Assembly: GCA_038212075.1 (NCBI GenBank)
Contig: JBBQUV010000003.1
Span: 20,036 to 84,035, forward strand
Reading direction: 5' to 3'
Origin: Minisyncoccia bacterium
GTDB lineage: Bacteria > Patescibacteriota > Minisyncoccia > Phycocordibacterales > Phycocordibacteraceae
DNA: 64,000 nucleotides
The translations under genes and the position numbers were made by a program. Shown one piece after another: positions 1 to 64,000 of the stretch. The notes below the pieces were generated by a model. It had not been told where the DNA came from and ran no database searches. It saw nothing but the letters and a program-made list of their open reading frames with translations. How positions within the stretch are numbered: position 1 is the first letter of the stretch; the number at the start of each line of letters is the position of its first letter.

Positions 1-1
1 A

Positions 2-172
2 CGGGCAATTAAAAATGCGATTCACTCCATAGAAGCAGAACTTGGTAGGGAACTACGCTACGCTTCTTTCTCCACTCCCGATTTCCGGTACCGCGCCGGC
101 GTATATGATCGTCTTATTCGCGATGTGATGGATTACCCTCACCGTACTATTTTCGATAAATTGGGGTTGTAA
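2..172 (+). CDS. 3' end of a CDS entering from upstream of the window (hypothetical protein, C-terminal 56 aa)
   Basis: Uninterrupted frame from window edge to TAA at 170-172 (...YDRLIRDVMDYPHRTIFDKLGL*). No family recognised. Confidence 0.35.
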   Translation, partial: RAIKNAIHSIEAELGRELRYASFSTPDFRYRAGVYDRLIRDVMDYPHRTIFDKLGL

Positions 173-218
173 GTGGTGAGCGAAGACATACATCTCTCGC
201 TTCGGCATACTGCGTGTT

Positions 219-291
219 GTGGAGCGAAGGCATGTGCATACAAAACACTAAACTCTGGTCTCTGTTTTGTATGCACATGCCGAGCGTAGAG
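219..291 (+). repeat. Structured hairpin repeat, copy 1: 18-19 bp perfect stem with a 15-nt loop CTAAACTCTGGTCTC and conserved flanks GGAGCGAAG / GAGCG
   Basis: ggcatgtgcatacaaaac(a) [loop] (t)gttttgtatgcacatgcc read directly. Second family member at 26484-26553. Confidence 0.6.
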
Positions 292-397
292 GTGTCCACA
301 TGTGCCTTTTTAACCCTTTGACTCCTTGCTACACTACAAGTAAGCAGGCCAATACCTGCGGGCCTATTAACCAGTTAAACGTTACTCGCATTACACT

Positions 398-1081
398 ATG
401 TTTCTAACCCCTTGGGCACAAGTACTTCAGGCGTCATTTCAGACCCTGTTGTTTGGGCTCGTTAATTTTCTTCCGAGCCTTATCGGAGCAATCCTTATTT
501 TTATCATCGGATGGCTCATTGGTATGGGACTCGGTCGCGTTGTCGCGCAAGTGGTCACTGCACTTCGCATTGATCAGGCGCTCAAAGCCGCTGGCGTAGA
601 TAAGGTTGTTGAACGCGGTGGACTTACTCTTAATTCAGGTGCATTCCTTGGAATGCTCGTGAAGTGGTTCTTCATCGTTCTCTTCCTTCTTGTCTCACTT
701 GATATCCTTCACCTCACCGTCGTTTCTATCTTCCTTCGCGACGTGGTGCTTGGATACTTGCCACAGGTTATTGCCGCTGTACTTATTCTTCTTGTCGCGG
801 CAGTGGTCGCACAGACGATGGAGCGTGTGGTATCGAGCTCTGCTCGCGCCGCACATCTTACGTCGGCAAACTTCCTTGGTTCGGTCGCTCGTTGGGCAAT
901 TTGGATCTTTGCGATTCTTGCCGCGCTTGACCAACTTCAGGTTGCTCCGGCGTTTGTACAAACCTTGTTCACCGGCATCGTTGTCGCACTCGCACTTGCT
1001 ATTGGCCTCTCCTTCGGTCTCGGAGGACAGCAAGCCGCGTCTCGTTACATCGAAAAGGTTCGCGAACAGGTTCAGGACTAA
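398..1081 (+). CDS. Integral membrane protein, possibly with MscS-type conserved TM-helix repeats
   Basis: 227-aa ORF, multiple hydrophobic helices, internally repetitive TM segments. No SD. Confidence 0.55.
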   Translation: MFLTPWAQVLQASFQTLLFGLVNFLPSLIGAILIFIIGWLIGMGLGRVVAQVVTALRIDQALKAAGVDKVVERGGLTLNSGAFLGMLVKWFFIVLFLLVSLDILHLTVVSIFLRDVVLGYLPQVIAAVLILLVAAVVAQTMERVVSSSARAAHLTSANFLGSVARWAIWIFAILAALDQLQVAPAFVQTLFTGIVVALALAIGLSFGLGGQQAASRYIEKVREQVQD

Positions 1082-1227
1082 GGAAAATCGTTCAGAATCG
1101 TCATCTGAGTCGTTACGGGCACCCATCGATTTTCTACGCCGTATGTTCCATACGTCTGCGAAAATCGATTGCCCGCGCCTCGCATCTGAACAATTCTAAT
1201 CCGATTTTCGGTGCATTCAGCAGGTAC

Positions 1228-1254
1228 GAAAAAGCCCCAATTCGGGGCTTTTTC
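1228..1254 (+). terminator. Rho-independent terminator (agcccc-aattc-ggggct + T tract)
   Basis: GC stem-loop followed by TTTTT directly after the membrane protein stop. Confidence 0.7.
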
Positions 1255-1296
1255 GTTATCCCCAGTATCCACAGGGCAGGGTATTGACCCTACTCC

Positions 1297-1325
1297 TTGA
1301 CAGCCCTTCCTGCGGGGCGTATCTT
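1297..1325 (+). promoter_or_regulatory. Sigma70-like promoter: TTGACA -35, 17-bp spacer, TATCTT -10
   Basis: ttgaca (1297-1302) and tatctt (1320-1325) with 17-nt spacing, upstream of the 23S gene. Confidence 0.45.
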
Positions 1326-1396
1326 ACTAAGACGTGAATACCACCCGAAAAAACCACTCGAAACGAAGCGGTTAGTTCGCGCCAATTTGGTGCGAC

Positions 1397-1424
1397 GAAA
1401 AAACCGCCTCACGGCGGTTTTTTC
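1397..1424 (+). terminator. Terminator-like hairpin (accgcc-tcac-ggcggt + TTTTTT) between the promoter and the 23S gene
   Basis: Perfect 6-bp GC stem followed by a T6 tract. Confidence 0.55.
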
Positions 1425-1785
1425 GTGGAGAGAATCACAGGTTCGTTGACAATCGAATACGCATAGGTAAATCAAAGCTCCGATGTAACAGTCGGAGTGT
1501 AGAAAGTGCAAATTCATCTAGCGATGTTAGAAAGTTAATTGTGGTGTTCAGATCTCCGCACAGGAGACGTGAAGGGTGTATGGTGGATGCCTAGGCTTGT
1601 GACAGCGATGAAGGACGCTACTAATCAGCGATAGCTCCGGGGAGGCGATTTGTAGCCTTTGATCCGGAGGTCTCCGAATGGGGAAACCCGTCTGCGTATG
1701 CGGACATCTTCCGAGTAATGTCGGAAGGAGCGAACCTCGGGAAGTGAAACATCTCAGTACCGAGAGGAAAAGAAAACAAGAGCGA

Positions 1786-1840
1786 GCCGTGTTCTGTCTG
1801 CGCATTATGTTTGTGCAGATAGAACACGTCTCTCGCGATT
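1786..1840 (+). other. About 45-nt hairpin expansion segment in 23S domain I relative to E. coli
   Basis: Extra cgtgttctgtctgcgca...tgcagatagaacacg hairpin between GAAAAGAAA and GATTCCCC. Confidence 0.5.
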
Positions 1841-2103
1841 CCCCTAATAGCGGCGAGCGAAAAGGGAAAAGCCCAAACCTCTGCTTTCGGGCAGGGGGGT
1901 TGTAAGGCAGGAGCGCACAATTTATTGTGAAAGAGTTACCAATTGTCTTTATAGTGGAAGCTGCTGGGAAGCAGCGCCCCAGAGGGTAATGGCCCCGTAC
2001 ACGAAATAAATGACAACTCTTGCTCCTGTTCTTGAGTAGCTCGAGACACGAATAGCTCGAGTGAATCTGCCGGAACTAACCGGTAAGGCTAAATATGTCA
2101 CAG

Positions 2104-2143
<40 letters not shown>

Positions 2144-3595
2144 CACCCCGAGAGGGGAGTGAAATAGTACTGAAACCATACACTTACAAAGGGTGGGAGC
2201 GGGTCGAGAGCAATCTTGGCACCGTGACCGCGTGCCTATTGAAGAATGAGCCGGCGAGTGTGTATATGTTGCGTAGCTAAATCCTTTGACGGATGCAGCT
2301 GTAGGGAAACCGAGTGTGAATAGCGCGTAAGTAGCATATATACGACACGAAGCCAGATGAGCTTGCCATGAGCAGGGTGAAGTTTCTCGAAAGAGGAATG
2401 GAGGCCCGAACCCGTAGGCTGTGCAACACCTTGGGATGACTTGTGGCAAGGAGTGAAAAGCTAATCGAATCTGGTAATAGCTTGTTCTCTCCGAAACAGC
2501 TTTTGGGTTGGCGTCGCGTGTTCCCTCTGGGGGTAGAGCACTGGAAGGGTTCAACAGGGAGAAATCTCGTGAACCCTATCAACCTCCGAATACCAGAGAT
2601 CAAGAGCGCGGCAGTTAGAACGTGGGGGCGAAGCTCCACGGATCGAAAGGGGAAGAGCCCTGATCGCCAGTTAAGGCCCCTAAATCGACGCTCAGTATAT
2701 CCACAAGGAAGTGGGAATCCTTTGACAATGAGGATGTTGGCTTAGAAGCAGCCACCATTTAAAGAAAGCGTAACAGCTCACTCATCGAGGGTTCCTGCGC
2801 CGAAGATGATCGGGATTAAGCGTCGTGCCGAAACTGCGGGTGTACATCTTTTTCGAAAGATGTACGCGGTAGGAGAGCGTTCCATTCGCGCTGAAGCTAA
2901 AGGGGTGACCCATAGTGGAGCGTATGGAAGTGAGGATGCCGGTACAAGTAACCACAATGCGGGTGAGAACCCCGCACATCAAAAGACCAAGGATTCCTCG
3001 GCCATGGTAATCATCCGAGGGTTAGTCGGGCCTAAGAGGATGGCGAAAGCCGCACTCGATGGACACAAGGTTAATATTCCTTGACCGCTACACATGCGAA
3101 GAAGTGACGGACTGCTGTAATTATTGCCCATTATTGGATTTGGGTTGGTGCCGTGAGGAGGTGTACTAGGAAAATCCGGTACGCACTACTCCAAGCGGAG
3201 CCGCAATTTCCTCCTACGGGGGGAGAAAGAATAGTGAGCGCGGTTCCAAGAAAACCTTCTACGCTTCAGTGTGCTAGCGCCCGTACCGTAAACCGACACA
3301 GGTGGTCAAGTCGAGTAGACTACGATGAACGAGTTAGAGGTCCTCAAGGAACTCGGCAAAAAAGCGGCCGTAAGTTAGCGATAAGGCCTGGCTCTCGCAA
3401 GAGAGCCCGCAGTGAATGTGTCCCTGCCAACTGTTTACCAAAAACACAGCTCCCTGCGAACTCGTAAGAGGATGTATAGGGGGTGACGCCTGACCAATGC
3501 CGGAAGGTCAACCACGGGTGGTACCCTACTTCGGTAGTGTGCTGGACTGTGTAAGCCCCGGTGAATGTCGGCGATAACTATAATCGTCCTAAGGT

Positions 3596-3801
3596 CCTGC
3601 GTGTGAGCAATCGCACGCAGGACGGATTGGGACGATTATAGGAGACCGTAAACAGTGTTGAGAAACGTGCGTCATTTAAAGCTACCTCGTTATACGGTAA
3701 CGTATAACAGATCCGCGGCTCACAAGAGAGGCCATACGCCGCGCGTCCTCGCTGTAAAAAGATGAGGATGAAGAAATGGTCCTACGTTAAAGGAATAGTA
3801 G
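3596..3801 (+). mobile_element. 206-nt insertion at the 23S site equivalent to E. coli 1917 (CCUAAGGU^AGCGAAAUUCC). Possible small or degenerate group I intron
   Basis: Exon sequence is contiguous if 3596-3801 is removed. The 5' exon ends in T and the insert ends in G. Too short for a canonical group I core, and R/S elements are not clear. Confidence 0.45.
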
Positions 3802-4130
3802 AGCGCAATTCCTTGTCGGGTAAATTCCGACGTGCACGAATGGCGTAATGAGTGGGGAACTGTCTCGAGGACTCGCTCGGTGAAAATGCATTTCCGGTGA
3901 AGATGCCGGATACCTGTAGTTAGACGAAAAGACCCCAGGAGCTTTACTGCAGCTTCGTATTGGGGCTGCGTGCTTTATGCGTAGCATAGTGGGGAGAGGT
4001 TGAGATATCGGTTTCGGCTGATGTGGACTCGAAATATGAAATACCCATCTTAAAGTGTGCAGTTTCTAACCGATCGGACGAACCCGATCGGGACCGTGCG
4101 TGGCAGGCAGTTTTGGTGGGGCGCTATCCT

Positions 4131-4653
4131 TCGGCCAATGAATACTGGATTCGTTGGTCGAAGCCATGGCGCCCCGCGAAGCCTCAATAAGCTTCAAAAC
4201 AAATAAATAAGGGGGCGCGGCAGCAATGCTGCGGGCAAGTTGGGAATATGCTGGAAACACCGGTGGATGGTATGCTACTTGTATTAGCAAGTGACAATGT
4301 ATACCTGCGGTCAATCAGCAGGGAAGTTAATTAAACATGGAACAAATACCACAGGAGCCCAAAAAAGAAGGTAAAGAAGAACTTATGCACAGCCTCGATA
4401 TCTCTCTAGAGCTTATTGAGGACCATATGTCGGGAGCTCGAATGTGCGCAGCCAGTACTTCTAGCGAAGTTGCAAGCCATGAGGAAGAGTATATGGACAA
4501 GGCTTGGAAAGAAATTCGAGAGGCCAGAAAACTTCTTGAACAACTAAAAGACGGTTCCTAATGAATTAACCCCCTCAGAGACTACAAACCAACCATCCTG
4601 AAAAGGATGAATGTATAGTCCGCACTGCATGGCGACATGCAGATAACACAAGG
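4131..4653 (+). mobile_element. Group I intron in 23S rRNA, next to the P-loop (about E. coli 2262), 523 nt, containing a small ORF
   Basis: Exons align across GGGGCGCTATCCT | CCTAAAAAGTAACGGAGGAG. R-like tcagagactaca and S-like gaatgtatagtcc elements (P7) present. P/Q-like gctgcgggcaag / cctgcggtcaatcagcag. 5' exon ends in U and intron ends in G. Confidence 0.75.
4337..4561 (+). CDS. Intron-internal ORF (74 aa, acidic, no recognisable homing-endonuclease motif)
   Basis: ORF lies in a peripheral loop of the group I intron, between the Q and R elements. No LAGLIDADG/GIY-YIG/HNH motifs. Confidence 0.25.
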   Translation: MEQIPQEPKKEGKEELMHSLDISLELIEDHMSGARMCAASTSSEVASHEEEYMDKAWKEIREARKLLEQLKDGS

Positions 4654-4987
4654 CCTAAAAAGTAACGGAGGAGTCTATTAAGGTTCTCTAGTCGCGAATG
4701 GAAACCGTGACGATAGTGTAATGGCATAAGAGAGCTTAACTGCGAGGCGTACATGCCAAGCAGATGCGAAAGCAGAGCATAGTGAACCGATGGTCCGCCT
4801 TAGATGCGGCCAGAGATTAACGGATATAAGTTACCCTGGGGATAACAGGCTAGTTCCGCCCAAGCGTCCTTAGCGACGGCGGAGTTCGGCACCTCGATGT
4901 CGGCTCAACATAGCGCGGGGCTGGAGAAGGTCCCAAGCGTTTGGCTGTTCGCCAATTAAAATGTTACGTGAGCTGGGTTCAGACCGT

Positions 4988-5351
4988 TCAGTTGCTGAAA
5001 AGTATCGGCACTTGGACCGTCTGAACCCCTTCGAAGAAGTTATCAAGTCAAAAAGGTTTTTTCGTCTAAGCAAAAGAATAGAACCAACAAATATCACGGC
5101 GGTCTTGCATAGGAATATGCAAGAATCAAATCAACTGATATCGGTGAAATCCTGTAAAGGACAACACCGAGGGAAGAGGGCTTTAGCGACTCGCCAAACC
5201 AGAGAAGAAAGGTTTGGCTCGCTTGCATAAGTGTTCGCAAATCTTGCCTGAAGGCAAAATTTGCTCCCTTACCCGTAGAGACTGAACGTTGAACAGCGAG
5301 AACCGCTGAAGTTACAGTCCGATCCCCGCAGTAATGTGGGAAAACATGGTG
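4988..5351 (+). mobile_element. Group I intron in 23S rRNA at the site equivalent to E. coli about 2593 (AGAACGU^CGUGAGACAG), 364 nt
   Basis: Exons align across GGGTTCAGACCGT | CGTGAGACAGGTTGGTC. R-like gtagagactgaa and S-like agttacagtcc. 5' exon ends in U and intron ends in G. Confidence 0.7.
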
Positions 5352-5772
5352 CGTGAGACAGGTTGGTCTCCTATCTACTACAGGCGTTGATTATTGAGGA
5401 GGGTCGTCCCTAGTACGAGAGGACCGGGATGAACTGACCTCTGGTCTACCAGTTGTCCTGCCAAGGGCATTGCTGGGTAGCTATGTCGGGTTCCGATAAC
5501 CGCTGAAAGCATATAAGCGGGAAACGGGCTCCAAGATCAGTAATCGTTATGAGACACCTTGCAGATTACAAGGTTGATAGGCTTTAAGTGAAAGTGCCGT
5601 AAGGTATTGAGCTGAGAAGTACTAATATGTCCAGTTCTCTTGTGCGGAACTCTGGGTGCCACAAAGCGCTATGAGTTTGCACTTGCTACGATTTTGAATT
5701 ACTTATGCGTATTCGGTTGTTAACGATACCAAGACATTGGTCCGTTGGAATCGAATTGTTTATTGAAAGTTT

Positions 5773-5887
5773 AGTTCTGGTGGTTTGGCGGCGGGGTCAT
5801 ACCCGTTCTCATTCCGAACACGGCAGTCAAGCCCGCTAGCGTCGATGGTACTTCTAACGAGGGAGAGTAGATAGCCGCCAGAACTAA
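5773..5887 (+). rRNA. rrf: 5S rRNA
   Basis: ...CCGAACACGGCAGTCAAGCCCGCTAGCGTCGATGGTA...GAGAGTAG... with helix I pairing agttctgg / ccagaact. Confidence 0.85.
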
Positions 5888-5899
5888 GTTTTCAACACA

Positions 5900-5925
5900 A
5901 AAACCGCGCAAGCGGTTTTTGCTTT
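5900..5925 (+). terminator. Rho-independent terminator after 5S (accgc-gcaa-gcggt + TTTTT)
   Basis: GC stem-loop followed by a T tract. Confidence 0.7.
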
Positions 5926-5988
5926 TGGTAAGAAGTACTTGTGGTATGCAGAAACAAAGGCCCGGTCTCACGACTGGGCCTTTTGTCG

Positions 5989-5994
5989 TATACT
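5989..5994 (+). promoter_or_regulatory. -10 hexamer TATACT, 7 nt before the ATG at 6001 (leaderless configuration)
   Basis: tatact aaaact ATG. Confidence 0.4.
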
Positions 5995-6000
5995 AAAACT

Positions 6001-6756
6001 ATGTGGGCATCACGCAGACAATTCATTATTGTTTCCATTGTGGTGGGGGTAATTGTTGCCGTCGTTGCCGTAACACTCGTGTCTGTTTTCTATAAGGCGC
6101 CGTCGTGCACCGACACCAAACAGAATCAGGGCGAAACAGGTGTTGACTGTGGCGGCCCGTGCTCGCACTTGTGTACTGTTGCGGTAGCGCCACCATCCGT
6201 GCGTTTCGTGCGACAGCTCACACCCATACAGGGGCGCACCGACGTGATTGCCTATATTGATAACACCAATACAAGTGCGGCCATGAAGGGTGCTCGGTTT
6301 ACGGTAACGTTGTACGGGTCGGATAATATTGTGCTCGCGAAGAAAACTGAAACGATTGATTTGCCGCCGAAATCAACCGTGCCGGTGTTTATTCCCAATT
6401 TCTATACCGGCTTTCAAACAGCGGCGCGTGCGTTTCTGGTTTTCGATGAAACATCTTTTAATTGGTACCGCTACACCGATGACCGTCCAGTGCTTTCTTC
6501 TAAAAACGCCGTGCTTTCACAGGGCGACGCCCCAAGACTTTCTGCAAATATATACAATCCAACAGCGTACACGCTGTACCGCGTGCCGGTAATAGCAACC
6601 GTGTTTGATAGTCAAAATAATGCCATTGCCGCTTCGGCAACACTTTTGCTTACTATCCCCCCTATGGGAACCGCACCTGCGATATTCACATGGAATAGTC
6701 CGTTTCCAACATCTGCCGCCAAAGAAGATGTGGTCCCGCTTGTGCCGCTTCCATGA
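6001..6756 (+). CDS. Hypothetical membrane-anchored/secreted protein (N-terminal TM, Cys cluster CTDTK...CGGPCSHLC)
   Basis: ATG at 6001 preferred over the upstream GTG of the ORF track. Hydrophobic N-terminus. Confidence 0.55.
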   Translation: MWASRRQFIIVSIVVGVIVAVVAVTLVSVFYKAPSCTDTKQNQGETGVDCGGPCSHLCTVAVAPPSVRFVRQLTPIQGRTDVIAYIDNTNTSAAMKGARFTVTLYGSDNIVLAKKTETIDLPPKSTVPVFIPNFYTGFQTAARAFLVFDETSFNWYRYTDDRPVLSSKNAVLSQGDAPRLSANIYNPTAYTLYRVPVIATVFDSQNNAIAASATLLLTIPPMGTAPAIFTWNSPFPTSAAKEDVVPLVPLP

Positions 6757-7886
6757 CCGAAGCCATACAGACATTTTCGTGGCGCTCATTGTTTGCTGAA
6801 TGGCCACTGTATGTCCTCGGGCTTGCTCTCGCTTCGCTCGGACTTCTTACCATGCATACGTTTGGAGCAAATTCACTTGCTCCACGCCAAATGGTATGGA
6901 TTCTTGTCGGCACCGTCGTATTTTTCTCTCTCTCCATTCTCGATATGCGGTTTATTCGTCGCACGCAAGTTATTCTTGCGGGATATGTAGGCGTCACCGT
7001 ACTTCTTGCACTGCTTCTTGTTGTAGTGCACCCAGTGATGGGTGCAAAGAGCTGGTTTTCATTAGGGCTTTTTTCTTTTCAACCAACTGACCCTACGAAG
7101 CTGGCGCTTATCGCCCTTCTTGCAAAATACTTTTCACGGCGCTACATAGAAATAGCGAACATTCGCCACATCGTGGTGTCTGGCCTCTATGCGGCGGCAC
7201 CGATGGTGCTCGTACTTCTTCAGCCAGATCTTGGCACTGCCGCGATTCTTGGCTCCATATGGTTTGGCATGGTGCTGGTTTCCGGTATCCCAAAGCGCCA
7301 TTTGGTCGTGGTGATTTTACTTGGCATTGTTGCCGCGACCGCGCTTTGGTTTGGTGGGCTACATGATTACCAGCGCCAACGTATTCTGGCATTCGTGAAC
7401 CCTGCGGCTGATATTCACGGTTCGGGATATAACGCGTATCAAGCAACCATCGCCGTTGGTTCAGGGCAGTGGCTTGGGAAGGGAATAGGGTACGGCACAC
7501 AATCAAAACTGCGCTTTTTGCCGCAGTACGAAACCGACTTTATTTTTGCGGCGTATGCGGAAGAGTGGGGATTTATTGGTGTCATTTTTGCGCTTCTTTT
7601 ATACGCGTTACTCTTTGCACGATTGATTGAAATTGCGCGACGCTCCGCCACAAACTTTGATGCGTTCTTTACTATCGGTGTATTGATTCTCTTAGCATCT
7701 CACGTTGCTATTCATGCCGGCATTAATGTGGGACTTTTGCCCGTAACCGGTACCACCATTCCGTTTATGAGCTACGGCGGCTCGCACATTGTGATGGAGT
7801 TTGGCGCGCTTGGTATTGTTGCATCTCTTGCAAAGTACGGCAGAAGTGCCCCGCGGGAACGAATTATTCAAGAATACGTCGGCTAG
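6753..7886 (+). CDS. SEDS-family peptidoglycan glycosyltransferase (FtsW/RodA)
   Basis: 10 TM topology and the conserved C-terminal ...PVTGTTIPFMSYGGSHIV... motif of FtsW/RodA/SpoVE. Confidence 0.85.
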   Translation: MTEAIQTFSWRSLFAEWPLYVLGLALASLGLLTMHTFGANSLAPRQMVWILVGTVVFFSLSILDMRFIRRTQVILAGYVGVTVLLALLLVVVHPVMGAKSWFSLGLFSFQPTDPTKLALIALLAKYFSRRYIEIANIRHIVVSGLYAAAPMVLVLLQPDLGTAAILGSIWFGMVLVSGIPKRHLVVVILLGIVAATALWFGGLHDYQRQRILAFVNPAADIHGSGYNAYQATIAVGSGQWLGKGIGYGTQSKLRFLPQYETDFIFAAYAEEWGFIGVIFALLLYALLFARLIEIARRSATNFDAFFTIGVLILLASHVAIHAGINVGLLPVTGTTIPFMSYGGSHIVMEFGALGIVASLAKYGRSAPRERIIQEYVG

Positions 7887-9004
7887 TGTTTGTATTGTTC
7901 AAACGTTGCGTCGAGCATTTTGCCGAGCGAAAAGTTTTGCTCAACATATTTTTTTAGCGCGTTGCCTTTTTCAGCAAGGGTTTCAGCTGCACGCAAACAA
8001 GCATTCATTTTTTCTGCGAGCGCGTCCGCGTTTTCTGAAGGGAAAAGCATATCAGCTGGCGCATCACCCAGCGCTTCTTGTGCGCCGCCAAAATCGCTTG
8101 CAATCACTGGTACTCCAGCCGCCACTGCCTCGAGTACTACATAGCCAAGGGCTTCAGTTCGTGAGGGAAGCACAAACAAGTCAAACGCCTTCACGTATTT
8201 CCACGCGTCCGGCATAAATCCAAGGAAGTGAATTGAGGGTTCATTTACTGCTTGCTCAGTAAGAGTCTTTTTTTCTTGCCCATCGCCAAGCACCACCCAT
8301 GCGGCGTTTTTTGGTTGCACTTTTTTCCACGCCCTAATACCAATATCAATACCTTTGTTTGGGTGAAGCTCTGCGATAGTGCCAACCAAAAGTTCCGCAT
8401 CTTCAAGTGTTGGGTCAGTAGTGGCGAGCACGGCACGCGCCGACTCTTTTGAAAGATAGGGAAGTGTTCCAATGCCAAGATGCACAAGCACGACTTTGCC
8501 TGCTCTAAGGTGCCATCGTTCCGTTTGTTTCTTGATAAATCGCGAAACAGCGATGGTGACATCAGAAAGCATGACCGTTTTTCTCTGCAATACTTCAAAA
8601 AACTTTTTTGCTAGAAAAGATCTTGGTTCAGTAAACGCCCAACCGTGTGCCGTAAAAACAATGCGCGGTACATTGGCCGCTTTTGCGGCGAGTGCGCCAA
8701 CGTAACCAGCTTTAGAACTATTCAAATGCACGACATCGGGTTTGAGTTTTGTGAAAAGAGCGGTGAGCTCGCGTTTTGCCGCCAGCTCCTTGAAAAAAGA
8801 AATATCACGACCAAGACTGGCGATGGGGTAGGTGGGCACCTGAAGCGCTTCTACGCGTTCGGCAAGAATGCCGTGCTCGCCGTAGGCGAGCACGGGGGCG
8901 TATCCATAGGCTTTACTATGGCTTATAAGGTCAAAAACGTACTTCTGCGCCCCACCCCATGTGGCTTTGGTAATAACATAGACAACGGTCTTTTGGGGTT
9001 CCAT
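7883..9004 (-). CDS. Glycosyltransferase family 4
   Basis: GT-B fold GT4 signature (E...G.PV.ASD.GG..E in the C-terminal half), 373 aa. Confidence 0.8.
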   Translation of the reverse strand: MEPQKTVVYVITKATWGGAQKYVFDLISHSKAYGYAPVLAYGEHGILAERVEALQVPTYPIASLGRDISFFKELAAKRELTALFTKLKPDVVHLNSSKAGYVGALAAKAANVPRIVFTAHGWAFTEPRSFLAKKFFEVLQRKTVMLSDVTIAVSRFIKKQTERWHLRAGKVVLVHLGIGTLPYLSKESARAVLATTDPTLEDAELLVGTIAELHPNKGIDIGIRAWKKVQPKNAAWVVLGDGQEKKTLTEQAVNEPSIHFLGFMPDAWKYVKAFDLFVLPSRTEALGYVVLEAVAAGVPVIASDFGGAQEALGDAPADMLFPSENADALAEKMNACLRAAETLAEKGNALKKYVEQNFSLGKMLDATFEQYKH

Positions 9005-9061
9005 AATGGCTTACAACCTAGCGAGAGGTGAAGAAGTTATATACTGTATAAGCCTAGCACA

Positions 9062-10426
9062 ATGACTATCGGTAGCCGCAGAGCCTCGGCGTTTTTGTTT
9101 ATGGGAGACATTGCCGTCTTCGCTTTTTCGCTGTGGCTCACCCTTTTCCTTAGGTATAGGCACCTACCATCACGGGATCTGCTCCTGTCTCACGCTGGCC
9201 CGTTCGCATTTCTGTTCATTGTATGGCTCCTCGTATTTTTTATGGGTGGGTTATATGAAAAACGGGCAATCTTTTTCAAACGTGACCTTTCCGGACGGAT
9301 TATTCGTACGCAAATTGTAAATATTATTCTTGCAGCGCTATTTTTCTTTTTCGTGCCCGCGCTTGGTATCACGCCAAAAACAAATCTTTTTATCTATCTC
9401 GTTGTGTCGCTTGTCCTAATTTTGTTTTGGCGCCTTGTAGTGTTTCCAAAATTTGCCGAGCGACGCACTCGTATTGAAGCCATCATTATTGGCGTGGGGA
9501 AGGAAGAGGAAGAACTCAAAAACGAACTCAACAGCAATATGCGTTATGCAATACGGTGTCGCGCGTCCGTTGACCCACGTGCGACAACGCCGCAATCGTT
9601 CAGCGCTTTTTTGGATGAACACAAAGGACAGGAGGTGAATCTACTTATTGTTGACACACGCGATTCTTCGGTCGCGGCGCTCATTCCAGAAATGTACCGA
9701 CGCTCGTTTGAAGAGAGCTCCTATCACATTGTTGATTTACTCGCCCTCTACGAAGAAGTGTTTGATCGTATTCCGCTCACACGCGTCAACTACGAATGGT
9801 TCTTTCGATACGCAACACGCCGTGCATCGGGGTTTTATCTTTTTGTAAAACGTATCATCGACATTGTTGGCGGGATCCTGATGGCCGTCATTACAGTCAT
9901 TGCGACTCCTTTTGTATGGCTCGCACTTCGTATTGAAGGCAAGGGCCCACTTTTTATTGCCCAAGAACGTCTTGGGGAACGGGTGACCACCATGCACGCA
10001 TACAAGTTTCGTACGATGGAACAAAATGACACCGGAACGTGGAGCGGGGAAGGCACCAATCGCATTACGCGTGTTGGCGCATTTTTGCGCCGCACCTCGC
10101 TCGATGAATTTCCGCAGTGTATCAACGTGCTTCGGGGGGAGCTTTCGCTTATAGGGCCACGCAACGACATTGTGGGTCTCGGAAAACGACTTGAAGAGGC
10201 ACTTCCGTACTACCGCGTTCGCTATATTGTGAAGCCGGGTATCACGGGCTGGGCGCAGGTAAATCAGCAATATGAACAAGGACATATTAGTCCGCAATCT
10301 ATCGAGGAAACAAAGATGCGTCTCGCGTATGATTTTTATTATTTGAAGCACCGTTCGTTTATGCTTGATGTAATGATTGCGCTTAAAACCATCAAGCGCA
10401 TGTTTTTCCGTCTTGGCGCCGTATAG
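9062..10426 (+). CDS. Polyprenyl-phosphate sugar phosphotransferase (WbaP/WcaJ-type initiating transferase)
   Basis: N-terminal TM helices plus the C-terminal Bac_transf domain (...LSLIGPRN...KPGITGWAQV...). Confidence 0.85.
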   Translation: MTIGSRRASAFLFMGDIAVFAFSLWLTLFLRYRHLPSRDLLLSHAGPFAFLFIVWLLVFFMGGLYEKRAIFFKRDLSGRIIRTQIVNIILAALFFFFVPALGITPKTNLFIYLVVSLVLILFWRLVVFPKFAERRTRIEAIIIGVGKEEEELKNELNSNMRYAIRCRASVDPRATTPQSFSAFLDEHKGQEVNLLIVDTRDSSVAALIPEMYRRSFEESSYHIVDLLALYEEVFDRIPLTRVNYEWFFRYATRRASGFYLFVKRIIDIVGGILMAVITVIATPFVWLALRIEGKGPLFIAQERLGERVTTMHAYKFRTMEQNDTGTWSGEGTNRITRVGAFLRRTSLDEFPQCINVLRGELSLIGPRNDIVGLGKRLEEALPYYRVRYIVKPGITGWAQVNQQYEQGHISPQSIEETKMRLAYDFYYLKHRSFMLDVMIALKTIKRMFFRLGAV

Positions 10427-10428
10427 CT

Positions 10429-11481
10429 ATGAATACACACACTTTACTTATTACAGGAGCGGCGGGATACGTTGGCGCAATGCTTGTGGATCAATATTCT
10501 AAGCGTAGCGACGTAGAAAAAATTATCGGGCTTGATAAAGATTCTGCGCCAGCGCTTATTAAAGACAATCCAAAGCTGGTGTATATACAGGCGAACACTT
10601 CTGACGTCGGGTGGGAAGAAAAGGTGAAGGCATACAATCCGGATATTGTTATCCATACGGCGTGGCAAATACGGTGTTTTTACGGCAACGCGCCGCTTGC
10701 GTGGAAGTGGAATGTGGACGGCACAAAACGAGTGTTTGCGTTTGCGTTCAATACCACGAGTGTGAAGCGGCTCATACATTTTTCAACCGCTTCTATTTAC
10801 GGCGCGTACAAAACAAACACGCTTGACCACTACTTCAAAGAATCGGAACCGATGCGCGAGAGCGAATATTTGTACGGCGTAGAAAAACGACAATCGGAAG
10901 ATGATGTGAACGCGCTTCGCACGACGAGGAAAGACGTGCAGGTATTTATGGTGCGTCCGGCGGCCATCACTGGCCCACGTGGGCGCGCCATGCATTACCG
11001 TTTTGGTTTACAGTCGGCGCTTTCAGGTACGCTGAAAGGCTCATTCGTTTACAGCATTGTGCGAGCGCTTGTTTCGTTTGTACCGTCCACGCCGGGATGG
11101 TGCCGTCAGTTTGTGCATGAAGACGACGTGGCGGATATCATCGGGAAACTCGCGTTTGATTCTATAGATTCTTCATATGAAGTATTCAATCTCACCCCAC
11201 CCGGACTTCCGGTACTTCCAAAAGATATGGCAAAAGCGGTGGGGAAACGCACGGTGAATATTCCGGTGCCGTTTATTCGTCTCGCATACTTTTTGTTTTG
11301 GCACCTTACCCGTGGAAAAATTCCAACTGCGCCCGGTAGTTGGCGATTCTACTCGTACCCTGTGGTAATGGACGGAACAAAAGTAACTACCATGCTTGGG
11401 CACGTATACAAAATGGAATCAAAAGATGCGTTTGTAAAAAACGAAGGAAGATATGCCGTTCCACCGACAAAGCGAAAATGA
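10429..11481 (+). CDS. NAD-dependent nucleotide-sugar epimerase/dehydratase (SDR family)
   Basis: N-terminal ITGAAGYVG Rossmann motif, 350 aa. Confidence 0.75.
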   Translation: MNTHTLLITGAAGYVGAMLVDQYSKRSDVEKIIGLDKDSAPALIKDNPKLVYIQANTSDVGWEEKVKAYNPDIVIHTAWQIRCFYGNAPLAWKWNVDGTKRVFAFAFNTTSVKRLIHFSTASIYGAYKTNTLDHYFKESEPMRESEYLYGVEKRQSEDDVNALRTTRKDVQVFMVRPAAITGPRGRAMHYRFGLQSALSGTLKGSFVYSIVRALVSFVPSTPGWCRQFVHEDDVADIIGKLAFDSIDSSYEVFNLTPPGLPVLPKDMAKAVGKRTVNIPVPFIRLAYFLFWHLTRGKIPTAPGSWRFYSYPVVMDGTKVTTMLGHVYKMESKDAFVKNEGRYAVPPTKRK

Positions 11482-11535
11482 ACACCGCTCCGGGCCGCTT
11501 GGCCAAGTCTTAGTATTCATTTTCGCCTTGTCGGC

Positions 11536-11541
11536 TACACT
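11536..11541 (+). promoter_or_regulatory. -10 hexamer TACACT, 7 nt before the folD ATG (leaderless configuration)
   Basis: tacact acacgt ATG. Confidence 0.35.
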
Positions 11542-11547
11542 ACACGT

Positions 11548-12351
11548 ATGATTATCGACGGAAAGAAAATTGCAGGAGAAATACTCGCCGCGACGCGGGT
11601 ACGCGTCGCGGCACTTGGCCGTGCTCCGGTTGTTCGCGCCATCACCGTTTCTCCAAACGCGGCAACAGAGTCGTATTTACGTATTAAATCTGCACGCGCA
11701 GAAGATGCAGGCATGCATCTTGAGGTTATTTCACTCCCACATTCAGCAACCACCGAAGACGTCATTCTTGCGCTTGGTGGTGATGCCACCATCGTTCAGC
11801 TCCCACTTCCTCCGTCTATCGACACCACTACCGTTCTCAACTCCATTCCGATTACACAAGACGCTGACGTGCTTTCCCGTGTTGCGCGTGCGCTGTTTGA
11901 ACAGGGTGATAGTGCAATTTTTCCGCCAGTGGTGGCCGCAGTGAAAGAAATTCTTATGCGTGCAAACGTATCTGCAAAAGACAAAAAAGCCGTCGTGATA
12001 GGAAAGGGATGGCTTGTCGGGGAACCGGTTGCCACGTGGCTTACGCAACAAGGAGCAAAGGTAACTACGTTCACGAAAGAATCTGTTGATTTGGCAGGCA
12101 CGTTGCTAGACGCAGATATCATTGTGTCTGGTGCGGGTGTCGGACACCTCATTCAGCCATCAATGATTAAGCAGGGCGTGGTGCTTATTGACGCTGGCAC
12201 GTCTGAATCGGGGGGTGCGCTCGTGGGCGACGCCGACCCTGACTGCGCAAATACCGCTTCCGTGTTTACTCCCGTTCCGGGTGGGGTAGGACCTATCGCG
12301 GTTGCCTGTCTTTTTGCGAACGTAGCAGAGCTTTTGACGAAGGGAAAGTAA
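11548..12351 (+). CDS. folD: Bifunctional methylenetetrahydrofolate dehydrogenase/cyclohydrolase
   Basis: MIIDGKKIA start, FolD-family conservation throughout, 267 aa. Confidence 0.85.
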   Translation: MIIDGKKIAGEILAATRVRVAALGRAPVVRAITVSPNAATESYLRIKSARAEDAGMHLEVISLPHSATTEDVILALGGDATIVQLPLPPSIDTTTVLNSIPITQDADVLSRVARALFEQGDSAIFPPVVAAVKEILMRANVSAKDKKAVVIGKGWLVGEPVATWLTQQGAKVTTFTKESVDLAGTLLDADIIVSGAGVGHLIQPSMIKQGVVLIDAGTSESGGALVGDADPDCANTASVFTPVPGGVGPIAVACLFANVAELLTKGK

Positions 12352-12371
12352 CGGGTATACTTTGACCCATC

Positions 12372-13700
12372 ATGTTGTGGTACCGCATCTCAGCCTTTGG
12401 CGCCCTTGTCCTTGGGGCGCTTCTCCTTTGGTTCGCTGTTGCGACCAATAACCCTGCGTCTCACTACGCAGTGAAACTTGGACTTGATCTTGCAGGCGGC
12501 ACGGAACTTATCTACAAAGCCGACACTGCCGGTATTGCCACCGATAAACAGGGTGCCCTTGAATCGCTTCGTGACGTCATTGATCGCCGTGTGAATCTTT
12601 TTGGTGTTGCTGAACCGCTTGTGCAACTTGAGCACTCAAGTGTTGTTGCGGGACAGCAAGAAGATCGTTTGCTTGTTGAACTTCCCGGAGTTACCGATGT
12701 GAAAGCCGCCGTGGATGCCATTGGAAAAACTCCGGTGCTTGAATTTAAACTCCAGTCGGATAAGGCGGCAGGAACCATTGATGCAAACGGCACCGCAAAT
12801 ATTGAACAGACCTACGTATCCACCGGCCTCACCGGTCAATATTTGAAGAGTGCAGAGCTTCAGTTTGGTCAGGGCTCGCAAAGCGCACTCGCGTCACCAA
12901 CGGTGGTACTTCACTTTACCGACGACGGTGCAAAATTGTTTGAAAAACTCACTGGCGACAATGTGGGGAAGGTGCTCGCTATTTTCCTTGATGGTCAGCC
13001 AATTTCTACACCAGTTATTCAGGAAGCAATTCCAAGTGGCAACGCCACTATTACTGGCCGATTCACTCCGGAAGAAGCGCGTAACTTGGTGCAGAATCTT
13101 AACTTTGGTGCGCTCCCTGTTCCTATTACGCTTGAATCAAGTAACACGGTTGGTGCCACTCTTGGCGGAACAGCGTTCCATGCAGGTCTTATCGCCGCCG
13201 GTGTTGGATTTCTGCTTGTCGCAATGTTTATGATTCTTTGGTATCGCCTTGCGGGACTTATTGCTTCAGTAGCGCTCGTCATTTATCTCCTTATTAACAT
13301 CGCGGCAATTAAGTTTATTCCGATTACCCTCACGGCGTCTGGTATCGCTGGCTTCATTCTTTCCATCGGTATGGCAGTTGATGCAAACGTGCTTATCTTT
13401 GAACGCATTAAAGAAGAACTTCGTGCTGGAAAGAAAACCCGCGAAGCGGTACACATCGGCTTTAGCCGTGCATGGCCTGCTATCCGTGACGGACACCTTA
13501 CGATGCTTATTTCTGCAGTTATCTTGTTCTGGCTCGGCACATCTTTGGTGCAGGGGTTTGCGCTTGTGTTTGCGCTCGGCGTGATTGCCTCGTTGTTCTC
13601 TGCTGTATCCGTTTCTCGCGTCCTTCTGCTTGCCATTCTTCCTGAAGACGGGCAGGGGCTGTGGAGGAAACTTATGAGCTCCGGATTCCATTTCAAATAA
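12372..13700 (+). CDS. secD: Protein translocase subunit SecD
   Basis: Periplasmic domain plus C-terminal 6-TM SecD/SecF domain. Immediately followed by secF. Confidence 0.9.
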   Translation: MLWYRISAFGALVLGALLLWFAVATNNPASHYAVKLGLDLAGGTELIYKADTAGIATDKQGALESLRDVIDRRVNLFGVAEPLVQLEHSSVVAGQQEDRLLVELPGVTDVKAAVDAIGKTPVLEFKLQSDKAAGTIDANGTANIEQTYVSTGLTGQYLKSAELQFGQGSQSALASPTVVLHFTDDGAKLFEKLTGDNVGKVLAIFLDGQPISTPVIQEAIPSGNATITGRFTPEEARNLVQNLNFGALPVPITLESSNTVGATLGGTAFHAGLIAAGVGFLLVAMFMILWYRLAGLIASVALVIYLLINIAAIKFIPITLTASGIAGFILSIGMAVDANVLIFERIKEELRAGKKTREAVHIGFSRAWPAIRDGHLTMLISAVILFWLGTSLVQGFALVFALGVIASLFSAVSVSRVLLLAILPEDGQGLWRKLMSSGFHFK

Positions 13701-13701
13701 T

Positions 13702-14640
13702 ATGTACATTGTCTCTCATCGCAGTATCTTTTTCTGGATTACGGGCGGCATTCTTGCTGTCGCTGTTGCCGCTATACTCTTTTTCGGTCTCCCTCTTTCC
13801 ATTGATTTCACCGGCGGTTCTTTGGTGGAAGTAAATTACACGAGCGCCCGTCCTGATCTTGCGACACTTAAACAGTCGATGTCGGTACTTCCGCTTGGCG
13901 AAACATCACTTCGTGAGAGTGGCGCAAACGGTGTTGTGCTTCGCGCCCGCACCCTTTCTCCGGACGAGCACGCGGCTATATTGAAAATTCTTTCTCAAAA
14001 CAATACTGCTCAGTTTACCGAAAACCGCTTCACTTCTATCGGTCCTTCACTTGGTTCTGAACTCGGCAAAAAAGCACTTTGGGCAATTGTGGCAGTGATT
14101 CTCGCCATCGTGCTTTATATCGCATGGGCATTTCGTAAGGTGTCAAAACCAGTGTCTTCGTGGATTTACGGCGGTACGGTCATTGTCATTTTGGTGCACG
14201 ACCTGCTTATTCCAACCGGATTCTACGCCATTATGTGCAAACTTATGGGCGTACAAGTTGACGCACTTTTTGTGGTTGCGCTTCTCGCAATTCTTGGGTA
14301 TTCCGTGAACGACACGATTGTTATTTTTGATCGCGTTCGTGAACACTTGGCGAGAAACGAAAAGACCAACGTGCGTGAACCGTTTGATGAAGTTGTCGGT
14401 AAGGCAATTGTGGAAACGCTTGGTCGTTCCATCAACACGTCGCTCACGGTGGTGCTCGCGCTTATCGCGCTCGCATTTCTTGGTAGCGCGGTTACATTCA
14501 ACTTCGCGCTCGTGCTTCTTGTCGGTGTAGTCGCAGGAACCTATTCGTCTATTCTTCTTGCGGCACCGCTCCTTATTCCACTTGCAAAACGATTTGCCAA
14601 AGATGCTGTTGTTACGGGGCACAAAAAATCTAATCGATGA
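13702..14640 (+). CDS. secF: Protein translocase subunit SecF
   Basis: ...IDFTGGS... motif and SecF TM architecture. Confidence 0.9.
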   Translation: MYIVSHRSIFFWITGGILAVAVAAILFFGLPLSIDFTGGSLVEVNYTSARPDLATLKQSMSVLPLGETSLRESGANGVVLRARTLSPDEHAAILKILSQNNTAQFTENRFTSIGPSLGSELGKKALWAIVAVILAIVLYIAWAFRKVSKPVSSWIYGGTVIVILVHDLLIPTGFYAIMCKLMGVQVDALFVVALLAILGYSVNDTIVIFDRVREHLARNEKTNVREPFDEVVGKAIVETLGRSINTSLTVVLALIALAFLGSAVTFNFALVLLVGVVAGTYSSILLAAPLLIPLAKRFAKDAVVTGHKKSNR

Positions 14641-15185
14641 TCATCGGCGTCACCGGCACGAATGGTGCGGGGAAGGGCACGGTAGTGGAGTATTTGGTTC
14701 AGCAAGGGTTCCATCACTACTCAGTTCGTGCAACGATTATTGAAGAGATTGAACGGCGTAGGCTATCTATAAACCGCTCATCAATGCGTGATGTAGCGAA
14801 TGATTTACGTCAAAAAAACACCCCGCAATATTTCGACGAAATTTTTCTTGCCGACGCCAAGAAAAATAAATACGACAACATTGTTATAGAATCTGTGCGG
14901 AACATATCATCGGCACGGTGGTTAAAAGAACATGGGGCAATTCTCTTTGCGGTAGACGCCGATAGAAAACTGCGCTACGAACGCGTCGTACTGCGAGCAT
15001 CGCATACTGACAATATAGATTTTGATACGTGGGTTATGGAAGAAGAGCGTGAATGGCACAACGAAGCGGCGCACGATATGAACGTACCAGGGGTAATGAA
15101 AATGGCAGATTACACACTTCACAACGACGGAACGCTTGAAGACCTGCATACGCAGATAAACAAAGTACTTGCTACTATAGGCTGA
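14637..15185 (+). CDS. P-loop nucleotide/nucleoside kinase (dephospho-CoA-kinase-like AAA-family small kinase)
   Basis: Walker A GVTGTNGAGKGT at the N-terminus, 182 aa. Exact substrate not assignable. Confidence 0.5.
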   Translation: MIIGVTGTNGAGKGTVVEYLVQQGFHHYSVRATIIEEIERRRLSINRSSMRDVANDLRQKNTPQYFDEIFLADAKKNKYDNIVIESVRNISSARWLKEHGAILFAVDADRKLRYERVVLRASHTDNIDFDTWVMEEEREWHNEAAHDMNVPGVMKMADYTLHNDGTLEDLHTQINKVLATIG

Positions 15186-15186
15186 T

Positions 15187-15651
15187 ATGCCGCACATTCA
15201 CGAAAAGATAGATTTCACCGCGAGCCTCTATATTGTGAACGACGGTGCGGTGTTTTTGCATCTCCATAAAAAAACAGGAAAGTGGCTTCCGGTAGGTGGA
15301 CACATAGAGCTTGATGAAGACCCAAATCAAGCCGCACTGCGCGAAGCAAGAGAAGAGTCAGGACTTGATGTGGAACTTATCGGCGAAAGGTTGAATCTAA
15401 AAGAAGATGATGGACATCGAGAATTACTTGCGCCACGTTTTCTAAATCGGCATCGTTTTCTTCCGAACGGGGAGCATGAACACATCGACAGTATTTATTT
15501 TGGTCGTTCAAAAGATAGAAACGTAAACCCTGAAGAACCGATTGAGTATCGTTGGTTTACGAAAGAGGATTTAGATAATCCTGAAAACAAACTCCTTCCA
15601 ACCATTCAATTTTATGCAAAATCTGCACTCGAAGCGGCACAAAAAGAATGA
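15187..15651 (+). CDS. NUDIX hydrolase
   Basis: Nudix box GGHIELDEDPNQAALREAREESGL. Confidence 0.85.
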   Translation: MPHIHEKIDFTASLYIVNDGAVFLHLHKKTGKWLPVGGHIELDEDPNQAALREAREESGLDVELIGERLNLKEDDGHRELLAPRFLNRHRFLPNGEHEHIDSIYFGRSKDRNVNPEEPIEYRWFTKEDLDNPENKLLPTIQFYAKSALEAAQKE

Positions 15652-16421
15652 AATACGCTCCGACAGTCATGCCTATTCTTCGAGCGCAACGTGGTTTTTT
15701 AATGGAACATTGGGGAAATGCGGAAATTATTGGTGAAAAAGACGGAAATGTAATACAAATAGTGACCGCCATTGATATAGAGATGGAACGCCGTGTTGCT
15801 GAAGAATTGAAAAAATCTTACCCGGACGTGACGTTTGTTGGTGAAGAGGGTGGTGGAGAGCGCCACGGCATGTTCTGGCTTATGGATCCCATTGATGGAA
15901 CGCAACACTATGTGCGCGGACTACCGTTTTGCACCTCTATGCTTGCTCTCATTGATAAGGGAGAAGTGGTTTTTTCTGCCATCTACGATTTTATTAATGA
16001 CCGTATGTATTACGCAGAGCGGGGAGAAGGAGCATTTTGTAATGACAAAAAATTGTCTGTAAGCAACCGGGCTCTCCGCGATGCTTACATTAGTTGGGAA
16101 ACTCACCTCGATAGACCGGAAAATCGTGCCGTACTTGATCGAATTTGGGAAATGACGAATGTAGTAAAGACACTGTGTGCTGGTTGGGAGTTCATTATGG
16201 TTGCTGAAGGGAAAATGGACGCCCGACTTGGGTTTGATCCGCATGGAAAGGATTATGATTTCGCACCAGGCTCGCTTATTGTCCGAGAGGCAGGCGGGGT
16301 CGTTACAAATGTTGGCTCAACAAGCTACGATTATCGCGACGTGAATCATATTGTAGCGAACCCTGCGATTTACAAAGAACTAACCGAAGGAGAAAACGCA
16401 CTATTTCCGATCAGGAAATAA
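15648..16421 (+). CDS. Inositol monophosphatase family protein
   Basis: WLMDPIDGT metal-binding motif, 257 aa. Confidence 0.8.
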   Translation: MKYAPTVMPILRAQRGFLMEHWGNAEIIGEKDGNVIQIVTAIDIEMERRVAEELKKSYPDVTFVGEEGGGERHGMFWLMDPIDGTQHYVRGLPFCTSMLALIDKGEVVFSAIYDFINDRMYYAERGEGAFCNDKKLSVSNRALRDAYISWETHLDRPENRAVLDRIWEMTNVVKTLCAGWEFIMVAEGKMDARLGFDPHGKDYDFAPGSLIVREAGGVVTNVGSTSYDYRDVNHIVANPAIYKELTEGENALFPIRK

Positions 16422-17106
16422 TTGTTCCTGTAAATGGCTTGCCATCTAAATAATTTGAGAATTCCTTGAGTTTTGCGCCATTAATCACCGCGACTTCAAG
16501 ACCAAGAATTTCCGCTTCTTTTGCGGCGATAGGGTCAAAGGGAGAAGAGAGCCCCGGATTCCATTCGGAAGGAATAAGTTTTCTAAAATCTGCCCACGAT
16601 GTTTTTTCTATTTTTGTAGCATCAGGGTTCGTACGCGGGTCGGCGGTGTAAACGTAATCAATGTTTGAAAGATTGATGAGTTTTTTTGCACCAACTGCTT
16701 TTGCCGCTTCCACCGCCGCCCAATCACTTGAATTGCCGGGACGCACACCACCAGCCAAAAGAATGGAAGCGTTTGAATCAGTACGAAGGGAAGTGTTGTG
16801 GATAACTTCCGGAATATCTGCGTCCGCAAAGGTGGCGCGCAAAAGTTCTGCGTTCAGTCGTGTTGCGGCGATACCAATCCAATCCAAATCGTCCGTTGTT
16901 GTTTTCGCGTTTATTTCTACCGCCGCATCGCGCCAATTGCGCGCCAATTTACCCCCGCCCGTGATGATATAAAAAGAAAAACCTTCTGCTACCTTTTCTA
17001 AAATGAGTGCACGAAAATGCTTCAAAAAAGTGGTGTCAATTTGATCGGGAACGATCAAAGACCCTCCAACAGACACAATTATTCGCTCACGGTTTGATTC
17101 GCTCAT
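16411..17106 (-). CDS. pyrH: Amino-acid-kinase-family protein, most like UMP kinase
   Basis: VGGS...ITGGG, ...ILLAGG..P..SSD.AA...A....A..L...NIDYVYTADP... matches the PyrH layout. Confidence 0.65.
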   Translation of the reverse strand: MSESNRERIIVSVGGSLIVPDQIDTTFLKHFRALILEKVAEGFSFYIITGGGKLARNWRDAAVEINAKTTTDDLDWIGIAATRLNAELLRATFADADIPEVIHNTSLRTDSNASILLAGGVRPGNSSDWAAVEAAKAVGAKKLINLSNIDYVYTADPRTNPDATKIEKTSWADFRKLIPSEWNPGLSSPFDPIAAKEAEILGLEVAVINGAKLKEFSNYLDGKPFTGTIIS

Positions 17107-17180
17107 GAGGCAAAGGCTTGACGGCTCCCTCTATCATACGCCACTCCGGCGCGCCCGCAATAATGACTTATTAAAAAGGT

Positions 17181-18002
17181 GTGATGTACAAAAACGTGGC
17201 CAGTGCTATTGTCACGGATATGAAAACCCATACCGCTCGCGGACTCGCCACATCCCTTATCATACTCATCGTCGCTGTTGTTGTGGCCGCCATCGTTGGT
17301 GGAGCATATCTTACACAGCAAACCTCAACGGTGTCAGTGCAGGAAGCGGCGACAACGACCCCAGTTGTTGTTACGACAAAAACCACGACTACTACCAAGC
17401 CGGCTGCTCCAGTCGCGGTATCGGGCATGAGCAAATATACCGATACTGATTTAGGTGTTTTGTTTTATGCGCCAGCTAATCTTATGTTGCAAGCAGATAC
17501 GCGACAGGCTGGATGTCTTAATCTCATCAATCCAAGTGACAAGGGTGCTGGATATCCCTCGAATCCTGGCACGTGGATAACAATCTGCAAAAAAACAGCA
17601 TCCACATATACAGAAACAGGGTATTGGGGTAACAAAATTTATTATGCATATGATACAGGACTGAATCGTTGGATGTACGCTGAAATAGGTCCCGGAGCTG
17701 ATGATCTAGGTGGCGAGAGCGTCGCGACAACGACAGCAAACATAACCGCAACCACGCTTACCGGAGAACCAATATTTGTTGGCACTGGCGCACATTCATT
17801 TAGTGACCGTATTGTTCCACTTGATTCCAAAACATTTCTAACAGTGAATGAGGGCATTTGGGGCGAGGATTTCGCGCCAGATTCGTTCTTAGATAGATTT
17901 GTGCAAACCTTCGCTCGAGTGAATGGAGTGGTGGATACAGCAAAACTCCAGCAAGCGCTCAAAAACGAACAGACTGCCTACTCTGCCCTCGGGGTCAATT
18001 AA
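17181..18002 (+). CDS. Hypothetical secreted/membrane-anchored protein with Thr-rich mucin-like linker
   Basis: N-terminal TM, TTTPVVVTTKTTTTTKPAAP low-complexity linker. Confidence 0.5.
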   Translation: MMYKNVASAIVTDMKTHTARGLATSLIILIVAVVVAAIVGGAYLTQQTSTVSVQEAATTTPVVVTTKTTTTTKPAAPVAVSGMSKYTDTDLGVLFYAPANLMLQADTRQAGCLNLINPSDKGAGYPSNPGTWITICKKTASTYTETGYWGNKIYYAYDTGLNRWMYAEIGPGADDLGGESVATTTANITATTLTGEPIFVGTGAHSFSDRIVPLDSKTFLTVNEGIWGEDFAPDSFLDRFVQTFARVNGVVDTAKLQQALKNEQTAYSALGVN

Positions 18003-18008
18003 GACCTG

Positions 18009-18035
18009 CTTGACGCCCCTTTTAGGCTCCTATAC
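18009..18035 (+). promoter_or_regulatory. Candidate 16S promoter: TTGACG -35, 15-nt spacer, TATACT -10
   Basis: ttgacg ccccttttaggctcc tatact. The spacer is shorter than optimal. Confidence 0.35.
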
Positions 18036-18183
18036 TATGGGGGAACTGCGTCCTATTGATAGGAAAGCAGGGGAGAGAGTCAAGATGAAATGAGCTCGGG
18101 AGAGCTCATTGGAGATTCTTGCGCCGTTATTTGAAAACTAAATAGTGCAATCACAAACGTGTACAAATAGTAGATGTGTTTTG

Positions 18184-18200
18184 TTTTGTTCCGCCTATTC
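18184..18200 (+). promoter_or_regulatory. 5' strand of the 17-bp pre-16S processing stem
   Basis: ttttgttccgcctattc is the perfect complement of 19807-19823. Confidence 0.6.
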
Positions 18201-18206
18201 TTAATT

Positions 18207-19651
<1,445 letters not shown>

Positions 19652-19806
19652 TATCCGAATGGAATCGGTTCTCCCGAAAGGAGGACCAAGTCGAACGTGT
19701 CGCAAGACACGAGGGAGATAGCACTACGTCCCCAAACGTGTGCTCGGTAGCCCCATACGTCAGGGGCGCTGGAGTCGGAGCGCTCAATTGACGCTCTGAA
19801 TACGGC
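19652..19806 (+). other. 155-nt 3' trailer/extension of the 16S transcript enclosed by the processing stem
   Basis: Lies between GGATCA and the 3' stem strand. Contains AGGAGG but no CCTCC. Confidence 0.5.
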
Positions 19807-19823
19807 GAATAGGCGGAACAAAA
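19807..19823 (+). promoter_or_regulatory. 3' strand of the 17-bp pre-16S processing stem
   Basis: gaataggcggaacaaaa complements 18184-18200. Confidence 0.6.
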
Positions 19824-19855
19824 GAGAATTCATCTACACGCGTTTTGATACAAAG

Positions 19856-19885
19856 AAAAACACCCGAGAAATTGGGTGTTTTTCG
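19856..19885 (+). terminator. Rho-independent terminator after the 16S unit (acaccc-gagaaatt-gggtgt + TTTTT)
   Basis: Stem-loop plus T tract. Confidence 0.7.
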
Positions 19886-19888
19886 TAC

Positions 19889-19917
19889 TTGACTATTTTA
19901 TACTTACGTAGTATTAT
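19889..19917 (+). promoter_or_regulatory. Sigma70-like promoter: TTGACT -35, 17-nt spacer, TATTAT -10
   Basis: ttgact attttatacttacgtag tattat. Confidence 0.5.
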
Positions 19918-20005
19918 TAATTTTGCAGATTGGGTAATGTATCCAAGAAGTGAAAGGAGTTGTTCTGCACTCTGAGCTTGATTAAACCCAAGCAAGGAGA
20001 CTCTC

Positions 20006-20350
20006 GTGATCTTGAATTGTGCAATCTGTGAGAAAAACTTCAACGCACTTTACGAAACATCCCCGCTGAAGTCAGCGCTTTGGGATACGGATGAACCGGT
20101 CTGCTATGCGTGCGCGCTTGATTCGCTCACGCGTGGCCTTGCTCCGGAAGAGGGCGACTTCAACACCGCCCACATCGTTTCCGGAGAAATGTCGGAAAAG
20201 GAATGGAAGTGGCTCCAAGAAGACCTGAAGGCGGCTGAAGAAGGTCGCTCCATCAGGGAATATGAAGAGCCAGAGTATCTCGACTTCTGCAAGCAATGCG
20301 GCGAAGAGAAATCTAGCTGCTATTGCAACGAAGAAGAAACGGACGAGTAA
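20006..20350 (+). CDS. Small acidic Cys-rich protein (two CxxC pairs, putative zinc ribbon), GTG start with AAGGAG SD
   Basis: MILNCAICEK...PVCYACALDS...DFCKQCGEEKSSCYC. One of the very few genes here with a clear SD. Confidence 0.5.
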   Translation: MILNCAICEKNFNALYETSPLKSALWDTDEPVCYACALDSLTRGLAPEEGDFNTAHIVSGEMSEKEWKWLQEDLKAAEEGRSIREYEEPEYLDFCKQCGEEKSSCYCNEEETDE

Positions 20351-20361
20351 CATCGTCCATG

Positions 20362-20395
20362 CCCCGTCAATTGCGCAAGCGATTGACGGGGTTTT
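20362..20395 (+). terminator. Rho-independent terminator (ccccgtcaat...attgacgggg + TTTT)
   Basis: 10-bp perfect stem followed by a T tract. Confidence 0.75.
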
Positions 20396-20617
20396 ACTAT
20401 GTCGCCGCGACTTGCTCAAGAGCAAGTCGCTTCACGGCGCGTCGCCAGATGCGCAATTTGTTTTTATGACGTCGATATTTTTCCTCAGGAGTGGAAACCC
20501 TCAATACTGCGGAGGATTTTGGTTCACGTGGCCGAGAGCCGCGGTAGACCATTTGTATCTGTAGTATAGCAAGAGAAAGTGGAAATGAAGACGGGTTTCT
20601 GTTAGTATCGTCCTATT

Positions 20618-20639
20618 GCGTGCGTAGCTCAGTTGGCCT
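20618..20639 (+). pseudogene. 5' fragment of a tRNA-like gene (acceptor 5' strand GCGTGCG, TA, D-stem GCTC, D-loop start)
   Basis: Pairs perfectly (7/7) with the CGCACGC acceptor 3' strand at 20805-20811. Confidence 0.45.
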
Positions 20640-20651
20640 GAAGCTACTGCC

Positions 20652-20670
20652 GTGTGTTGTGTGTTGTGTG
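20652..20670 (+). repeat. Short (GTGTT/GTG)n simple repeat spacer
   Basis: gtgtgttgtgtgttgtgtg. Confidence 0.6.
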
Positions 20671-20742
20671 CACGCTTAGCTCAGCTGGTAGAGCACTCGA
20701 CTGATACTCGAGCGGTCCTAGGTTCGACTCCTAGAGCGTGCA
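20670..20742 (+). tRNA. tRNA-Ile (anticodon GAT), 73 nt, no encoded CCA
   Basis: Hand-folded cloverleaf: acceptor gcacgct/agcgtgc, D arm gctc-agctggta-gagc, anticodon arm ctcga-ctGATac-tcgag, T arm ctagg-ttcgact-cctag. Confidence 0.85.
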
Positions 20743-20765
20743 CACAACATGGAACAGTAGCTTCG

Positions 20766-20812
20766 CTCCACTGATACTCGAGCGGTCGTAGGTTCGACTC
20801 CTACCGCACGCA
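20766..20812 (+). pseudogene. 3' half of a second tRNA-like gene (anticodon arm with GAT, variable loop, T arm, acceptor 3' strand + discriminator A)
   Basis: ctcca-ctgatac-tcgag-cggtc-gtagg-ttcgact-cctac-cgcacgc-a. 20770-20804 is near-identical to 20700-20734 of the intact tRNA-Ile. Confidence 0.45.
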
Positions 20813-20885
20813 CTAGAGAGAGGCCGCCTAAAGGCGGTTTTCTCATTTATACCCATACGTATCCTATCCAGACTGTTTTGCGAGC

Positions 20886-20891
20886 TATACT
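20886..20891 (+). promoter_or_regulatory. -10 hexamer TATACT, 8 nt before the ATG at 20899
   Basis: tatact tcaaact ATG. Confidence 0.35.
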
Positions 20892-20898
20892 TCAAACT

Positions 20899-21438
20899 AT
20901 GAGAGACGCTCTTATTATTTTCTTGCTCTGCATTGTCGCTATCATTATTGGCGGGTGGATGTTTTTCTACGCGCCAGACAACATCGCGGTTTTCCCGCAA
21001 CATAATAAAAGTCCGGTTATTGTAGAAGGGATAACAGAAGATCCGTTACCAAGTTCAGGGGTGGCGTTTACTGAAATAACCTCAGGGTCACTTGCTACAC
21101 AGGTAAGCGCCGCAAAGAATTATGTTATTAGTTCTGCAGATGATTTTGCACCACTTTGGAAACAAATTACTTCTACGCATATTCCTACCGTTGATTTCAA
21201 ACAGTATTCGGTTATTGCGGTATTTGCAGGGGAAAGGCCAACCAGTGGTTATGGCATTGCGATAGACAAAATAACGGACACTCCTGACAAACGCATTGTT
21301 CATATCGTCCTCACTGTTCCCGGGAAAAACTGTGTGACAAACCAAACAGCAACGAGTCCGTATGCTGTGGTGCAGGTGCCCGCAAGCACCCTTATGCCGG
21401 TAAAAGAAATGGTCACACAAACGCACGACTGCGAGTAA
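20899..21438 (+). CDS. Hypothetical membrane-anchored protein
   Basis: ATG at 20899 (MRDALIIFLLCIVAIIIGGW...). The ORF track's upstream TTG start is less likely. Confidence 0.5.
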   Translation: MRDALIIFLLCIVAIIIGGWMFFYAPDNIAVFPQHNKSPVIVEGITEDPLPSSGVAFTEITSGSLATQVSAAKNYVISSADDFAPLWKQITSTHIPTVDFKQYSVIAVFAGERPTSGYGIAIDKITDTPDKRIVHIVLTVPGKNCVTNQTATSPYAVVQVPASTLMPVKEMVTQTHDCE

Positions 21439-21465
21439 TGTTCAGGAAGGCGGTTCTGCGATACG

Positions 21466-22800
21466 ATGCGTCTTATGGACGCATCGTCGCATTTTAGGGG
21501 CAAGCGCATCACCCTTATGGGGTTGGGGCTTCTTGGCCGTGGGATAGGGGATGCTCGCTACCTTGCCGAATGTGGGGCAGAGCTTACCGTTACCGACCTT
21601 AAAACCAAAGAAGAGCTTGCTGACTCACTCAAGGAACTTGAAGCATTTCCAAACATTCACTACACGCTTGGCGGGCACAACGTAGAAGATTTTCAAAACA
21701 AAGATTTAATTGTGAAGGCGGCGAGTGTTCCGCTCAAATCTCCTTTTATTGCTGAAGCAAAAAAGAACGGTATTCCGGTACGCATGAGCGCCGATCTTTT
21801 TGCAGAATATGCTGGAGTTTCTGTGGTTGGTGTTACGGGAACGCGCGGGAAAACAACCACGGCCTTTATGATTGTGGAAATCATGAAGGCCGCAGGGATG
21901 AAGGTGCTTCTTGGCGGAAATGTTCGTGGTATCTCAACGCTCGCGCTTTTGAATGACGTGCACGGCGACGAAGTCGCCGTGCTGGAGCTTGATTCATGGC
22001 AACTGCAGGGTTTTGGTGAAGCGCATCTTTCACCAAGCATCGCAGTGTTCACAACATTTTTTTCTGACCATCTTAATTACTATAAAGACGACCTTGCGGC
22101 CTACCTTACTGATAAAGCAAACATTTTCTTTTACCAGCAAGAAGGGGATACGCTCGTGCTTGGGAGTCAGTGTGCACCCATCATCATAGAGAAATTTGGT
22201 GAAGCAATAGAGTCAGATATTGTCATTGCTGACGACACCAAACTTCCTGCAGACTGGAAACTGTCTATCCCTGGAATTCATAACCGATACAACGCAGGGC
22301 TCGCACTCGCTACCGCTCGCACGCTCGATATTTCGGACGAGGTAAGTAAAAAGGCCCTTGAGTCATTTGCTGGCGTAGCAGGACGACTTGAGTTTGTCCG
22401 AGAAATAAACGGTGTGAAATTTTATAACGACACTACCGCAACAACCCCAGAGGCTACCCTTGCGGCACTGCGGGCCGTTGGGACCGCTAACCATCCAAAT
22501 ATCGTGCTTATTATGGGCGGCGCGGATAAAGGACTTGGTATGGATGGTTTGTTGCACGAGCTTTCTACCTACGTGAAGCATATGTTTTTCATTAGTGGCA
22601 CAGGTACCGACCGTATCCGGGCGAAACTTCCGGCAGTTGAAATCTATTCTAGTTTAGAGAAAGCCGTTGCAATAGCGCAGGCAACAGCGTCTTCTGGAGA
22701 TGTTGTGCTTTTTTCGCCTGCGTTTTCGTCATTCGGAATGTTTAAGAATGAGTATGATAGGGGAGATCAATTTACTAAAATCGTTACGAATCTTGTATGA
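21466..22800 (+). CDS. murD: UDP-N-acetylmuramoylalanine--D-glutamate ligase
   Basis: Mur ligase central domain GVTGTRGKTTT, MurD-like N-terminal Rossmann domain, 444 aa. Confidence 0.85.
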   Translation: MRLMDASSHFRGKRITLMGLGLLGRGIGDARYLAECGAELTVTDLKTKEELADSLKELEAFPNIHYTLGGHNVEDFQNKDLIVKAASVPLKSPFIAEAKKNGIPVRMSADLFAEYAGVSVVGVTGTRGKTTTAFMIVEIMKAAGMKVLLGGNVRGISTLALLNDVHGDEVAVLELDSWQLQGFGEAHLSPSIAVFTTFFSDHLNYYKDDLAAYLTDKANIFFYQQEGDTLVLGSQCAPIIIEKFGEAIESDIVIADDTKLPADWKLSIPGIHNRYNAGLALATARTLDISDEVSKKALESFAGVAGRLEFVREINGVKFYNDTTATTPEATLAALRAVGTANHPNIVLIMGGADKGLGMDGLLHELSTYVKHMFFISGTGTDRIRAKLPAVEIYSSLEKAVAIAQATASSGDVVLFSPAFSSFGMFKNEYDRGDQFTKIVTNLV

Positions 22801-23624
22801 AAAGCCCCTACTGTTATTTGAATGGAAAAATCGCACCACTGAACGAGCTTTCGCTCCCACTGAACGATTTGGGCGTGCTTCGTGGCTACGGGATTTTTGA
22901 TTTCATGCGCACGTATTATGGCAAACCGTTTTTGATGAAAGAACACTTGGAACGGTTTGGGCGCTCTGCAAAAAAAATCGGCATTCCACTTCCATACTCG
23001 CTCGCACAGATTGAAGCGATTACGCGTACGCTTCTTAAGAAAAACAATTTCTCAGACTCCATTGTTAAATTTGTACTGACCGGCGGCCCCTCCGTTGATG
23101 GCATCACGTTATCCGGAAAACCCACTTTCTATATTTTGACTGGTGAAGCACACAACCCGCCAGAAACGGCATATACTCACGGCGTGCACCTGCAAACCTA
23201 TGAATACCAGCGTCTTCTGCCGGAAATTAAAAGCCTAAACTACATTGTTTCAGTACAGCATCAAAAGGAATTGAAGCGAAAAGGCGTACTTGAGCTTTTG
23301 TATGTGCATGACGGCAAGGTGCTTGAGTGCAGTTCAAGCAACGTGTTTATCGTAAAGAAACAAACACTCATTACCCCAAAAAACAACATTCTTGTTGGTA
23401 CGACACGCAACATGCTAAAGAAAATTGTTGGTAAAAAATATAGAATAGAAGAACGCAACGTGCGTATTTCGGAACTGAAAACCGCAGATGAAGTGTTTGT
23501 CACGGCGGCAAACAAGGGGGTAATGCCCGTTACAAAAATTGATGGAAAGAATGTGGGGAAGGGCGCAGTCGGCCCCGTGGTGAAAGATTTGATGTATCTC
23601 TATGGTGAGTTCATAAAGCCATGA
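22797..23624 (+). CDS. Class IV aminotransferase (D-amino-acid or branched-chain aminotransferase family)
   Basis: Fold-type IV PLP enzyme layout, 275 aa, sandwiched between murD and murC. Confidence 0.7.
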   Translation: MKSPYCYLNGKIAPLNELSLPLNDLGVLRGYGIFDFMRTYYGKPFLMKEHLERFGRSAKKIGIPLPYSLAQIEAITRTLLKKNNFSDSIVKFVLTGGPSVDGITLSGKPTFYILTGEAHNPPETAYTHGVHLQTYEYQRLLPEIKSLNYIVSVQHQKELKRKGVLELLYVHDGKVLECSSSNVFIVKKQTLITPKNNILVGTTRNMLKKIVGKKYRIEERNVRISELKTADEVFVTAANKGVMPVTKIDGKNVGKGAVGPVVKDLMYLYGEFIKP

Positions 23625-24892
23625 AAAAAGCGTATTTTATTGGTATCGGGGGAATTGGCATGAGCGCGCTCGCACAGTATATGCAGGATCAGGGTGTGAC
23701 CGTTTCTGGTTCCGATAGGGAGGCGAGTCCGGTGACGGAACTTTTGGAGTCAAAGGGCATTCATGTTGATCTTGTGCAAAAGGCAGAGAATGTGCCGGCC
23801 GATGCCGACATGGTGGTATACAGCGAAGCGGTTTGGGAAGATAACCCGGAACGTGTGCGCGCAAAAGAGCTCGGACTTCCGCAATATTCCTATTTTGAGA
23901 TGCTTGGAAAAGTATCTGCAGGGAAGAAGACCGTTGCGGTGTCTGGCACTAACGGAAAAACAACCACCACAGGAATGGCGGCAAAGATTTTGCATGATGC
24001 GGGCGTGTCGCCAACGGCGATAGTTGGGAGTTTGGTAAAAGATTTCAATTCAAATTATCTCCACGGCGATTCGGATGTATTTGTGGTTGAGGCATGTGAA
24101 TACAAACGTGATTTCCTTACGCTCTCCCCGCACATTCTTGTCGTTACCAATATTGAGTGGGATCACACTGATTACTACAAAGATTTAGCTGACGTGCAAA
24201 GTGCATTTCGCACACTGATGGAAAAAGTACCGGCAGAGGGCACCATTGTGACGGACGCGAGCCACCCAGATATTGCGCCGCTTCTTGTAGGACTTTCTGC
24301 GAACATTGTGGACTACACGAAAGAACCGTCGTACGAACTTCGTTTGCCGGGGGAGTTTAATAAAAACAACGCGCGTGCGGCCGCGGCGGCCGCACGCGTT
24401 ATCGCGCCTGAAATTACGGAAGATTCTATTGCCACGTCACTCTCGCATTTTCACGGCACGTGGCGTCGTTTTGAGTACAAAGGAAAAACAAAAAATGGCG
24501 CAGATGTGTATGACGACTACGCGCACCATCCAACCGCAATCAAGGCAACTCTTGCGGAACTCCGAAAGAAAACAACGGGGCAAATCTTTATTGCGTTCCA
24601 CCCGCACTTGTACAGTCGTACGCGCGATTTGCTCTCTGAATTTGCGACGGCATTCAAGGGTGCTGACGGTGTTTTTATTGCACCTATCTATGCGGCGCGC
24701 GAAATTGATGACGGGTCTATTTCAAGTGCCATACTTGCAGAGCAAATAACAAAACATGGTACTCCTGCCGAAGCACAATCGTTTGAAGACATTGAAAGAA
24801 TTTTCGGGAATTATCCAAAAGCAGGCGACATCATCATGACCATGGGCGCCGGTGACATTTACAAGGTTGCTGATAAGCTGGTCGCACACTGA
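23621..24892 (+). CDS. murC: UDP-N-acetylmuramate--L-alanine ligase
   Basis: YFIGIGGIGMSALA N-terminal motif and GTNGKTTTT Mur ligase motif. Confidence 0.9.
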   Translation: MKKAYFIGIGGIGMSALAQYMQDQGVTVSGSDREASPVTELLESKGIHVDLVQKAENVPADADMVVYSEAVWEDNPERVRAKELGLPQYSYFEMLGKVSAGKKTVAVSGTNGKTTTTGMAAKILHDAGVSPTAIVGSLVKDFNSNYLHGDSDVFVVEACEYKRDFLTLSPHILVVTNIEWDHTDYYKDLADVQSAFRTLMEKVPAEGTIVTDASHPDIAPLLVGLSANIVDYTKEPSYELRLPGEFNKNNARAAAAAARVIAPEITEDSIATSLSHFHGTWRRFEYKGKTKNGADVYDDYAHHPTAIKATLAELRKKTTGQIFIAFHPHLYSRTRDLLSEFATAFKGADGVFIAPIYAAREIDDGSISSAILAEQITKHGTPAEAQSFEDIERIFGNYPKAGDIIMTMGAGDIYKVADKLVAH

Positions 24893-24893
24893 T

Positions 24894-25316
24894 ATGGAAC
24901 CGATAATGAAAGACAAACGTCAGGTTGCGGCGTACATCCCCTACAAGCGCATGGGGGAGCATATTGCCTTCTTTCTCCAAAAACGCGATATGAAAGCCGC
25001 GCGTCTGCCTGGTGTATTTGGTATGTTTGGTGGCGGATTGGACAAGGGGGAAAGTCGCGAACAAGGACTTATGCGCGAAGTGCAGGAGGAGCTTACCTAT
25101 GTACCGGTACGACCACTCTATTTTAGTCGATACGAAACAGCTGACCATGCGTTTGATTTGTTTATTGAAGAAGTTTCGGCGGATTTTGAAGAGAAGATAA
25201 AAGTTGAAGAAGGTGAGTATGGGAAGTTTTTTACTGCGGCAGAGATTGCAAATGAAAACGTTTCCGCAACAACCCGACTCGTTATTCCACAACTCGAACA
25301 ATTTCTCTTGAAATAA
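24894..25316 (+). CDS. NUDIX hydrolase
   Basis: Nudix box GGGLDKGESREQGLMREVQEEL. ATG at 24894 right after the murC stop. Confidence 0.75.
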   Translation: MEPIMKDKRQVAAYIPYKRMGEHIAFFLQKRDMKAARLPGVFGMFGGGLDKGESREQGLMREVQEELTYVPVRPLYFSRYETADHAFDLFIEEVSADFEEKIKVEEGEYGKFFTAAEIANENVSATTRLVIPQLEQFLLK

Positions 25317-25317
25317 T

Positions 25318-25779
25318 ATGGAAACACCAAAAGCTTTTCTATCGCCAGCCGCAGAAGGTGGTGAAAAATCACCAAGCATGACCGAGGCACAGACGATGGC
25401 GTATCTTGCAAAAGAAGGCGTTCAACCACTTGAACATTGGAAACCACACACGTCTTTTCTCTACGTAATGGAGGAGGCAACTCGAGGGGATGACGGGTAT
25501 TTCAAGGATTTACCGCTTGAACAGCGTCCGAGTATCGCGCGGCTTGACGACCCGACGGAAATTGATTTTTCTGATCCTCGCGATAGAGGCGATGGAACGG
25601 TGGTGTATTACGTTGGAAATGAAGGTGGACAAGTTGATTACTACGCAATTAATCCAACAACCAACGAAGTGACTCGCGTTAAGAAAACCAACCCTGTCAA
25701 AAATAGAGAAAACGCGTATTTTGTACGTAAGGAAGCATTGTTTGCGACCGCGGACCATCTTTTTCCTAAGGGAATCTAA
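25318..25779 (+). CDS. Hypothetical protein
   Basis: 153-aa ORF in the operon context, no recognisable domain. Confidence 0.45.
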   Translation: METPKAFLSPAAEGGEKSPSMTEAQTMAYLAKEGVQPLEHWKPHTSFLYVMEEATRGDDGYFKDLPLEQRPSIARLDDPTEIDFSDPRDRGDGTVVYYVGNEGGQVDYYAINPTTNEVTRVKKTNPVKNRENAYFVRKEALFATADHLFPKGI

Positions 25780-25784
25780 AAACT

Positions 25785-26468
25785 ATGAATGGCACCCTTT
25801 CAATCGTTGCGACACCCATAGGGAATCTCGGAGATATCACGCTTCGGGCATTGGACACACTGAAGCGTGCGGATGTTATCGCGTGCGAGGACACGCGTGT
25901 GACGGCAAAGCTATTGCAGAGATACGATATTCAAAAACCGTTGGTTATTTACCACGCTCGTTCAGGACGACTGAATACCACGCGTGTGCTCTCAATGCTT
26001 GGGGAAGGAAAGCATGTTGCACTCGTGACTGACGCCGGTACGCCAGGAATTTCTGATCCCGGTGCAGAACTTGTTGCGGAAGTCCGTGCACGGCTCGGCG
26101 ACGATGTTCGTATTGAAACTATTCCGGGCGCGGCCGCAGTAACCGCCGCGCTTTCTATTGCGGGAGTGCCCTGTGCGGACTTTACCTTTCTCGGATTTTT
26201 ACCACACAAAAAAGGACGCGAGACTCTTTTCAAAGAAATCGCAGAAGGCAAGCGTACCTATGTTTTTTATGAATCTCCGCACCGCGCAACGAAAGCGCTT
26301 GATTCGCTCGCGAAGATTTTGCCCGAAAAGCGCATGGTTGCCGTTTGCCGTGAACTCACCAAAATTCACGAGTCGGTGGTGCGGGGAAGCGCCAAAGAGG
26401 TGGTCGCTTACTTTGCTAAAAACAAAGATCAGGTTCGCGGGGAGTTTGTGATTATTGTCGGAACGTAA
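25785..26468 (+). CDS. rsmI: 16S rRNA (cytidine1402-2'-O)-methyltransferase
   Basis: Tetrapyrrole-methylase fold, LSIVATPIGNLGDITLRALDTLKRADVIACEDTR. Confidence 0.85.
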   Translation: MNGTLSIVATPIGNLGDITLRALDTLKRADVIACEDTRVTAKLLQRYDIQKPLVIYHARSGRLNTTRVLSMLGEGKHVALVTDAGTPGISDPGAELVAEVRARLGDDVRIETIPGAAAVTAALSIAGVPCADFTFLGFLPHKKGRETLFKEIAEGKRTYVFYESPHRATKALDSLAKILPEKRMVAVCRELTKIHESVVRGSAKEVVAYFAKNKDQVRGEFVIIVGT

Positions 26469-26483
26469 TTGCTCTTTTTTGTC

Positions 26484-26553
26484 ATGGAGTGAGGCACGTA
26501 CCCGCCGGAGACTAAACTAGGTCTCTCTCCGGCGGGTACGTGCCGAGCGGAAA
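26484..26553 (+). repeat. Structured hairpin repeat, copy 2: 19-bp stem (ggcacgtacccgccggaga / tctccggcgggtacgtgcc) with loop CTAAACTAGGTCTC and conserved flanks GGAGTGAG / GAGCG
   Basis: Read directly. Loop and flanks match copy 1 at 219-291 while the stem interior differs with full compensation. Confidence 0.6.
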
Positions 26554-26588
26554 GTTATCCACTTTTCGTTGTTTTGCAGATGCTCTTG

Positions 26589-26594
26589 TATACT
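26589..26594 (+). promoter_or_regulatory. -10 hexamer TATACT, 7 nt before the ATG at 26601 (leaderless configuration)
   Basis: tatact gcgggt ATG. Confidence 0.4.
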
Positions 26595-26600
26595 GCGGGT

Positions 26601-26825
26601 ATGTCAAAAGAAGGAACACTCATTACGCTCGGTGTCCTTGTCGCTATCTCTCCTTTCCTTGGACTCCCGCTTTCCTGGCTTTCGTTCTTTCTTCCCGTTA
26701 TGGGCACCATCACGCTTTTCATCGGATACCTGATTCGCCGTGATCATGTCGCATCTCACACGCGCTTGCAGACAGTGCAAGACACTCCTTCATTTGATAC
26801 TTCTGCACCGTCGCCAATTGCATAG
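26601..26825 (+). CDS. Small membrane protein (2 TM)
   Basis: MSKEGTLITLGVLVAISPFLGLPLSWLSFFLPVMGTITLFIGYLI... Confidence 0.5.
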   Translation: MSKEGTLITLGVLVAISPFLGLPLSWLSFFLPVMGTITLFIGYLIRRDHVASHTRLQTVQDTPSFDTSAPSPIA

Positions 26826-26876
26826 GGAATCGCTAGGTGTATAGTGCGCCTGTGGCTAGATTTCATGGAGGAAATC

Positions 26877-27119
26877 ATGAAGACCATACGTATTGAAGAC
26901 CTAAAGAACCGTCCGCTTCAAGAACTGGAGGAGATGTACTCCTCGGCGGTGCAAACGTTCACCGAGACGACAATCAATGGAATCGAAAATGACCCCGTGG
27001 TGCATGACACAGACGAGGATCCGGTGCGGTTCGCAAAGGATCTTTTTCTCGTTGTTCTTGGCAAACGCGGCGGTGTCCGTTTTTCAAGAGACGGCGGCAT
27101 CGACCACCACCGTGTTTGA
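26877..27119 (+). CDS. Hypothetical small protein
   Basis: ATG at 26877 preceded by GGAGG (rare SD). 80 aa, acidic N-terminal half. Confidence 0.4.
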   Translation: MKTIRIEDLKNRPLQELEEMYSSAVQTFTETTINGIENDPVVHDTDEDPVRFAKDLFLVVLGKRGGVRFSRDGGIDHHRV

Positions 27120-27198
27120 AGTGCTTCATCACCGGAGTCTGATTGGGCGCCTCGCGAATGCGGGCGCCCTTTCACCATTCAGTGCGGCAGTATTGCGT

Positions 27199-27204
27199 TA
27201 TAAT
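27199..27204 (+). promoter_or_regulatory. -10 hexamer TATAAT, 7 nt before the ATG at 27211 (leaderless configuration)
   Basis: tataat tgagcg ATG. Confidence 0.45.
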
Positions 27205-27210
27205 TGAGCG

Positions 27211-29040
27211 ATGGATAACCCCGAGCGGGTAACGTACTTTGCGGCGACCGATGCGCGTGGTAAGCGTATACCGTTTGGTATTAAGCAGAAGGATCGCTCG
27301 CGTCATATGTATGTGATTGGGAAGACTGGTATGGGTAAATCAACCCTGCTTGAAAACATGGCGATTCAAGATATCAGAAATGGAGAAGGTATTGCATTTA
27401 TTGATCCGCACGGTGGCACCGCCGACAAGCTGTTGGAATACATTCCAGAACATCGCGTAAAAGACGTGGTGCACTTTGCGCCATTTGATATGGATAACCC
27501 TATCGCGTTTAACGTGATGGAGGATGTGGGCTACGACAAGCGTCACCTTGTGGTGTCGGGACTTATGGCGACGTTTAAGAAGATTTGGATTGATGCGTGG
27601 TCGGCGCGTATGGAATACATTTTGACGAACACACTTCTCGCCCTTCTTGAATACCCGGGCGCAACGCTCCTTGGCGTGAACCGAATGTATACGGACAAAA
27701 ACTATCGCAAGGTGGTTGTAGAAAATATTAAAGACCCTGTGGTGAAAGACTTTTGGACAAAAGAATTTGCCACGTACACCGATCGTTATACCCAAGAAGC
27801 GACGCCCGCCATTCAAAACAAAATCGGGCAATTCACTGGTAACCCACTCATTCGCAACATAATTGGGCAACCGAAGTCGTCCTTTGATATTCGTAAAATG
27901 ATGGACGAGAAGAAGATTCTCATCATAAACCTTTCAAAGGGAAGAGTGGGCGACACCAACACCCAACTCTTGGGCTCAATGCTCACCACGCGCATTTTTC
28001 TTGCCGCCATGAGTCGTGCTGATTTGTCTGCGGCGCAGATAAATCAACACCCAAACTTCTACTTTTACGTAGACGAATTTCAAAACTTTGCGAACGAAAC
28101 GTTTGCAGAAATTTTGTCTGAAGCGCGAAAATATAAACTGAATCTCATCATTGCACACCAATACATTGAGCAAATGGAAGAAGAAGTGCGTGATGCTGTG
28201 TTCGGAAACGTAGGCACCACCGTGTGTTTTCGTGTGGGACCGTTTGATGCTGAAGTGCTTGAAACAGTCTTTATGCCCGAATTTACGAAAGAAGATTTAG
28301 CAAACCTTGGGCTACGACAGATTTACCTTTCTCTGATGATTGACGGCGTTGGTTCGCGGCCGTTTTCTGCGGTTACGATTCCGCCGATTGAACCACCACC
28401 GCAGATATTTAAAGATCAAGTTGTTACTTTTTCACGCTCACAGTTCGGTACAGAGCGCCAAGGCATTGAAGACGCTATTGCCGCAGAGCTTGCGCCACCA
28501 GCAGGCGCACCACCGGCGGAAGAACCAAAACCAAAGAAACCAAGCTACGGTACTCGTCCTCGTGCGGAAGTATCTGAACCTCCGCGGCCACGTCCGCGAC
28601 CAAGCCTTCCTATTGCACCGGCTGAAATGTCGCTTCCCGCACATGCATCGCCTTCGCAACAGCCACGTCCACCGCGTGTGCAGGAAGTGCGTCCTGCGCC
28701 CGTCGCCCAAGGAAAGAGTGCAGAAGATTTGCGCGCCATTTTGAGAAAGATGACCGAGAAGACAAGTAAGGAGCGCGAATCAAAAAGTGCTGAACGGCAA
28801 GGTGCACTTAAAGAAACCGTTGCCACGGTTGTACAAAAACCGGCTCCAGTGCAGTCTGTGCCGCAAAAACAATCCACTCCACTCCCAGTGCCACCCCCTC
28901 CTGTACAACCACCACAACCCCAGAACCAACCACCAGCTCCATCTGCACCCGCGCCAACTCAGCCCATGCCAGTAAAAGCACGTCCTGCATTTGAAGTGGC
29001 CGAAGAAGATCTTAAAAAGATTTTCAAAGAGGGACTTTGA
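27211..29040 (+). CDS. TraG/VirD4/TraD-like type IV coupling-protein-family P-loop ATPase with proline-rich low-complexity C-terminal tail
   Basis: Walker A YVIGKTGMGKST, IDPHGG, Walker B region FYFYVDEFQNF, ...IIAHQY. C-terminal 200 aa rich in P/Q/A (PRPRPRP, PPPPVQPPQPQNQPPAPSAPAPTQP). Confidence 0.55.
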   Translation: MDNPERVTYFAATDARGKRIPFGIKQKDRSRHMYVIGKTGMGKSTLLENMAIQDIRNGEGIAFIDPHGGTADKLLEYIPEHRVKDVVHFAPFDMDNPIAFNVMEDVGYDKRHLVVSGLMATFKKIWIDAWSARMEYILTNTLLALLEYPGATLLGVNRMYTDKNYRKVVVENIKDPVVKDFWTKEFATYTDRYTQEATPAIQNKIGQFTGNPLIRNIIGQPKSSFDIRKMMDEKKILIINLSKGRVGDTNTQLLGSMLTTRIFLAAMSRADLSAAQINQHPNFYFYVDEFQNFANETFAEILSEARKYKLNLIIAHQYIEQMEEEVRDAVFGNVGTTVCFRVGPFDAEVLETVFMPEFTKEDLANLGLRQIYLSLMIDGVGSRPFSAVTIPPIEPPPQIFKDQVVTFSRSQFGTERQGIEDAIAAELAPPAGAPPAEEPKPKKPSYGTRPRAEVSEPPRPRPRPSLPIAPAEMSLPAHASPSQQPRPPRVQEVRPAPVAQGKSAEDLRAILRKMTEKTSKERESKSAERQGALKETVATVVQKPAPVQSVPQKQSTPLPVPPPPVQPPQPQNQPPAPSAPAPTQPMPVKARPAFEVAEEDLKKIFKEGL

Positions 29041-29206
29041 AACTTTTTTGCTGAAAGGTGAGTAGTAATACGTGTACTGATACACCGTAACCATACGTGG
29101 CATATGCAAAGAAAGCACTATGCCCGCACGCCGAAGCCATAGTGCCGGGGCGTGCGGGCGCTATGCTTTTCAGGCGCCGAGTATACTGGTACTGTCCACC
29201 TATTCC

Positions 29207-30658
29207 ATGGCTCAAAAACTCATTCTTGTTACCGGAGGTGCCGGGTTTATCGGCTCGCATCTGTGTAAACGACTCCACGAAAATGGCTATACGGTCATTT
29301 CTTTAGACAATCACTTTGCGGGTAGCAAAGAGAACGAAACACTGCCCATTGAATACAGGGAAGGACACACGAAAGACATTGCAGTACTGGTGCCTGAAAA
29401 ACCAGATATTATTTTTCATCTGGGAGAATATTCTCGCGTTGAACAAAGTTTGCTTGAGCCGGAAGTGGTACATGATTTGAATGTTGTCGGTACGGCCGCG
29501 GTTTTGGATTTCTGGAAAAAGAATGGCGGAAAATTGGTGTACGCAGGTTCTTCTACAAAATTCGGCGATGGCGGGCTGGCGCGTAGCGCCACGCCGTACG
29601 CGGCGTCAAAAGCGGATAATACGGAGAAAGTAAAAAAGATGGGCGATGAGACTGGTCTTCCCTATGCGATTACCTATTTTTACAACGTATTTGGAGAAGG
29701 GGAGCGTGCGGGCGCGTACGGCACCGTGATTGAAATATTTAAGCAAATGTATGTGCGCGGTACGCCGATAACAGTGACTGCACCAGGTACCCAAACGCGT
29801 AACTTTACGCACGTGGATGACATTGTGAACGGATTGATGCTTGTCGCAGAAAAGGGGCAGGGTGATGAGTACGGACTAGGGAATGAAAAGTTTTTCTCAA
29901 TGCTTGATGTTGCGCGTCTATTTGGAACAGACATTCTTATGCTTCCGGAACGTGCGGGCAACCGCATGGGCTCAGGGCTTGATACCACAAAAGCACGAGT
30001 GCTCGGCTGGGAAGCCGAGCACCGTCTTGAAGATTACTTACAAGAATTTTTGAACGAACATAAGCGCGGCGCAGTGCTCGACGCACGGGTGCTTGTATTC
30101 TCTACCACATTTCATCCTATTTCAGGTCCTGCGGAAGAAGCCCTTGTGGCACTCATGCGGGCAATGCCGAACGTGCAGTTTGATATTGTGACCACCCACT
30201 TCACACGCGATGCAAAAACTATTGCATCGCCGGCAAAAAATGCCACAGTGTACCGCGTTGGAAACGGCACGTCGTTTGATAAATACCTGCTCCCCTTTCT
30301 TGGATTTTTTATGGCACGCACACTTGCAAAGAAACACACGTATCTGTTTGCGTGGTCTATCTTTGCAAGTTATGCCGCGCTTGCGGCAATCCTATTAAAA
30401 CGCACAACGGGTATGCCGCTTCTTATTACATTGGCCGATCAAGATATTTCACAGGTGAAGTCGTGGAAGCGTTGGTTTCTTCACACAGCGCTGTCAGATG
30501 CTGACCAAGTGTACGGTATGGAGTCAAAAGACGAACGGAAAGCGGCACGGCTGGTAGGCAAACAAACACTCCGTCACTCCATGGGTGACGGTGACGCCTT
30601 CGCCAACCAAATACGCTTTGCCTACGCCTCTATTTTGAGGCACACTCCTGGTATATGA
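29207..30658 (+). CDS. Fusion protein: N-terminal NAD-dependent sugar epimerase/dehydratase (SDR) plus C-terminal GT4-type glycosyltransferase N-domain-like region
   Basis: ATG at 29207. LILVTGGAGFIGSHL Rossmann motif, then a separate roughly 180-aa domain resembling GT-B N-terminal halves. Confidence 0.6.
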   Translation: MAQKLILVTGGAGFIGSHLCKRLHENGYTVISLDNHFAGSKENETLPIEYREGHTKDIAVLVPEKPDIIFHLGEYSRVEQSLLEPEVVHDLNVVGTAAVLDFWKKNGGKLVYAGSSTKFGDGGLARSATPYAASKADNTEKVKKMGDETGLPYAITYFYNVFGEGERAGAYGTVIEIFKQMYVRGTPITVTAPGTQTRNFTHVDDIVNGLMLVAEKGQGDEYGLGNEKFFSMLDVARLFGTDILMLPERAGNRMGSGLDTTKARVLGWEAEHRLEDYLQEFLNEHKRGAVLDARVLVFSTTFHPISGPAEEALVALMRAMPNVQFDIVTTHFTRDAKTIASPAKNATVYRVGNGTSFDKYLLPFLGFFMARTLAKKHTYLFAWSIFASYAALAAILLKRTTGMPLLITLADQDISQVKSWKRWFLHTALSDADQVYGMESKDERKAARLVGKQTLRHSMGDGDAFANQIRFAYASILRHTPGI

Positions 30659-31875
30659 AAAAGGTGCTCATCTTTTCCCTCAATTACTACCCTCGTTTTA
30701 TTGGCGGGGCAGAAGTGGCTATTAAGGAAATAACCGACCGCATCAATCCGTCCGACATAGAATTTCATGTTGTTACCTTACGGGTAGATTCAAACCTTCC
30801 GATAGAGGAAAAAATAGGGAACACCATAGTGCACCGCATTGGTCCTTCTCGTCCGAACCCCTCTATCGCGGATTTAAAAAAGTTTCCGCTCCATATTCTT
30901 AAACATTGGTATCAGTTCGGCGCCGCGTTTGCGGCACTGCGCTTGCACCGGAAATATCACTTCGATGGCATCTGGGCGATGATGGCGCACTCTACGGGTA
31001 TTCCCGCTGGCATGTTTAAGACATTCAAGCCAAAAGTGAAATATCTTTTAACGCTTCAGGAAGGCGATCCACCGGAACATATTGAACGACTTGCGCGCCC
31101 TGTGTGGCCGCTATTTATGCTCGGGTTCACTACTGCAGATATGCTCCAACCGATTTCGACATTCCTTTTGAATTGGGGACGAAGAATGGGATTCAAAGGA
31201 TACGCCGAAGTCATTCCTAACGCGGTGAATGTTCAGCATTTCACCGCCCTGCATTCTGCTGATGAACTGTCAGCAATGCGTGAAAAAATTGGTAAAACAG
31301 AAGGGCAAGTGTTTGTCGTTACCACGTCGCGCTTGGTACATAAAAATGCGATTGACGACATGATAAGGGCACTGGCACTTCTTCCAGACCATGTTCATTT
31401 TTTGATTTATGGCATTGGCCCCGATGAAGAAAAACTTAAGGCACTCGCAAAAGAAAAAGGTGTCGCAATACGCACACATTTTGCCGGACAAATAGGGCAT
31501 GCCGAAATGCCGATTGCACTTAAGGCGTGCGACATGTTTATTCGTGCATCGCGTTCGGAAGGAATGGGCAACTCATTTGTGGAAGCGATGGCGGCGGAAA
31601 TACCCGTGATTGCAACACAGGAAGGTGGACTCAGTGATTTTCTGTTTGATGCAAAGCGAAATCCGGACAAACCAACTACGGGGTGGGCAGTGGATAAGGA
31701 TTCTCCGGAGCAGATTGCCGAAGCGGTAAAAGATATCCTCGCGAATCCTGAAAAAGTGAAAACAGTAACCGCCACCGCCAAAGCGATGGTTATAGAGAAG
31801 TATGACTGGGACATCATTGCTCGCTCCATGAATGCGCTGTTCGACCGCATGTTTGGAGGCGGTACACTAGGTTGA
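30655..31875 (+). CDS. Glycosyltransferase family 4
   Basis: GT4 N-terminal (YYPRFIGGAE) and C-terminal (E.FG....EAMA.G.PVIAT..GG) signatures. Confidence 0.8.
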   Translation: MKKVLIFSLNYYPRFIGGAEVAIKEITDRINPSDIEFHVVTLRVDSNLPIEEKIGNTIVHRIGPSRPNPSIADLKKFPLHILKHWYQFGAAFAALRLHRKYHFDGIWAMMAHSTGIPAGMFKTFKPKVKYLLTLQEGDPPEHIERLARPVWPLFMLGFTTADMLQPISTFLLNWGRRMGFKGYAEVIPNAVNVQHFTALHSADELSAMREKIGKTEGQVFVVTTSRLVHKNAIDDMIRALALLPDHVHFLIYGIGPDEEKLKALAKEKGVAIRTHFAGQIGHAEMPIALKACDMFIRASRSEGMGNSFVEAMAAEIPVIATQEGGLSDFLFDAKRNPDKPTTGWAVDKDSPEQIAEAVKDILANPEKVKTVTATAKAMVIEKYDWDIIARSMNALFDRMFGGGTLG

Positions 31876-32963
31876 TGAAGCTCGTACTTGCCACGCCTCT
31901 CTATCCGCCTGAAGCGGGAGGTCCGGCCACGTTCGCCAAAACACTGGAAGAAGAACTCCCGAAGCATGGCTGGGCGGTAGAAACTATTAAATTTGCCGAT
32001 GTACGGTACCTACCAAAGTTCTTACGGCACATTGCGTATATGCGGCGCGTAAAACGTGCGGCAAGAATGGCCGACGTCGTGCTTGCCCTTGATCCTGTCT
32101 CCGTCGGTCTACCAGCATGTATCGCGGCAAAAATGGTAGGCAAACCTTTTTATGTACGTATCGCAGGTGACTATGCGTGGGAACAGGGTGTGCAACGATT
32201 TGGCGTGAAAGAAACACTCGATGAATTTGTTGAGCGTACGAAGTATTCGCTCAGTGTTCGTCTCTTGCGCGCAGTGCAGACGTTTGTTGCAAGAAACGCA
32301 GTACGGGTGATTGTGCCAAGCCTATATCTACGGCACATCATTTCACGATGGGGTATCGCTCAAGAAAAAATAATTGTTGCCTACAACGCCGCGCCGGAAA
32401 TAGATAAGGCCATGTTTGCTCGTCCCGAAGTAGACGGTGCCTATATTGTGTCCATTGCGCGCCTTGTGCCGTGGAAGGGCATGGGTGCGGTCATCACTGC
32501 GGTTACCGGAAGCGTAGAATCACGCACTCTAGTGATTATCGGCGACGGACCCGAACGGGGCCGTTTAGAGGCGGAGGCGAGAAACTCAAAGCATCCTCAG
32601 AAGGTTATATTCACCGGAAACTTACCCCACGAAGAAACCATGAGATATCTTGCTCACGCTGATTCTTTTGTGCTTGATACGCGTTATGAAGGACTTTCGC
32701 ACCTTATTTTGGAGGCGCTTGCACTTGGTACGCCGGTGGCGACCACAAATGCCGGTGGCAATCCAGAACTCGTGAAAGATGGCGATACCGGACTTATTTT
32801 TCCGTACGAAAATGTAGATGCAATTCGAGAATGTATTGGCAGACTACGGCCGGAAGCGGAATTGTGGAAAGTGTGCACCGCAAACGGACGCGCACTTATT
32901 GGAGGATTTACGAAAGATAAAATGATTCGCGAAGTAATCGACGCGCTCTCTATACCGAAATGA
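31875..32963 (+). CDS. Glycosyltransferase family 4
   Basis: PPEAGGPA N-terminal motif, C-terminal EG....LEALA.G.PV. ATG overlaps the previous stop (TGATG). Confidence 0.8.
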   Translation: MKLVLATPLYPPEAGGPATFAKTLEEELPKHGWAVETIKFADVRYLPKFLRHIAYMRRVKRAARMADVVLALDPVSVGLPACIAAKMVGKPFYVRIAGDYAWEQGVQRFGVKETLDEFVERTKYSLSVRLLRAVQTFVARNAVRVIVPSLYLRHIISRWGIAQEKIIVAYNAAPEIDKAMFARPEVDGAYIVSIARLVPWKGMGAVITAVTGSVESRTLVIIGDGPERGRLEAEARNSKHPQKVIFTGNLPHEETMRYLAHADSFVLDTRYEGLSHLILEALALGTPVATTNAGGNPELVKDGDTGLIFPYENVDAIRECIGRLRPEAELWKVCTANGRALIGGFTKDKMIREVIDALSIPK

Positions 32964-34081
32964 ACATTCTTTTTGTTTCAAATGATCCAAATATATTTGT
33001 CGCCGATAGCGCGGTGAGAAAACGTTTGCGCGCATACGCGGCATACTTCACTGCGGTGCATGTGGTATCACCGGCAGGACAAGGTGTGGTTTCTGAGACG
33101 GATGGAAAACTTGTCCTGCATCCGGTAACGGTTGGAAAATTATTTCGCGTTCCAGTGCTTGCAAAAACAGCACGCACGATTGTGCATGAATATTCCATCG
33201 CCGTTGTTTCTGCACAAGATCCGTTTGAACAAGGTATTGCGGCATTGTATGCCACCCTTCGTACACCAGCTCGTTTGCATATTCAAATTCATACCGATTT
33301 CCTATCATCTTTTTTCAAACGCGCTTCCTTTAAAAATAACGTGCGCGTATATACTGCCGCGCTCGTGTTGTGGTTTGCCGATGGAGTCCGTGTGGTGTCT
33401 GAACGTATACAACAATCTATACGCAGTCACTACGGTACAAGCGTTCCGGAGATGCGCGTCATTCCTATCGCTGTTTCTTCTACACTTCCCGAAGTGGTAT
33501 TACTTCCACCGAATTCTTTTTTGTTTTCATTTATGACGGTTTCGCGGCTGGAATCTGAGAAACATATTGAAGATATTCTTTCTGCATTTGTTCTTGTTCT
33601 GCGCGAATATCCAAACGCCGGTCTTTTCATTGTGGGCGAGGGACAAGAACATGCGCCGCTTATGCGCCGCGTAAAAGAATTGGCTATTGAAAAAAATGTA
33701 GTTTTTCTTGGGCATCGTGCAGACGCGCGAGGGCTGATGTGTAGTGCACAGGCCTATGTGAATGCGAGCGCATACGAAGGGTACGGACTCTCTCTTATTG
33801 AGGCGGCTCTTGCAGGTGTTCCTATCGTTACTACCGACGTTGGGATTGTTGGCGAAGTACTGTTACCCGGACGAGACGTCCTTCTTTTCCCCGTTAGTGA
33901 CAGTGAAGCGGCGGCGCGGGAAATGATTCGACTTATTGAACAAAAAAGCCTGTGCGCCATGCTTTCCCAAAATGCCCAAAAGGCGGCACAGACACATATA
34001 GAGGGTTTTCCTGATCAACCCAAGCTCGTAGCCGCAGACATTGCGGGTGTGGCCGGAACAGGTACCATAACCGCACCATGA
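32960..34081 (+). CDS. Glycosyltransferase family 4
   Basis: C-terminal SAYEGYGLSLIEAALAGVPIVTTDVG GT4 motif. Confidence 0.8.
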   Translation: MNILFVSNDPNIFVADSAVRKRLRAYAAYFTAVHVVSPAGQGVVSETDGKLVLHPVTVGKLFRVPVLAKTARTIVHEYSIAVVSAQDPFEQGIAALYATLRTPARLHIQIHTDFLSSFFKRASFKNNVRVYTAALVLWFADGVRVVSERIQQSIRSHYGTSVPEMRVIPIAVSSTLPEVVLLPPNSFLFSFMTVSRLESEKHIEDILSAFVLVLREYPNAGLFIVGEGQEHAPLMRRVKELAIEKNVVFLGHRADARGLMCSAQAYVNASAYEGYGLSLIEAALAGVPIVTTDVGIVGEVLLPGRDVLLFPVSDSEAAAREMIRLIEQKSLCAMLSQNAQKAAQTHIEGFPDQPKLVAADIAGVAGTGTITAP

Positions 34082-35052
34082 AGCGCATCGTGACTATCGG
34101 GGGCGGCACAGGCACCTTTACTGTGCTTTCAGGGCTTCGTCGGTACGACGATGTGCATTTGTCGGCCATAGTAACCATGGCTGATAGCGGCGGTTCTACG
34201 GGGCGTTTGCGTGACGAATATGGGGTGCTTCCGCCCGGTGATTTACGTCAATCACTCGTGGCGCTTTCCAATGCGTCGCTTGATTTGCGAAAGCTCTTCA
34301 ATTTTCGCTACGACCGTGGTGGACTCAAGGGACATACGTTTGGCAATATCTTTCTTTCGACGTTTGAACAAATGACCGGCAGTCTGGATGACGCCATCGT
34401 ACTCGCGTCGGAAATTCTCAATATTCACGGCGAGGTGATCCCCGTCACACTTGGCAACGCACAACTTATTGCAGAATTAAAAAATGGAAAGAAACTTGTG
34501 GGTGAAGCCGCAATATCTGACTACCAGCTTCTTTCAAAATTTGGCGTAAAGAATGTATCACTCGCACCCAAAGTAAAAGCGAATCCAAAAGCACTGCGGG
34601 CTATCAAGGAAGCGGACTTAATTGTTGTTGGTCCCGGAAATTTTTACTCATCGGTTGTACCCAATTTTTTGGTGAGCGGCATTGTGGATGCTGTGCGAAA
34701 ATCAAAAGCAAAGAAAGTATTGGTGGCAAACATTATGAACAAGCATGGACAAACTGATGACTTCACGGTGGGCGCATACCTTACGACGCTTGAAGGTATT
34801 GCAAAAGCAAAACTATTTGATGCCGTGCTGTACAACACCAAGCGCCCACTTGCCACACTGTTGAAGCGCTATGCAGATGAAGGGGAGCCAGTACGCGCGG
34901 AAGGGAAAACGATTGGCGGCCGCCCCCTTGTGGGAGCGGATGTGCTTGCGCGCGGTCTCTACAAGGCGCCGGCTGGGGATGCTCTTCCGCGTACGCTCAT
35001 TCGTCACGACCCAAAGAAACTTGCGGCGGCACTCTACGCATTTTTTGTATGA
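34078..35052 (+). CDS. YvcK/CofD-family (UPF0052, gluconeogenesis-factor-like) protein
   Basis: IVTIGGGTG N-terminal motif and family-wide conservation, 324 aa. Confidence 0.75.
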   Translation: MKRIVTIGGGTGTFTVLSGLRRYDDVHLSAIVTMADSGGSTGRLRDEYGVLPPGDLRQSLVALSNASLDLRKLFNFRYDRGGLKGHTFGNIFLSTFEQMTGSLDDAIVLASEILNIHGEVIPVTLGNAQLIAELKNGKKLVGEAAISDYQLLSKFGVKNVSLAPKVKANPKALRAIKEADLIVVGPGNFYSSVVPNFLVSGIVDAVRKSKAKKVLVANIMNKHGQTDDFTVGAYLTTLEGIAKAKLFDAVLYNTKRPLATLLKRYADEGEPVRAEGKTIGGRPLVGADVLARGLYKAPAGDALPRTLIRHDPKKLAAALYAFFV

Positions 35053-35927
35053 CTAAACCGCTGATTGGATTTATAGGGCAAGGATGGATTGGCAAAAATT
35101 ATGCCGATGATTTTGAACGCCGCGGATACGACACTGTGCGGTACGGACTTGAACCGGAATACGTGGGTAATAAAGAAAAAATCGCTGAATGCGCTATTGT
35201 TTTCATCGCGGTACCCACACCAACAACACCAAAAGGATTTAACGCAGACATTGTTCGTTCCGCGCTTTCTGCTGTAGGCAAAGGAAAGATCGCGGTCATT
35301 AAATCAACACTTCTTCCTGGCACCACGGACATGCTCCACACAGAATTTCCTGAAATCATCATAGTAAATTCACCAGAGTTTTTGCGTGAAGCAAGCGCTG
35401 GGCATGATGCGGCACATCCTGCGAGAAACATTATTGGTATTCCAAATGAATCAACCGAATACAAAACAGCAGCCGAAGCCGTGCTTGCGGTACTTCCGCC
35501 TGCGCCATTCTCAACGGTACTGCCCGCCCGTGAAGCAGAGCTTGTAAAATATGCAGGCAATGTGTTCCTTGCGATGAAAGTAGTGTTTGCCAACATGCTC
35601 TATGATCTTGCCGAGGCGTCGGGCGCAGACTACGAGCGCATCCGCGAAACTATTGCCGCAGACAGTCGCATTGGCGCGTCGCATCTTGCGGTGTTGTTTG
35701 CAAGCGGGCATACGGATAAAAAAGGACGTGGCGCTGGTGGGCATTGCTTCATAAAAGACCTTGAAGCGTTTCGTCGTTTGTACAAAGATGCAATGCCAGG
35801 CGATGAAGGAAGTGCGTTTCTGGATGCTTTAGTACGTAAGAATACTGCACTTCTCACGCAGTCAGAAAAAGATATTGATTTACTCACTCAGGTATACGGC
35901 GACAACCGCAATGATGTACTTTCTTGA
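35049..35927 (+). CDS. Nucleotide-sugar dehydrogenase-like protein (UDP-glucose/GDP-mannose dehydrogenase family, short form)
   Basis: N-terminal Rossmann GFIGQGWIGKNY and catalytic-Cys region GGHCFIKD. Shorter than typical Ugd (292 aa). Confidence 0.6.
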   Translation: MTKPLIGFIGQGWIGKNYADDFERRGYDTVRYGLEPEYVGNKEKIAECAIVFIAVPTPTTPKGFNADIVRSALSAVGKGKIAVIKSTLLPGTTDMLHTEFPEIIIVNSPEFLREASAGHDAAHPARNIIGIPNESTEYKTAAEAVLAVLPPAPFSTVLPAREAELVKYAGNVFLAMKVVFANMLYDLAEASGADYERIRETIAADSRIGASHLAVLFASGHTDKKGRGAGGHCFIKDLEAFRRLYKDAMPGDEGSAFLDALVRKNTALLTQSEKDIDLLTQVYGDNRNDVLS

Positions 35928-36432
35928 TTTCGATAGAACATTGTTTGACACCGATGCGTTCATAGCTCATCTCTTGAAACGTGAAGGTGCTGAACGGTAT
36001 CAACACCTTGATTCAGAAGAAAAACTTGCTAGCAAGTTGAACGAACTTTCAGAACAGGGTGAAATTTCTTTTACTCCTGAAGAACTAAAACCATTCGTGT
36101 TTTCCGATGTTCCTGAATTCATGCGAATGGTTGGTAATGAAGGCATGATCTTAACATTTGGGAATCCTGCATTACAGAAACTGAAGATACTTGCCGCGCT
36201 CGAAGGTATACCAAGAATATCGGTAATCTATACTGGAGATGTCCGCAAAGGCGAATATATGAAAGAGCGCATCACTGCTTATGGGAATACACTTCTTGTT
36301 GATGATCGCCCACTCGAGCTTGAAATTATGGCGCGCGACTGTCCGCATGTTCGTCTTTTTGAAATGCGACGTGATGGCGAAAAAGGAGATGGACGTTGGC
36401 CGGTCATTCACTCGCTTGCCGAACTACCATGA
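35911..36432 (+). CDS. HAD-superfamily hydrolase
   Basis: Motif I FLDFDRTLFDT at the N-terminus when started at ATG 35911. Confidence 0.65.
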   Translation: MMYFLDFDRTLFDTDAFIAHLLKREGAERYQHLDSEEKLASKLNELSEQGEISFTPEELKPFVFSDVPEFMRMVGNEGMILTFGNPALQKLKILAALEGIPRISVIYTGDVRKGEYMKERITAYGNTLLVDDRPLELEIMARDCPHVRLFEMRRDGEKGDGRWPVIHSLAELP

Positions 36433-37460
36433 GGTTACTCATCGTTACACAAACGCTTGATAAGAATGATCCGGTTCTTGGGTTTTTTCATCATTGGGTA
36501 GAAGAACTCGCACCGCATTTTGAAAGCATCATTGTTGTGTGTCTTACAGAAGGTGAGTATTCGCTACCGCACAACGTGCGAGTGTACACACTCGGTAAAG
36601 AAAAAGGGCGTCCGTTTTTTGGCGCACTTACGTACGTCGTTCGTTTCAAATTGCTTGCATGGAAACTACGCCATGAATACGATCGCGTTTTTGTGCATAT
36701 GAATCAGGAATACGTTTTGATTGCCGGACCGCTTTGGAAACTGCTCGGTAAGCCCGTCTATCTTTGGCGTAATCACTATGCCGGCTCTTTCCTTACCGAC
36801 ATCGCCGCACTTTTTTGTAAAAACGTTTTTTGTACTTCGGCGTATTCGTACACAGCAAAGTACAGGAACACACTCGTGATGCCTGTCGGTGTGGATCTTG
36901 CGAGCCTCGCTCCAAACGAAGCAGAGCGCACGCCGCACTCTATTTTGTTTCTTGCCCGTATGGCGCCCAGCAAGCGTCCCGACATGCTTCTTGAAACACT
37001 GAGTGTGCTAAAAGAAAAAGGCATAGCATTTTCCGCTTCGTTCGTTGGTTCACCACTACCGCACCATAATGAATGGTACGAGTCGCTTAAAAAACGTGCG
37101 CAGGAACTTTCTCTTGAAACCGTCACGTTTAGTCCGGGGATTCCAAGCACACAGACTCCTGCAGTGTTTGCCGCGCACGAATTTTTCGTAAACACATCGA
37201 GAAGCGGCATGTTGGATAAAACTATGTTTGAAGCGGCCGCATCCGGCAGTATTGTGTTGTCGGTAAGTGCAGACATGAAACTATATGCGGGCGACGAACT
37301 TCATTTTGATACGGTAAAAGAACTTGCGCAGAAACTGGAAATACTTCTTTCTGCGCCGGCTTCTGAAATTCAAAAACACCGCGCCACACTCAAAGCTGTC
37401 GCCGAGAAAAATTCACTCTCGCACCTCATCTTCAAACTTTCTGAAATTTTGACCAAGTAG
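36429..37460 (+). CDS. Glycosyltransferase family 4
   Basis: ATG 36429 overlapping the previous stop (ATGA). GT-B two-domain layout. Confidence 0.7.
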   Translation: MRLLIVTQTLDKNDPVLGFFHHWVEELAPHFESIIVVCLTEGEYSLPHNVRVYTLGKEKGRPFFGALTYVVRFKLLAWKLRHEYDRVFVHMNQEYVLIAGPLWKLLGKPVYLWRNHYAGSFLTDIAALFCKNVFCTSAYSYTAKYRNTLVMPVGVDLASLAPNEAERTPHSILFLARMAPSKRPDMLLETLSVLKEKGIAFSASFVGSPLPHHNEWYESLKKRAQELSLETVTFSPGIPSTQTPAVFAAHEFFVNTSRSGMLDKTMFEAAASGSIVLSVSADMKLYAGDELHFDTVKELAQKLEILLSAPASEIQKHRATLKAVAEKNSLSHLIFKLSEILTK

Positions 37461-37639
37461 TATTTTAGTTCTAAAATATTTGTAACCTTACAAAAGCCTA
37501 GAGGGGACAAAAGGAGAGTACTTTGGCAGATTATGTGACTGAAGCGCTCAAAGCGCTTACGCCTTAGGAAGAAGAAAATACCCATATCGCAATCATTGCG
37601 TATAACCCTGCGTCAATACACCGGTTTTGAACGATTCGT

Positions 37640-39145
37640 GTGGAGCGGTATGCTAGGGGCATGGAGGGGACTTCACGATTTTCAAATAGCCCGTGGCTTA
37701 CGCGGGTAGTGCCTATTGCCATCCTCATTTTCACGGTAGTCGCGGCGTTTTATCAGTTGTCCGAAAGCCCGTCGGTGTGGTACGACGAAGGTTTTTTTGA
37801 ACAGGCGGCAATGAATCTCGCATCGCACGGTGAGCAGGTGATACAGCTTGTGCCCGGTCACTATCTTTCGTCGTGGTCTGTTTCGGCAGGGTATCCGCTT
37901 ATCGCGCCAATCGCGCTCATGTTCAAGCTGTTTGGGGTGAGTGTGTGGAATGCACGTGCAGTGCCCGCCACATACATTGTGTTATTTGTACTGACCGCAT
38001 ATGTATTTGTTCGCCGTGAATTCGGTGTGCTATCGGCAACAATTGTCGCGCTTTTGCTTGCAACCTTCCCTCTTTTATATGGAAACGGGAAAAGTGTCCT
38101 TGGAGAAGTGCCGGCGCTTTTTTACTTTGCCCTAATGCTTCTTGCACTGCAGTGGCTTGAACAGAGTAGATACAAAAACAATCTTGCGGCATTTCTGACC
38201 GGCATGTTTGCAGGTCTTTCGTTTGCGGCAAAGTTTACGTTTATGCTCGTGCCTGCGGCGCTCGGTGTCGTAGCCCTTATTCGTGGGCGCACGCTCGTGC
38301 GCGAATTACCCATTAAGAACTGGGTACTTGGCGCAAGCGGTTTTTTACTTTCCTTTGGCGTGTGGGTACTGTTGCAATTTCAGCCGGGTGATTCGGTGTC
38401 CACGGTACTCGCGTTTTTTGCAAACCCCTATGACTACGGCACCACCGCGCTTAGCGAAATGATGCTCCAAAATCTTCTCCGTTTTGTCACAGAAATAACG
38501 CCACTCTACATGCTGGTGTTGTTCGCGATATGGACGATTTCGATTGCTCTGCGAAAACGAAAGGACGTATATGTATCGACTGCCGAACTTGTGTCATTTT
38601 CTTTTACGGTGCTCGTGCTTTTGGCATATTTGCGGACGCCTGGATGGTACCGCTATTTCTTCCCGGCGATGGTGGTCTCGCTTCTGTATTTTCCTCAGTC
38701 GCTCAGTGTGGTCTGGAGCGCGTTTCAAACAAACATATCGTTTCTTTCACGCTTGCGATGGTTACCGTATGTAGGGCTTACGCTTTTGATTCTTATACAA
38801 GGATACCAACTTGGTTGGCATTCCTACGTTGCAATGTATTACGGAGATACGCGTACCGCGGCACTCACTGAGTATTTTTCACATGTGCCTCCGACCGAAA
38901 GTATATTTTTGTATAACGTTCCGGAAATTGCTGTCTTTTTGCCTACTACTGATTTTGCACAATATTTGAACCCGCATGTGAATCAAGGGTTTGGTGCAGA
39001 TGAGCTACCGCTTATCGCACACGGTATTCCCACTATGATCATTGTCAACGCGGAAAGTTACGAAATAGAAAAGAATGTGTTCTCTGCCTACAGCGTGAAA
39101 GATCATGTGGTGCATTATGTTGTGCTTGTACGAAAACCAAAATGA
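37640..39145 (+). CDS. GT-C-fold membrane glycosyltransferase (ArnT/PMT/GT39/GT83-like)
   Basis: About 12 TM helices, N-terminal loop WYDEGFF (DE motif), 501 aa. Confidence 0.65.
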   Translation: MERYARGMEGTSRFSNSPWLTRVVPIAILIFTVVAAFYQLSESPSVWYDEGFFEQAAMNLASHGEQVIQLVPGHYLSSWSVSAGYPLIAPIALMFKLFGVSVWNARAVPATYIVLFVLTAYVFVRREFGVLSATIVALLLATFPLLYGNGKSVLGEVPALFYFALMLLALQWLEQSRYKNNLAAFLTGMFAGLSFAAKFTFMLVPAALGVVALIRGRTLVRELPIKNWVLGASGFLLSFGVWVLLQFQPGDSVSTVLAFFANPYDYGTTALSEMMLQNLLRFVTEITPLYMLVLFAIWTISIALRKRKDVYVSTAELVSFSFTVLVLLAYLRTPGWYRYFFPAMVVSLLYFPQSLSVVWSAFQTNISFLSRLRWLPYVGLTLLILIQGYQLGWHSYVAMYYGDTRTAALTEYFSHVPPTESIFLYNVPEIAVFLPTTDFAQYLNPHVNQGFGADELPLIAHGIPTMIIVNAESYEIEKNVFSAYSVKDHVVHYVVLVRKPK

Positions 39146-39858
39146 AAAAAATTTCTGTTGTAACGCCTTGCTACAACGAAGCGGAAAACATTGAACCGTT
39201 TCATACAGCAATTACGCACGCGTTTTCTTCGCTACCGTATGAGCTTGAAATAGTGTACGTAAACGATGGAAGTAGTGACACGAGCGAAGAGCGTATACGT
39301 GCGCTGTCTCTTCGCGACCCACGCGTGAAATATATCTTCTTTGCAAAAAATGCGGGGCAACAAGCGGCAACCTCGGCTGGGCTCGTACATGCATCGGGCG
39401 ATGCGGTGATGATGATGGACGTAGATCTTCAGCACCCACCACACCTTATTCCTGATTTTATAGAACGTTGGGAAGAGGGAAACGAAGTAGTGTTTGGGAT
39501 ACGTCGTGCCCGTTCTGACGACAGTCCCTTACGAGGTATCACGTCTAAAATCGCGGCCACCATCATCGCTCTTGGCGAAGGGTGGCGTTTGCCGCGCGAC
39601 ACCTCTGATTTCAGTATTATGGATAGAAGTGTAGTTCAAGCATTTAAAAAACTACCGCCACGCGCGGTGATGACTCGGTTTCAAGTAGCGCGCGCGGCGC
39701 GCGCGTACGCATTCATTCCTTTTGATGTACCACCACGCACCATTGGTGAAAGTAAGTACACCTATAAAAAACTACTCACCTTGTTGTGGAAGAGTACGTT
39801 TGGTAAATCGCTTGGGACACTCCCGCGGTACGAAATAAAAGAAACAAATATCGTATGA
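39142..39858 (+). CDS. GT2 polyprenol-phosphate glycosyltransferase (DPM1/ArnC-like)
   Basis: ISVVTPCYNEAENI ... VNDGSSD ... DVD GT-A motifs. Confidence 0.8.
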   Translation: MKKISVVTPCYNEAENIEPFHTAITHAFSSLPYELEIVYVNDGSSDTSEERIRALSLRDPRVKYIFFAKNAGQQAATSAGLVHASGDAVMMMDVDLQHPPHLIPDFIERWEEGNEVVFGIRRARSDDSPLRGITSKIAATIIALGEGWRLPRDTSDFSIMDRSVVQAFKKLPPRAVMTRFQVARAARAYAFIPFDVPPRTIGESKYTYKKLLTLLWKSTFGKSLGTLPRYEIKETNIV

Positions 39859-41150
39859 GCATGCGGAACCTTATCGTAAGCGCAGATGATATTGGTCTTT
39901 CAAAAACAAACACCGATTCTATTTTGGAAACTGTAGACAAGGGTGCGGTGACGAGTGTGAGCATTCTCGCAAATGGTCTTGCGTTTTCGTATGCCGTAGA
40001 AAAAGTGCGTGAGCGTACAGGACTACGTGTCGCGATACACCTTAATCTTACTGAAGGGAAGGCACTCACTCCTCATGAAGAGATACCACTTCTTACTACT
40101 ATCGCTGGTGACTTCAAGCTCTCAAGCGCGGGCTTGTGGTCCCAGTATCTTTTTGCACCAAAAAAAGCACGCGACGCCTTTCGTGTACAAGTCAAAAAAG
40201 AATTACGTGCACAGATTAGCGTGGTGCGCACAGCCCTTGGGTATGCGCATGAACAACGCATTCCGGTTGACGGACATCAGCACGTGCATATGGTGCCCTT
40301 TGTGTTTGACGTGCTGATATCGCTTGTGGACGAGTGTGCATTGCAATGCGTGCGCATACCGAACGAGCCGCTGTACATTGCCCGTGTTCCGTTTACAAGA
40401 GTCGGACTTATGCATGTGGTTGGTTTGTTTGGCATACACGCGCTTGCAAAAAGCGCGCGTCGCAAAGCGACGCGCGCTGGAATGCATACCAATGATGCGT
40501 TTGTCGGCCTTCTCTATTCTGGATATGTGAGTAAGGAAGTTGCTGAAGCTGGACTTGCCGCGTGCGTGGTACATCACCCTAAAGAAACGGAAATTCTATT
40601 TCATCCAGGCGTCGCAGGAGAAAGTGAACTCAACGTATGGAAGGGAAATACGGCGTGGCATACCGACACTGCGCGTGGTGTTGAACACTCCTATGTAATG
40701 AGCGAAGATGCAGTAACACTTTTCAATGCATTTAAAAACGGCACACTTTCTGCCGGACCGGATTTATTTAAAATACTCCGCTACCTTATTTCTGGTGGCA
40801 CTGCGGCATTTTTTCATCTCGGGACCCTTTTTCTTATTATTGAATACACGCACCTTTGGTATGTGTATGCGAACATGTTTGCATTCGGCGTCGGGCTTTC
40901 TATAAGCTTTTTCCTGCAAAAATTCTGGACGTTTACCGGCCATGCGCCCGGTCGAGTACACCATCAAGTTTTCCAGTACACTGCTATGCAACTGACGAGT
41001 CTCGGCATAACAACAGGCGGTCTCTATCTGCTCGTGGAATACCTTCATATGTGGTATTTGCTTGCAGAATTTCTGCTTGTGCTTGGGGTGGCAGTGGGGA
41101 ACTTTTTTATCTCCAATACACTCATATTCAAGAAACATGGAATATCGTGA
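39855..41150 (+). CDS. Fusion: YdjC/ChbG/HpnK-like carbohydrate deacetylase (N-terminal) plus GtrA-like 4-TM membrane domain (C-terminal)
   Basis: LIVSADDIGLS YdjC motif. C-terminal LRYLISGGTAAFFHLGTLFLII...FLQKFWTF GtrA layout. Confidence 0.65.
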   Translation: MSMRNLIVSADDIGLSKTNTDSILETVDKGAVTSVSILANGLAFSYAVEKVRERTGLRVAIHLNLTEGKALTPHEEIPLLTTIAGDFKLSSAGLWSQYLFAPKKARDAFRVQVKKELRAQISVVRTALGYAHEQRIPVDGHQHVHMVPFVFDVLISLVDECALQCVRIPNEPLYIARVPFTRVGLMHVVGLFGIHALAKSARRKATRAGMHTNDAFVGLLYSGYVSKEVAEAGLAACVVHHPKETEILFHPGVAGESELNVWKGNTAWHTDTARGVEHSYVMSEDAVTLFNAFKNGTLSAGPDLFKILRYLISGGTAAFFHLGTLFLIIEYTHLWYVYANMFAFGVGLSISFFLQKFWTFTGHAPGRVHHQVFQYTAMQLTSLGITTGGLYLLVEYLHMWYLLAEFLLVLGVAVGNFFISNTLIFKKHGIS

Positions 41151-42528
41151 TTCCGTAGCGGATGGGAGCATAATTGCCTGTGATGTCGGCATCGTCGGAA
41201 CCGGTCCTGCCGGACTCTCGGTTGCTCGTGCACTTATGAAGCGTGGTGCACGGGTATGCCTGTTTGAGAGCAGTCCCTTGAAACCACCTCCTTTGCCGGA
41301 CGACCAGTATGCGTTCGAACAGGAAGGTTTACCGATCTCTACAGCATCACGCGTTCGTGCGTTCGGCGGCACAGGTACGGTGTGGTCAGGTCGCTGGAAA
41401 GAGCTCGATGCCATCGATTTTGAGGCACGGAGCTGGATTTCCTATTCGGGCTGGCCTTTTCCGAAGCAGGAACTGAACCCTTATTACGCGGAAGGAAAAT
41501 CGTTATGCGAAATAGCTTCCTCGACAGACCCGCATGGAGCGCACGTTGTGGGCGCTCCGTTCGAAGAGGAGCTGTATGCCACGCTTCCGAAAACAAAGCG
41601 AAATTTCAGCGCGCTCGGGAGAAGTTTCTTGTCCGCCGCGGCGTGCACTACGGTGTATCACGGAGCGCACGTGCTTTCGCTTAAAAAAACAGGGAAGCGG
41701 GTTACGTCCGCGGAAGTTGCATTTTCAACCGGAGCGCGTGCGCAGGTAGAAGCGAAACTGTTCGTGATTGCGACAGGCGGCATCGAGACTCCGCGACTCC
41801 TTCTCATTTCGGATATTGGAAATGAGCACGATCAGGTGGGTCGTTATTATATGGACCACCCGAAAGGTCAGTGCGGAGTGTTTGAGCCATACGAACCGCT
41901 AGACATGACTCGGTACCGGAGTGTGCTTTCGGACGGCGGACTTCAAGAAGTAGGCTTACGTTTTGGTGATGCCTACCAAACGGAACACCGGTTACTTAAT
42001 AGTCATTTTCTTTTCGAACCGCTCTACGCTACGTCGCCGTTCTCGAGGGTCATGCGCAAGATACGGAGTGAGCGTGCACGAGCGATTGCGATACGCACGC
42101 ACCTTGAGCAGGAGCCGGATCCTAGCAATCGAGTAATGCTCGCGGAAACTACTGACGCATTCGGATTTCCTCGCGCGAAAATACAATGGACGATTGGTGA
42201 CCCGACTCGGTACACAGCGGTCAAGCTCCATGAAGCACTGCGTCGAGTGGTGCGGGACACGGGTGTCGGGGAACTCATGACTCCGCTTCTCGATGCTCCG
42301 ACCGATATATTTCCGATAACGTCAGGCGCGTCTCACCATATGGGCACGGCACGCATGGGCACGGACCCACGATCTTCGGTCGTAGATGCAGATGGAAAAG
42401 TGCATGGTATGGAAAATATCTTCGTGGCAGGCAGTGCTGTATTTTCTACGGGTGGACATGCGAATCCGACGGCCACTATCGTGGCTCTTTCGCTACGGCT
42501 CGGTGAGCACCTCGGCAGGCTCGTATGA
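41137..42528 (+). CDS. GMC-family FAD-dependent oxidoreductase
   Basis: N-terminal CDVGIVGTGPAGLSVA FAD motif. C-terminal ...GASHHMGTARMG... GMC_oxred_C motif. Confidence 0.75.
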   Translation: MEYRDSVADGSIIACDVGIVGTGPAGLSVARALMKRGARVCLFESSPLKPPPLPDDQYAFEQEGLPISTASRVRAFGGTGTVWSGRWKELDAIDFEARSWISYSGWPFPKQELNPYYAEGKSLCEIASSTDPHGAHVVGAPFEEELYATLPKTKRNFSALGRSFLSAAACTTVYHGAHVLSLKKTGKRVTSAEVAFSTGARAQVEAKLFVIATGGIETPRLLLISDIGNEHDQVGRYYMDHPKGQCGVFEPYEPLDMTRYRSVLSDGGLQEVGLRFGDAYQTEHRLLNSHFLFEPLYATSPFSRVMRKIRSERARAIAIRTHLEQEPDPSNRVMLAETTDAFGFPRAKIQWTIGDPTRYTAVKLHEALRRVVRDTGVGELMTPLLDAPTDIFPITSGASHHMGTARMGTDPRSSVVDADGKVHGMENIFVAGSAVFSTGGHANPTATIVALSLRLGEHLGRLV

Positions 42529-43484
42529 AAAACGTTCTTCTTATTGGTAAAGGGAAACGTATGCAAAGCGTCATACTTCCTGCGCTCTGGAGCCTTCGTG
42601 ACCGCTTTACGGTGAGCAATGTTTTTTCTCGTTCAGGCGGCACCCCATCTTTTTTTGATCCCCATTTTGTAGGTCCTTCCATTAAAACGCTCAAGGAAGT
42701 GGATATGGATTCAGTCGATCTCATCGTGATGGCTATACCGATGAAAGAGGTTCCTGGCGTGCTAAGCCAACTCGCAACACTCTCGGTTGGCAGGTGCACC
42801 CTACTACTCGATACTCCAGTACTTGCGTTTAAGGACCGGAGCGCGAAACGATTTTTCAAGGCGTTTCGCGAAGTGCGTGTTTCGGAAGATTCGATCGCAC
42901 TTCCGCCGTATCTTCTTGCTCGGCGTATACAGAGCGAACGCAACTTGGGGAAACTTTGTCATGCGTTCTTCTTCCACTGCGCCTATCGATACCATGGGCT
43001 CGCAAGTGCCGAAATGCTCGCCGATGCATCGCTTTACTCGGTGCGAAAGGAACAGCTGTATGGCGGAGTGAGTCGTACTCATGTACGGCTTGGGGGCGGT
43101 GCCGAAGCAACTTTTTTTGAACCGCGCGATTATGCGGTCGGGAAATTTCTTCTTACCTATGAACGAGGTGCCTTGGCCGATTACGATGTTCCAAAGGCTT
43201 CGCGCATCGAGTACGATCTTGAGGGAGGCTTTTACAAGGGACTCATATTCGAAGGGAAGCCCTGTCCTCTCGATCCGTTCGATCTAAAATATCAGGAACT
43301 GCTTTCAAAACCGCTCTTCGAACCGTCTCCGATGCACGGCATGAAGATTCGAGCGATGATGGACTTGCTTGATTCGGCCGTCGAGAAAGATACGCGTTTT
43401 TGCGTGAGTGCAAAGACAGGCATGCGGCATGCTACAGCGATCGCGTTCTCTGAAAAGTTAGGTTGGTACCGTAAGCTATACTAG
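42525..43484 (+). CDS. Hypothetical protein, possibly Gfo/Idh/MocA-like oxidoreductase
   Basis: N-terminal MKNVLLIGKGKRMQSVILPAL Rossmann-like start. Weak. Confidence 0.4.
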   Translation: MKNVLLIGKGKRMQSVILPALWSLRDRFTVSNVFSRSGGTPSFFDPHFVGPSIKTLKEVDMDSVDLIVMAIPMKEVPGVLSQLATLSVGRCTLLLDTPVLAFKDRSAKRFFKAFREVRVSEDSIALPPYLLARRIQSERNLGKLCHAFFFHCAYRYHGLASAEMLADASLYSVRKEQLYGGVSRTHVRLGGGAEATFFEPRDYAVGKFLLTYERGALADYDVPKASRIEYDLEGGFYKGLIFEGKPCPLDPFDLKYQELLSKPLFEPSPMHGMKIRAMMDLLDSAVEKDTRFCVSAKTGMRHATAIAFSEKLGWYRKLY

Positions 43485-43564
43485 AAGCATGGTGCGCTCC
43501 CGCCCTCTTTCATGGCTTAATCGTGCCAACTTTTTCATGTTTTGGAGGGTTATAAGCTAACGAT

Positions 43565-44353
43565 ATGGATACCATACCCGCCACCGTCGCGGTCCTTACG
43601 CATAACTCTGAAAAGGTTCTGTCAAAGGCTCTCGCTGGTGTTACCGACTTTAGCGAGATCCTCATCTGTGACGGGGAGTCTGTTGATGCAACTCGCGAGA
43701 TTGCGACGTCTTTCCTAGCGCATATCATCGCTCAAGACAAAATGCATCTTTACCCCGACGGTCGTATAAAAGATTTTTCTGGTATTCGGAATCAGACATT
43801 GCAGGCTGCGCACGAAAAGTGGTTTCTTTTTCTTGACGACGACGAGGAACTTTCACCGGAAGGCAAGCAGGCTATCGCGCGTGCCATTTCCACAGAAGTG
43901 CCAACTGCTTTCTGGGTTCCGCGGCTGTACCGATACGAAGGAAAAATCATTACGTGTTCGATTGCCTATCCAAATAAGCAGATGCGGTTCTTTCACAAAG
44001 ATACCGTCCTAAGGTTCGAGAAGCCGGTGCATGAGCGAGTAGTACTCGCGCCGGCCGCGCGTGTTGATGCTCTCGAACATGGAATCATCGTCCCGATACA
44101 AGGAAGCGTGCACGATGCAATGCTGAAGTCCGATCGCTACATCAATGCTGAGCTGTCTCGCTACGCGATTACGTTGAAACTTCTCGTGAAGTATTTCGCA
44201 CATGCACTCAAGATCTCGCTACTCTATCTCTATCGTTTTGTACGCAATCTATTTCGGCACGGCACACGCCTACCGCTTTCGTTTGAATTTCTTCCGCTTT
44301 GGTATCAGTGGCGGCTCGTTAGTCGCGCGACGAAGCAATACTTCCACACATGA
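43565..44353 (+). CDS. GT2 glycosyltransferase
   Basis: VAVLTHNSEKVL...ICDGES...FLDDDE GT-A motifs. Confidence 0.7.
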   Translation: MDTIPATVAVLTHNSEKVLSKALAGVTDFSEILICDGESVDATREIATSFLAHIIAQDKMHLYPDGRIKDFSGIRNQTLQAAHEKWFLFLDDDEELSPEGKQAIARAISTEVPTAFWVPRLYRYEGKIITCSIAYPNKQMRFFHKDTVLRFEKPVHERVVLAPAARVDALEHGIIVPIQGSVHDAMLKSDRYINAELSRYAITLKLLVKYFAHALKISLLYLYRFVRNLFRHGTRLPLSFEFLPLWYQWRLVSRATKQYFHT

Positions 44354-45405
44354 AAATCGCCTTCCTCATACAAAGTATGCAAAGAGGCGGCATTCAACGG
44401 GTCGTTCTTGATCAGACGCTCGAACTTGAACGTCGCGGCCACGAGGTGCATCTCATCACCTTGAATCCGGAACCGACAGGAGACTCGCTTATGCCGAGCC
44501 TCTCTCTTTCCACTATTCAACGACACTACGTGCCGTATCCGCGCATGCGCAGTATCACGGGAATGCGCCGCCTCATTTGCGTGCTCAAAGATGTTGATCC
44601 GGATATATGTATTACGCACCATTGGTTTGCCAATACGGTCGGTAGGATCGCGGCACGTTCATCAGGGATCCGTACCGTACTTTCTTTCGAACATAGCGTA
44701 TATGACACGCACAAGCCGCGTCGCCAGTTTGTCTTTGATTGGTTCCTACAGGATTGGTGTCGATTCGTCATTGCTGTATCGGAATCGGTGCGCACCTCTC
44801 TCGTGCACAATGGCATACGCTCTCATCGCATTCGTATTTTGCCGAATGGTATCGATCTCTCTCGTTTTACTCGCCGCGAGCTTCCGAAGGACACCGTCCG
44901 ATTGCTGTGCATTGGGCGGCTAATAGGGGACAAAGGCATCGATGTGCTCATCGATGCCTTGCAGACGCTGTCCTCGATTACACTTCGAATTGTTGGGACG
45001 GGACCGGAGCAGGCAGTACTCGAACGCAAAACCCGAGATAGGGGCCTCAGCAAAAGGATTACTTTTCTTGGATCAAGAGATGACATTCCAGAACTTCTCG
45101 CGGAGGCGGAGGTGCTCGTGCTTCCGAGCCGACGCGAAGGATTCGGGCTCGTGGCCGTAGAAGCTTTCGCTTCCGGCGTCCCCGTCGTGGCGTCCGACTT
45201 GCCTGCGCTCCGGGAAATCGTGCGGGATGGAGTGAACGGACTTCTTGTCCCACCTTCAGACTCGCGTTTGCTCCGAGATGCACTCGAACGCATTACCAAA
45301 GATAGCGAGCTTCGTATGCGCCTCGCGGCGCATACCGGCGACGATATTGCGCGCTTTTCAATTCAAGTTCACACTGATACTCTGCTCACGCTATGCAAAA
45401 ATTAA
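44350..45405 (+). CDS. Glycosyltransferase family 4
   Basis: C-terminal PSRREGFGLVAVEAFASGVPVVASDLP motif. Confidence 0.8.
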   Translation: MKIAFLIQSMQRGGIQRVVLDQTLELERRGHEVHLITLNPEPTGDSLMPSLSLSTIQRHYVPYPRMRSITGMRRLICVLKDVDPDICITHHWFANTVGRIAARSSGIRTVLSFEHSVYDTHKPRRQFVFDWFLQDWCRFVIAVSESVRTSLVHNGIRSHRIRILPNGIDLSRFTRRELPKDTVRLLCIGRLIGDKGIDVLIDALQTLSSITLRIVGTGPEQAVLERKTRDRGLSKRITFLGSRDDIPELLAEAEVLVLPSRREGFGLVAVEAFASGVPVVASDLPALREIVRDGVNGLLVPPSDSRLLRDALERITKDSELRMRLAAHTGDDIARFSIQVHTDTLLTLCKN

Positions 45406-46031
45406 CCCGAAAAAAGCTCCGGGTTTTTCTCGAACGGTTCAAAACCGAAACGCCGATACTCGACATCGGCGCCGGTAGCACTGAGTATCGAGATATCTTC
45501 CCGAATCGCACTACGCTCGACATCGATCCAGCGCGCAAACCGGATATCATTGGCGACGCAGAACAGCTTCCGTTCAAAGACGCCTCGTGGGAAATTGTCC
45601 TATGCTCCGAGGTATTCGAGCACCTTGCTCGTCCGCAGGTTGTCGTTTCTGAACTCTGGCGGGTGCTCAAGCCGGGAGGTCTCCTTATCATGACGACCGA
45701 TTTTATCTTTCCTGTACATGCGCCTCCCGAAGACTATTGGCGCTACACACCATACACCGTTCAAATGCTCTTTAAGGAATGGGACATTGTCGAGATTTCC
45801 GCAGAGTCGGATGTCTTCACTACCATCGCCATTCTTCTGCAACGTATTATTTTTCAGACGAAATTGCGCGGGGGCAAGATAACGAAAGGAATACTCTCTC
45901 TCCTTGTCCACTTTTTCGCAAATCTGGATGGGCTCGTCCTTGTGCGGTACGGCGATATCCAGAGAAGCCAGACGGTAGATATATTGCTGTCGTCAGGAAT
46001 ATATCTGGTAGCTCGCAAACCGCGTTCATGA
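45393..46031 (+). CDS. Class I SAM-dependent methyltransferase (type 11)
   Basis: ILDIGAGS motif I, ...LKPGGLLIMT motif. Confidence 0.75.
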   Translation: MQKLTRKKLRVFLERFKTETPILDIGAGSTEYRDIFPNRTTLDIDPARKPDIIGDAEQLPFKDASWEIVLCSEVFEHLARPQVVVSELWRVLKPGGLLIMTTDFIFPVHAPPEDYWRYTPYTVQMLFKEWDIVEISAESDVFTTIAILLQRIIFQTKLRGGKITKGILSLLVHFFANLDGLVLVRYGDIQRSQTVDILLSSGIYLVARKPRS

Positions 46032-47122
46032 AGATTGCGTACGTCACTAACGTACGGATGCCGACCGAGAAAGCGCACGGCATCCAGATAGCGAAAGCAT
46101 GCGAAGCCTTCGCTCGAGCAGGGCATTCAGTCGAACTCATTGTGCCGAATCGCCGCAATCCCATACGAGAGTCTGCCTTCGCGTACTACCGTGTCGAAGA
46201 GAACTTCAAGATACGGAACATATTCGCGCTCGACTTCGTTGGATGGGGAAGGCTCGGATTTCTCATCGAGACATTCTCGTTCGCTCTCTCTGCCGTCTTC
46301 ATAGTTGATAGGAGTGAACTCGTATACGGGCGTGACGAAACCGTGCTCGCAGTGCTCGCATTCTTCGGTGCGCGCAATATCGTTTGGGAATCACACGACG
46401 GCGTGTGGAATAATCGCGTGGCGTATGTGACGAAGCGTGCACGTGCCGTTGTCGTCGTGACTCCCGGAGCGAAAGATTTCTATGTAACAAAAGGAATTTC
46501 CTCGACAAAGCTGCTCGCGGTTTCAAACGGCGTCGATGTCGCGGCGTTCTCGCATTCGGAATCGAAAGAAGTAGCGCGCAAGCGACTCGGACTTTCTCAG
46601 GATACGAAGATCGCGCTCTATATAGGTAGGCTTGATGGTTGGAAGGGAGCAGACACACTTCTTGAAGCAGCGAAGCTTCTTACGAGTGATATTCGCGTGG
46701 CCGTTGTTGGTGGAGAGCCGGCGCAGGTTACGCGGCTTAAGGACGAATACCCTCAAGTGTTTTTTCTTGGGTATCGTCCTTATCGGGAGATAGCGGACAA
46801 TCAAGCGGTCGCAGATGTGCTCATCGTCCCGAACACCGCGAAGAATGAGACTTCAATGCGCTTCACGTCACCCTTGAAACTCCTCGCGCACCTCGCGTCC
46901 CATCGCCCCATCGTTGCTTCCGACGTGCCAACACTCCGAGACATCGCTGGGGACGCGGCATTCTATGTTGCACCCGACGACCCTCATGCCCTTGCTCGTG
47001 GCATCGAGCAGGTGCTTTCGGATGGAGTATTGTCAGCTCACCTTGTCGCGGAAGCGGAAAAGATCGTTTCCCGATATGATTGGAGTGTACGCGCCGCACA
47101 CATCCTCTCTTTCATTGCATGA
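46028..47122 (+). CDS. Glycosyltransferase family 4
   Basis: ATG at 46028 (MKIAYVTNVRMPTEKAHGIQIAKACEAF). The ORF track's upstream extension overlaps the previous gene. Confidence 0.75.
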   Translation: MKIAYVTNVRMPTEKAHGIQIAKACEAFARAGHSVELIVPNRRNPIRESAFAYYRVEENFKIRNIFALDFVGWGRLGFLIETFSFALSAVFIVDRSELVYGRDETVLAVLAFFGARNIVWESHDGVWNNRVAYVTKRARAVVVVTPGAKDFYVTKGISSTKLLAVSNGVDVAAFSHSESKEVARKRLGLSQDTKIALYIGRLDGWKGADTLLEAAKLLTSDIRVAVVGGEPAQVTRLKDEYPQVFFLGYRPYREIADNQAVADVLIVPNTAKNETSMRFTSPLKLLAHLASHRPIVASDVPTLRDIAGDAAFYVAPDDPHALARGIEQVLSDGVLSAHLVAEAEKIVSRYDWSVRAAHILSFIA

Positions 47123-48216
47123 ATCCTTCTGTCGAACCGCTCCGCCTTCTTGCCATCTATCGCGGGAAGCTCGATGAGAACCGTGGTACGCCAATACGCG
47201 TGCGCAGCTTCCTTGAGCGTCTTTCGAAAGACGCGCGCTTCTCGCTCACGGTCGCATCGTGGGACGCATCGCTTCCGTTTGCCGCTGAACACGTGCGACT
47301 CACTAACAAAAAGCGTGCTGATGCGCGCAGTATCCTTGCTATCGTGAAAGAGAAGCATATTGACCTTGTCATGGGGCATACCATGGCAACGTGGTACTAC
47401 CTGCTTCTTGTAAAGCTTTTCACTCGCGCGAAGATAGCGCTCGAGATGCATGGCTTCATCGAGGTTGAAGCCCACTTCTATGGTTCGATTGGCGTTGTCC
47501 GTTATACGCTCGATCGTCTGATATACGGAATTTTTTATCGCATGTGTGACCTCATCACGACCTGCAGTGAAAACGCGGCAGAGATTCTTTTGCATTACAA
47601 CCGCAACGTATTTCCGATCTACGGGGGTGTTGATACCGATATGTTCCATCCAGACATAGCCCCACTTCCATCGGTGCACCACGATGCGGGTGTAACGCTC
47701 ATTGGGTACGCTGGGAATATGCGCAAATGGCAGGGCGTACCTTTCATGATGGAAGCATTCAAAAAACTTCACGCAAAGGATCCGTCGTTCCGTCTCGCGA
47801 TACTTTCAAGCGAAGCGAAGAATCTTCCGTCCGAGGAAGGTGCTGACATTTACGGGCAGGTGCCGCACGAAGAAGTGCCGGCATTTCTTGCGGCCTGTGA
47901 CGTACTGGTAATTCCGCGCCTTTCGGACGCGGTGAGCGATATATCGTTTCCGTCGAAACTTCCTGAATATCTCGCAATGGGGAAGGTGGTGGTGGCAAGT
48001 TCTACTTCTGATGCCCATCGCGCAATTGCAGATGGGGTCGATGGACGCATCTTTTCTCCCGGAGACGAAGCGGCATTCCTTGAAATACTGAGCCGCCTCA
48101 AGGACCCCGAGGTGCGCCGTCGGATCGGGGAAGCGGCTCGCAAGACCGCTGTGGTGCGCTTTCAGTGGAATACCCAGACTGCTATACTGGCCGAACGGTT
48201 ACTAGCCCTAGCATAG
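47119..48216 (+). CDS. Glycosyltransferase family 4
   Basis: ATG at 47119 (MNPSVEPLRLLAIY...), GT-B layout. Confidence 0.7.
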   Translation: MNPSVEPLRLLAIYRGKLDENRGTPIRVRSFLERLSKDARFSLTVASWDASLPFAAEHVRLTNKKRADARSILAIVKEKHIDLVMGHTMATWYYLLLVKLFTRAKIALEMHGFIEVEAHFYGSIGVVRYTLDRLIYGIFYRMCDLITTCSENAAEILLHYNRNVFPIYGGVDTDMFHPDIAPLPSVHHDAGVTLIGYAGNMRKWQGVPFMMEAFKKLHAKDPSFRLAILSSEAKNLPSEEGADIYGQVPHEEVPAFLAACDVLVIPRLSDAVSDISFPSKLPEYLAMGKVVVASSTSDAHRAIADGVDGRIFSPGDEAAFLEILSRLKDPEVRRRIGEAARKTAVVRFQWNTQTAILAERLLALA

Positions 48217-48220
48217 TCTC

Positions 48221-48811
48221 ATGTCGAAAGAAGATTGGGCGGAGAATACGTTGCCAAAAATATTCGCTCGCGCGAACCTCTGGCCGTGGAAGGAGGGAGA
48301 GATTGTCTCGGTACTCGACGTCGGTTGTGGGCTTTCTCTCAAGGCAAAATATATCCCGGCGCAAATACGCGTCGGTGTGGATATATTCGAAGAATATTTT
48401 AGTCACATTGAATCCGATGTACCGTACGTGGTTGTGAAGTACGACGCACGCAAGATTCGTGACATCTTCATGCCGAAATCGTTTGATATCGTGATGAGTT
48501 GCGATCTTATCGAACACCTTGAGAAAGACGAAGGATGGAAGCTTATCGAAGACTGCGAAGCCATTGCCAAGAAGGCCGTCCTCTTCGAAAATCCGCGTGG
48601 CCACATCCCACAAGATATTGATATCCTCGGGTATGGTGGCGATCACTGGCAGACTCACCGCTCGGCATGGGAACCGGATGAATTCGAGAAACTCGGTTAC
48701 AAGACGGTCGTTCGCGACTACACCATGAGCGACAAGAAGCGCCATTCGACCATCACGGACATTGATCCTCACGTTCAGATGATTGACGCCATTAAGATTT
48801 TGGAAGCGTAA
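48221..48811 (+). CDS. SAM-dependent methyltransferase-like protein
   Basis: VLDVGCGLS motif I, DLIEHL motif. Confidence 0.6.
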   Translation: MSKEDWAENTLPKIFARANLWPWKEGEIVSVLDVGCGLSLKAKYIPAQIRVGVDIFEEYFSHIESDVPYVVVKYDARKIRDIFMPKSFDIVMSCDLIEHLEKDEGWKLIEDCEAIAKKAVLFENPRGHIPQDIDILGYGGDHWQTHRSAWEPDEFEKLGYKTVVRDYTMSDKKRHSTITDIDPHVQMIDAIKILEA

Positions 48812-48849
48812 CCCTAGCCCCATTCTTATGGTTTTAACCCTTATACCCT

Positions 48850-49854
48850 ATGAATAAAATACTGATTACCGGCGGCACGGGCTCTTTTGGCGGAATGGCA
48901 GTCAAGCATTTGCTTGCTGACCCCAAAACTGAACGCGTTGTCGTTTTTTCACGTGATGAGCTGAAACAGCACGTCATGCGCAGTGAATACAAGCAGGACG
49001 TTGAGAGTAAACGCTTGGATTTTATTGTGGGTGATATTCGTGATAAGGAAGCGGTTGATAACGCTCTCTGCAATATCGATGTTGTTTTTCATGCCGCGGC
49101 ACTTAAACAAGTACCAACGGGCGAGTTTTTTCCAATGGAGATGCTTCGCACCAACGTGATGGGAACCCATAACGTGATAGAGGCCGCACGTAAAAACGGC
49201 GTACAGAAACTAGTGTTTCTCTCTACGGACAAAGCGGTCTATCCAATCAACGTGCTCGGCTTTACCAAAGCGCTCGCCGAAAAATTGGTGATGTCTCACT
49301 CGCGCACTTCGGCTGAGCCTATCTTTTGTACCGTGCGCTACGGTAATGTGATGGCGTCGCGCGGTTCGGTTATTCCGCTTTTTGTAGACCAAATACTGCA
49401 CGGAAAACCGCTTACGATTACGCATTCTGGCATGACGCGCTTTATGCTAACACTTGAAGATGCCATGGGACTCGTACTGCTCGCTATAGAAAAAGGCGAA
49501 CAAGGCGACCTTTTCGTTCGCAAAGCGCCCGCAACGACCATCGGGAACGTCGCAAACGCACTTGTTGATATTTTTGAAGTGAAGAACGAAATAAAGGAAA
49601 TTGGTATTCGTGCCGGTGAAAAACTCCACGAGACACTCGTTGCCGCAGGAGACCTATCGCGAGCAGTAGACTTGGGTGACTTCTACCGTATTCCGGGAGC
49701 TACTGGCGACTACGATACGTTCTACTCCGAAGGCGTTGCGAAACAGATACCGACAGACTTCACTTCTGAAAATGCGCGACAACTGACACTCGCCGAAACG
49801 AAAGAAATGCTCCTTGCGCTCCCGTACATCCAAGAAGCGCTTCGTGATAAATGA
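48850..49854 (+). CDS. UDP-GlcNAc 4,6-dehydratase / 5-epimerase (FnlA/Cap5E/PseB-type, CapD short form)
   Basis: MNKILITGGTGSFG start, Polysacc_synt_2 architecture, 334 aa. Followed by FnlB- and FnlC-like genes. Confidence 0.8.
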   Translation: MNKILITGGTGSFGGMAVKHLLADPKTERVVVFSRDELKQHVMRSEYKQDVESKRLDFIVGDIRDKEAVDNALCNIDVVFHAAALKQVPTGEFFPMEMLRTNVMGTHNVIEAARKNGVQKLVFLSTDKAVYPINVLGFTKALAEKLVMSHSRTSAEPIFCTVRYGNVMASRGSVIPLFVDQILHGKPLTITHSGMTRFMLTLEDAMGLVLLAIEKGEQGDLFVRKAPATTIGNVANALVDIFEVKNEIKEIGIRAGEKLHETLVAAGDLSRAVDLGDFYRIPGATGDYDTFYSEGVAKQIPTDFTSENARQLTLAETKEMLLALPYIQEALRDK

Positions 49855-50957
49855 AACTAGCTCTTACCGGGAGTTCAGGTTTTATCGGATGGCACCTCAG
49901 AGTCAGGCTTCTTAGGGAGTCGGACATCACTATTGTTCCCATCGGGCGAGAGGAGTTTGCTGATGCGGCTAAACTGCAACGCATACTTTTCACGGCTGAC
50001 GCCGTCGTGCATCTTGCGGGCGGGCGTTTCAGTCAGAATGACGAGGAAGATTATACTGCCAACATGGGGCTCACGAATGCGCTTTTTGCGGCACTTCGTA
50101 CTAACGCAAAGTCGCTCCCACTCCTTTTTATGTCATCCAGAAGCGCGACGGAGAAACAAAATGGGTATGGCCGCGCGAAACGAGATGGTTCCGCGTTTGC
50201 GAAAGCATGGGGAGAAGAGACGGGTGCGCCGGTATGCGTGCTTATACCACCGAACGTAATCGGTGAATTTGCACAACCCGATCATCACACCGCGATTGCC
50301 ACATTTTGTCGGGACATCGCCGCCGGCAAAGAGTCCATCGTGAATGCAGAAGGTTCGGTAGACCTCGTTCATGCGCAAGATGTGGCGGATGAGATTATCG
50401 CCTTTCTCAGGAAGCCAGAGAGTGGCGAACGATTGATGACGGGAACGAAATTCAATGTGAAAGAGATTTACGACCTGCTGTCTGGTTTCTGGGATTCCTA
50501 CAAGCGCGACGTATTTCCAGTACTCCCAACTCTCATAGAGAAACGACTTTTTTCTATGCTCTACAGCTACGGGTTTGAAAGCCTTATCCCGCGCCCGCTT
50601 TCTCCGAAACAAGACGAGCGCGGCACGCTTGTCGAGGTCGCGCGCGCACTCTCAAGTGGGCAATCATTCATTTCAACGACGGTACCCGGTGCTATTCGGG
50701 GGGAGCATTATCACGTCCGCAAGATAGAGCGTTTCTGCGTGACGAAAGGCGAGGCAACAATCCGATTACGGAAACTCTTTGATGATAAGGTTCTGGAATA
50801 CAAGGTTTCGGGCGATACGCCCGTCTATATTGATATGCCGACGTTCTATACGCACCACATTGAGAACACGGGGGCAGGGGAGCTGACCACGTTCTTTTGG
50901 ACCAATGAATTGTACGATTCAGCTGACCCCGATACCTATCCGGAGAAAGTGCGATAA
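49851..50957 (+). CDS. Cap5F/FnlB-like reductase (SDR N-domain plus C-terminal cupin-like domain)
   Basis: LTGSSGFIG Rossmann start, 368 aa matching Cap5F size and two-domain organisation. Confidence 0.65.
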   Translation: MKLALTGSSGFIGWHLRVRLLRESDITIVPIGREEFADAAKLQRILFTADAVVHLAGGRFSQNDEEDYTANMGLTNALFAALRTNAKSLPLLFMSSRSATEKQNGYGRAKRDGSAFAKAWGEETGAPVCVLIPPNVIGEFAQPDHHTAIATFCRDIAAGKESIVNAEGSVDLVHAQDVADEIIAFLRKPESGERLMTGTKFNVKEIYDLLSGFWDSYKRDVFPVLPTLIEKRLFSMLYSYGFESLIPRPLSPKQDERGTLVEVARALSSGQSFISTTVPGAIRGEHYHVRKIERFCVTKGEATIRLRKLFDDKVLEYKVSGDTPVYIDMPTFYTHHIENTGAGELTTFFWTNELYDSADPDTYPEKVR

Positions 50958-50966
50958 TCTACCTAT

Positions 50967-52100
50967 ATGAAAAAACTCAAAGTCATGACCGTTGTGGGCA
51001 CGCGCCCCGAAATTATCAAGCTTGCAGAAGTCATGCGGGAGCTTGATCACCATACCGAGCATGTCATCGTTCACACTGGCCAGAATTACGACTACGAGCT
51101 TAATGAAGTTTTTTTTAAGGATCTCGATCTTCGTAAGCCCGACCACTTCCTTGAAGCGGCAGGAGACACTCCTTCAAAAACGGTTGCGAAAGTAATTGAA
51201 AAAATGGACGATCTTCTTGCAAGTGAAAAACCAGACGCACTGCTTATTCTCGGAGACACTAATAGTTGTATTTCTGCGTATCCTGCAAAGCGTCGCAAGA
51301 TTCCCATCTTCCATATGGAGGCGGGGAATCGGTGTTTTGATATGCGCGTTCCTGAAGAGGTGAATCGTCGTGTCGTTGATCATTTAAGCGACATCAATAT
51401 GCCGTTCAGCGAGGCCGCGCGATACAATTTGCTTCGCGAGGGGCTTCCCGCCGATCGCGTTATTAAGACCGGCTCACCAATGCGGGAGATTTACGATAAA
51501 TACCGCGCAAAGATCGCAGAATCAAAGATTCTTGAAGAGCTTTCACTTACGTCAGGCGAGTATTTCTTGCTTTCACTCCATCGCGAAGAGAATGTTGATA
51601 ATCCGGAACATTTTGAATCCCTGATGACTATCTTGCGTGAGGTAGTGAAGGAATATAAGAAACCTATTATCTTTGGTGCACACCCGCGCACGAAGAAACG
51701 TCTTGAAGCGGCGAACGCCGAACTGCCTCCTGAAGTCCGCATTGTAAAGCCATTTGGCCTTTTCGATTACGCCCATTTGGAGATGAACGCACTTTGCGTC
51801 ATGAGCGATAGTGGCACCATTCAAGAAGATTCTGCAATTCTCAATTTTCCGGCCATACAACTTCGTGAGACGCATGAACGCCTTGAAGCCACCGAGGAAG
51901 GCACGGTCATTATGGCAGGTCTTAATCCAGAGCGGGTGCTCCAAGCACTCGCGGTGGCGATTGAGCAAAAACGTGGCGACGAACGCGAACTGCGGATTCC
52001 TGCCGATTACGATGTTCCGAATGTTTCGAAAAAAATCGTACGCACTATTATTGGATACGTTGATTACGTAAAGCGCGTTGTGTGGTCAGAATCTGCGTAA
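50967..52100 (+). CDS. UDP-N-acetylglucosamine 2-epimerase (non-hydrolysing; WecB/FnlC/Cap5G)
   Basis: MKKLKVMTVVGTRPEIIKLAEV... family-wide conservation, 377 aa. Confidence 0.85.
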   Translation: MKKLKVMTVVGTRPEIIKLAEVMRELDHHTEHVIVHTGQNYDYELNEVFFKDLDLRKPDHFLEAAGDTPSKTVAKVIEKMDDLLASEKPDALLILGDTNSCISAYPAKRRKIPIFHMEAGNRCFDMRVPEEVNRRVVDHLSDINMPFSEAARYNLLREGLPADRVIKTGSPMREIYDKYRAKIAESKILEELSLTSGEYFLLSLHREENVDNPEHFESLMTILREVVKEYKKPIIFGAHPRTKKRLEAANAELPPEVRIVKPFGLFDYAHLEMNALCVMSDSGTIQEDSAILNFPAIQLRETHERLEATEEGTVIMAGLNPERVLQALAVAIEQKRGDERELRIPADYDVPNVSKKIVRTIIGYVDYVKRVVWSESA

Positions 52101-52103
52101 GCG

Positions 52104-53243
52104 TTAAGCCGAGGCGATGACGTTCGCGACGAGTTTCGCGTTTATGGTAGCGTCGTGATGTTTTGTAAATGTGCTGAACGCATTTTTAACGAGTTCTTCC
52201 GCATACGGGATGTCGGTGACTATGCGCTCGATCTCTTTCGCGAGCGTCGCAGGATCAGTCGTGGTTACGACCGCGGCAAAGCCGTCTTTTCGTGCATAGC
52301 GCACTAAATAACAATTCGGCGGCGCTTGTACGAGAATGGGACGCCCAGCAAGTAGGTATTCGGGAAGTTTCCCCGGCAGTGCTGTTTCGGTGACGATGGG
52401 ACTTTCTTTTGGCCATGAGAGAGGAACGAAGAGAATGTCCGCAGAAGCCTGCGTTTCCGGCATCTTTTCTGGCGTCCCCGTACGAAATCGTATCCGGTCA
52501 CTCTCGAATCTTTTTTTGAGCCGTTCAGGCGGAAGAGGAGTATAGACGGTAAACGTGATCGGAATAGTGGCAAGCTTCACCGCTTCGCACATTGAAACAA
52601 TGCTCTCTTCCTGTGCCCAATAAATGTTGCCAGTGAAGATGATGGAATAGGGAGCAGATGGGCGGTATGGCGTGCGAATCGCGTCGAAGCGTTCGCGCGA
52701 ATCGCTGTTCTGAATGAGGACAAATTTCGAAAGATTTCCGTAGCGACGACGGTATTCTGCGTCGATGGCGTCGTTACAAATAATGACCTTCGACGCTTGT
52801 TTTATAACGAGCCACTCAAGCACGCTTGCCCAGAGTGAATAAAAGAAGGAGAAATTGTTTCCGCGATAGATATCAAGAAAGTGCAGTACCAGCGGAACGC
52901 GGCTTATCCGCGAAAGCAAAAACCCAACGAGAAATGACGTGCCGCCATCGGTGGGTGCGTAGATGACTTCAATCTTTTCTTTTTTCATTACCCTAAGCCC
53001 GTCGCGGATCGTTTTCCAAAGCCATCGAATGCCGCCCTGTTCTTGTGGAAAAAAATAATATGTTCCCGAGAGTTTACGGTCATGGAAACGTGCATCGACT
53101 GCGTGCGGATTTGTATAGACCGCGTAGCACGCAGGATCGACGTCATCAAACAGCATGCGGAGCTGGTGCGGGGTGCCACCGACGCGGGGTGGTACGCGCG
53201 AAGAAACGAGAAGCGTTTTTCTCTCAAGCGTACGCTTACCCAT
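52104..53243 (-). CDS. Glycosyltransferase (GT4-like)
   Basis: Start at the internal ATG (MGKRTLERKTLLVSSRVPPRVGG...), which overlaps the upstream wzx stop by 8 nt. The ORF track's longer N-terminus is not used. Confidence 0.6.
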   Translation of the reverse strand: MGKRTLERKTLLVSSRVPPRVGGTPHQLRMLFDDVDPACYAVYTNPHAVDARFHDRKLSGTYYFFPQEQGGIRWLWKTIRDGLRVMKKEKIEVIYAPTDGGTSFLVGFLLSRISRVPLVLHFLDIYRGNNFSFFYSLWASVLEWLVIKQASKVIICNDAIDAEYRRRYGNLSKFVLIQNSDSRERFDAIRTPYRPSAPYSIIFTGNIYWAQEESIVSMCEAVKLATIPITFTVYTPLPPERLKKRFESDRIRFRTGTPEKMPETQASADILFVPLSWPKESPIVTETALPGKLPEYLLAGRPILVQAPPNCYLVRYARKDGFAAVVTTTDPATLAKEIERIVTDIPYAEELVKNAFSTFTKHHDATINAKLVANVIASA

Positions 53244-54519
53244 ACGTTTGTTCAGAACGGGAGCGCAAAAGTCGCCACTGCACGAAGCTGAGGATGAACG
53301 CAGAAACAGAATCGACGGCTTTCGCGATGACGACCCCATACACGCCGTAGAGCGGGATGAAGATGACAAGCGCGGCGATGTGGAGAATATCAGGAATTGC
53401 AGCGAGGTAGAGCCATGATGGCGGGATGACATGAATCTTGGCCTGAAGCGCGACCGCAAGATAGCTTGCAGGTAGCGCGATCACGAGCAGGACGGCAAGC
53501 GTTTCAGAAAGTGTCACGGCGTCAAGATATTTCGGAAAAAATATCTGGAAAGCATACGGGACGACAAAGAGGTACGCGATTGCAATAGCGACGCCGAGGC
53601 CGGCCAGAAGGAGCATGCGCTTGATAAGGAGTCCGTCGATGCTCCTCATGCTACGATTCGCGAGTTTTGGGAGCGCGAGCGCGGGAAGGTTTTTTGAATA
53701 GAGCGTCCGTATCTGGTCGACGGGAGCGAGTGCGAATGCGTAGAGCGCGACGGACACGGCGCCAAGGAGATGGAAAAGTATGACTGCATCGATATAGCCA
53801 GCGAGCTGGCCAAGGACGTTTATCACAGAAAGGTGCGTGCCGTAACGAAGTGCGTCTGGATCGTCGACCGTATTTGGCGGAAATTTCACGAGCGTGCGCA
53901 GGTGGAAGAAAAGCCGAAGTGCGATCGGAGGGAGGAAATATGCGGTAATGAGGATAAGGAGATTATCCGTGTATGACACCGTCACAAGAAGCGTCGCAAC
54001 TGACGCGACCTGCACGAAGGAGAAATAGATAATGGACTCGCGAAATTTCTTCTTACTTTGCAGGTAGACATTGTAGAGACCGAGCGCATCTACAAACGGT
54101 GTAGAGACAGCGACCACGAGAAAAGCTTCTCCAAGGAGTACATTTCCCATATACACGTAATAGAGCGCTACACCCAAAGCTCCCGCGCCGCCGATAAGTC
54201 CCCAACGAATGCGTGCGCCAAGACCAGACAAAAAAGTGCCTTCTGCGCCGCGCGCAACTGCCTGCGCGATATAGGTGTTCATACCGGACATGCCAAAGAC
54301 TGCGAGAATGCCGGCAACCGACTGTACGTATTTATAGATACCGTAGGTCTCTTTTGGAATAAGGTTAGCGAACGCTATCGCAAGTACAAAGACCGACGCT
54401 GATGCAACGAATTGGCCGAGAGCAAGCCATGACCCACCCTGTACAAGGTAGCCTATGTCAGTTTGAAAAAGACGCCCCAGATAGGACGTTTGACGGGGTT
54501 GGTTCGTTGTTGGCTCCAC
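53236..54519 (-). CDS. wzx: Polysaccharide flippase (Wzx / MOP superfamily)
   Basis: 12-14 TM helices, polysacc_synt family pattern, 427 aa. Confidence 0.75.
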   Translation of the reverse strand: MEPTTNQPRQTSYLGRLFQTDIGYLVQGGSWLALGQFVASASVFVLAIAFANLIPKETYGIYKYVQSVAGILAVFGMSGMNTYIAQAVARGAEGTFLSGLGARIRWGLIGGAGALGVALYYVYMGNVLLGEAFLVVAVSTPFVDALGLYNVYLQSKKKFRESIIYFSFVQVASVATLLVTVSYTDNLLILITAYFLPPIALRLFFHLRTLVKFPPNTVDDPDALRYGTHLSVINVLGQLAGYIDAVILFHLLGAVSVALYAFALAPVDQIRTLYSKNLPALALPKLANRSMRSIDGLLIKRMLLLAGLGVAIAIAYLFVVPYAFQIFFPKYLDAVTLSETLAVLLVIALPASYLAVALQAKIHVIPPSWLYLAAIPDILHIAALVIFIPLYGVYGVVIAKAVDSVSAFILSFVQWRLLRSRSEQTYG

Positions 54520-54577
54520 GATGTACCTACTATAACCCGTGCCCAGGCACTCTCGTTTCTGTTTCAGGGGCGAGTGG

Positions 54578-54583
54578 TATACT
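54578..54583 (+). promoter_or_regulatory. -10 hexamer TATACT, 8 nt before the ATG at 54591
   Basis: tatact ccttttc ATG. Confidence 0.35.
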
Positions 54584-54590
54584 CCTTTTC

Positions 54591-56726
54591 ATGGATGTGA
54601 GGCCAACAATGAAATGGATCATCTACGCGTGTCTCTTTGTCATACCATTTATAGTGCTGTACGTTAGTTACAGTCTCTTTTTTCCGTTTATCTCAGGGAA
54701 AGGGTTTGCGTTTCGCATTCTTGTTGAAATAGCATTTTCTGCATGGGTGGTGCTTGCACTTGCTGAACCAAAATATCGACCAAAGTTTTCGTGGACGCTC
54801 GCACTCTATGGGGCGCTTGTGGTGTGGATGTTTCTCGCCGATTCATTTGCTGTGTCGCCAATGAAAGCGTTCTGGTCAAACTTCGAACGTATGGATGGGT
54901 GGGTCACCCTCATTCATATGTTCGCATTCTTCCTTGTTGCTGGTTCGGTACTTACCGCTGACACTCTGTGGCGTAAATGGTGGATGACCTTTCTTTCAGC
55001 ATCTGCAATCGTTTCTCTCTACGGCCTCTTTCAATATCTTGGCGCTTTTCAGATTCATCAAGGAGGCGTTCGCCTTGATGCCACGCTTGGCAACGCCGCG
55101 TATCTTGGCGGGTATCTTTTGTTTGCTATTGCCGTCGCGCTCTGGCTTGCGGTTGAGTCAAAAGGTTGGGTGCGCTACACACTCTATACACTCGCTGGAT
55201 TTCACTCATTGATTCTCTTTTTTACCGCAACGCGTGGCGCGATTTTGGGAGCGATTGGCGCTGTCATGCTCGGTATCTTTTTGTGGTTGTTTGAAGCAGG
55301 GAAGAAGGGGCGTGTGGGCGGCAGTATTGCCATCGCGGTCATCCTCCTACTCGTCGGCAGTATTTTTGTATTTCGTCACACCTCCTTTATAGAACACGAT
55401 CCGACACTTTCTCGTCTTGCATCTGTTTCGCTTTCCGACGGACAAACACGTTTTGCGATTTGGAATATGGCATGGCACGGATTTGAAGCGCACCCGATGC
55501 TTGGCTGGGGTCAGGAAGGATTTAACTACATATTCAATACCTACTACGAACCTTCAATGTATGCGCAAGAGCCGTGGTTTGACCGCGCACACAATGCTTT
55601 TCTTGACTGGCTCACTGCTGGTGGCGCTCCCGCGCTTCTCTTATTTGTCGGGCTTCTTATAAGTGCGGTTGTCGCGTTCTATCGTAAAACAGTGTCGCAA
55701 GGTGAACGTATTATGCTCACCTGCGTTGTTGCCGCCTATTCCTTTCAAGCGCTCTTTATTTTCGATAACCTCTTTAGTTACATTCCTATCGCGGCCGTTC
55801 TCGCACTCGCACACAGTGCATCGGCACGTCCGTTCAAGAAACTTGAACATCTCCCTGCAGTGTCTCGCGATATTGTCGGCACGGTAGTAACTCCGGTTGC
55901 TATTGTTGGTGCCGTCGTTGTTTTGTGGTTTGTAAACGTACCCAACTTGTCTGCGGGACACGATCTTCTTCTCGCCCTCTCTCCTCAACAGAGTTATGCA
56001 GATAACCTTGCCTACTTCAAGACAGCAATCGCAGACGGTTCGTTTGCGGAGCAGGAAATTAGCGAACAAATCGTAAACTACGTCGCCGCAGTTGGAGCAC
56101 AGACACAAATTACTCCGGAACAGAAAGCGCCCCTGTATGCGTATGCGATTGAACAAATTAAGGCTGAAGAAGCTCAGCGTCCCTTGGACGCCCGCGTCTA
56201 TTTGCAAGGGTCCTTGGTGTATCGCATTGCAGGGGACATGCAGAGTGCGCTTAAACAAACTGAGGCGGCTCTTGCGTTGTCACCAGTAAAACAACAAATC
56301 TTGCTTGAACAGGGCACCATTTACTGGCAATTGGGGAATATCCCGAAAGCGCATGAAATCTATCAAAAAGCGTACGCACTTGATCACGGATTTGATGACG
56401 CCAATATCTATGCGGCGGCCGGCGAAATTCTTTTCGGAAATAGCGCCGGTGCAAAAAAAATTCTTCTTGACCACTATGCAACTACCACCGTAGACAATAC
56501 TATCTTGGTCTATGCCTACTACCAGGTGAAACAATATCCGGACATGATTTTGATACTTGAACAAAGCAATCGGAATACTGGCAGTATTGATGCTGGGTTC
56601 CACCTCGCTTCGGCGTATATGCTGGTTGGGCGCACTGGCGATGCTCGCGCGATTATCGCCAAAACAGTAGCCGCACATCCTGAAGCGGCAGGTGCTGGGC
56701 AACAACTTCTTTCTCAAATTAAATAA
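54591..56726 (+). CDS. O-antigen-ligase-domain (Wzy_C) membrane protein with C-terminal TPR repeats
   Basis: Multi-TM N-terminal region with ...TATRGAILGA... and ...RFAIWNMAWHGFEAHPMLGWGQEGF... Wzy_C loop motifs. C-terminal 250 aa TPR-like. Confidence 0.7.
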   Translation: MDVRPTMKWIIYACLFVIPFIVLYVSYSLFFPFISGKGFAFRILVEIAFSAWVVLALAEPKYRPKFSWTLALYGALVVWMFLADSFAVSPMKAFWSNFERMDGWVTLIHMFAFFLVAGSVLTADTLWRKWWMTFLSASAIVSLYGLFQYLGAFQIHQGGVRLDATLGNAAYLGGYLLFAIAVALWLAVESKGWVRYTLYTLAGFHSLILFFTATRGAILGAIGAVMLGIFLWLFEAGKKGRVGGSIAIAVILLLVGSIFVFRHTSFIEHDPTLSRLASVSLSDGQTRFAIWNMAWHGFEAHPMLGWGQEGFNYIFNTYYEPSMYAQEPWFDRAHNAFLDWLTAGGAPALLLFVGLLISAVVAFYRKTVSQGERIMLTCVVAAYSFQALFIFDNLFSYIPIAAVLALAHSASARPFKKLEHLPAVSRDIVGTVVTPVAIVGAVVVLWFVNVPNLSAGHDLLLALSPQQSYADNLAYFKTAIADGSFAEQEISEQIVNYVAAVGAQTQITPEQKAPLYAYAIEQIKAEEAQRPLDARVYLQGSLVYRIAGDMQSALKQTEAALALSPVKQQILLEQGTIYWQLGNIPKAHEIYQKAYALDHGFDDANIYAAAGEILFGNSAGAKKILLDHYATTTVDNTILVYAYYQVKQYPDMILILEQSNRNTGSIDAGFHLASAYMLVGRTGDARAIIAKTVAAHPEAAGAGQQLLSQIK

Positions 56727-57734
56727 ATGATTATTCGCGAATCTGTCCCTCTTTCAGAACTCACCACCTTTAAAATAGGAGGAGTCGCGCGGTACGTGAT
56801 TTCCTGCATGAATGATGATGATGTTCGAGAAGCGCTTCATTTTGCAAAAGACCACATGCTACCGTGGTATGTGTTTGGTGGCGGAAGTAATATTCTTGCG
56901 AGCGATACTGGGTATGAAGGCGTTGTGATTATGCTTACTGCTTCTTCGTGTTTGTTTACGGAGGAAGGAAGTGGGGTGCTGTGTGTCGCTGATGCGGGCA
57001 TGTCGTGGGACACGTTTGTGCAAACGGTTACAGAAAAAGAGTTGTGGGGTGTTGAAAATCTTGCCGGCATTCCGGGAACGGTGGGTGCCGCACCAGTGCA
57101 AAATATTGGTGCGTACGGAATCGAGCTTCAAGAAACGCTTGCGTGGGTTGACGCTATTACACCGGCAACGGGCGCATTGGTGCGCATACAAAATGCAGAG
57201 TGTGGATTTGGCTATCGCGACAGTCGCTTTAAGCACGAAACATTAATCATTGTGCGTGTCGCGCTCACTCTTTCAAAAACACCAGCACCAAAGCTCTCCT
57301 ACAAAGATCTTGCGGCACAGGTCGCCGTAGGCGTGCCCCTTTCTACTCCGGTAGAAATCGCAGAAACAGTACGGAGTATTCGCTCCAAAAAATTTCCTGA
57401 CCTTGCCGTGCTCGGCACTGCGGGCTCGTTCTTTAAAAACCCGCTTATTTCCAAAGAAGCGTTCGCTGTACTCAAAGAACAGTATCCGGATATGCCCGCA
57501 TTTCCAAGCGGCGATAAAATAAAAGTGCCCTTGGCGTGGATTCTTGACCACGTTCTTTCCTTGAAAGGGTTCGGACACGGATCGGTACGGCTTTTTGAAG
57601 CTCAACCGCTTGTCATTGTTGCCGAAGCTGGTGCGTGCGCACGCGACGTTGAAGTAGTTGCGCAAGAAGTTGCAACACAAGTATTCACCGCAACTGGCAT
57701 TACGCTTGAGTGGGAAGTGCGCAAGTTTGGATAA
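56727..57734 (+). CDS. murB: UDP-N-acetylenolpyruvoylglucosamine reductase
   Basis: FAD-binding ...TTFKIGG...VFGGGSN... motifs, 335 aa. Confidence 0.85.
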   Translation: MIIRESVPLSELTTFKIGGVARYVISCMNDDDVREALHFAKDHMLPWYVFGGGSNILASDTGYEGVVIMLTASSCLFTEEGSGVLCVADAGMSWDTFVQTVTEKELWGVENLAGIPGTVGAAPVQNIGAYGIELQETLAWVDAITPATGALVRIQNAECGFGYRDSRFKHETLIIVRVALTLSKTPAPKLSYKDLAAQVAVGVPLSTPVEIAETVRSIRSKKFPDLAVLGTAGSFFKNPLISKEAFAVLKEQYPDMPAFPSGDKIKVPLAWILDHVLSLKGFGHGSVRLFEAQPLVIVAEAGACARDVEVVAQEVATQVFTATGITLEWEVRKFG

Positions 57735-57789
57735 TTTTTTATAAAAAAGTTTTTTAAAAATAATTTTTCGCGATACTACATTTGATGAG

Positions 57790-57798
57790 TTATCCACA
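57790..57798 (+). promoter_or_regulatory. Perfect DnaA-box consensus TTATCCACA next to an AT-rich palindromic tract
   Basis: Exact 9-mer. Single occurrence here. Confidence 0.25.
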
Positions 57799-57943
57799 TC
57801 TCGCGTTTTTTTCTCACAAAAAATCTTTACACGCGCAATAATGAATAAGTGCAAGAACAATCGTGCGAAATTTTCTCAAAAAAAGTTCGCGCGAACATGG
57901 TCGACTCTATCAGTCATAGCAAACGTAATTACGTACCATCTCT

Positions 57944-58012
57944 ATGGCAAAGAAAAAGAAAGCTACGAAGAAAGTAGCAAAGAAGAAGGCTTCGAAGAAG
58001 AAGCGCAAATAG
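57944..58012 (+). CDS. 22-codon Lys/Ala-rich micro-ORF (MAKKKKATKKVAKKKASKKKRK)
   Basis: ATG...TAG read directly. Followed 6 nt later by a strong intrinsic terminator. Below the ORF-track size cutoff. Confidence 0.3.
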   Translation: MAKKKKATKKVAKKKASKKKRK

Positions 58013-58017
58013 TTTTC

Positions 58018-58046
58018 TGGAAAACGCCCCTCACGGGGCGTTTTCC
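58018..58046 (+). terminator. Rho-independent terminator (aaaacgcccc-tcac-ggggcgtttt)
   Basis: Perfect GC stem flanked by A and T tracts, so it may function in both directions. Confidence 0.75.
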
Positions 58047-58119
58047 TTTTTGGCACTCAACGGTAGTCAGTCTAGAGAGCCTGTAGCGAGCCGCCGTGTA
58101 CTGGGGTATAGTAGCGGGA

Positions 58120-60645
58120 ATGGCGGGTTTCTTGAGTAAACTCTTTTCGCAAAACCAATCCGCGGCCTTTCTTCGGGCCGCGGCTCCAGTTGTTGCTGTT
58201 GCTACGCGCCTTGCGCCGGAGCTTGAAGTATTGTCGCAGGAGGCTCTGAAAGAGCGCCTGGCGGCAGTGAAAGCACGCACCAACGGGAACCCCGAAACGG
58301 ACGAAGATATTGCAGAGGTATTTGCGCTTGTTCGTGAAGCGGCACGACGCACGTTAAATGAACGTCACTACGATGTTCAGCTTATTGGCGGGTTGGCGCT
58401 TGCAAAAGGTCGCATTGCAGAAATGCGCACTGGAGAAGGAAAGACGTTGGTGGCAACACTTCCAGCGACACTGCGCGCGCTTGCTGGGAAAGGAATGCAC
58501 ATGGTTACCGTAAACGATTACCTCGCACGCCGCGACGGCGCGTGGATGGGTCAGGTGTACGCATATCTTGGACTCACGGTTGGCGTCGTTACCTCCACAG
58601 GCGCATATGTGTACGATGCACTTCACACAACAAAAGAAGAAGATACTGTGCGTGATGAAACCGGCTCCTTCCGCGTTTTTTATGATTTCTTGCGTCCTGT
58701 TTCAAAAACAGAAGCATATGCCGCTGACATTACGTATGCCACAAACAACGAGCTGGGCTTTGATTACTTGCGCGACAATACCGCGTACGACTTGACTCAA
58801 ATAACTCAGCGCGGCCATCACTACGCTATTGTGGACGAAGTCGACTCTATTCTTATTGATGAAGCACGCACGCCGCTTATTATTTCTGGACCTGCGGCAG
58901 ATGCAGAAGGGCTGTACGAGCGTTTTTCTAAAATCGTAGAAACCTTGCACGAAGGTGAAGATTATAGCGTTGACGAAAAACAGCGTGCTGTGCAAGTAAC
59001 TGAAGAGGGAATTAGAAAAACTGAAGTCGCACTCGGTCTTGAAAACTTGTATACCGAAGGCGGCATGAAGTATGCCCACCATCTGGAAACTGCCGTGCGT
59101 GCGCAGGCACTCTTTCATAGCAATAAAGAGTACGTCGTAAAGGACGGTGAGATTATCATTGTGGACGAGTTCACTGGCCGTATGCAACCGGGGCGCAGAT
59201 GGTCGGAAGGGCTTCACCAAGCGATTGAGGCAAAAGAAGGTGTGCCGGTGAAAAAAGAAACACGCACGTACGCGAGTGTGACCTTCCAAAACTATTTCCG
59301 CATGTATGAGAAGATCGCCGGCATGACCGGCACCGCGCTTTCTTCCGAGGAAGAATTCTATACGGTGTATGGCTTGGACGTGGTGGTGGTTCCCACTAAC
59401 CGCCCAGTGCAACGCAAGGATCACGACGATCTTATTTTTCAAACGGCAAAAGGAAAATACAAAGCGGTTGCTCGCGAATGCGCTCATTTATATAAGAACG
59501 GTCAGCCAGTCCTAGTCGGTACAGTTTCTATTGAAGACAACGACGTAGTGAGTCAGTATCTTACCGAAGCAGGCGTGCCCCACGAAGTGCTGAATGCAAA
59601 GAACCACGAACGCGAAGGTGAAATCATTGCACAGGCCGGAAGAAAAGCGCGCGTCACCGTTGCTACCAACCTCGCTGGTCGCGGTGTCGACATTAAGCTT
59701 GGCGGTATTCCAAGTACGCCTGAAGAACAAGAAGAAGTAAAAAAGCTTGGTGGGCTTGCGGTGATTGGTACCGAACGCCATGAAGCACGTCGTATTGATA
59801 ATCAGTTGCGCGGCCGTTCCGGTCGCCAAGGCGATCCGGGCGAAACACGATTCTTTGTATCCCTTGAAGACCGTTTGATGCGTGTTTTTGCTTCTGACAC
59901 TATAAAAAAAGTGATGGGCACGTTTGGTATCCCAGAAGATGAACCACTTGAAAGTTCAATGATTACTAAATCGTTGGAAACAGCACAGAAGCGTATTGAA
60001 GGATTTAACTTTGATTCTCGCAAACAAGTGCTCGCGTATGACGACGTGCTCAACACCCAGCGTCTTACTATTTATGGGCGTCGTGTCGCGGCACTGCTTG
60101 GTACTCCTGCAGAAGTGGAAGCGCTTATTTTTACTGCACTCGGTGGTGACGAGCACGCTATTGAACACTACGATGCAAAAAAAGCTGAAATTGGTGTCGA
60201 CGTATTTATCGCGCTCATGCGTCGCCTCATTCTGCAGGTTACCGATTCATTTTGGCTCGAACAGCTTGAAGGCATGGATTACTTGCGCCGTGCCGTGTCA
60301 CTGCGCGCTTACGGTCAGCGTGACCCTTTGATTGAATACCGACGCGAGGGACTCGCGCGGTTCCGTGACATGGAAGCAAACACTGCACGCGCCATTAGTG
60401 AAGCTATTCCGCGCATTGTTCCGGCAGACGACGCACGCATTCGTGCTGAAGAAGAAAAAACACGCCGCGCACTTGCGACTGCGTCTACCGAAGGCGGCGT
60501 CATTCCTGAACAAGCACCTATCGTGAAAGCGGCGGGCTACGAGCGTAACGACATGGTAACCATCAAGAAGGGCGAAGAAACACAAACGCTCAAATATAAA
60601 AAAGCCGAACCGCTTCTTGCAGAAGGTTGGGCTGTTGTTGAATAA
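58120..60645 (+). CDS. secA: Preprotein translocase ATPase SecA
   Basis: DEAD-like motor ...MRTGEGKTLVATLPA..., full-length conservation. ATG 58120 chosen (MAGFLSKLF...). Confidence 0.9.
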   Translation: MAGFLSKLFSQNQSAAFLRAAAPVVAVATRLAPELEVLSQEALKERLAAVKARTNGNPETDEDIAEVFALVREAARRTLNERHYDVQLIGGLALAKGRIAEMRTGEGKTLVATLPATLRALAGKGMHMVTVNDYLARRDGAWMGQVYAYLGLTVGVVTSTGAYVYDALHTTKEEDTVRDETGSFRVFYDFLRPVSKTEAYAADITYATNNELGFDYLRDNTAYDLTQITQRGHHYAIVDEVDSILIDEARTPLIISGPAADAEGLYERFSKIVETLHEGEDYSVDEKQRAVQVTEEGIRKTEVALGLENLYTEGGMKYAHHLETAVRAQALFHSNKEYVVKDGEIIIVDEFTGRMQPGRRWSEGLHQAIEAKEGVPVKKETRTYASVTFQNYFRMYEKIAGMTGTALSSEEEFYTVYGLDVVVVPTNRPVQRKDHDDLIFQTAKGKYKAVARECAHLYKNGQPVLVGTVSIEDNDVVSQYLTEAGVPHEVLNAKNHEREGEIIAQAGRKARVTVATNLAGRGVDIKLGGIPSTPEEQEEVKKLGGLAVIGTERHEARRIDNQLRGRSGRQGDPGETRFFVSLEDRLMRVFASDTIKKVMGTFGIPEDEPLESSMITKSLETAQKRIEGFNFDSRKQVLAYDDVLNTQRLTIYGRRVAALLGTPAEVEALIFTALGGDEHAIEHYDAKKAEIGVDVFIALMRRLILQVTDSFWLEQLEGMDYLRRAVSLRAYGQRDPLIEYRREGLARFRDMEANTARAISEAIPRIVPADDARIRAEEEKTRRALATASTEGGVIPEQAPIVKAAGYERNDMVTIKKGEETQTLKYKKAEPLLAEGWAVVE

Positions 60646-60694
60646 TAGTCTCAAGAATTTCTAAAAACAGTAAGTGTGATAGGGTGAGGGAACT

Positions 60695-61669
60695 ATGGCA
60701 TTTGTAGACCAAATAACCGTGAAGGCGCAGGCAGGAAAAGGCGGCAATGGCGTGATCCGTTGGCTTCGCAATAAAGAAACCGCCAAGGGCGGGCCTGCTG
60801 GCGGCGACGGGGGCAAGGGTGGTGACGTCGTTCTTCTTGGCGTGCAAGATCTTGCGGCACTCGCACCATATCGCTACGACAAAGACTTTTCTGCAGAACC
60901 CGGTGAAGCGGGCGGCAACTTTAATCGTCACGGTGCAGACGGAAAAGATGTAGTGTTGAAAGTTCCTGTGGGTACCGTTGCTCGTGTTGTTGCCACAAAC
61001 GAAACCTTTGATATCACGCACGAAGGCGAACAGGTTGTTGTGTTTAAGGGCGGTAATGGCGGAAAGGGAAATGCACGCTTCAAAGGCTCCACAAGTCAAA
61101 ACCCTTTTGAACAAACTGACGGGAAAAAAGCCGATGGTGGGGATATCCAACTCACCCTTAAACTTATCGCCGATGCCGGCTTCGTTGGCTACCCAAATGC
61201 TGGGAAGTCCTCACTTTTGAATGCGCTTACCAATGCCAAATCCAAGATCGGTGCGTATCCGTTTACCACACTTGACCCTCACCTTGGTGACTTCTACGGG
61301 CAGATTCTTGCCGACATCCCTGGTCTTATTGAAGGCGCGTCCACAGGAAAGGGTCTAGGTTCAAAGTTTTTGAAGCACATTGAACGCACCAAAATTCTTG
61401 TACATCTTGTCTCGGCTGAACAAGAAGACCTTGTCTCGGCATACCGCGGGGTACGTTCGGAGCTGGAATCCTTTGGTCACGAGCTTGGAGGGAAGGAAGA
61501 AGTAGTTGTCCTCTCTAAAATTGACTTGCTTGAACCGCCTGCCCTCAAAAAGGCAATTGCCACCCTCTCCAAGGCAACAGGGAAGGAGGTACTGACGGTC
61601 TCGGTTGCCGACCCAGATATCCTTAAAGCGTTCTCGGATACGCTTTCAAAACTCCTTGCCAAAGGTTGA
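60695..61669 (+). CDS. obg: GTPase Obg/CgtA
   Basis: Gly-rich Obg fold (GGNGG, GGDGGKGGDV) and G domain GYPNAGKSSLL. Confidence 0.9.
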   Translation: MAFVDQITVKAQAGKGGNGVIRWLRNKETAKGGPAGGDGGKGGDVVLLGVQDLAALAPYRYDKDFSAEPGEAGGNFNRHGADGKDVVLKVPVGTVARVVATNETFDITHEGEQVVVFKGGNGGKGNARFKGSTSQNPFEQTDGKKADGGDIQLTLKLIADAGFVGYPNAGKSSLLNALTNAKSKIGAYPFTTLDPHLGDFYGQILADIPGLIEGASTGKGLGSKFLKHIERTKILVHLVSAEQEDLVSAYRGVRSELESFGHELGGKEEVVVLSKIDLLEPPALKKAIATLSKATGKEVLTVSVADPDILKAFSDTLSKLLAKG

Positions 61670-61704
61670 TAGTTTTTGTGAGTTGGTGAATAGTATAGGT
61701 ACGG

Positions 61705-63120
61705 ATGAAGAAATACACACCCACCATAGGTCTTGAGGTTCATGCAGAATTGAGAACCAAGACAAAGATGTTCTGCGACTCACCGAATGACCCGGATGAA
61801 ACTCGACCGAACCAAAACGTTTGCCCTGTTTGTTTGGCGCACCCTGGCACATTGCCGGTGATTAACCGCGAAGCCGTGCACCACGTACTTCGTGTAGGCA
61901 CCGCGCTCGGAAGCACCCTTGCCGATTTTACGGAGTTTGACCGCAAGAGTTATTTTTACCCAGATATTCCAAAAGGCTACCAAATCACCCAGTACGAATA
62001 TCCGCTCGTTACGGGCGGCTCACTGAATGGCGTTTCGATTACGCGTGTGCATTTGGAAGAAGACACCGCGCGATCCATCCACAGCGGCGGAGTATCGCTT
62101 GTCGATTTTAATCGTGCCGGTGTGCCGCTTATGGAACTGGTCACAGAGCCCGTAATGCACGATGCAGAAACGGCAGGGAATTTCGCACGCGAACTGCAGC
62201 TACTTCTGCGCACACTCGGGGCATCCGAAGCAAATCTTGAAAAAGGAGAAATGCGTATTGAAGCAAACATCTCTATCTCGGAGAACGATACCTTCGGTAC
62301 AAAGGTAGAGGTTAAGAACCTAAACTCGTTCCGCTCGGTCGAGCGAGCCCTTGCATACGAGATTGAACGGCAGGCCGAGCTTCTTGAAAAAGGGGAGAAG
62401 GTACTCCAAGAAACTCGCGGATGGGACGAGTCTAAACAGAGCACGTTTCGCCAGCGCACCAAAGAGGGGAGCGCCGACTACCGCTATTTTCCGGAACCCG
62501 ACCTACCAAAACTGGTCATCTCGGACGTGCCTGAATTTTCAGCTGCGGTGCTTCGCGCGTCCATGCCAGAGCTTCCATGGGAACGACGTGAACGATATTC
62601 CGCTCTTGGTCTTTCAAAAGATGCAATTACGTCAATTGGAAGTGACACAGATCGCGCGGTATTTTTTGACGCAGTACTTTCTACGCTCGATGGAAATAAA
62701 AAAATAAGTGCTCTCGCCGCAAATTACTTTGCATCAGATGTTGCTGGATGGCTTGCAAAAGATTCTACGCGCACACTTTCCATTTCACCAAACGCATTTG
62801 TATCACTCATGCACATGGTGAATGAAAATAAAGTATCATCGCGTGGAGCAAAAGAAGTACTCACCATCATGTTGGAGAACGGAGGCGATCCAGAAACAAT
62901 TGCAAAGGAAAGTGGTTTTGAACAAGTCAGCGACACCGAAGCATTACGTACTGCAGTACAGGCGGTCATCGTTCGCTCACCGGAAGTGGCAGACGAGTAC
63001 CGCAAAGGAAAGGAGGCGGCACTCCAGTACCTTGTTGGTCAAAGCATGAAAGAAACAAAGGGCGCAGGTAATCCGACAGTCATACAAGAACTTCTGGTAG
63101 AGGAGCTTGGGAAGGCATAA
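61705..63120 (+). CDS. gatB: Asp-tRNA(Asn)/Glu-tRNA(Gln) amidotransferase subunit B
   Basis: IGLEVHAEL...CPVCLAHPGTLP GatB N-terminal signatures, 471 aa. Confidence 0.9.
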   Translation: MKKYTPTIGLEVHAELRTKTKMFCDSPNDPDETRPNQNVCPVCLAHPGTLPVINREAVHHVLRVGTALGSTLADFTEFDRKSYFYPDIPKGYQITQYEYPLVTGGSLNGVSITRVHLEEDTARSIHSGGVSLVDFNRAGVPLMELVTEPVMHDAETAGNFARELQLLLRTLGASEANLEKGEMRIEANISISENDTFGTKVEVKNLNSFRSVERALAYEIERQAELLEKGEKVLQETRGWDESKQSTFRQRTKEGSADYRYFPEPDLPKLVISDVPEFSAAVLRASMPELPWERRERYSALGLSKDAITSIGSDTDRAVFFDAVLSTLDGNKKISALAANYFASDVAGWLAKDSTRTLSISPNAFVSLMHMVNENKVSSRGAKEVLTIMLENGGDPETIAKESGFEQVSDTEALRTAVQAVIVRSPEVADEYRKGKEAALQYLVGQSMKETKGAGNPTVIQELLVEELGKA

Positions 63121-63206
63121 ATAGGGTTGTTTTTAGCCAAGATGGCAAAGTGCGCCATCTTGGCACAGCGTGTTTATAATCACTTTGATACAAGACAAGA
63201 AGAGCA

Positions 63207-63212
63207 TATACT
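63207..63212 (+). promoter_or_regulatory. -10 hexamer TATACT, 7 nt before the ATG at 63219 (leaderless configuration)
   Basis: tatact accgat ATG. Confidence 0.4.
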
Positions 63213-63218
63213 ACCGAT

Positions 63219-64000
63219 ATGAATGAACTAACTCTAGACGGCAAGATATACGTCTCGTCAAAGCGTGCTGCAGAAATTACCGGATACGCAAAAGATTATG
63301 TAGGCCAACTATGTCGCGAAGGGCACGTAGAAGCGCGGCTCGTAGGCCGTAACTGGTACGTACTTGAAACTTCCATCCGGGAACATCGTTTTGGTAAGAA
63401 GGAAGAAGTGGTAGAGGCGTCTATTGAAACAAGAAAGCCGACAGCAAACGTATCTGCATGGGAGAAAACTCACTATGAATCAGAAGTGCCGGCATATATA
63501 CCGCCTATTCGGCACGAAGATGTCTGGCAAAACACCGTGGCAAGCCCCTTCCACGTGCGCGGCAAGCAAGCGGTAATAGAAGACATCCAGTCCGCACTCC
63601 AAGACTGGTCTACAGCACAAGAGCCGGTGGCAGGGGATTTTGAGGCAACAAGCCCCGATCAAGAGGTTTCTAGAAGTGATTCAACCGAGGTGCCGGTGCA
63701 TATACAGCCCATAGCGGAAGAAGAACTCTCGGTTCAAGAAGAACGGCTTACCAATGACGATACTCCACCGGCTCAAGTGGCTGTTACAGACGAGTCTTGG
63801 CAAGAAGTGATAGATAACCTAGAAACAGAGGATACTGCACAGGAGAGGCCTCACAAGAGCTACGGAAGGCTGTTTAAAGCAAGAAAAGCAATTCTACGAA
63901 CGATATTCATAGCGGTTGCACTTAGCGCAATGACCCTTGCCGTCTTTGGAAGTGGAATTGTAAACAAGATAACGGGGAATAAGTATTATCGTTTTAACGA
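63219..64000 (+). CDS. Partial CDS (runs off the window): excisionase/MerR-type HTH (HTH_17-like) N-domain, acidic linker, C-terminal TM segment
   Basis: ...YVSSKRAAEITGYAKDYVGQLCREGHVEARLVGRNWYV... matches the K.AAE..G.....V..L.R.G.....VGR.W.V excisionase-type HTH pattern. No stop before the window end. Confidence 0.5.
   Translation, partial: MNELTLDGKIYVSSKRAAEITGYAKDYVGQLCREGHVEARLVGRNWYVLETSIREHRFGKKEEVVEASIETRKPTANVSAWEKTHYESEVPAYIPPIRHEDVWQNTVASPFHVRGKQAVIEDIQSALQDWSTAQEPVAGDFEATSPDQEVSRSDSTEVPVHIQPIAEEELSVQEERLTNDDTPPAQVAVTDESWQEVIDNLETEDTAQERPHKSYGRLFKARKAILRTIFIAVALSAMTLAVFGSGIVNKITGNKYYRFN

Follow-up and report, generated by a model that had tools for sequence, protein, structure and literature searches.

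Two copies of a small intergenic palindromic repeat in a Patescibacteria chromosome: long invariant loop, conserved base and flanks, inner stems unrelated but equally long

Intrinsic terminators combine a G+C-rich stem with a short loop (3-8 nt) and a T/U run directly 3′ of the stem. Integron attC sites carry R″/R′ core sites (RYYYAAC ... GTTRRRY) on an imperfect stem with extrahelical bases and stand in a cassette array beside intI. MITE copies share their whole sequence, which usually spans 100-400 bp and derives from a parent IS. HUH origins and nick-site hairpins, as found in CRESS-DNA, geminivirus Rep and rolling-circle plasmid systems and at IS200/IS605 ends, place a conserved loop or foot on a varying stem, and the HUH enzymes read structure plus a few single-stranded bases. 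REPs measure 20-40 bp, have short loops and an unpaired GTAG or CGTC tag, and are linked to RAYT Y1 transposases (PMC3733652). The tigRNAs contain two variable spacers of 8-12 nt with box C/D motifs in the loop and are encoded in tandem arrays beside the Nop-domain gene tas; in CPR, the stems of stem-loop TIGRs are 'variable but consistently palindromic' (PMC12045711; bioRxiv 10.64898/2026.09.09.750476). Finally, replication template switching creates or repairs perfect stems and can produce multi-base 'compensatory' changes in one event (Monttinen & Loytynoja 2022, PMC8794818), a mechanism that PMC13100816 also documents.

Here we describe a hairpin, A, that is present twice in a 64-kb stretch of DNA (the whole stretch that was analysed, hereafter the window). 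The window is ordinary chromosomal DNA of Patescibacteria (Paceibacteria / 'Minisyncoccia'). Its RNA genes comprise 23S-5S rRNA, 16S rRNA at a separate site and tRNA-Ile; they are joined by cell-wall, glycosyltransferase, Sec, Obg and GatB genes, which are almost all on the + strand. The GC skew of the window is positive over the whole length. A sequence-only reading had placed two hairpins at 229-281 and 26493-26544, and the repeat finder recovered both there with perfect stems of 19 bp, the 19-nt arms of either copy being 100% complementary (table 1). As that reading had also stated, both copies lie in intergenic DNA on the + strand, 3′ of + strand genes. An unnamed gene with its stop codon at 170-172 precedes copy 1, which starts 56 nt past that codon and is followed by a mechanosensitive-channel-like gene (398-1081). 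Copy 2 starts 24 nt past the rsmI stop codon (26466-26468) and lies upstream of a gene for a 74-aa membrane protein (26601-26825).

Table 1. Features of hairpin A and its surroundings at the two loci (positions in the 64-kb window).
Feature	Positions	Strand	Sequence or remark	Basis
Copy 1, 5′ flank	221-228	+	GGAGCGAA, conserved	alignment with copy 2
Copy 1, left arm	229-247	+	GGCATGTGCATACAAAACA; first 7 nt conserved, inner 12 variable	
Copy 1, loop	248-262	+	CTAAACTCTGGTCTC	
Copy 1, right arm	263-281	+	TGTTTTGTATGCACATGCC	
Copy 1, 3′ flank	282-291	+	GAGCGTAGAG; GAGCG-N-A-N-AG common with copy 2	alignment
Copy 2, 5′ flank	26486-26492	+	GGAGTGA, conserved	alignment
Copy 2, left arm	26493-26511	+	GGCACGTACCCGCCGGAGA	
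Copy 2, loop	26512-26525	+	CTAAACTAGGTCTC	
Copy 2, right arm	26526-26544	+	TCTCCGGCGGGTACGTGCC	
Copy 2, 3′ flank	26545-26553	+	GAGCGGAAA	alignment
Partial direct repeat of the element's 5′ end (218-234, TGTGGAGCGAAGGCAT)	174-190	+	TGGTGAGCGAAGACAT; 13/16 identical	repeat scan
Whole lineage-specific insertion, locus 1	173-291	+	between stop 170-172 and box GTGTCCACA	relatives' spacers
Lineage-specific extra DNA, locus 2	26469-26553	+	between rsmI stop and box GTTATCCAC	relatives' spacers
Ancestral box and -10-like hexamer, locus 1 (outside the element)	292-335	+	GTGTCCACA 292-300, TACACT 330-335	kept in L035, L037, L126, L130
Ancestral box and -10-like hexamer, locus 2 (outside the element)	26554-26594	+	GTTATCCAC 26554-26562, TATACT 26589-26594	L004 match

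The two copies follow one layout, gtGGAGCGAA-GGCATGTGCATACAAAACA-CTAAACTCTGGTCTC-TGTTTTGTATGCACATGCC-GAGCGtagag in copy 1 and atGGAGTGA-GGCACGTACCCGCCGGAGA-CTAAACTAGGTCTC-TCTCCGGCGGGTACGTGCC-GAGCGgaaag in copy 2. Alignment bore out the earlier description of a nearly identical loop (CTAAACT-N1-2-GGTCTC, 15 nt in copy 1 and 14 nt in copy 2) and of common flanks (GGAGYGA and GAGCG) and a common stem base (GGCAYGT/ACRTGCC). The stems had been called completely different, which is right for the inner 12 bp but not for the stem as a whole, as positions 1-4, 6-7, 9, 13, 17 and 19 are the same in both copies. Pair by pair, 10/19 are identical and 9/19 are changed on both sides, with no one-sided change; in this two-sequence alignment all 38 pair cells are Watson-Crick and none is G-U. 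Identity within the inner stem (four matches among 12 positions) is about at chance level. Since no more than about four changes separate the conserved parts, while the inner 12 bp of each arm differ by as much as random sequence, either the inner stems have been replaced or rewritten and did not diverge gradually, or the rest of the element is very strongly constrained. The closing A-T pair is invariant, and together with the identical length of 19 bp it argues for some geometric constraint on the stem.

With its flanks, the element measures about 65-75 nt and is non-coding, the hairpin itself accounting for 52-53 nt. A small peptide encoded in the hairpin was considered and rejected, because the 1-nt indel in the loop breaks the shared frame and copy 2 is without a start codon. 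Direct repeats of the GAG(Y)G(A) type bracket both hairpins and are the same at both loci; the empty sites of the relatives are too diverged to align with them. At locus 1, a partial repeat of the 5′ end of the element sits 44 nt upstream (table 1) and may be what is left of an earlier A copy or of a partial one.

Pattern counts showed that this resemblance is not fortuitous. The loop pattern CTAAACT-N0-3-GGTCTC had two matches in the 64 kb, both of them A, and the loop-independent pattern GGAGYGA-N0-1-GGCAYGT-N35-50-ACRTGCCGAGCG matched only at the two A sites. For each pattern, shuffled sequences gave an expectation of 0.00. Because loop and flank patterns expected 0.00 times were found twice, coincidence is rejected, and the homology of the two A copies is confirmed. 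Folding of A gave z-scores of -7.4 to -8.2 against shuffled sequences, as RNA or DNA and on either strand, at a stem-loop stability of about -34 to -45 kcal/mol. The + and - strands fold equally well, and the minus-strand loops form a common 4-bp apical helix (AGAC/GUUU) in which the variable loop bases are found only at the tip. Pattern counts, pair counts and folding energies far below those of shuffles thus show that the pairing in A did not arise by chance.

What the paired changes imply is a different matter. The sequence-only reading had taken fully covarying pairs as the signature of a selected structured element. We could not sustain this, given that the pairs come from two paralogous copies, that G-U intermediates are absent, that the orthologous spacers of the relatives examined lack A and that no other copies were found in the public collections searched. 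Slow drift at the RNA level would predict some G-U pairs among the 38 as well as presence in relatives, and as neither was observed drift is unsupported. With every cell Watson-Crick and nine double-sided changes, a DNA-level origin or upkeep of the palindrome fits better than slow RNA covariation.

To compare the two loci with those of related bacteria, we chose relatives by means of RsmI and the channel protein (80-87% identity, other Paceibacteria assemblies). Even the closest of these show 13-15% divergence in protein sequence, and their spacers do not align. No relative examined had hairpin A in the orthologous spacers. At locus 1, two genomes (L037 and L130) have the stop codon, 3 nt and then GGGTATCCACA, with no hairpin. 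Two others (L035 and L126) have a different, imperfect hairpin of about 110-130 nt. The two share homology with one another and none with the window sequence; a derivation of the window's locus-1 spacer from a remnant of this hairpin was rejected, as alignment scores fell within those of shuffles. At locus 2, L001 (GCA_049287125) and L004 (GCA_040384165) have the stop codon, 6 nt and then TATACACA or GTTATCCCC, so that the spacer between rsmI and the next gene is about 50 nt, compared with 132 nt in the window; on the P0005 contig it is 12 nt. In L125, the closest RsmI relative, the same spacer holds a hairpin of another family, with the loop of hairpin B described below.

The orthologous sites in L037, L130, L001 and L004 and on the P0005 contig are therefore empty, which makes A polymorphic for presence and absence. 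The relatives' spacers indicate that the GT(A/T)TCCAC box and the -10-like TACACT/TATACT are ancestral, and that about 115 nt at locus 1 and about 80 nt at locus 2 are new. At the locus 2 position, L004 reads GTTATCCCC...GATACT without a hairpin. Judged from these comparisons, both A copies are recent, lineage-specific insertions. A scan for the arrangement of box plus -10 found it at two intergenic loci in the window and once inside the 23S gene, with 1.2 matches expected. As the two intergenic matches in the window are these very loci, both A insertions precede the same rare promoter type. The constant distance of about 10 nt from hairpin to box is uninformative on its own, since the empty sites leave just 3-6 nt between stop codon and box.

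Close relatives have repeatedly acquired hairpins of different families at these operon boundaries, which suggests that such hairpins are working insulators of these very compact genomes.

The window contains further hairpins that bear on how such stems arise. The arms of hairpin B (11464-11534) are 22 nt long, with two transitions, and enclose a loop of 27 nt, CGCTCCGGGCCGCTTGGCCAAGTCTTA. The loop sequence CTCCGGGCCGCTNGGCCAAGTC of B is also found in L125, directly 3′ of rsmI; there the left arm is completely different, and the contig ends inside the loop. In the window, the left arm of B consists of the last six codons of an epimerase gene (..VPPTKRK-stop). The epimerase tails of relatives read ..VVPETLRK and ..VVPPEARK, the DNA is about 70% identical between window and relatives over this tail, and L129 has the same AAAATGA stop/start overlap with folD, so the left arm of B looks like ancestral coding sequence. 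In L128 and L129 epimerase and folD overlap by ATGA, with no spacer. After this ATGA the window has an insert of about 66 nt that comprises ACAC, the loop, a 22-nt reverse-complement copy of the sequence just upstream, which forms the right arm, then CTACACTACACGT and a second ATGA. As B combines a common loop with an arm from local DNA, hairpins with a common loop and different stems can arise here by inverted duplication. The two families are built differently, A sharing outer stem and flanks around a varying inner stem, B sharing the loop on a stem of local origin. Nevertheless, the arm that B took from coding DNA is a caution that 'compensatory' stems in two copies are not, on their own, evidence of RNA-level selection.

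A third hairpin (29112-29169) has its outer stem in common with the L004 ortholog and differs from it in inner stem and loop. We also searched for local sources of the A arms. None was found in the empty sites of locus 2. For the outer 13 nt of the right arm of copy 1, 11/13 positions agree with the ancestral box region of L130, GTATCCACATACC (shuffle p ~0.009, a post hoc comparison that is marginal after multiple-test correction), and other arm-to-local matches reached 9/11, which is chance level, with about three expected per locus.

The count of two A copies refers to the 64-kb window of the source genome, in which neither a search allowing up to 3 mismatches (<=3) nor a covariance model found a third. 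A covariance-model search, proposed by the sequence-only reading, did not extend the family: the model built from the two copies (R1) returned nothing credible in about 128 kb from six related genomes. Exact patterns had nine matches in 185,579 representative genomes (GTDB), all in unrelated organisms and none in a hairpin. In JGI metagenomes the flank-only pattern had no match and the stem-base-plus-loop pattern had 20, again with no hairpin, and three exact-pattern scans of IMG/VR gave 0, 87 (no hairpins) and 0 matches. BLAST against phage and plasmid collections found nothing meaningful for A. The collection scans required exact matches, which diverged relatives could escape; an old, widely conserved motif with the A loop can be excluded. 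Further copies and conservation are thus missing from the window and the collections, an outcome that the earlier reading had equated with coincidental palindromes, yet coincidence is not our conclusion.

Partner genes were sought as well. Among about 50 ORFs of the window, Pfam found no transposase, integrase, HUH/Y1, RAYT, reverse transcriptase or Nop/Tas domain, all of them being housekeeping genes, and the variable 14-mers of the A stems have no target elsewhere in the window. Rfam gave no match to A at gathering threshold (in the window, rRNAs and tRNA only) and, in E-value mode, only generic miRNA-precursor-like matches far below threshold, so that assignment of A to a known RNA family was rejected.

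How, then, does A compare with the described systems? Like REPs and REPINs, it is a short non-coding palindrome 3′ of genes, between co-directional ORFs, with a conserved unpaired motif beside the stem; REPs, too, are probably transcribed as RNA hairpins, and their mobilisation as a folded single strand has been proposed (PMC3733652). The hairpin of A, however, is 52-53 nt long with a conserved loop of 14-15 nt, and it is flanked by GGAGYGA(A) and GAGCG (CGCTC on the minus strand) in place of a GTAG/CGTC tag. REPs are high-copy and have similar stems within a family, whereas A has two copies in the 64-kb window, unrelated inner stems and no RAYT there. With MITEs of the Correia, RPE and ERIC type, A shares terminal inverted repeats, the lack of coding capacity, an intergenic position and presence/absence polymorphism, and flanking direct repeats are possible. 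The likeness is partial, as what the copies of A have in common is confined to loop, flanks and the outermost 7 bp of the arms, with no IS or transposase in the window and no known parent IS.

The GAGYGA 5′ and GAGCG 3′ of the A hairpin would be compatible with a substrate of HUH enzymes, by analogy and on two copies only. In contrast to such substrates, A is chromosomal, in two copies, and the window offers no Rep/TnpA gene, iterons or replicon context; we know of no nick site that matches the A loop. Template-switch hairpins resemble A in their perfect arms and in one-step changes without G-U, and hairpin B shows the predicted footprint (PMC8794818). Template switching is a mutational mechanism, however, not an element family, and alone it leaves unexplained why loop and flanks are common to distant loci.

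Three further classes were considered and rejected. In being a stable hairpin that comes just past a stop codon and ahead of the next promoter, A resembles an intrinsic terminator. Yet, as the sequence-only reading had noted, neither hairpin has a U tract: no T run follows in the 3′ flanks GAGCGTAGAGG and GAGCGGAAAGT. With 14-15 nt loops, conserved loop and flanks, and no call by the terminator scan for either copy, A is not a canonical intrinsic terminator; canonical ones do occur in this genome at 1226-1256, 1395-1426 and 58019-58046, with short loops and T runs. An attC site is contradicted by the stem base GGCAYGT/ACRTGCC, the perfect stems, the solitary copies 26 kb apart and the lack of an integrase in the scanned ORFs. 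With the stem-loop tigRNAs, A shares variable but always palindromic stems, few conserved positions and the same host group, but it was rejected as one of them because its loop is constant bar 1-2 nt and it has no box C/D, no array and no tas gene nearby.

We tentatively favour reading A as a REP/MITE-like insertion element, palindromic, small and confined to this lineage, that would also give the upstream transcript a 3′ stem-loop. It ranks first because both loci are polymorphic for the insertion, terminal inverted repeats are present, repeats of the GAG(Y)G type bracket the hairpin and sister genomes have recurrently gained unrelated hairpins at these gene boundaries. HUH and Y1 enzymes recognise single-stranded DNA in folded form by a small number of exposed bases, and the conservation pattern of A is of the kind that such recognition leaves. 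By the same principle, the loop, stem base and GAG(Y)G flanks of A could be read on the folded single strand by a trans-acting protein, which we infer would most plausibly be a transposase or nuclease of the HUH/Y1 type with its gene elsewhere than in the window. Pairing would be the sole demand on the inner stem, which may have been rewritten and kept perfect by arm-to-arm copying of DNA through replication template switching. Once inserted, A would be co-transcribed with the upstream operon and form a very stable 3′ stem-loop, possibly a barrier or insulator before the next, apparently regulated, promoter. Among the three candidates put forward by the sequence-only reading, a transposase/HUH hairpin substrate is the most compatible with these data. 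Counting against a mobile element are the count of just two copies in the 64 kb, the lack of a transposase gene among the scanned ORFs and the 12 unrelated bp per arm, since copies of mobile elements normally share their whole sequence; the loop and stem length of A fit a protein-binding motif at the RNA level equally well.

Such a motif could be an antisense RNA or else a cis-acting structured RNA belonging to the upstream operon's 3′ UTR, with loop and base bound by protein and a role in stability, processing or factor-dependent termination; the stems would covary as pairing alone matters. This would account for a varying inner stem beside a loop, closing pair, stem base and exact length that are all kept, and it agrees with the extremely stable fold, with the orientation of both copies along transcription, with their position about 10 nt upstream of the window's only two intergenic TNTCCAC-box promoters and with the apical helix common to both minus-strand loops. 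We nevertheless consider it somewhat unlikely: the orthologous sites of all relatives examined lack A, the covariance model drew a blank in their 128 kb, no exact match in GTDB representatives, JGI metagenomes or IMG/VR was a hairpin and Rfam had none, zero G-U among 38 would not be expected of an old RNA helix, and the scan detected no promoter or terminator belonging to such an RNA. A guide-type RNA that carries targeting information in the variable stem, for instance a solitary relative of the tigRNAs of TIGR-Tas systems, which are common in CPR bacteria, appears extremely improbable. Its alternation of conserved and variable parts (conserved-variable-conserved-variable-conserved) would be that of A, and palindromic stems are known from stem-loop TIGR arrays in CPR (PMC12045711; bioRxiv 10.64898/2026.09.09.750476), but the invariant 14-15 nt loop, the 26 kb between copies, the scanned ORFs without Nop/Tas and the variable 14-mers without a target in the window all stand in its way.

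Alternatively, A may have no function and no mobility, as a by-product of palindrome-prone replication in which a local template switch made an inverted duplication, one ectopic copy reached the second spacer and more switches rewrote the inner stem. That the mechanism is documented (PMC8794818, PMC13100816) and that the arm of hairpin B was demonstrably copied from local coding DNA are in keeping with this, as are the hairpin at 29112-29169, which keeps the outer stem of L004 with a changed inner stem and loop, and the 11/13 similarity of the copy 1 right arm to the neighbouring ancestral box. The ends of the inner stems also resemble loop halves: in copy 1 ACAAAACA adjoins ACTAAACT, and in copy 2 the arm sequence TCTCC follows the loop sequence GGTCTC. 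Several rare events would be needed, though, all sparing loop, flanks and stem length; neither the exact 19 bp in both copies nor the same rare promoter box beside them is explained, and the resemblance of arm to box was noted post hoc and becomes marginal once multiple tests are corrected for. We regard such an origin as unlikely. A terminator and nothing else, unusual in being U-tract-less and with loop and flanks common through duplication, is distinctly unlikely. It would suit a position that immediately follows stop codons and precedes the next promoter, and also the other hairpins that relatives have at the same boundaries, but not the missing T run, loops far longer than canonical ones and a terminator scan that called neither copy, and it leaves conserved loop and flanks with unrelated inner stems unexplained.

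A broader possibility, which we think rather unlikely, is that A and B (with the L125 hairpin) belong to an undescribed 'loop-cassette' class in Paceibacteria and other CPR, whose short conserved core spreads between gene boundaries and acquires long, locus-specific stems of perfect complementarity by inverted duplication. The duplication would come from template switching or a dedicated enzyme, and it could supply a very compact genome with hairpins that newly serve as terminators or insulators; B would have brought a new -10-like promoter as well.

Whichever origin applies, A is an unusual small intergenic palindromic repeat: its long loop is invariant, its base and flanks are conserved, and its inner stems are equal in length yet unrelated. 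To our knowledge, the mobile DNA and transcription signals of CPR bacteria are almost unstudied. Should A be a mobile hairpin that a protein recognises through loop and stem base, as in the insertion-element reading that we favour, it would be a compact case in CPR bacteria of recognition through structure plus a few bases.

We compared the hairpins of the window with those of related Paceibacteria genomes. The site of copy 1 of hairpins A, the two elements with common loop and flanks and unrelated inner stems, is variably occupied. In L035 and L126, a long imperfect hairpin lies at this same site, after the stop codon and ahead of the GGGTATCCACA box. The hairpins of these two genomes have a common centre (GCGTCGTTGC...CGTATnTTCnAATACG...TCGCGCC) and differing outer arms, and the window hairpin is unrelated to them. 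The site is empty in L037 and L130.

A second hairpin family is represented by hairpin B, at the boundary of an epimerase gene and folD. Its loop also occurs in L125, directly after rsmI, where the adjoining left arm is unlike that in the window. In the window, the epimerase gene's ancestral 3' end serves as the left arm, with an inverted copy of it forming the right arm. The insertion of approximately 66 nt has broken apart the ATGA stop/start overlap between the epimerase gene and folD, placing a -10-like CTACACT immediately upstream of folD. On the minus strand, the two mismatches between the arms turn into G-U pairs, and RNA folding gave this strand -51.9 versus -35.0 kcal/mol. The hairpin downstream of a TraG/VirD4-like ATPase gene is orthologous to one in L004; the two have the outer stem TATGCCCsCACG in common and differ in inner stem and loop. 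As judged from sequence, this pair is a further example of segmental hairpin remodelling in the lineage.

Features of the window and their counterparts in relatives
Feature	Window	Relatives	Description
Imperfect hairpin at copy 1 site	173-291 (orthologous site)	L035 9763-9880; L126 2750-2880	
Hairpin B	11464-11534	L125 3720-3747	22-nt arms, 27-nt loop CGCTCCGGGCCGCTTGGCCAAGTCTTA
Hairpin after ATPase gene	29112-29169	L004 9900-9960	imperfect; 21-nt arms, 16-nt loop
Terminator-like palindromes	1226-1256; 1395-1426; 58019-58046		canonical, bidirectional; AAAAAGCCCC...GGGGCTTTTT type
Box and -10-like element	292-300 and 330-335; 26554-26562 and 26589-26594		GT(A/T)TCCAC(A); TACACT/TATACT
5' leader of mechanosensitive-channel-like gene	336-397		GTAAGCAGGCCAATACCTGCGGGCCTATTAACCAGTTAAACGTT
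23S rRNA match	1560-5645		4086 nt
16S rRNA gene	18200-19659		unlinked to 23S-5S
tRNA-Ile(GAT)	20670-20813		two overlapping ARAGORN calls

The canonical palindromes indicate that the organism employs ordinary intrinsic-terminator hairpins, which hairpins A do not resemble. The 23S rRNA match exceeds its 2925-nt model, so roughly 1.1 kb of additional sequence lies within the gene and may represent one or more introns.

The leader of the mechanosensitive-channel-like gene is near-identical across L035, L126 and L130, while the encoded proteins are just 83-87% identical; that of L037 is longer and different. It contains a small conserved hairpin showing no covariation, and searching the leader against Rfam returned no match. 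Upstream of this gene and of a 74-aa membrane-protein gene, the box precedes the -10-like element by 25-29 nt, a distance too large for a -35 element. The box is similar to a 9-mer of the DnaA-box-like type. Among the intergenic loci of the window, just these two show the arrangement, and a single further match falls within the 23S gene, against 1.2 expected; relatives keep the arrangement. The box may be a regulator site common to the two membrane-protein genes.

Follow-up and report, generated by a model that had tools for sequence, protein, structure and literature searches.

The window, by which we mean the whole 64,000-nt stretch of DNA analysed here, carries a 23S rRNA gene that is interrupted by a 523-nt insertion close to the P-loop. 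This raises the question of whether the insertion is a group I intron that is removed from the transcript, a decayed intron, or an expansion that is never spliced, and of whether the small open reading frame (ORF) inside it is a gene.

An Rfam search placed the 23S gene at 1560-5645, where it takes up 4086 nt against the 2925 positions of the model, with the 5S gene at 5776-5883 and the 16S gene far downstream at 18200-19659; it is apparently the sole 23S copy within the window. The MAFFT alignment to the E. coli 23S, with the E. coli numbering calibrated on the P-loop, helix 69 and A2451 landmarks, showed that the insertion occupies exactly 4131-4653 and follows position 2262 of E. coli. This site, L2262, belongs to the 5′ strand of helix 81 and is nine bases downstream of the P-loop base G2253. 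The 5′ exon ends in ...GGGGCGCUAUCCU with U4130 as its last base, the insert ends in ...ACACAAGG (AAGG) with G4653 as its last base, and the flanking bases differ, which leaves no room to shift these boundaries. The features at the site are as follows.

4118-4130, forward strand: end of the 5′ exon, GGGGCGCUAU at 4118-4127 (exon −13 to −4, including the P-loop bases G2251-G2253) and CCU at 4128-4130
4131-4653, forward strand: group I intron at L2262, 523 nt (Rfam, alignment, covariation, empty site, family model)
4654-4671, forward strand: start of the 3′ exon, CCUAAAAAGUAACGGAGG, the helix 81 loop and 3′ strand (alignment, empty site)

The first-pass annotation had proposed that excision of 4131-4653 restores a contiguous 23S exon, and this is borne out exactly by an empty site. 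In the closest 23S relative that was fetched, a metagenome locus (L059) with 90.2% identity over 663 nt, the uninterrupted GGTGGGGCGCTATCCTCCTAAAAAGTAACGGAGGAGTCTATTAAGG is identical to the window exons joined without the insert. The intron-less junction was found in this locus and in 18 other loci.

The same 23S gene contains two further inserts that the first-pass annotation overlooked, one at 3596-3801 (206 nt) after E. coli position 1931 and one at 4988-5351 (364 nt) after position 2593. Both L1931 and L2593 are classical intron sites.

The group I core and its relatives

On a 701-nt region, the Rfam group I model (Intron_gpI, RF00028) matched 4174-4642 (P2-P9) with 29.7 bits and E = 1.3e-5, and the match places P3, P4, P5, P6, P8 and P9 with a 221-nt gap in L6. 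At the Rfam gathering threshold, no intron match was obtained in the 23S gene. The search with this model, which had been put forward as a check on the group I reading, thus returned the match but not a score above the cut-off, which is 50 bits. The 225-nt ORF in L6 and the unusual 5′ part of the insert depress the Rfam score.

To compare the insert with its relatives, a search pattern combining the P7 3′ strand with the 3′ exon was run over one genome per prokaryotic species. The scan gave 16 loci, 15 of which have an insert at exactly the same point as the window; a candidate from the scan (L008) was rejected as a chance match lying outside rRNA. The family of the window intron and these 15 comes nearly entirely from Patescibacteria MAGs, with host labels of Paceibacterota, Parcubacteria, Saccharibacteria and Taylorbacteria, and the introns are 251-527 nt long. 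By the similarity of its exons to those of titled CPR MAGs, the host of the window intron is likewise placed in the Patescibacteria (CPR), as an uncultured ultra-small bacterium. The U that ends the 5′ exon and the G that ends the intron, both pointed out in the first reading of the window, are present in 16/16 members. One member lies on a 3-kb contig labelled Aenigmatarchaeota, where the flanking 23S exon is 81% identical to that of the window, and judging from its sequence this contig is probably misbinned.

A covariance model built only from the introns of 11 other genomes, with the window sequence left out, matched 4512-4654 with 75.4 bits and E = 6e-17. Its 3′ half (P7, P3′, P8, P9 and the tail) aligns cleanly, whereas the 230-nt L6 and the different P4-P5 type of the window intron push the 5′ half of the model into the ORF. 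The anatomy of the core in window coordinates is as follows.

4216-4222 / 4227-4233, forward strand: P2 hairpin with a GCAA tetraloop (sequence, family comparison)
4239-4243, forward strand: P3 5′ strand GUUGG, partner at 4589-4593 (covariation)
4249-4254 / 4315-4320, forward strand: P4 (covariation, Rfam)
4259-4262 / 4308-4311, forward strand: P5, enclosed by P4 (covariation)
4269-4274 / 4300-4305, forward strand: P5a (read from the sequence, outside the covariation count)
4277-4281 / 4288-4292, forward strand: P5b (as P5a)
4321-4332, forward strand: P6 5′ strand, with GGG at 4321-4323 and GUUAAUU at 4326-4332 (Rfam, covariation)
4564-4574, forward strand: P6 3′ strand, with AAUUAAC at 4564-4570 pairing GUUAAUU and CCC at 4572-4574 pairing GGG (Rfam, covariation)
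4575-4594, forward strand: J6/7 and P7 5′ strand (GACUA, 4580-4584), then P3 3′ strand (CCAAC, 4589-4593)
4595-4599 / 4604-4608, forward strand: P8 hairpin AUCCU / AGGAU with a GAAA loop (covariation, family model)
4609-4621, forward strand: J8/7 and P7 3′ strand (UAGUC, 4616-4620) (Rfam, covariation, family model)
4625-4631 / 4636-4642, forward strand: P9 hairpin with a GCGA (GNRA) loop (covariation, family model)
4643-4653, forward strand: 3′ tail AUAACACAAGG, with UAAC conserved and omega-G = G4653 (family comparison)

For the covariation analysis, we derived the structure from the sequence of the window and scored its pairs in ten family members aligned by plain MAFFT; another MAFFT alignment (A2), in which the window subfamily is misaligned, was left out of the counts. 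The P3-P9 core, including P3-P7, whose failure to fold the first-pass annotation had named as grounds for abandoning the intron, forms with standard pairs in 89.7% of the cells, compared with 36-42% when the 3′ partners were slid by 1-3 columns. Changes on both sides of a pair were found at 41/67 pairs, and 0/500 shuffles attained any of the five covariation measures. The helices P3, P4, P5, P8 and P9 are each 92-100% paired with 2-5 compensatory pairs. P3 alternates between GUUGG/CCAAC and UCAGC/GCUGA (98% paired, 3/5 pairs compensatory) and P4 between UCGG/CCGA and UGCUGG/UCAGCA (96.7% paired, 4 compensatory pairs), while P5 is 100% paired with 3 compensatory pairs, P8 is 92.5% paired and P9 is 100% paired with 5/7 pairs compensatory. 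P7 is invariant in all aligned members.

The covariation thus supports, across the relatives, the P3-P7 pseudoknot arrangement around P4-P6 and P8, and on this comparative footing we regard the group I assignment of 4131-4653 as secure. The group I reading of the first-pass annotation is therefore backed by compensatory changes throughout the P3-P9 core, and the strands it had picked out are in place, namely the P7 strands R (UCAGAGACUACA, 4575-4586) and S (GAAUGUAUAGUCC, 4609-4621) and the P4 strands UGCUGG (4249-4254) and UCAGCA (4315-4320). The structure contains neither P7.1/P7.2 nor P5abc. At the P2 position every relative has a different hairpin, and most of these end in a GNRA loop. Among compact group I introns, the GNRA loops of P2 and P9 usually partner P8 and P5.

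Exon pairing and a candidate guide in the 5′ part

The 5′ part of the intron, in which the first-pass annotation had given no P1, no internal guide and no anti-exon element, contains the following features.

4131-4143 / 4149-4161, forward strand: hairpin 1, starting from intron base 1, loop ACUGG (covariation)
4166-4175, forward strand: anti-exon element AUGGCGCCCC, 10/10 complementary to exon 4118-4127
4178-4182 / 4191-4195, forward strand: hairpin 2, GAAGC / GCUUC (partly misaligned, weakly supported)
4196-4210, forward strand: A-rich linker after hairpin 2
4210-4215, forward strand: proposed internal guide AGGGGG

Hairpin 1, which belongs to an elaborated L1, is 99.2% paired in the ten members, with 10/12 pairs changed on both sides. 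The anti-exon decamer is invariant as RUGGCGCCYC and pairs 10/10 with the P-loop exon strand in 16/16 introns. Its pairing target in the window is GGGGCGCUAU, and the adjoining CCU at 4128-4130 is the proposed 5′ strand of P1. The P1 loop is enlarged to about 80 nt, and it holds both the covarying hairpin 1 and the invariant decamer.

When 4112-4245 was folded in isolation, it formed one long hairpin across the splice site (−64.7 kcal/mol, z = −5.8) with 27 bp, 12 bp of which are between exon and anti-exon element and 15 bp more lie beyond. In this most stable local fold, U4130 is opposite A4162 and does not form a U-G wobble; the base facing U(−1) is A in 13/16 introns and U in 3/16.

A very stable 27-bp hairpin around the 5′ junction is also what might be expected of an unspliced IVS or expansion, which would either persist in mature rRNA or be excised by RNase III with the ends left unligated, giving a fragmented 23S. 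RNase III-type IVSs occur in bacterial 23S genes and probably in those of the CPR as well, according to the text of a survey of CPR rRNA genes (Tsurumaki et al. 2024, J Bacteriol, PMC11270868). Such an IVS, however, replaces the tip of a hairpin (H9, H25, H45) and its ends pair into a long stem, whereas the insert of the window lies inside the 5′ strand of helix 81, in the stem beside the P-loop. Its 5′ end pairs within itself and with the exon, not with the 3′ end, and its 3′ tail is unpaired. Because exon and intron are paired with each other in the hairpin, cleavage there would harm the exon. Together with the complete covarying group I core, the invariant P7 and the terminal G in 16 lineages, this makes an unspliced insert very improbable.

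If the insert is a spliced group I intron, it should have an internal guide, and the candidate is a run of at least five G directly 5′ of P2, which is present in 16/16 introns and spans 4211-4215 in the window. The sequence AGG-GGG complements the ligated exons CCU-CCU, with a G-U pair at the cleavage site. The G-run is invariant beside covarying helices, which fits a partner of the invariant exon. The candidate P1 on the G-run has only 3-4 bp, and it is unable to covary inside the family because the exon is invariant there.

One compensatory case came from a further, distant L2262 intron (L121), the only one recovered by a metagenome scan with the P4-P5-P4′ motif, which mostly found introns at other 23S sites including L1917 and L1931. 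This intron has GGGGC at the guide position facing the exon GCCU, and its C pairs with the G at −4. It resembles the window intron in its identical insertion point (GGGG plus nine nucleotides before the site, CCUAAA after it), in the order guide-P2-P3-P4 and in the P4 type (AUAUGCUGG ... AAUCAGCAGG). In contrast to the window intron, it is 925 nt long, its P7 sequence differs, its P1 loop has 8 nt without hairpin 1 or the anti-exon decamer, and it carries a 215-codon LAGLIDADG_2 ORF (E = 1.2e-41) that lies outside L6, in the 3′ portion of the intron, and runs into the exon. With at least this one LAGLIDADG_2 gene, the L2262 site has a conventional homing history.

A guide in the same place is seen in the L2593 intron of this gene, where the contiguous 10-nt CACG-GCGGUC at 5095-5104, directly before its P2, complements the 3′ exon CGUG and the 5′ exon GACCGU with a G-U pair at the splice site. 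The Rfam model missed this intron entirely, even at a permissive E-value.

On these grounds we propose the G-run at 4211-4215 as the internal guide, forming a short P1/P10; clamp and guide would then be present at once in a three-way junction. Another possible partner of the G-run is the CCCC/CCUCC of the intron itself (4171-4175). Two other assignments were discarded. One was a P1 between exon UAUCC and intron AGGAUA (bases 3-8); the intron segment is absent in the window, and its covariation partner is the 3′ strand of hairpin 1. The other was a reading of the CCUCC/CCCC segment as a mimic of the ligated exons, which was dropped when the fold showed this segment paired with the exon GGGG.

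The U4130-A4162 opposition, a canonical P1 of at most 3-4 bp and the Rfam score below threshold could also be read as signs of decay, in which case the intron would have lost self-splicing and would need a protein encoded by the host or by the intron, with the hairpin-locked 5′ site as a symptom. We consider this improbable, given that the gene is apparently the only 23S copy in the window and must give a working ribosome, that the core strands are invariant or cleanly covarying, and that the design of clamp plus guide recurs in the L2593 intron with its 10-nt guide, which suggests a working design.

For a functional intron, the standard group I pathway and the anatomy described above suggest the following course. 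The P3-P9 core would fold first. The splice site is predicted to be buried in the 27-bp hairpin, so local opening would be needed before P1 forms. G4213-G4215 would then pair with the exon CCU at 4128-4130 as P1, with a G4213-U4130 wobble at the cleavage site, and an external guanosine would attack 3′ of U4130. A4210-G4212 would align the 3′ exon CCU at 4654-4656 (P10), omega-G4653 would fill the P7 site, and ligation of the exons would restore helix 81. The decamer may act as an exon clamp that stops the upstream exon from folding into helix 80 and presents the splice site.

The ORF in L6

The ORF accounts for nearly all of the L6 loop.

4337-4561, forward strand: 74-codon ORF filling L6, acidic orphan, predicted helical hairpin

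It starts five bases past the P6 5′ strand and extends, stop codon included, to two bases short of the P6 3′ strand. The first-pass annotation had described a small acidic ORF at 4337-4561 in a peripheral loop, and we can now assign this loop to P6; the 74-aa product has 14 E and 4 D against 7 K and 3 R, a net charge of about −8. It had left three options for the ORF, a degenerate endonuclease remnant, a maturase-like factor or non-coding sequence, of which the last is the least likely, as the codon usage is in the host range and the ORF length was matched in only 3/20000 composition-preserving shuffles of L6. With codon tables from 27 long ORFs of the window, the frame of the ORF obtains 0.384 bits per codon and the other two frames −0.45 and −1.01. 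The corresponding values for 74-codon pieces of host genes are 0.416 ± 0.144 in frame and −0.654 ± 0.245 off frame, and no off-frame piece attains the value of the ORF. Its GC content at codon positions 1-3 is 0.61/0.34/0.39, and GC1 above both GC2 and GC3 is the pattern of host genes.

The product had no match in Pfam, NCBIfam or PADLOC at E values up to 1-10, and in PHROGs it matched only families of unknown function at E ≥ 0.007. These searches agree with the earlier reading that the ORF lacks a known homing-endonuclease motif, and no similarity was found that would support an endonuclease remnant. Homing endonucleases of the LAGLIDADG, GIY-YIG, HNH, His-Cys box and PD-(D/E)XK families have about 150 aa or more with catalytic motifs, in contrast to the 74 aa of this product, which has no such motif; from its sequence, the product is not an endonuclease. 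A maturase role is unlikely because the product is acidic.

A word-indexed search of 5.8 billion clustered proteins returned the ORF product itself and no homologue. An exhaustive phmmer search of 1.84 billion representative proteins returned itself and one spurious match (P0004), a protein of low complexity that BLASTP did not align with the ORF product and that was rejected as a homologue. At the DNA level, the L6 of the window was unmatched among 136 fetched loci, including L015, whose flanking core is 81-95% identical.

Other members of the family also have ORFs in this region. Long L6 inserts encode 55 aa in L015, 56 aa in L017 and 84 aa in L003, the 73-aa ORF of L016 begins in L5 and reads through P4′ and P6, and L006 has a 42-aa hydrophobic peptide after a strong AAGGAGG. 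Pairwise BLASTP among the six L6 ORFs gave no significant similarity, and the protein searches found no homologue of the L015 ORF either. An ATG ORF on the sense strand extends over about 90% of the P6 region in L015 and L017, as it does in the window, and over 70% in L016, and the ORF lengths of L015 and L017 were attained in 11/5000 and 1/5000 shuffles, respectively.

The lack of homologues and of similarity among the relatives' L6 ORFs would fit a frame that is no gene, whether it arose by chance or is the fading remnant of a homing endonuclease. It is well known that endonucleases are gained and then decay in repeated cycles, and a LAGLIDADG_2 gene is present in L121, also an L2262 intron. 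The only Shine-Dalgarno-like bases upstream of the ORF are a weak AGGG in the P6 5′ strand, and the loop RNA is not unusually structured (z = −1.3). We nevertheless consider a non-gene unlikely, though a good deal less so than decay of the intron. It is at odds with the in-frame codon score, with the host-like GC1 pattern and with the shuffling results in the window, L015 and L017. As to a remnant, no residual likeness to any endonuclease family was found, and the L121 endonuclease is in a different part of its intron.

We take the ORF to be a lineage-specific passenger gene. It is probably dispensable for splicing, because ORF-less relatives keep the same core, and its translation and the folding of the ribozyme should exclude each other, because its only Shine-Dalgarno-like bases lie in P6.

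AlphaFold in single-sequence mode modelled the product as a two-helix hairpin (pLDDT 81.8). There was no match to 23S_rRNA_IVP, the Pfam family of four-helix bundles, whereas the model has two helices. Foldseek against the PDB returned only generic helical hairpins (E ≥ 0.78). The best matches by sequence and structure are to the DHp domain of FixL, at E values of 0.23-0.78 that are not significant; 59 residues align without a gap, with His18 of the ORF at the position of the phospho-accepting histidine. The DHp (HisKA) domain of FixL/YF1 (PDB 4gcz, 8a7f) is likewise a two-helix hairpin, but the ORF product has no Pfam HisKA match, no catalytic domain and a Ser, not Glu/Asp, after the His. The likeness of the predicted structure to DHp is a lead only.

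Known rRNA introns and the meaning of the L2262 family

With the core, the 5′ part and the ORF considered together, the insert is very probably a group I intron at L2262, with a proposed internal guide, a putative exon clamp and a likely passenger ORF in L6. Bacterial 23S group I introns are known at L1917, L1931, L1951 and L2593 in Thermotoga, Coxiella, Simkania and cyanobacteria. Like the L2262 intron, they lie in the peptidyl-transferase region, follow a U and end in G. The window intron differs from them in its site in helix 81 and its elaborated P1 loop, and also in having no endonuclease, whereas those introns are often linked to one. The L1917 examples in the metagenome scan lack a clamp, and their P1 is a simple helix of 6-8 bp that includes a U-G wobble.

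Introns in CPR rRNA have already been published, and the window intron is ordinary for its lineage. According to the text of the CPR survey (PMC11270868), 348 CPR 23S genes were examined and inserts were present in 82%; 45% of the inserts fit the Rfam group I model, the group I hot spots, 23IS6-14, are concentrated in the 3′ region of the 23S, and the introns at 23IS9-11, 13 and 14 were new for bacteria. The annotated insert ORFs were almost all LAGLIDADG or GIY-YIG, and Brown et al. 2015 is cited there for the removal of CPR rRNA inserts from transcripts. The introns it describes resemble that of the window in host group, gene, location in domain V and the 3′ part, and the presence of several inserts per gene, and also in that versions with and without an ORF occur at one site. 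They differ from it in that the window ORF belongs to no family, and the survey mentions no exon-pairing decamer in a P1 loop. Position 2262 was not matched to a numbered hot spot in that text, the positions being given in its figures, and a literature search for L2262 or neighbouring site names returned nothing relevant. Thus, the details that may be unreported are the P1-loop clamp pairing with the P-loop and the recurrent small non-endonuclease ORFs in L6.

A broader reading, which we offer as a speculation less likely to be right than wrong, is that the L2262 introns of Patescibacteria form a structural variant of group I introns together with the two other inserts of this gene, at L2593 and L1931. 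In this variant, an invariant P1-loop clamp would hold 10-13 nt of the upstream exon, in the present case the P-loop strand itself, alongside a very short canonical guide, and L6, an unconstrained and highly transcribed loop, would repeatedly host small non-endonuclease genes. If so, the clamp would either steer the folding of the rRNA while it is spliced or extend the target recognized in reverse splicing, and the L6 gene of the window may be a free-standing DHp-like hairpin.

For annotation, the 23S gene must be read free of its introns, as rRNA phylogeny and length filters would otherwise err. Those counts of group I introns in CPR rRNA that were published on the basis of the Rfam model are likely underestimates, because this model misses the L2262 intron of the window at its curated threshold and the L2593 intron as well. 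The L2262 family is a clean comparative set of 16 sequences at one site, with and without ORFs. It makes it possible to ask how an intron handles a strongly self-folding exon, here the P-loop hairpin, and what role small non-endonuclease ORFs have in rRNA introns.

The rRNA genes and the other inserts of the 23S gene

The rRNA genes of the window are unlinked and their order is unusual, with the 23S-5S genes (1560-5883) first and the 16S later. The 23S gene also carries two 54-nt extra segments, 1786-1839 and 1884-1937, near E. coli 233 and 277, and three short deletions relative to the E. coli 23S (E. coli 1705-1721, 1748-1756, and 2790-2805). These extra segments and deletions could be rRNA expansion and reduction features of CPR bacteria, or alignment artefacts. 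Besides the L2262 intron, the gene contains two further inserts.

3596-3801: 206-nt insert after E. coli 1931 (L1931)
4988-5351: third insert of the 23S gene, after E. coli U2593 (L2593)
18200-20742: 16S and tRNA region; ~12 kb of protein-coding ORFs separate the 16S from 23S-5S, and the tRNA (20670-20742) comes after the 16S

The L2593 insertion point is the I-CreI-type site. The insert is preceded by U and ends in G, and its P3-P9 core is complete, with a guide of textbook form at 5095-5104 in which CACG and GCGGUC are contiguous. An Rfam search of this insert returned no group I match at E up to 10; the covariance model built from the L2262 introns of 11 other genomes matched it over 5129-5351 with 57.5 bits (E = 1.7e-12).

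The L1931 insert is likewise preceded by U and terminated by G. Its helices include a P2 with a GUAA cap and a P8, and two of its strands resemble those of P7 (GGCCAU/AUGGUC). Its P3 strands (CGCGGC/GCCGCG) lie only ~10 nt from P7, so that it seems to lack a P4-P6 domain. This insert scored only 14.9 bits (E = 0.14) with Rfam Intron_gpI, and the L2262 family model did not match it. The L1931 insert may represent a group I-like element in minimal or degenerate form.

Exon-pairing hairpins at the 5' splice sites

Long hairpins at 3578-3641 and 4964-5039 open the L1931 and L2593 inserts, respectively. Both span the 5' splice site and pair 12-13 nt of the upstream exon with intron sequence. Since these two inserts also begin with an exon-pairing hairpin, one clamp design, the one proposed for the L2262 intron, is common to all three inserts of the gene. 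Rfam called the same two regions microRNA precursors (mir-2300, mir-5892); these calls are spurious.

L2262 introns and their ORFs in other loci

Introns at the L2262 site in other loci also contain ORFs, among them the following three.

L121, 2012-2936: 925-nt L2262 intron in a metagenome locus
L006, 291-791: L2262 intron in a Parcubacteria MAG
L016, 6943-7469: L2262 intron locus with a 73-codon ORF

The 3' part of the L121 intron holds a LAGLIDADG_2 ORF of 215 codons (E = 1.2e-41), which has no intron-internal stop and continues into the 3' exon, where GTAATGGAGG stands in place of GTAACGGAGG. In L6 of the L006 intron, there is a hydrophobic 42-codon ORF (MRNLVNLCRGVLQDIGLFILFFIVGGVLVGVLSPVVSALITK) with AAGGAGG directly upstream and a GC-rich hairpin after it. 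The L016 ORF starts in the P5 loop, crosses the 3' strand of P4 and then P6, and enters L6, so that the coding sequence overlaps the ribozyme core.

The intron most closely related to that of the window is in L015 (JACPJX010000025.1, 3058 bp), from a MAG labelled Candidatus Aenigmatarchaeota. This contig is probably misbinned, because its flanking 23S exon aligns with that of the window at 81%. The closest 23S relative among the loci compared, the metagenome locus L059 (7940-8600 and upstream), lacks the L2262 intron but has one at L1917 (GCGATAACTAT followed by AAGATGATTGTAGTT...), a site with no intron in the window, indicating that close relatives differ in intron content.

What the first reader, a model, noticed from the sequence alone, without database searches (positions are those of the whole stretch)
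5989..6003. Pervasive leaderless-mRNA architecture: TAnnnT -10 hexamers 7-8 nt upstream of start codons
Many genes have a -10-like hexamer positioned so that transcription would begin at or next to the start codon. These are 6001 (tatact +7), folD 11548 (tacact +7), 26601 (tatact +7), 27211 (tataat +7), 20899 (tatact +8), 54591 (tatact +8) and 63219 (tatact +7). secD 12372 (tatact +11) and 9062 (tatact +17) have very short leaders. Together with the near-absence of SD motifs and the missing anti-SD in 16S, this points to leaderless or SD-independent initiation as the default. Operon-internal genes mostly overlap their upstream neighbour by 1-4 nt.
Basis: seen in the sequence. Interest (0 to 1): 0.55.

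Follow-up and report, generated by a model that had tools for sequence, protein, structure and literature searches.

The report
Leaderless gene starts in a Parcubacterium
In this candidate-phyla-radiation bacterium, whose 16S rRNA has lost the site that normally docks onto mRNAs, about two thirds of transcription units have a promoter -10 box so close to the ATG that the mRNA should begin at or within 4 nt of its start codon. A known way of starting translation therefore seems to be the default in a lineage where I found no report of it.

Summary
All nine cited sites check out. I found six more genes with a TAnnnT hexamer 6-9 nt before the start codon: murD, a PMT_2 glycosyltransferase, a GT2, a flippase, secA, obg and gatB are among the set.

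Of 24 transcription-unit-first genes, 11 have a 6-7 nt spacer, 4 have 8-9 nt, 1 has 10 nt, 5 have 16-26 nt and 3 are unresolved. Under a rule that ignores the motif (first ATG in the ORF), 8 of 23 carry the hexamer at -12/-13 (P about 1e-7).

TATACT also follows a canonical TTGACG -35 box at the 16S promoter, so it is this organism's sigma-70 -10 box. SD motifs are at background. The 16S tail reads GGAUCAUAUCC instead of GGAUCACCUCC, and no motif complementary to it is enriched. Of 31 operon-internal genes, 17 overlap their neighbour as ATGA.

The organism is a Parcubacterium. Seventeen metagenome loci with the same 16S tail repeat the signal (18 of 55 against 2.7 expected), and orthologous genes keep only the hexamer and the ATG.

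Anti-SD loss in Parcubacteria is published; I found no paper linking it to leaderless transcripts. There are no TSS data, so "leaderless" remains an inference.

The parts
5989..6003 (+). TATACT-6nt-ATG. Start of a hypothetical membrane protein (6001-6756), directly after the 5S terminators.
   Evidence: Terminator hairpins at 5898-5921 and 5964-5980 leave only about 16-20 nt before the ATG.
11536..11550 (+). TACACT-6nt-ATG, folD.
   Evidence: The ATG is the first start candidate of the ORF. Pfam THF_DHG_CYH profile position 1 aligns at residue 3.
20886..20901 (+). TATACT-7nt-ATG, PrcB_C-domain protein.
   Evidence: In 5 orthologous loci only (T)GCTATACT/TTATAAT and the ATG are invariant, with spacers of 7-9 nt. 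Terminator at 20820-20841.
21462..21477 (+). TACGAT-7nt-ATG, murD. Start revised from 21466 to 21475 (MDASSHF).
   Evidence: Orthologues start at MDV/MDAS, with TAGGAT or TAAGAT 6-10 nt upstream. Spacer table.
26589..26603 (+). TATACT-6nt-ATG, 74-aa membrane protein. Not the first ATG of its ORF.
   Evidence: The N-terminus aligns from residue 1 with L093. An upstream in-frame ATG at 26580 cannot be excluded.
27199..27213 (+). TATAAT-6nt-ATG, VirD4/TraG-like ATPase (609 aa).
   Evidence: The ATG is the first start candidate. Orthologues have TATACT-7 (L086, 63% GC) and TATAAT-8 (L093), and the N-terminus MENPERVTYF is conserved.
37627..37663 (+). TTGAAC-16-TATGCT-6nt-ATG, PMT_2-type glycosyltransferase.
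43553..43567 (+). TAAGCT-6nt-ATG, family 2 glycosyltransferase.
   Evidence: The ATG is the first start candidate.
54578..54593 (+). TATACT-7nt-ATG, Wzy_C/TPR protein. The ORF is open upstream to 54402.
   Evidence: The L001 orthologue starts at the equivalent position, with TATAGT 10 nt upstream.
54517..54534 (-). TATAGT-9nt-GTG, Polysacc_synt flippase, divergent from 54591. It is one of only two proposed non-ATG starts in the gene list.
   Evidence: Pfam profile position 1 aligns at residue 25, and the next in-frame start is 76 codons downstream.
58107..58122 (+). TATAGT-7nt-ATG, secA.
   Evidence: SecA_DEAD profile position 3 at residue 7. Strong terminator at 58019-58046. About 12 of 20 Parcubacteria secA loci have a -10-like hexamer 7-10 nt before the ATG.
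60680..60697 (+). TAGGGT-9nt-ATG, obg. Predicted 2-3 nt leader.
   Evidence: GTP1_OBG profile position 1 at residue 4.
61691..61707 (+). TAGTAT-8nt-ATG, gatB. Predicted 1-2 nt leader.
   Evidence: GatB_N profile position 2 at residue 7.
63185..63221 (+). TTGATA-16-TATACT-6nt-ATG. The gene runs off the end of the window.
12334..12374 (+). TTGACG-16-TATACT-10nt-ATG, secD. Predicted leader of about 4 nt.
   Evidence: The L088 orthologue has TACACT-7-ATG.
9040..9064 (+). TATACT-16nt-ATG, Bac_transf sugar transferase. Predicted leader of about 10 nt.
29182..29209 (+). TATACT-19nt-ATG, epimerase. Start revised from 29120 to 29207. Predicted leader of about 13 nt.
   Evidence: Pfam Epimerase profile position 1 aligns at residue 35 of the long ORF..
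26840..26867 (+). TATAGT-19nt-ATG, 84-aa protein. Short leader.
48827..48852 (+). TATGGT-17nt-ATG, Polysacc_synt_2 dehydratase. Short leader.
17104..17138 (-). TATGAT-26nt-ATG, amino-acid-kinase (pyrH-like) gene. A leadered exception whose leader is conserved.
   Evidence: L088 has TAGAAT at the same distance, and GGAGCCGTCA is conserved in the leader.
18010..18036 (+). 16S rRNA promoter: TTGACG-15-TATACT, or TTGACG-17-TACTAT.
   Evidence: It shows that TATACT works as a sigma-70 -10 box here.
1297..1325 (+). 23S rRNA promoter: TTGACA-17-TATCTT.
19646..19656 (+). 16S 3' tail GGATCATATCC. The anti-SD core CCUCC is replaced by UAUCC.
   Evidence: The same tail occurs in 19 metagenome loci.
6753..6756 (+). 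Example of an ATGA stop/start overlap. There are 17 such junctions among 31 operon-internal genes.

Best explanation
The TAnnnT hexamers (consensus TAtAcT) are the sigma-70 -10 boxes of this Parcubacterium. Many of them sit 6-9 nt upstream of the ATG of the first gene of a transcription unit. RNA polymerase should therefore start at the A of the ATG or 1-3 nt before it, giving mRNAs with no usable 5' UTR.

The 16S rRNA has no CCUCC and the mRNAs have no SD. Start-site selection must then rest on a ribosome carrying initiator tRNA that recognises a 5'-terminal AUG, as established for leaderless mRNAs in other organisms.

Downstream genes in operons overlap or abut the preceding stop codon, mostly as ATGA. 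They are most likely initiated by the terminating ribosome restarting in place (termination-reinitiation).

What is shown and what is inferred:
- Shown here: the motif, its spacing, its restriction to unit-first genes, its conservation in relatives, the missing anti-SD and SD, and the overlap pattern.
- Inferred: the position of the transcription start, the 70S/IF2-type leaderless initiation, and the reinitiation.
For: 1. All cited sites are verified. There is a sharp spacing peak: TAYANT-N6-ATG 11 times and N7 5 times, against about 2 at other spacings. Eight of 23 unit-first genes carry the hexamer under a motif-blind start rule, P = 1.3e-7.
2. With refined starts, 11 of 24 units have a spacer of 6-7 nt, 4 have 8-9 nt and 1 has 10 nt.
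3. The same TATACT follows TTGACG at the 16S promoter, and TATCTT follows TTGACA-17 at the 23S promoter.
4. The only k-mers enriched in -20..-1 are -10-like. SD motifs and motifs complementary to the new 16S tail are at or below background.
5. The same pipeline finds a clear SD peak and no TAnnnT peak in non-CPR control loci.
6. In 17 loci with the same 16S tail, 18 of 55 unit-first ORFs have TAnnnT at -12..-14 against 2.7 expected, P = 6e-11.
7. Orthologous upstream regions keep only the hexamer and the ATG. A -10-like hexamer lies 7-10 nt before the ATG in about 12 of 20 Parcubacteria secA loci.
8. Start codons are confirmed by Pfam N-terminal alignments.
9. Strong terminators lie 20-70 nt upstream of three of these ATGs.
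10. Nine of 11 sites have a pyrimidine at -1, giving Y-A-T. That matches the YRY 'start' element reported in PMC12641261.
11. Seventeen of 31 internal junctions are ATGA overlaps.
Against: - No transcription start is mapped for this organism or any Parcubacterium I could find.
- Most of these promoters have no recognisable -35 box. A two-hexamer consensus scan is not enriched over shuffles.
- At least 5 units have predicted 10-20 nt leaders, one of them conserved (pyrH). Three have no convincing -10 box near the start (398, 17184, 9004).
- ORF 20006 has an AAGGAG 8 nt before a GTG.
- The sample is one 64-kb window plus about 110 kb from relatives, not a whole genome.
Confidence: 0.75

Rival explanations
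1. The transcripts are leadered, made from promoters further upstream or by read-through. The A/T-rich hexamer next to the ATG would then act in translation instead, for example as an unstructured or S1-binding enhancer, or as a non-SD ribosome-binding site like that of Bacteroidetes.
For: Most sites lack a good -35 box. Bacteroidetes-type non-SD signals are known at a similar distance from the start (PMC6028130). Gene 6001 lies just after the rRNA operon and could be read through.
Against: - The motif is absent from operon-internal genes (3 of 31, not significant), whereas a ribosome-binding site should precede all genes.
- It is the same hexamer as the -10 box of the rRNA promoters.
- It has no complementarity to the 16S tail.
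- In other genes it sits 10-26 nt away from the start, which does not suit a fixed-distance ribosome site.
- Strong terminators directly precede several sites.
Confidence: 0.1
2. The hexamers are promoters, but transcription starts a few nt upstream of the ATG at most sites. The mRNAs would then have very short leaders of 2-8 nt rather than being strictly leaderless, and would be recognised by an unknown 5'-end-dependent mechanism.
For: Spacers of 8-10 nt occur in the window (5 units) and are common in relatives (7-10 nt).
Against: The mode in the window is exactly 6 nt (7 units) and then 7 nt (4 units). With the usual -10-to-start distance, that places +1 on the A. A 5' UTR of 5 nt or less is conventionally counted as leaderless anyway.
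Confidence: 0.1
3. The pattern is chance, or an artefact of choosing start codons to fit the motif.
For: Two starts (26601, 54591) were chosen with the motif in view. TAnnnT is a loose pattern.
Against: The gene-agnostic spacing histogram, the motif-blind start rule (P = 1.3e-7), the independent replication in relatives (P = 6e-11), the Pfam-anchored starts and the phylogenetic footprint all argue against it.
Confidence: 0.02

Closest known systems
Leaderless-rich bacteria: Actinobacteria (Mycobacterium, Streptomyces, Corynebacterium) and Deinococcus-Thermus. This is GeneMarkS-2 'group C' (PMC6028130; Zheng et al. 2011, PMC3160421).
   Same: A Pribnow-type TAnnnT box lies 6-8 nt from the start codon of first genes in operons. 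The promoters are dominated by the -10 box, with a weak -35. The fraction of leaderless units is substantial.
   Different: Those organisms keep the CCUCC anti-SD and use SD sites for leadered and internal genes. Here the anti-SD is gone and no SD signal is seen for any gene class. The predicted leaderless share, about 60% of units, is above the 25-50% given for group C. It rests on only 24 units.
Parcubacteria without the anti-SD motif (Tsurumaki et al. 2022, RNA, PMC9297842).
   Same: Same phylum-level group (SecA best matches) and the same loss of CCUCC at the 16S 3' end.
   Different: That paper reports the loss and remarks that SD helices cannot form. It does not say how initiation works and never mentions leaderless mRNAs.
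Haloarchaea such as Haloferax volcanii (PMC3986360).
   Same: Most transcripts are leaderless. The leadered ones mostly lack SD motifs. Overlapping gene pairs are common.
   Different: The promoter is archaeal (a TATA box about 26 nt upstream) and so are the initiation factors. The anti-SD is retained.
Bacteroidetes / Flavobacteriia non-SD initiation (GeneMarkS-2 'group B'), and the insect symbionts and haemotropic mycoplasmas that lack the anti-SD (Lim et al. 2012, PMC3457768).
   Same: Initiation is independent of SD. Some of these lineages have also lost the anti-SD.
   Different: In group B an A-rich motif precedes both first and internal genes on leadered mRNAs. Here the motif is a -10 box restricted to unit-first genes.
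Mammalian mitochondrial translation.
   Same: Leaderless mRNAs and no SD/anti-SD pairing. Tsurumaki et al. also noted a pattern of ribosomal-protein loss similar to CPR.
   Different: It is an organelle system in which mRNAs are made by processing of polycistronic transcripts, not by a promoter at each gene.

Membership tests
Leaderless-mRNA gene-start architecture (bacterial, GeneMarkS-2 group C type) | A -10 (Pribnow) box at a fixed distance of about 6-8 nt upstream of the start codon of first genes in operons | tested here: met
   Spacing peak at 6-7 nt. Eleven of 24 units have 6-7 nt and 4 more have 8-9 nt.
Leaderless-mRNA gene-start architecture (bacterial, GeneMarkS-2 group C type) | The motif is a genuine promoter element and not a ribosome-binding site | tested here: met
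   The same hexamer follows canonical -35 boxes at the 16S and 23S promoters. It is absent from internal genes. It has no complementarity to the 16S tail.
Leaderless-mRNA gene-start architecture (bacterial, GeneMarkS-2 group C type) | No SD motif upstream of the leaderless genes | tested here: met
   An SD core is found in 6 of 52 genes against 5.7 in random windows. Control loci give 39%.
Leaderless-mRNA gene-start architecture (bacterial, GeneMarkS-2 group C type) | The mapped transcription start coincides with the start codon (5' UTR of about 5 nt or less) | not testable with these tools
   No transcriptome data are available. The only CPR organism with mapped starts that I found is Nanosynbacter lyticus, a Saccharibacterium.
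Leaderless-mRNA gene-start architecture (bacterial, GeneMarkS-2 group C type) | Remaining genes (leadered or internal) use SD-type ribosome-binding sites (dual model of group C) | tested here: not met
   Internal genes show no SD signal. The 16S lacks CCUCC. The window works like group C for first genes but departs from it for the rest.
Anti-SD-less Parcubacteria (Tsurumaki et al. 2022) | The 16S 3' tail lacks the CCUCC(U) motif | tested here: met
   GGATCATATCC at 19646-19656. The Rfam SSU model is matched to its last position.
Anti-SD-less Parcubacteria (Tsurumaki et al. 2022) | Affiliation with Parcubacteria / Paceibacterota | tested here: met
   The best SecA matches (51-62% identity) are to Paceibacterota, Vogelbacteria, Wildermuthbacteria, Nealsonbacteria and Patescibacteria MAGs. 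The rRNA genes are unlinked and the 23S carries intron-like inserts.
Anti-SD-less Parcubacteria (Tsurumaki et al. 2022) | Co-occurring loss of ribosomal protein uL1 | not tested
   The ribosomal protein genes are not in this window.
Bacteroidetes-type non-SD ribosome-binding site (group B) | The same upstream motif occurs before both first and internal genes on leadered mRNAs | tested here: not met
   Hexamer at -12/-13 in 8 of 23 first genes against 3 of 31 internal genes.

The most novel reading that the evidence does not exclude
A whole clade of Parcubacteria, marked by the 16S tail GGAUCAUAUCC, may have given up SD/anti-SD pairing altogether. In this sample its 16S identity to the window ranges from 73 to 93% and its GC content from 35 to 63%. 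It would run on two SD-free modes only: 5'-terminal AUG recognition on leaderless mRNAs for the first gene of each unit, and termination-reinitiation at overlapping or abutting stop/start junctions for the rest. If so, genome layout would be forced into 'promoter touching the ATG, or gene touching the previous stop'. This would be a free-living bacterial counterpart of the mitochondrial and haloarchaeal situation. It would also give a functional reading of the anti-SD loss reported in 2022.
Probability: 0.5. Interest if true: 0.65.

Novelty: new member of a known kind. Interest (0 to 1): 0.52.

Why it matters
Leaderless initiation is often regarded as the ancestral way to start translation. 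In bacteria it has been documented at scale mainly in Actinobacteria and Deinococcus-Thermus, where it coexists with SD sites.

Candidate-phyla-radiation bacteria have pared-down ribosomes, and about half of Parcubacteria lack the anti-SD. How they find start codons has been left open (PMC9297842). This window and 17 related loci give a concrete, testable answer.

There are practical consequences:
- Gene finders tuned to SD sites will misplace starts in these genomes. Here 29120 should be 29207, 21466 should be 21475 and 54402 should be 54591.
- The -10 box itself can be used as a start-site signal for them.
- Heterologous expression of CPR genes, or cell-free work on CPR ribosomes, should take leaderless templates into account.

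Tried and rejected
1. **Source genome.** An exact-protein look-up of two window proteins, meant to obtain more of the source genome, found nothing on record.
2. **Two-hexamer promoter scan.** A sigma-70 consensus scan (-35 plus -10) is not enriched over shuffles. It recovers only secD, 63219 and the 16S promoter. The promoters are therefore dominated by the -10 box, and I did not use this scan as support.
3. **A new SD matching the altered 16S tail.** I tested 4- to 6-mers of ATTCGGATATGATCC. They are at or below background, so this idea is rejected.
4. **Internal leaderless promoters.** Hexamers at -12 occur before 31875, 48221 and 50967, which is 3 of 31 internal genes (P = 0.055). Not significant, so I make no claim.
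5. **Pooled SecA-derived CPR loci.** These give only about 2.5-fold enrichment (21 of 139 against about 8 expected), because the set mixes lineages of unknown 16S status and includes AT-rich genomes. I replaced it with the set selected by 16S tail.
6. **Two loci dropped from that set.** L095 has a eukaryote-type 18S end. L084 has a Firmicutes-type helix 45 and SD-like GGAGG before 2 of its 5 genes. I excluded both.
7. **ORFs inside the 23S insertions.** Pfam found no domain in them.
8. **Literature.** Searches pairing 'leaderless' with Patescibacteria, Parcubacteria, candidate phyla radiation or CPR bacteria found no paper that makes the link. The library lacks most subscription journals, so a prior report cannot be ruled out.

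Full report
**What the window is.** The window holds a 23S-5S rRNA pair (1560-5883). An unlinked 16S lies 12 kb downstream (18200-19659). The rest is about 55 protein genes, nearly all on the + strand, many of them for cell-envelope glycosylation. SecA is 51-62% identical to proteins of Paceibacterota, Vogelbacteria, Wildermuthbacteria, Nealsonbacteria and other Patescibacteria genomes. The organism is therefore a Parcubacterium of the candidate phyla radiation, with no close relative among the species representatives.

The 16S ends ...GTCGTGGATCATATCCGAAT. The Rfam model is matched to its last position, so the anti-SD core CCUCC is replaced by UAUCC.

**The observation.** The enrichment does not depend on gene calls:
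- TATACT occurs 25 times against 13.3 expected, and 10 of the 17 copies on the + strand lie 19 nt or less upstream of a gene start.
- Counting TAYANT-Nk-ATG over both strands gives 11 at k=6 and 5 at k=7, against about 2 at every other spacing from 0 to 30.

I also fixed gene starts by a rule that ignores the motif (the first ATG of the ORF). Eight of 23 genes with an upstream gap of 20 nt or more then carry TAnnnT at -12 or -13. The rate for all 1,966 ATGs in the window is 2.8%, so P = 1.3e-7. Operon-internal genes give 3 of 31, which is not significant.

**Refining the starts.** Pfam N-terminal alignments confirm the ATG next to the hexamer for folD, secA, obg and gatB. They move the epimerase start from 29120 to 29207. 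Orthologues confirm the PrcB_C protein and the VirD4-like ATPase from residue 1, and move murD to 21475.

The resulting table has 24 unit-first genes:

| Spacer from hexamer to start codon | Units | Genes |
|---|---|---|
| 6 nt | 7 | 6001, folD, 26601, 27211, 37661, 43565, 63219 |
| 7 nt | 4 | 20899, murD, 54591, secA |
| 8-9 nt | 4 | gatB, obg, the flippase on the minus strand, and one further hexamer adjoining TATACT at secD |
| 10 nt | 1 | secD, counted from its TATACT |
| 16-26 nt | 5 | 9062, 26865, 29207, 48850, pyrH |
| Unresolved | 3 | 398, 17184, 20006 |

Gene 9004 has no convincing -10 box near its start. About 15-16 of 24 units are thus predicted to have a 5' UTR of 4 nt or less.

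**Why the hexamer is a promoter.**
- TATACT follows TTGACG at the 16S promoter (18010-18036), and TATCTT follows TTGACA-17 at the 23S promoter (1297-1325).
- Three protein-gene sites also have good -35 boxes: secD, 37661 and 63219. Most do not, and a two-hexamer scan is not enriched. The promoters are dominated by the -10 box, as in mycobacteria.
- Strong terminators lie just upstream of 6001, 20899 and secA. That leaves room only for a promoter touching the ATG.
- Nine of the 11 sites with 6-7 nt spacers have a pyrimidine at -1, giving Y-A-T. This matches the YRY 'start' element described for bacterial transcription start selection (PMC12641261).

**SD-independence.** The only k-mers enriched in -20..-1 are -10-like. 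SD cores occur in 6 of 52 genes against 5.7 in random windows. Motifs complementary to the new 16S tail are at or below background.

The same crude pipeline, applied to about 50 non-CPR loci fetched with SecA, gives a textbook SD peak (39% of genes) and no TAnnnT peak (3.5%). The absence of SD in the window is therefore not a failure of the method.

**Internal genes.** Of 31 internal junctions, 17 are ATGA overlaps, 1 is TGATG, 4 are overlaps of 8-17 nt, and 9 are gaps of 0-9 nt. Every gene in the window either touches the previous gene or has its own hexamer close by, apart from the few unresolved cases. That is the layout expected if initiation can happen only at a 5' end or by reinitiation.

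**Relatives.** A metagenome scan for the 16S 3' end (GTCGTAACAAGG...GGATCATATCC) returned 19 loci. Their 16S is 73-93% identical to the window's and their GC content runs from 35 to 63%.

Two loci are not relatives and I excluded them. L095 has a eukaryote-type end, and L084 has a Firmicutes-type helix 45. In the other 17, 18 of 55 unit-first ORFs have TAnnnT at -12..-14 against 2.7 expected (P = 6e-11). Internal ORFs give 3 of 31, and SD cores occur in 13% of genes.

Synteny allows direct comparison of orthologous upstream regions:
- Upstream of the PrcB_C gene, only (T)GCTATACT/TTATAAT and the ATG are invariant across six genomes, with spacers of 7-9 nt.
- The ATPase gene keeps TATAAT or TATACT at 6-8 nt, even in a 63%-GC genome.
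- secD in L088 has TACACT-7.
- About 12 of 20 Parcubacteria secA loci have a -10-like hexamer, often with TGn, 7-10 nt before the ATG.

**Mechanism.** The best reading is that RNA polymerase starts at or next to the A of the ATG. These mRNAs would then be translated by direct recognition of a 5'-terminal AUG by a ribosome carrying initiator tRNA. That route is established in other organisms (reviewed in PMC9031893) and needs no anti-SD. Internal genes would be served by termination-reinitiation. The transcription start, the mode of ribosome loading and the reinitiation are all inferred, not shown.

The leadered exceptions remain unexplained in a genome without an anti-SD. They include a conserved leader of about 20 nt before the pyrH-like gene and ORF 20006, which has AAGGAG before a GTG.

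**What is known.** The architecture is that of GeneMarkS-2 'group C' (a Pribnow box about 10 nt from the start). That group is described for Actinobacteria and Deinococcus-Thermus, which keep SD sites for other genes (PMC6028130).

Loss of the anti-SD in about half of Parcubacteria is published, with no account of how initiation proceeds and no mention of leaderless mRNAs (PMC9297842). Lim et al. 2012 suggested 'leaderless or unknown mechanisms' for other bacteria that lack the anti-SD.

Searches pairing 'leaderless' with Patescibacteria, Parcubacteria or CPR found no paper that makes the connection. The searched library is incomplete.

**Verdict.** It is a new member of a known kind, of moderate interest.

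Noticed in passing
window 20620-20815: A complete tRNA-Ile(GAT) (20670-20743) is nested between a 5' fragment and a 3' fragment of a second tRNA-Ile. The acceptor halves of the two fragments pair with each other, and a 10-bp inverted repeat (GAAGCTACTG / CAGTAGCTTC) brackets the inner gene. ARAGORN reports two overlapping tRNAs. The same arrangement is present in L086 (16S 88% identical, 63% GC), but four other relatives have a single tRNA-Ile. It could be a disrupted or duplicated gene or an unusual insertion. Unexplained.
   Followed up: partly
window 1560-5645 (inserts at about 4174-4642 and 5050-5341): The 23S gene spans 4,086 nt against a 2,925-position model. Two sub-threshold matches to group I introns (E = 9e-5 and 2e-6) lie inside it. 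ORFs within the 23S have no Pfam domain. rRNA introns are known in CPR bacteria.
   Followed up: partly
window 1560-5883 and 18200-19659: The rRNA genes are unlinked. The 23S-5S pair and the 16S are 12 kb apart, each with its own canonical sigma-70 promoter, and protein genes (folD, secDF and others) lie between them.
   Followed up: partly
window 19889-20350: A Cys-rich 114-aa ORF (20006-20350, GTG start, no Pfam hit) is preceded by AAGGAG 8 nt upstream, by a second AAGGAG about 45 nt upstream, and by TTGACT-17-TATTAT (19889-19917). This long-leader, SD-like arrangement is out of keeping with a genome that lacks the anti-SD. It may be foreign DNA or not a real gene.
   Followed up: no
window 17104-17138 (minus strand); L088 about 4296-4340: The pyrH-like kinase gene has a predicted leader of about 20 nt. 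Its core GGAGCCGTCA is conserved in L088, which suggests a regulatory or ribosome-loading element on one of the few leadered mRNAs.
   Followed up: no
window 19660-19700: Directly after the 16S tail there is a conserved RAAUGGAAUYG followed by a hairpin (GGTTCTCCCGAAAGGAGGACC in the window). The closest relatives have it with compensating sequence changes. It is probably a 3' processing stem. It contains CUCC only in some genomes.
   Followed up: no
L084 (contig SCPP01000037.1, 1.39 Mb) and L095: The tail GGATCATATCC also occurs outside this clade. L084 has a Firmicutes-type helix 45 followed by CATATCCTTTCT, yet GGAGG-like motifs precede 2 of its 5 genes. L095 has a eukaryote-type 18S end.
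   Followed up: no
window 50052-50066 and 23172-23186: TATACT-6-ATG (50064) and TATACT-6-GTG (23184) lie in frame inside the genes 49851-50957 and 22797-23624. They may be internal leaderless promoters producing N-terminally shortened proteins, or chance.
   Followed up: no
window 29100-57800: A gene cluster of nearly 30 kb for surface polysaccharide or glycan synthesis fills almost half the window. It includes several GT4 and GT2 transferases, epimerases/dehydratases, a flippase, a Wzy_C ligase with TPR repeats, a PMT_2 transferase, a GMC oxidoreductase and a methyltransferase.
   Followed up: no
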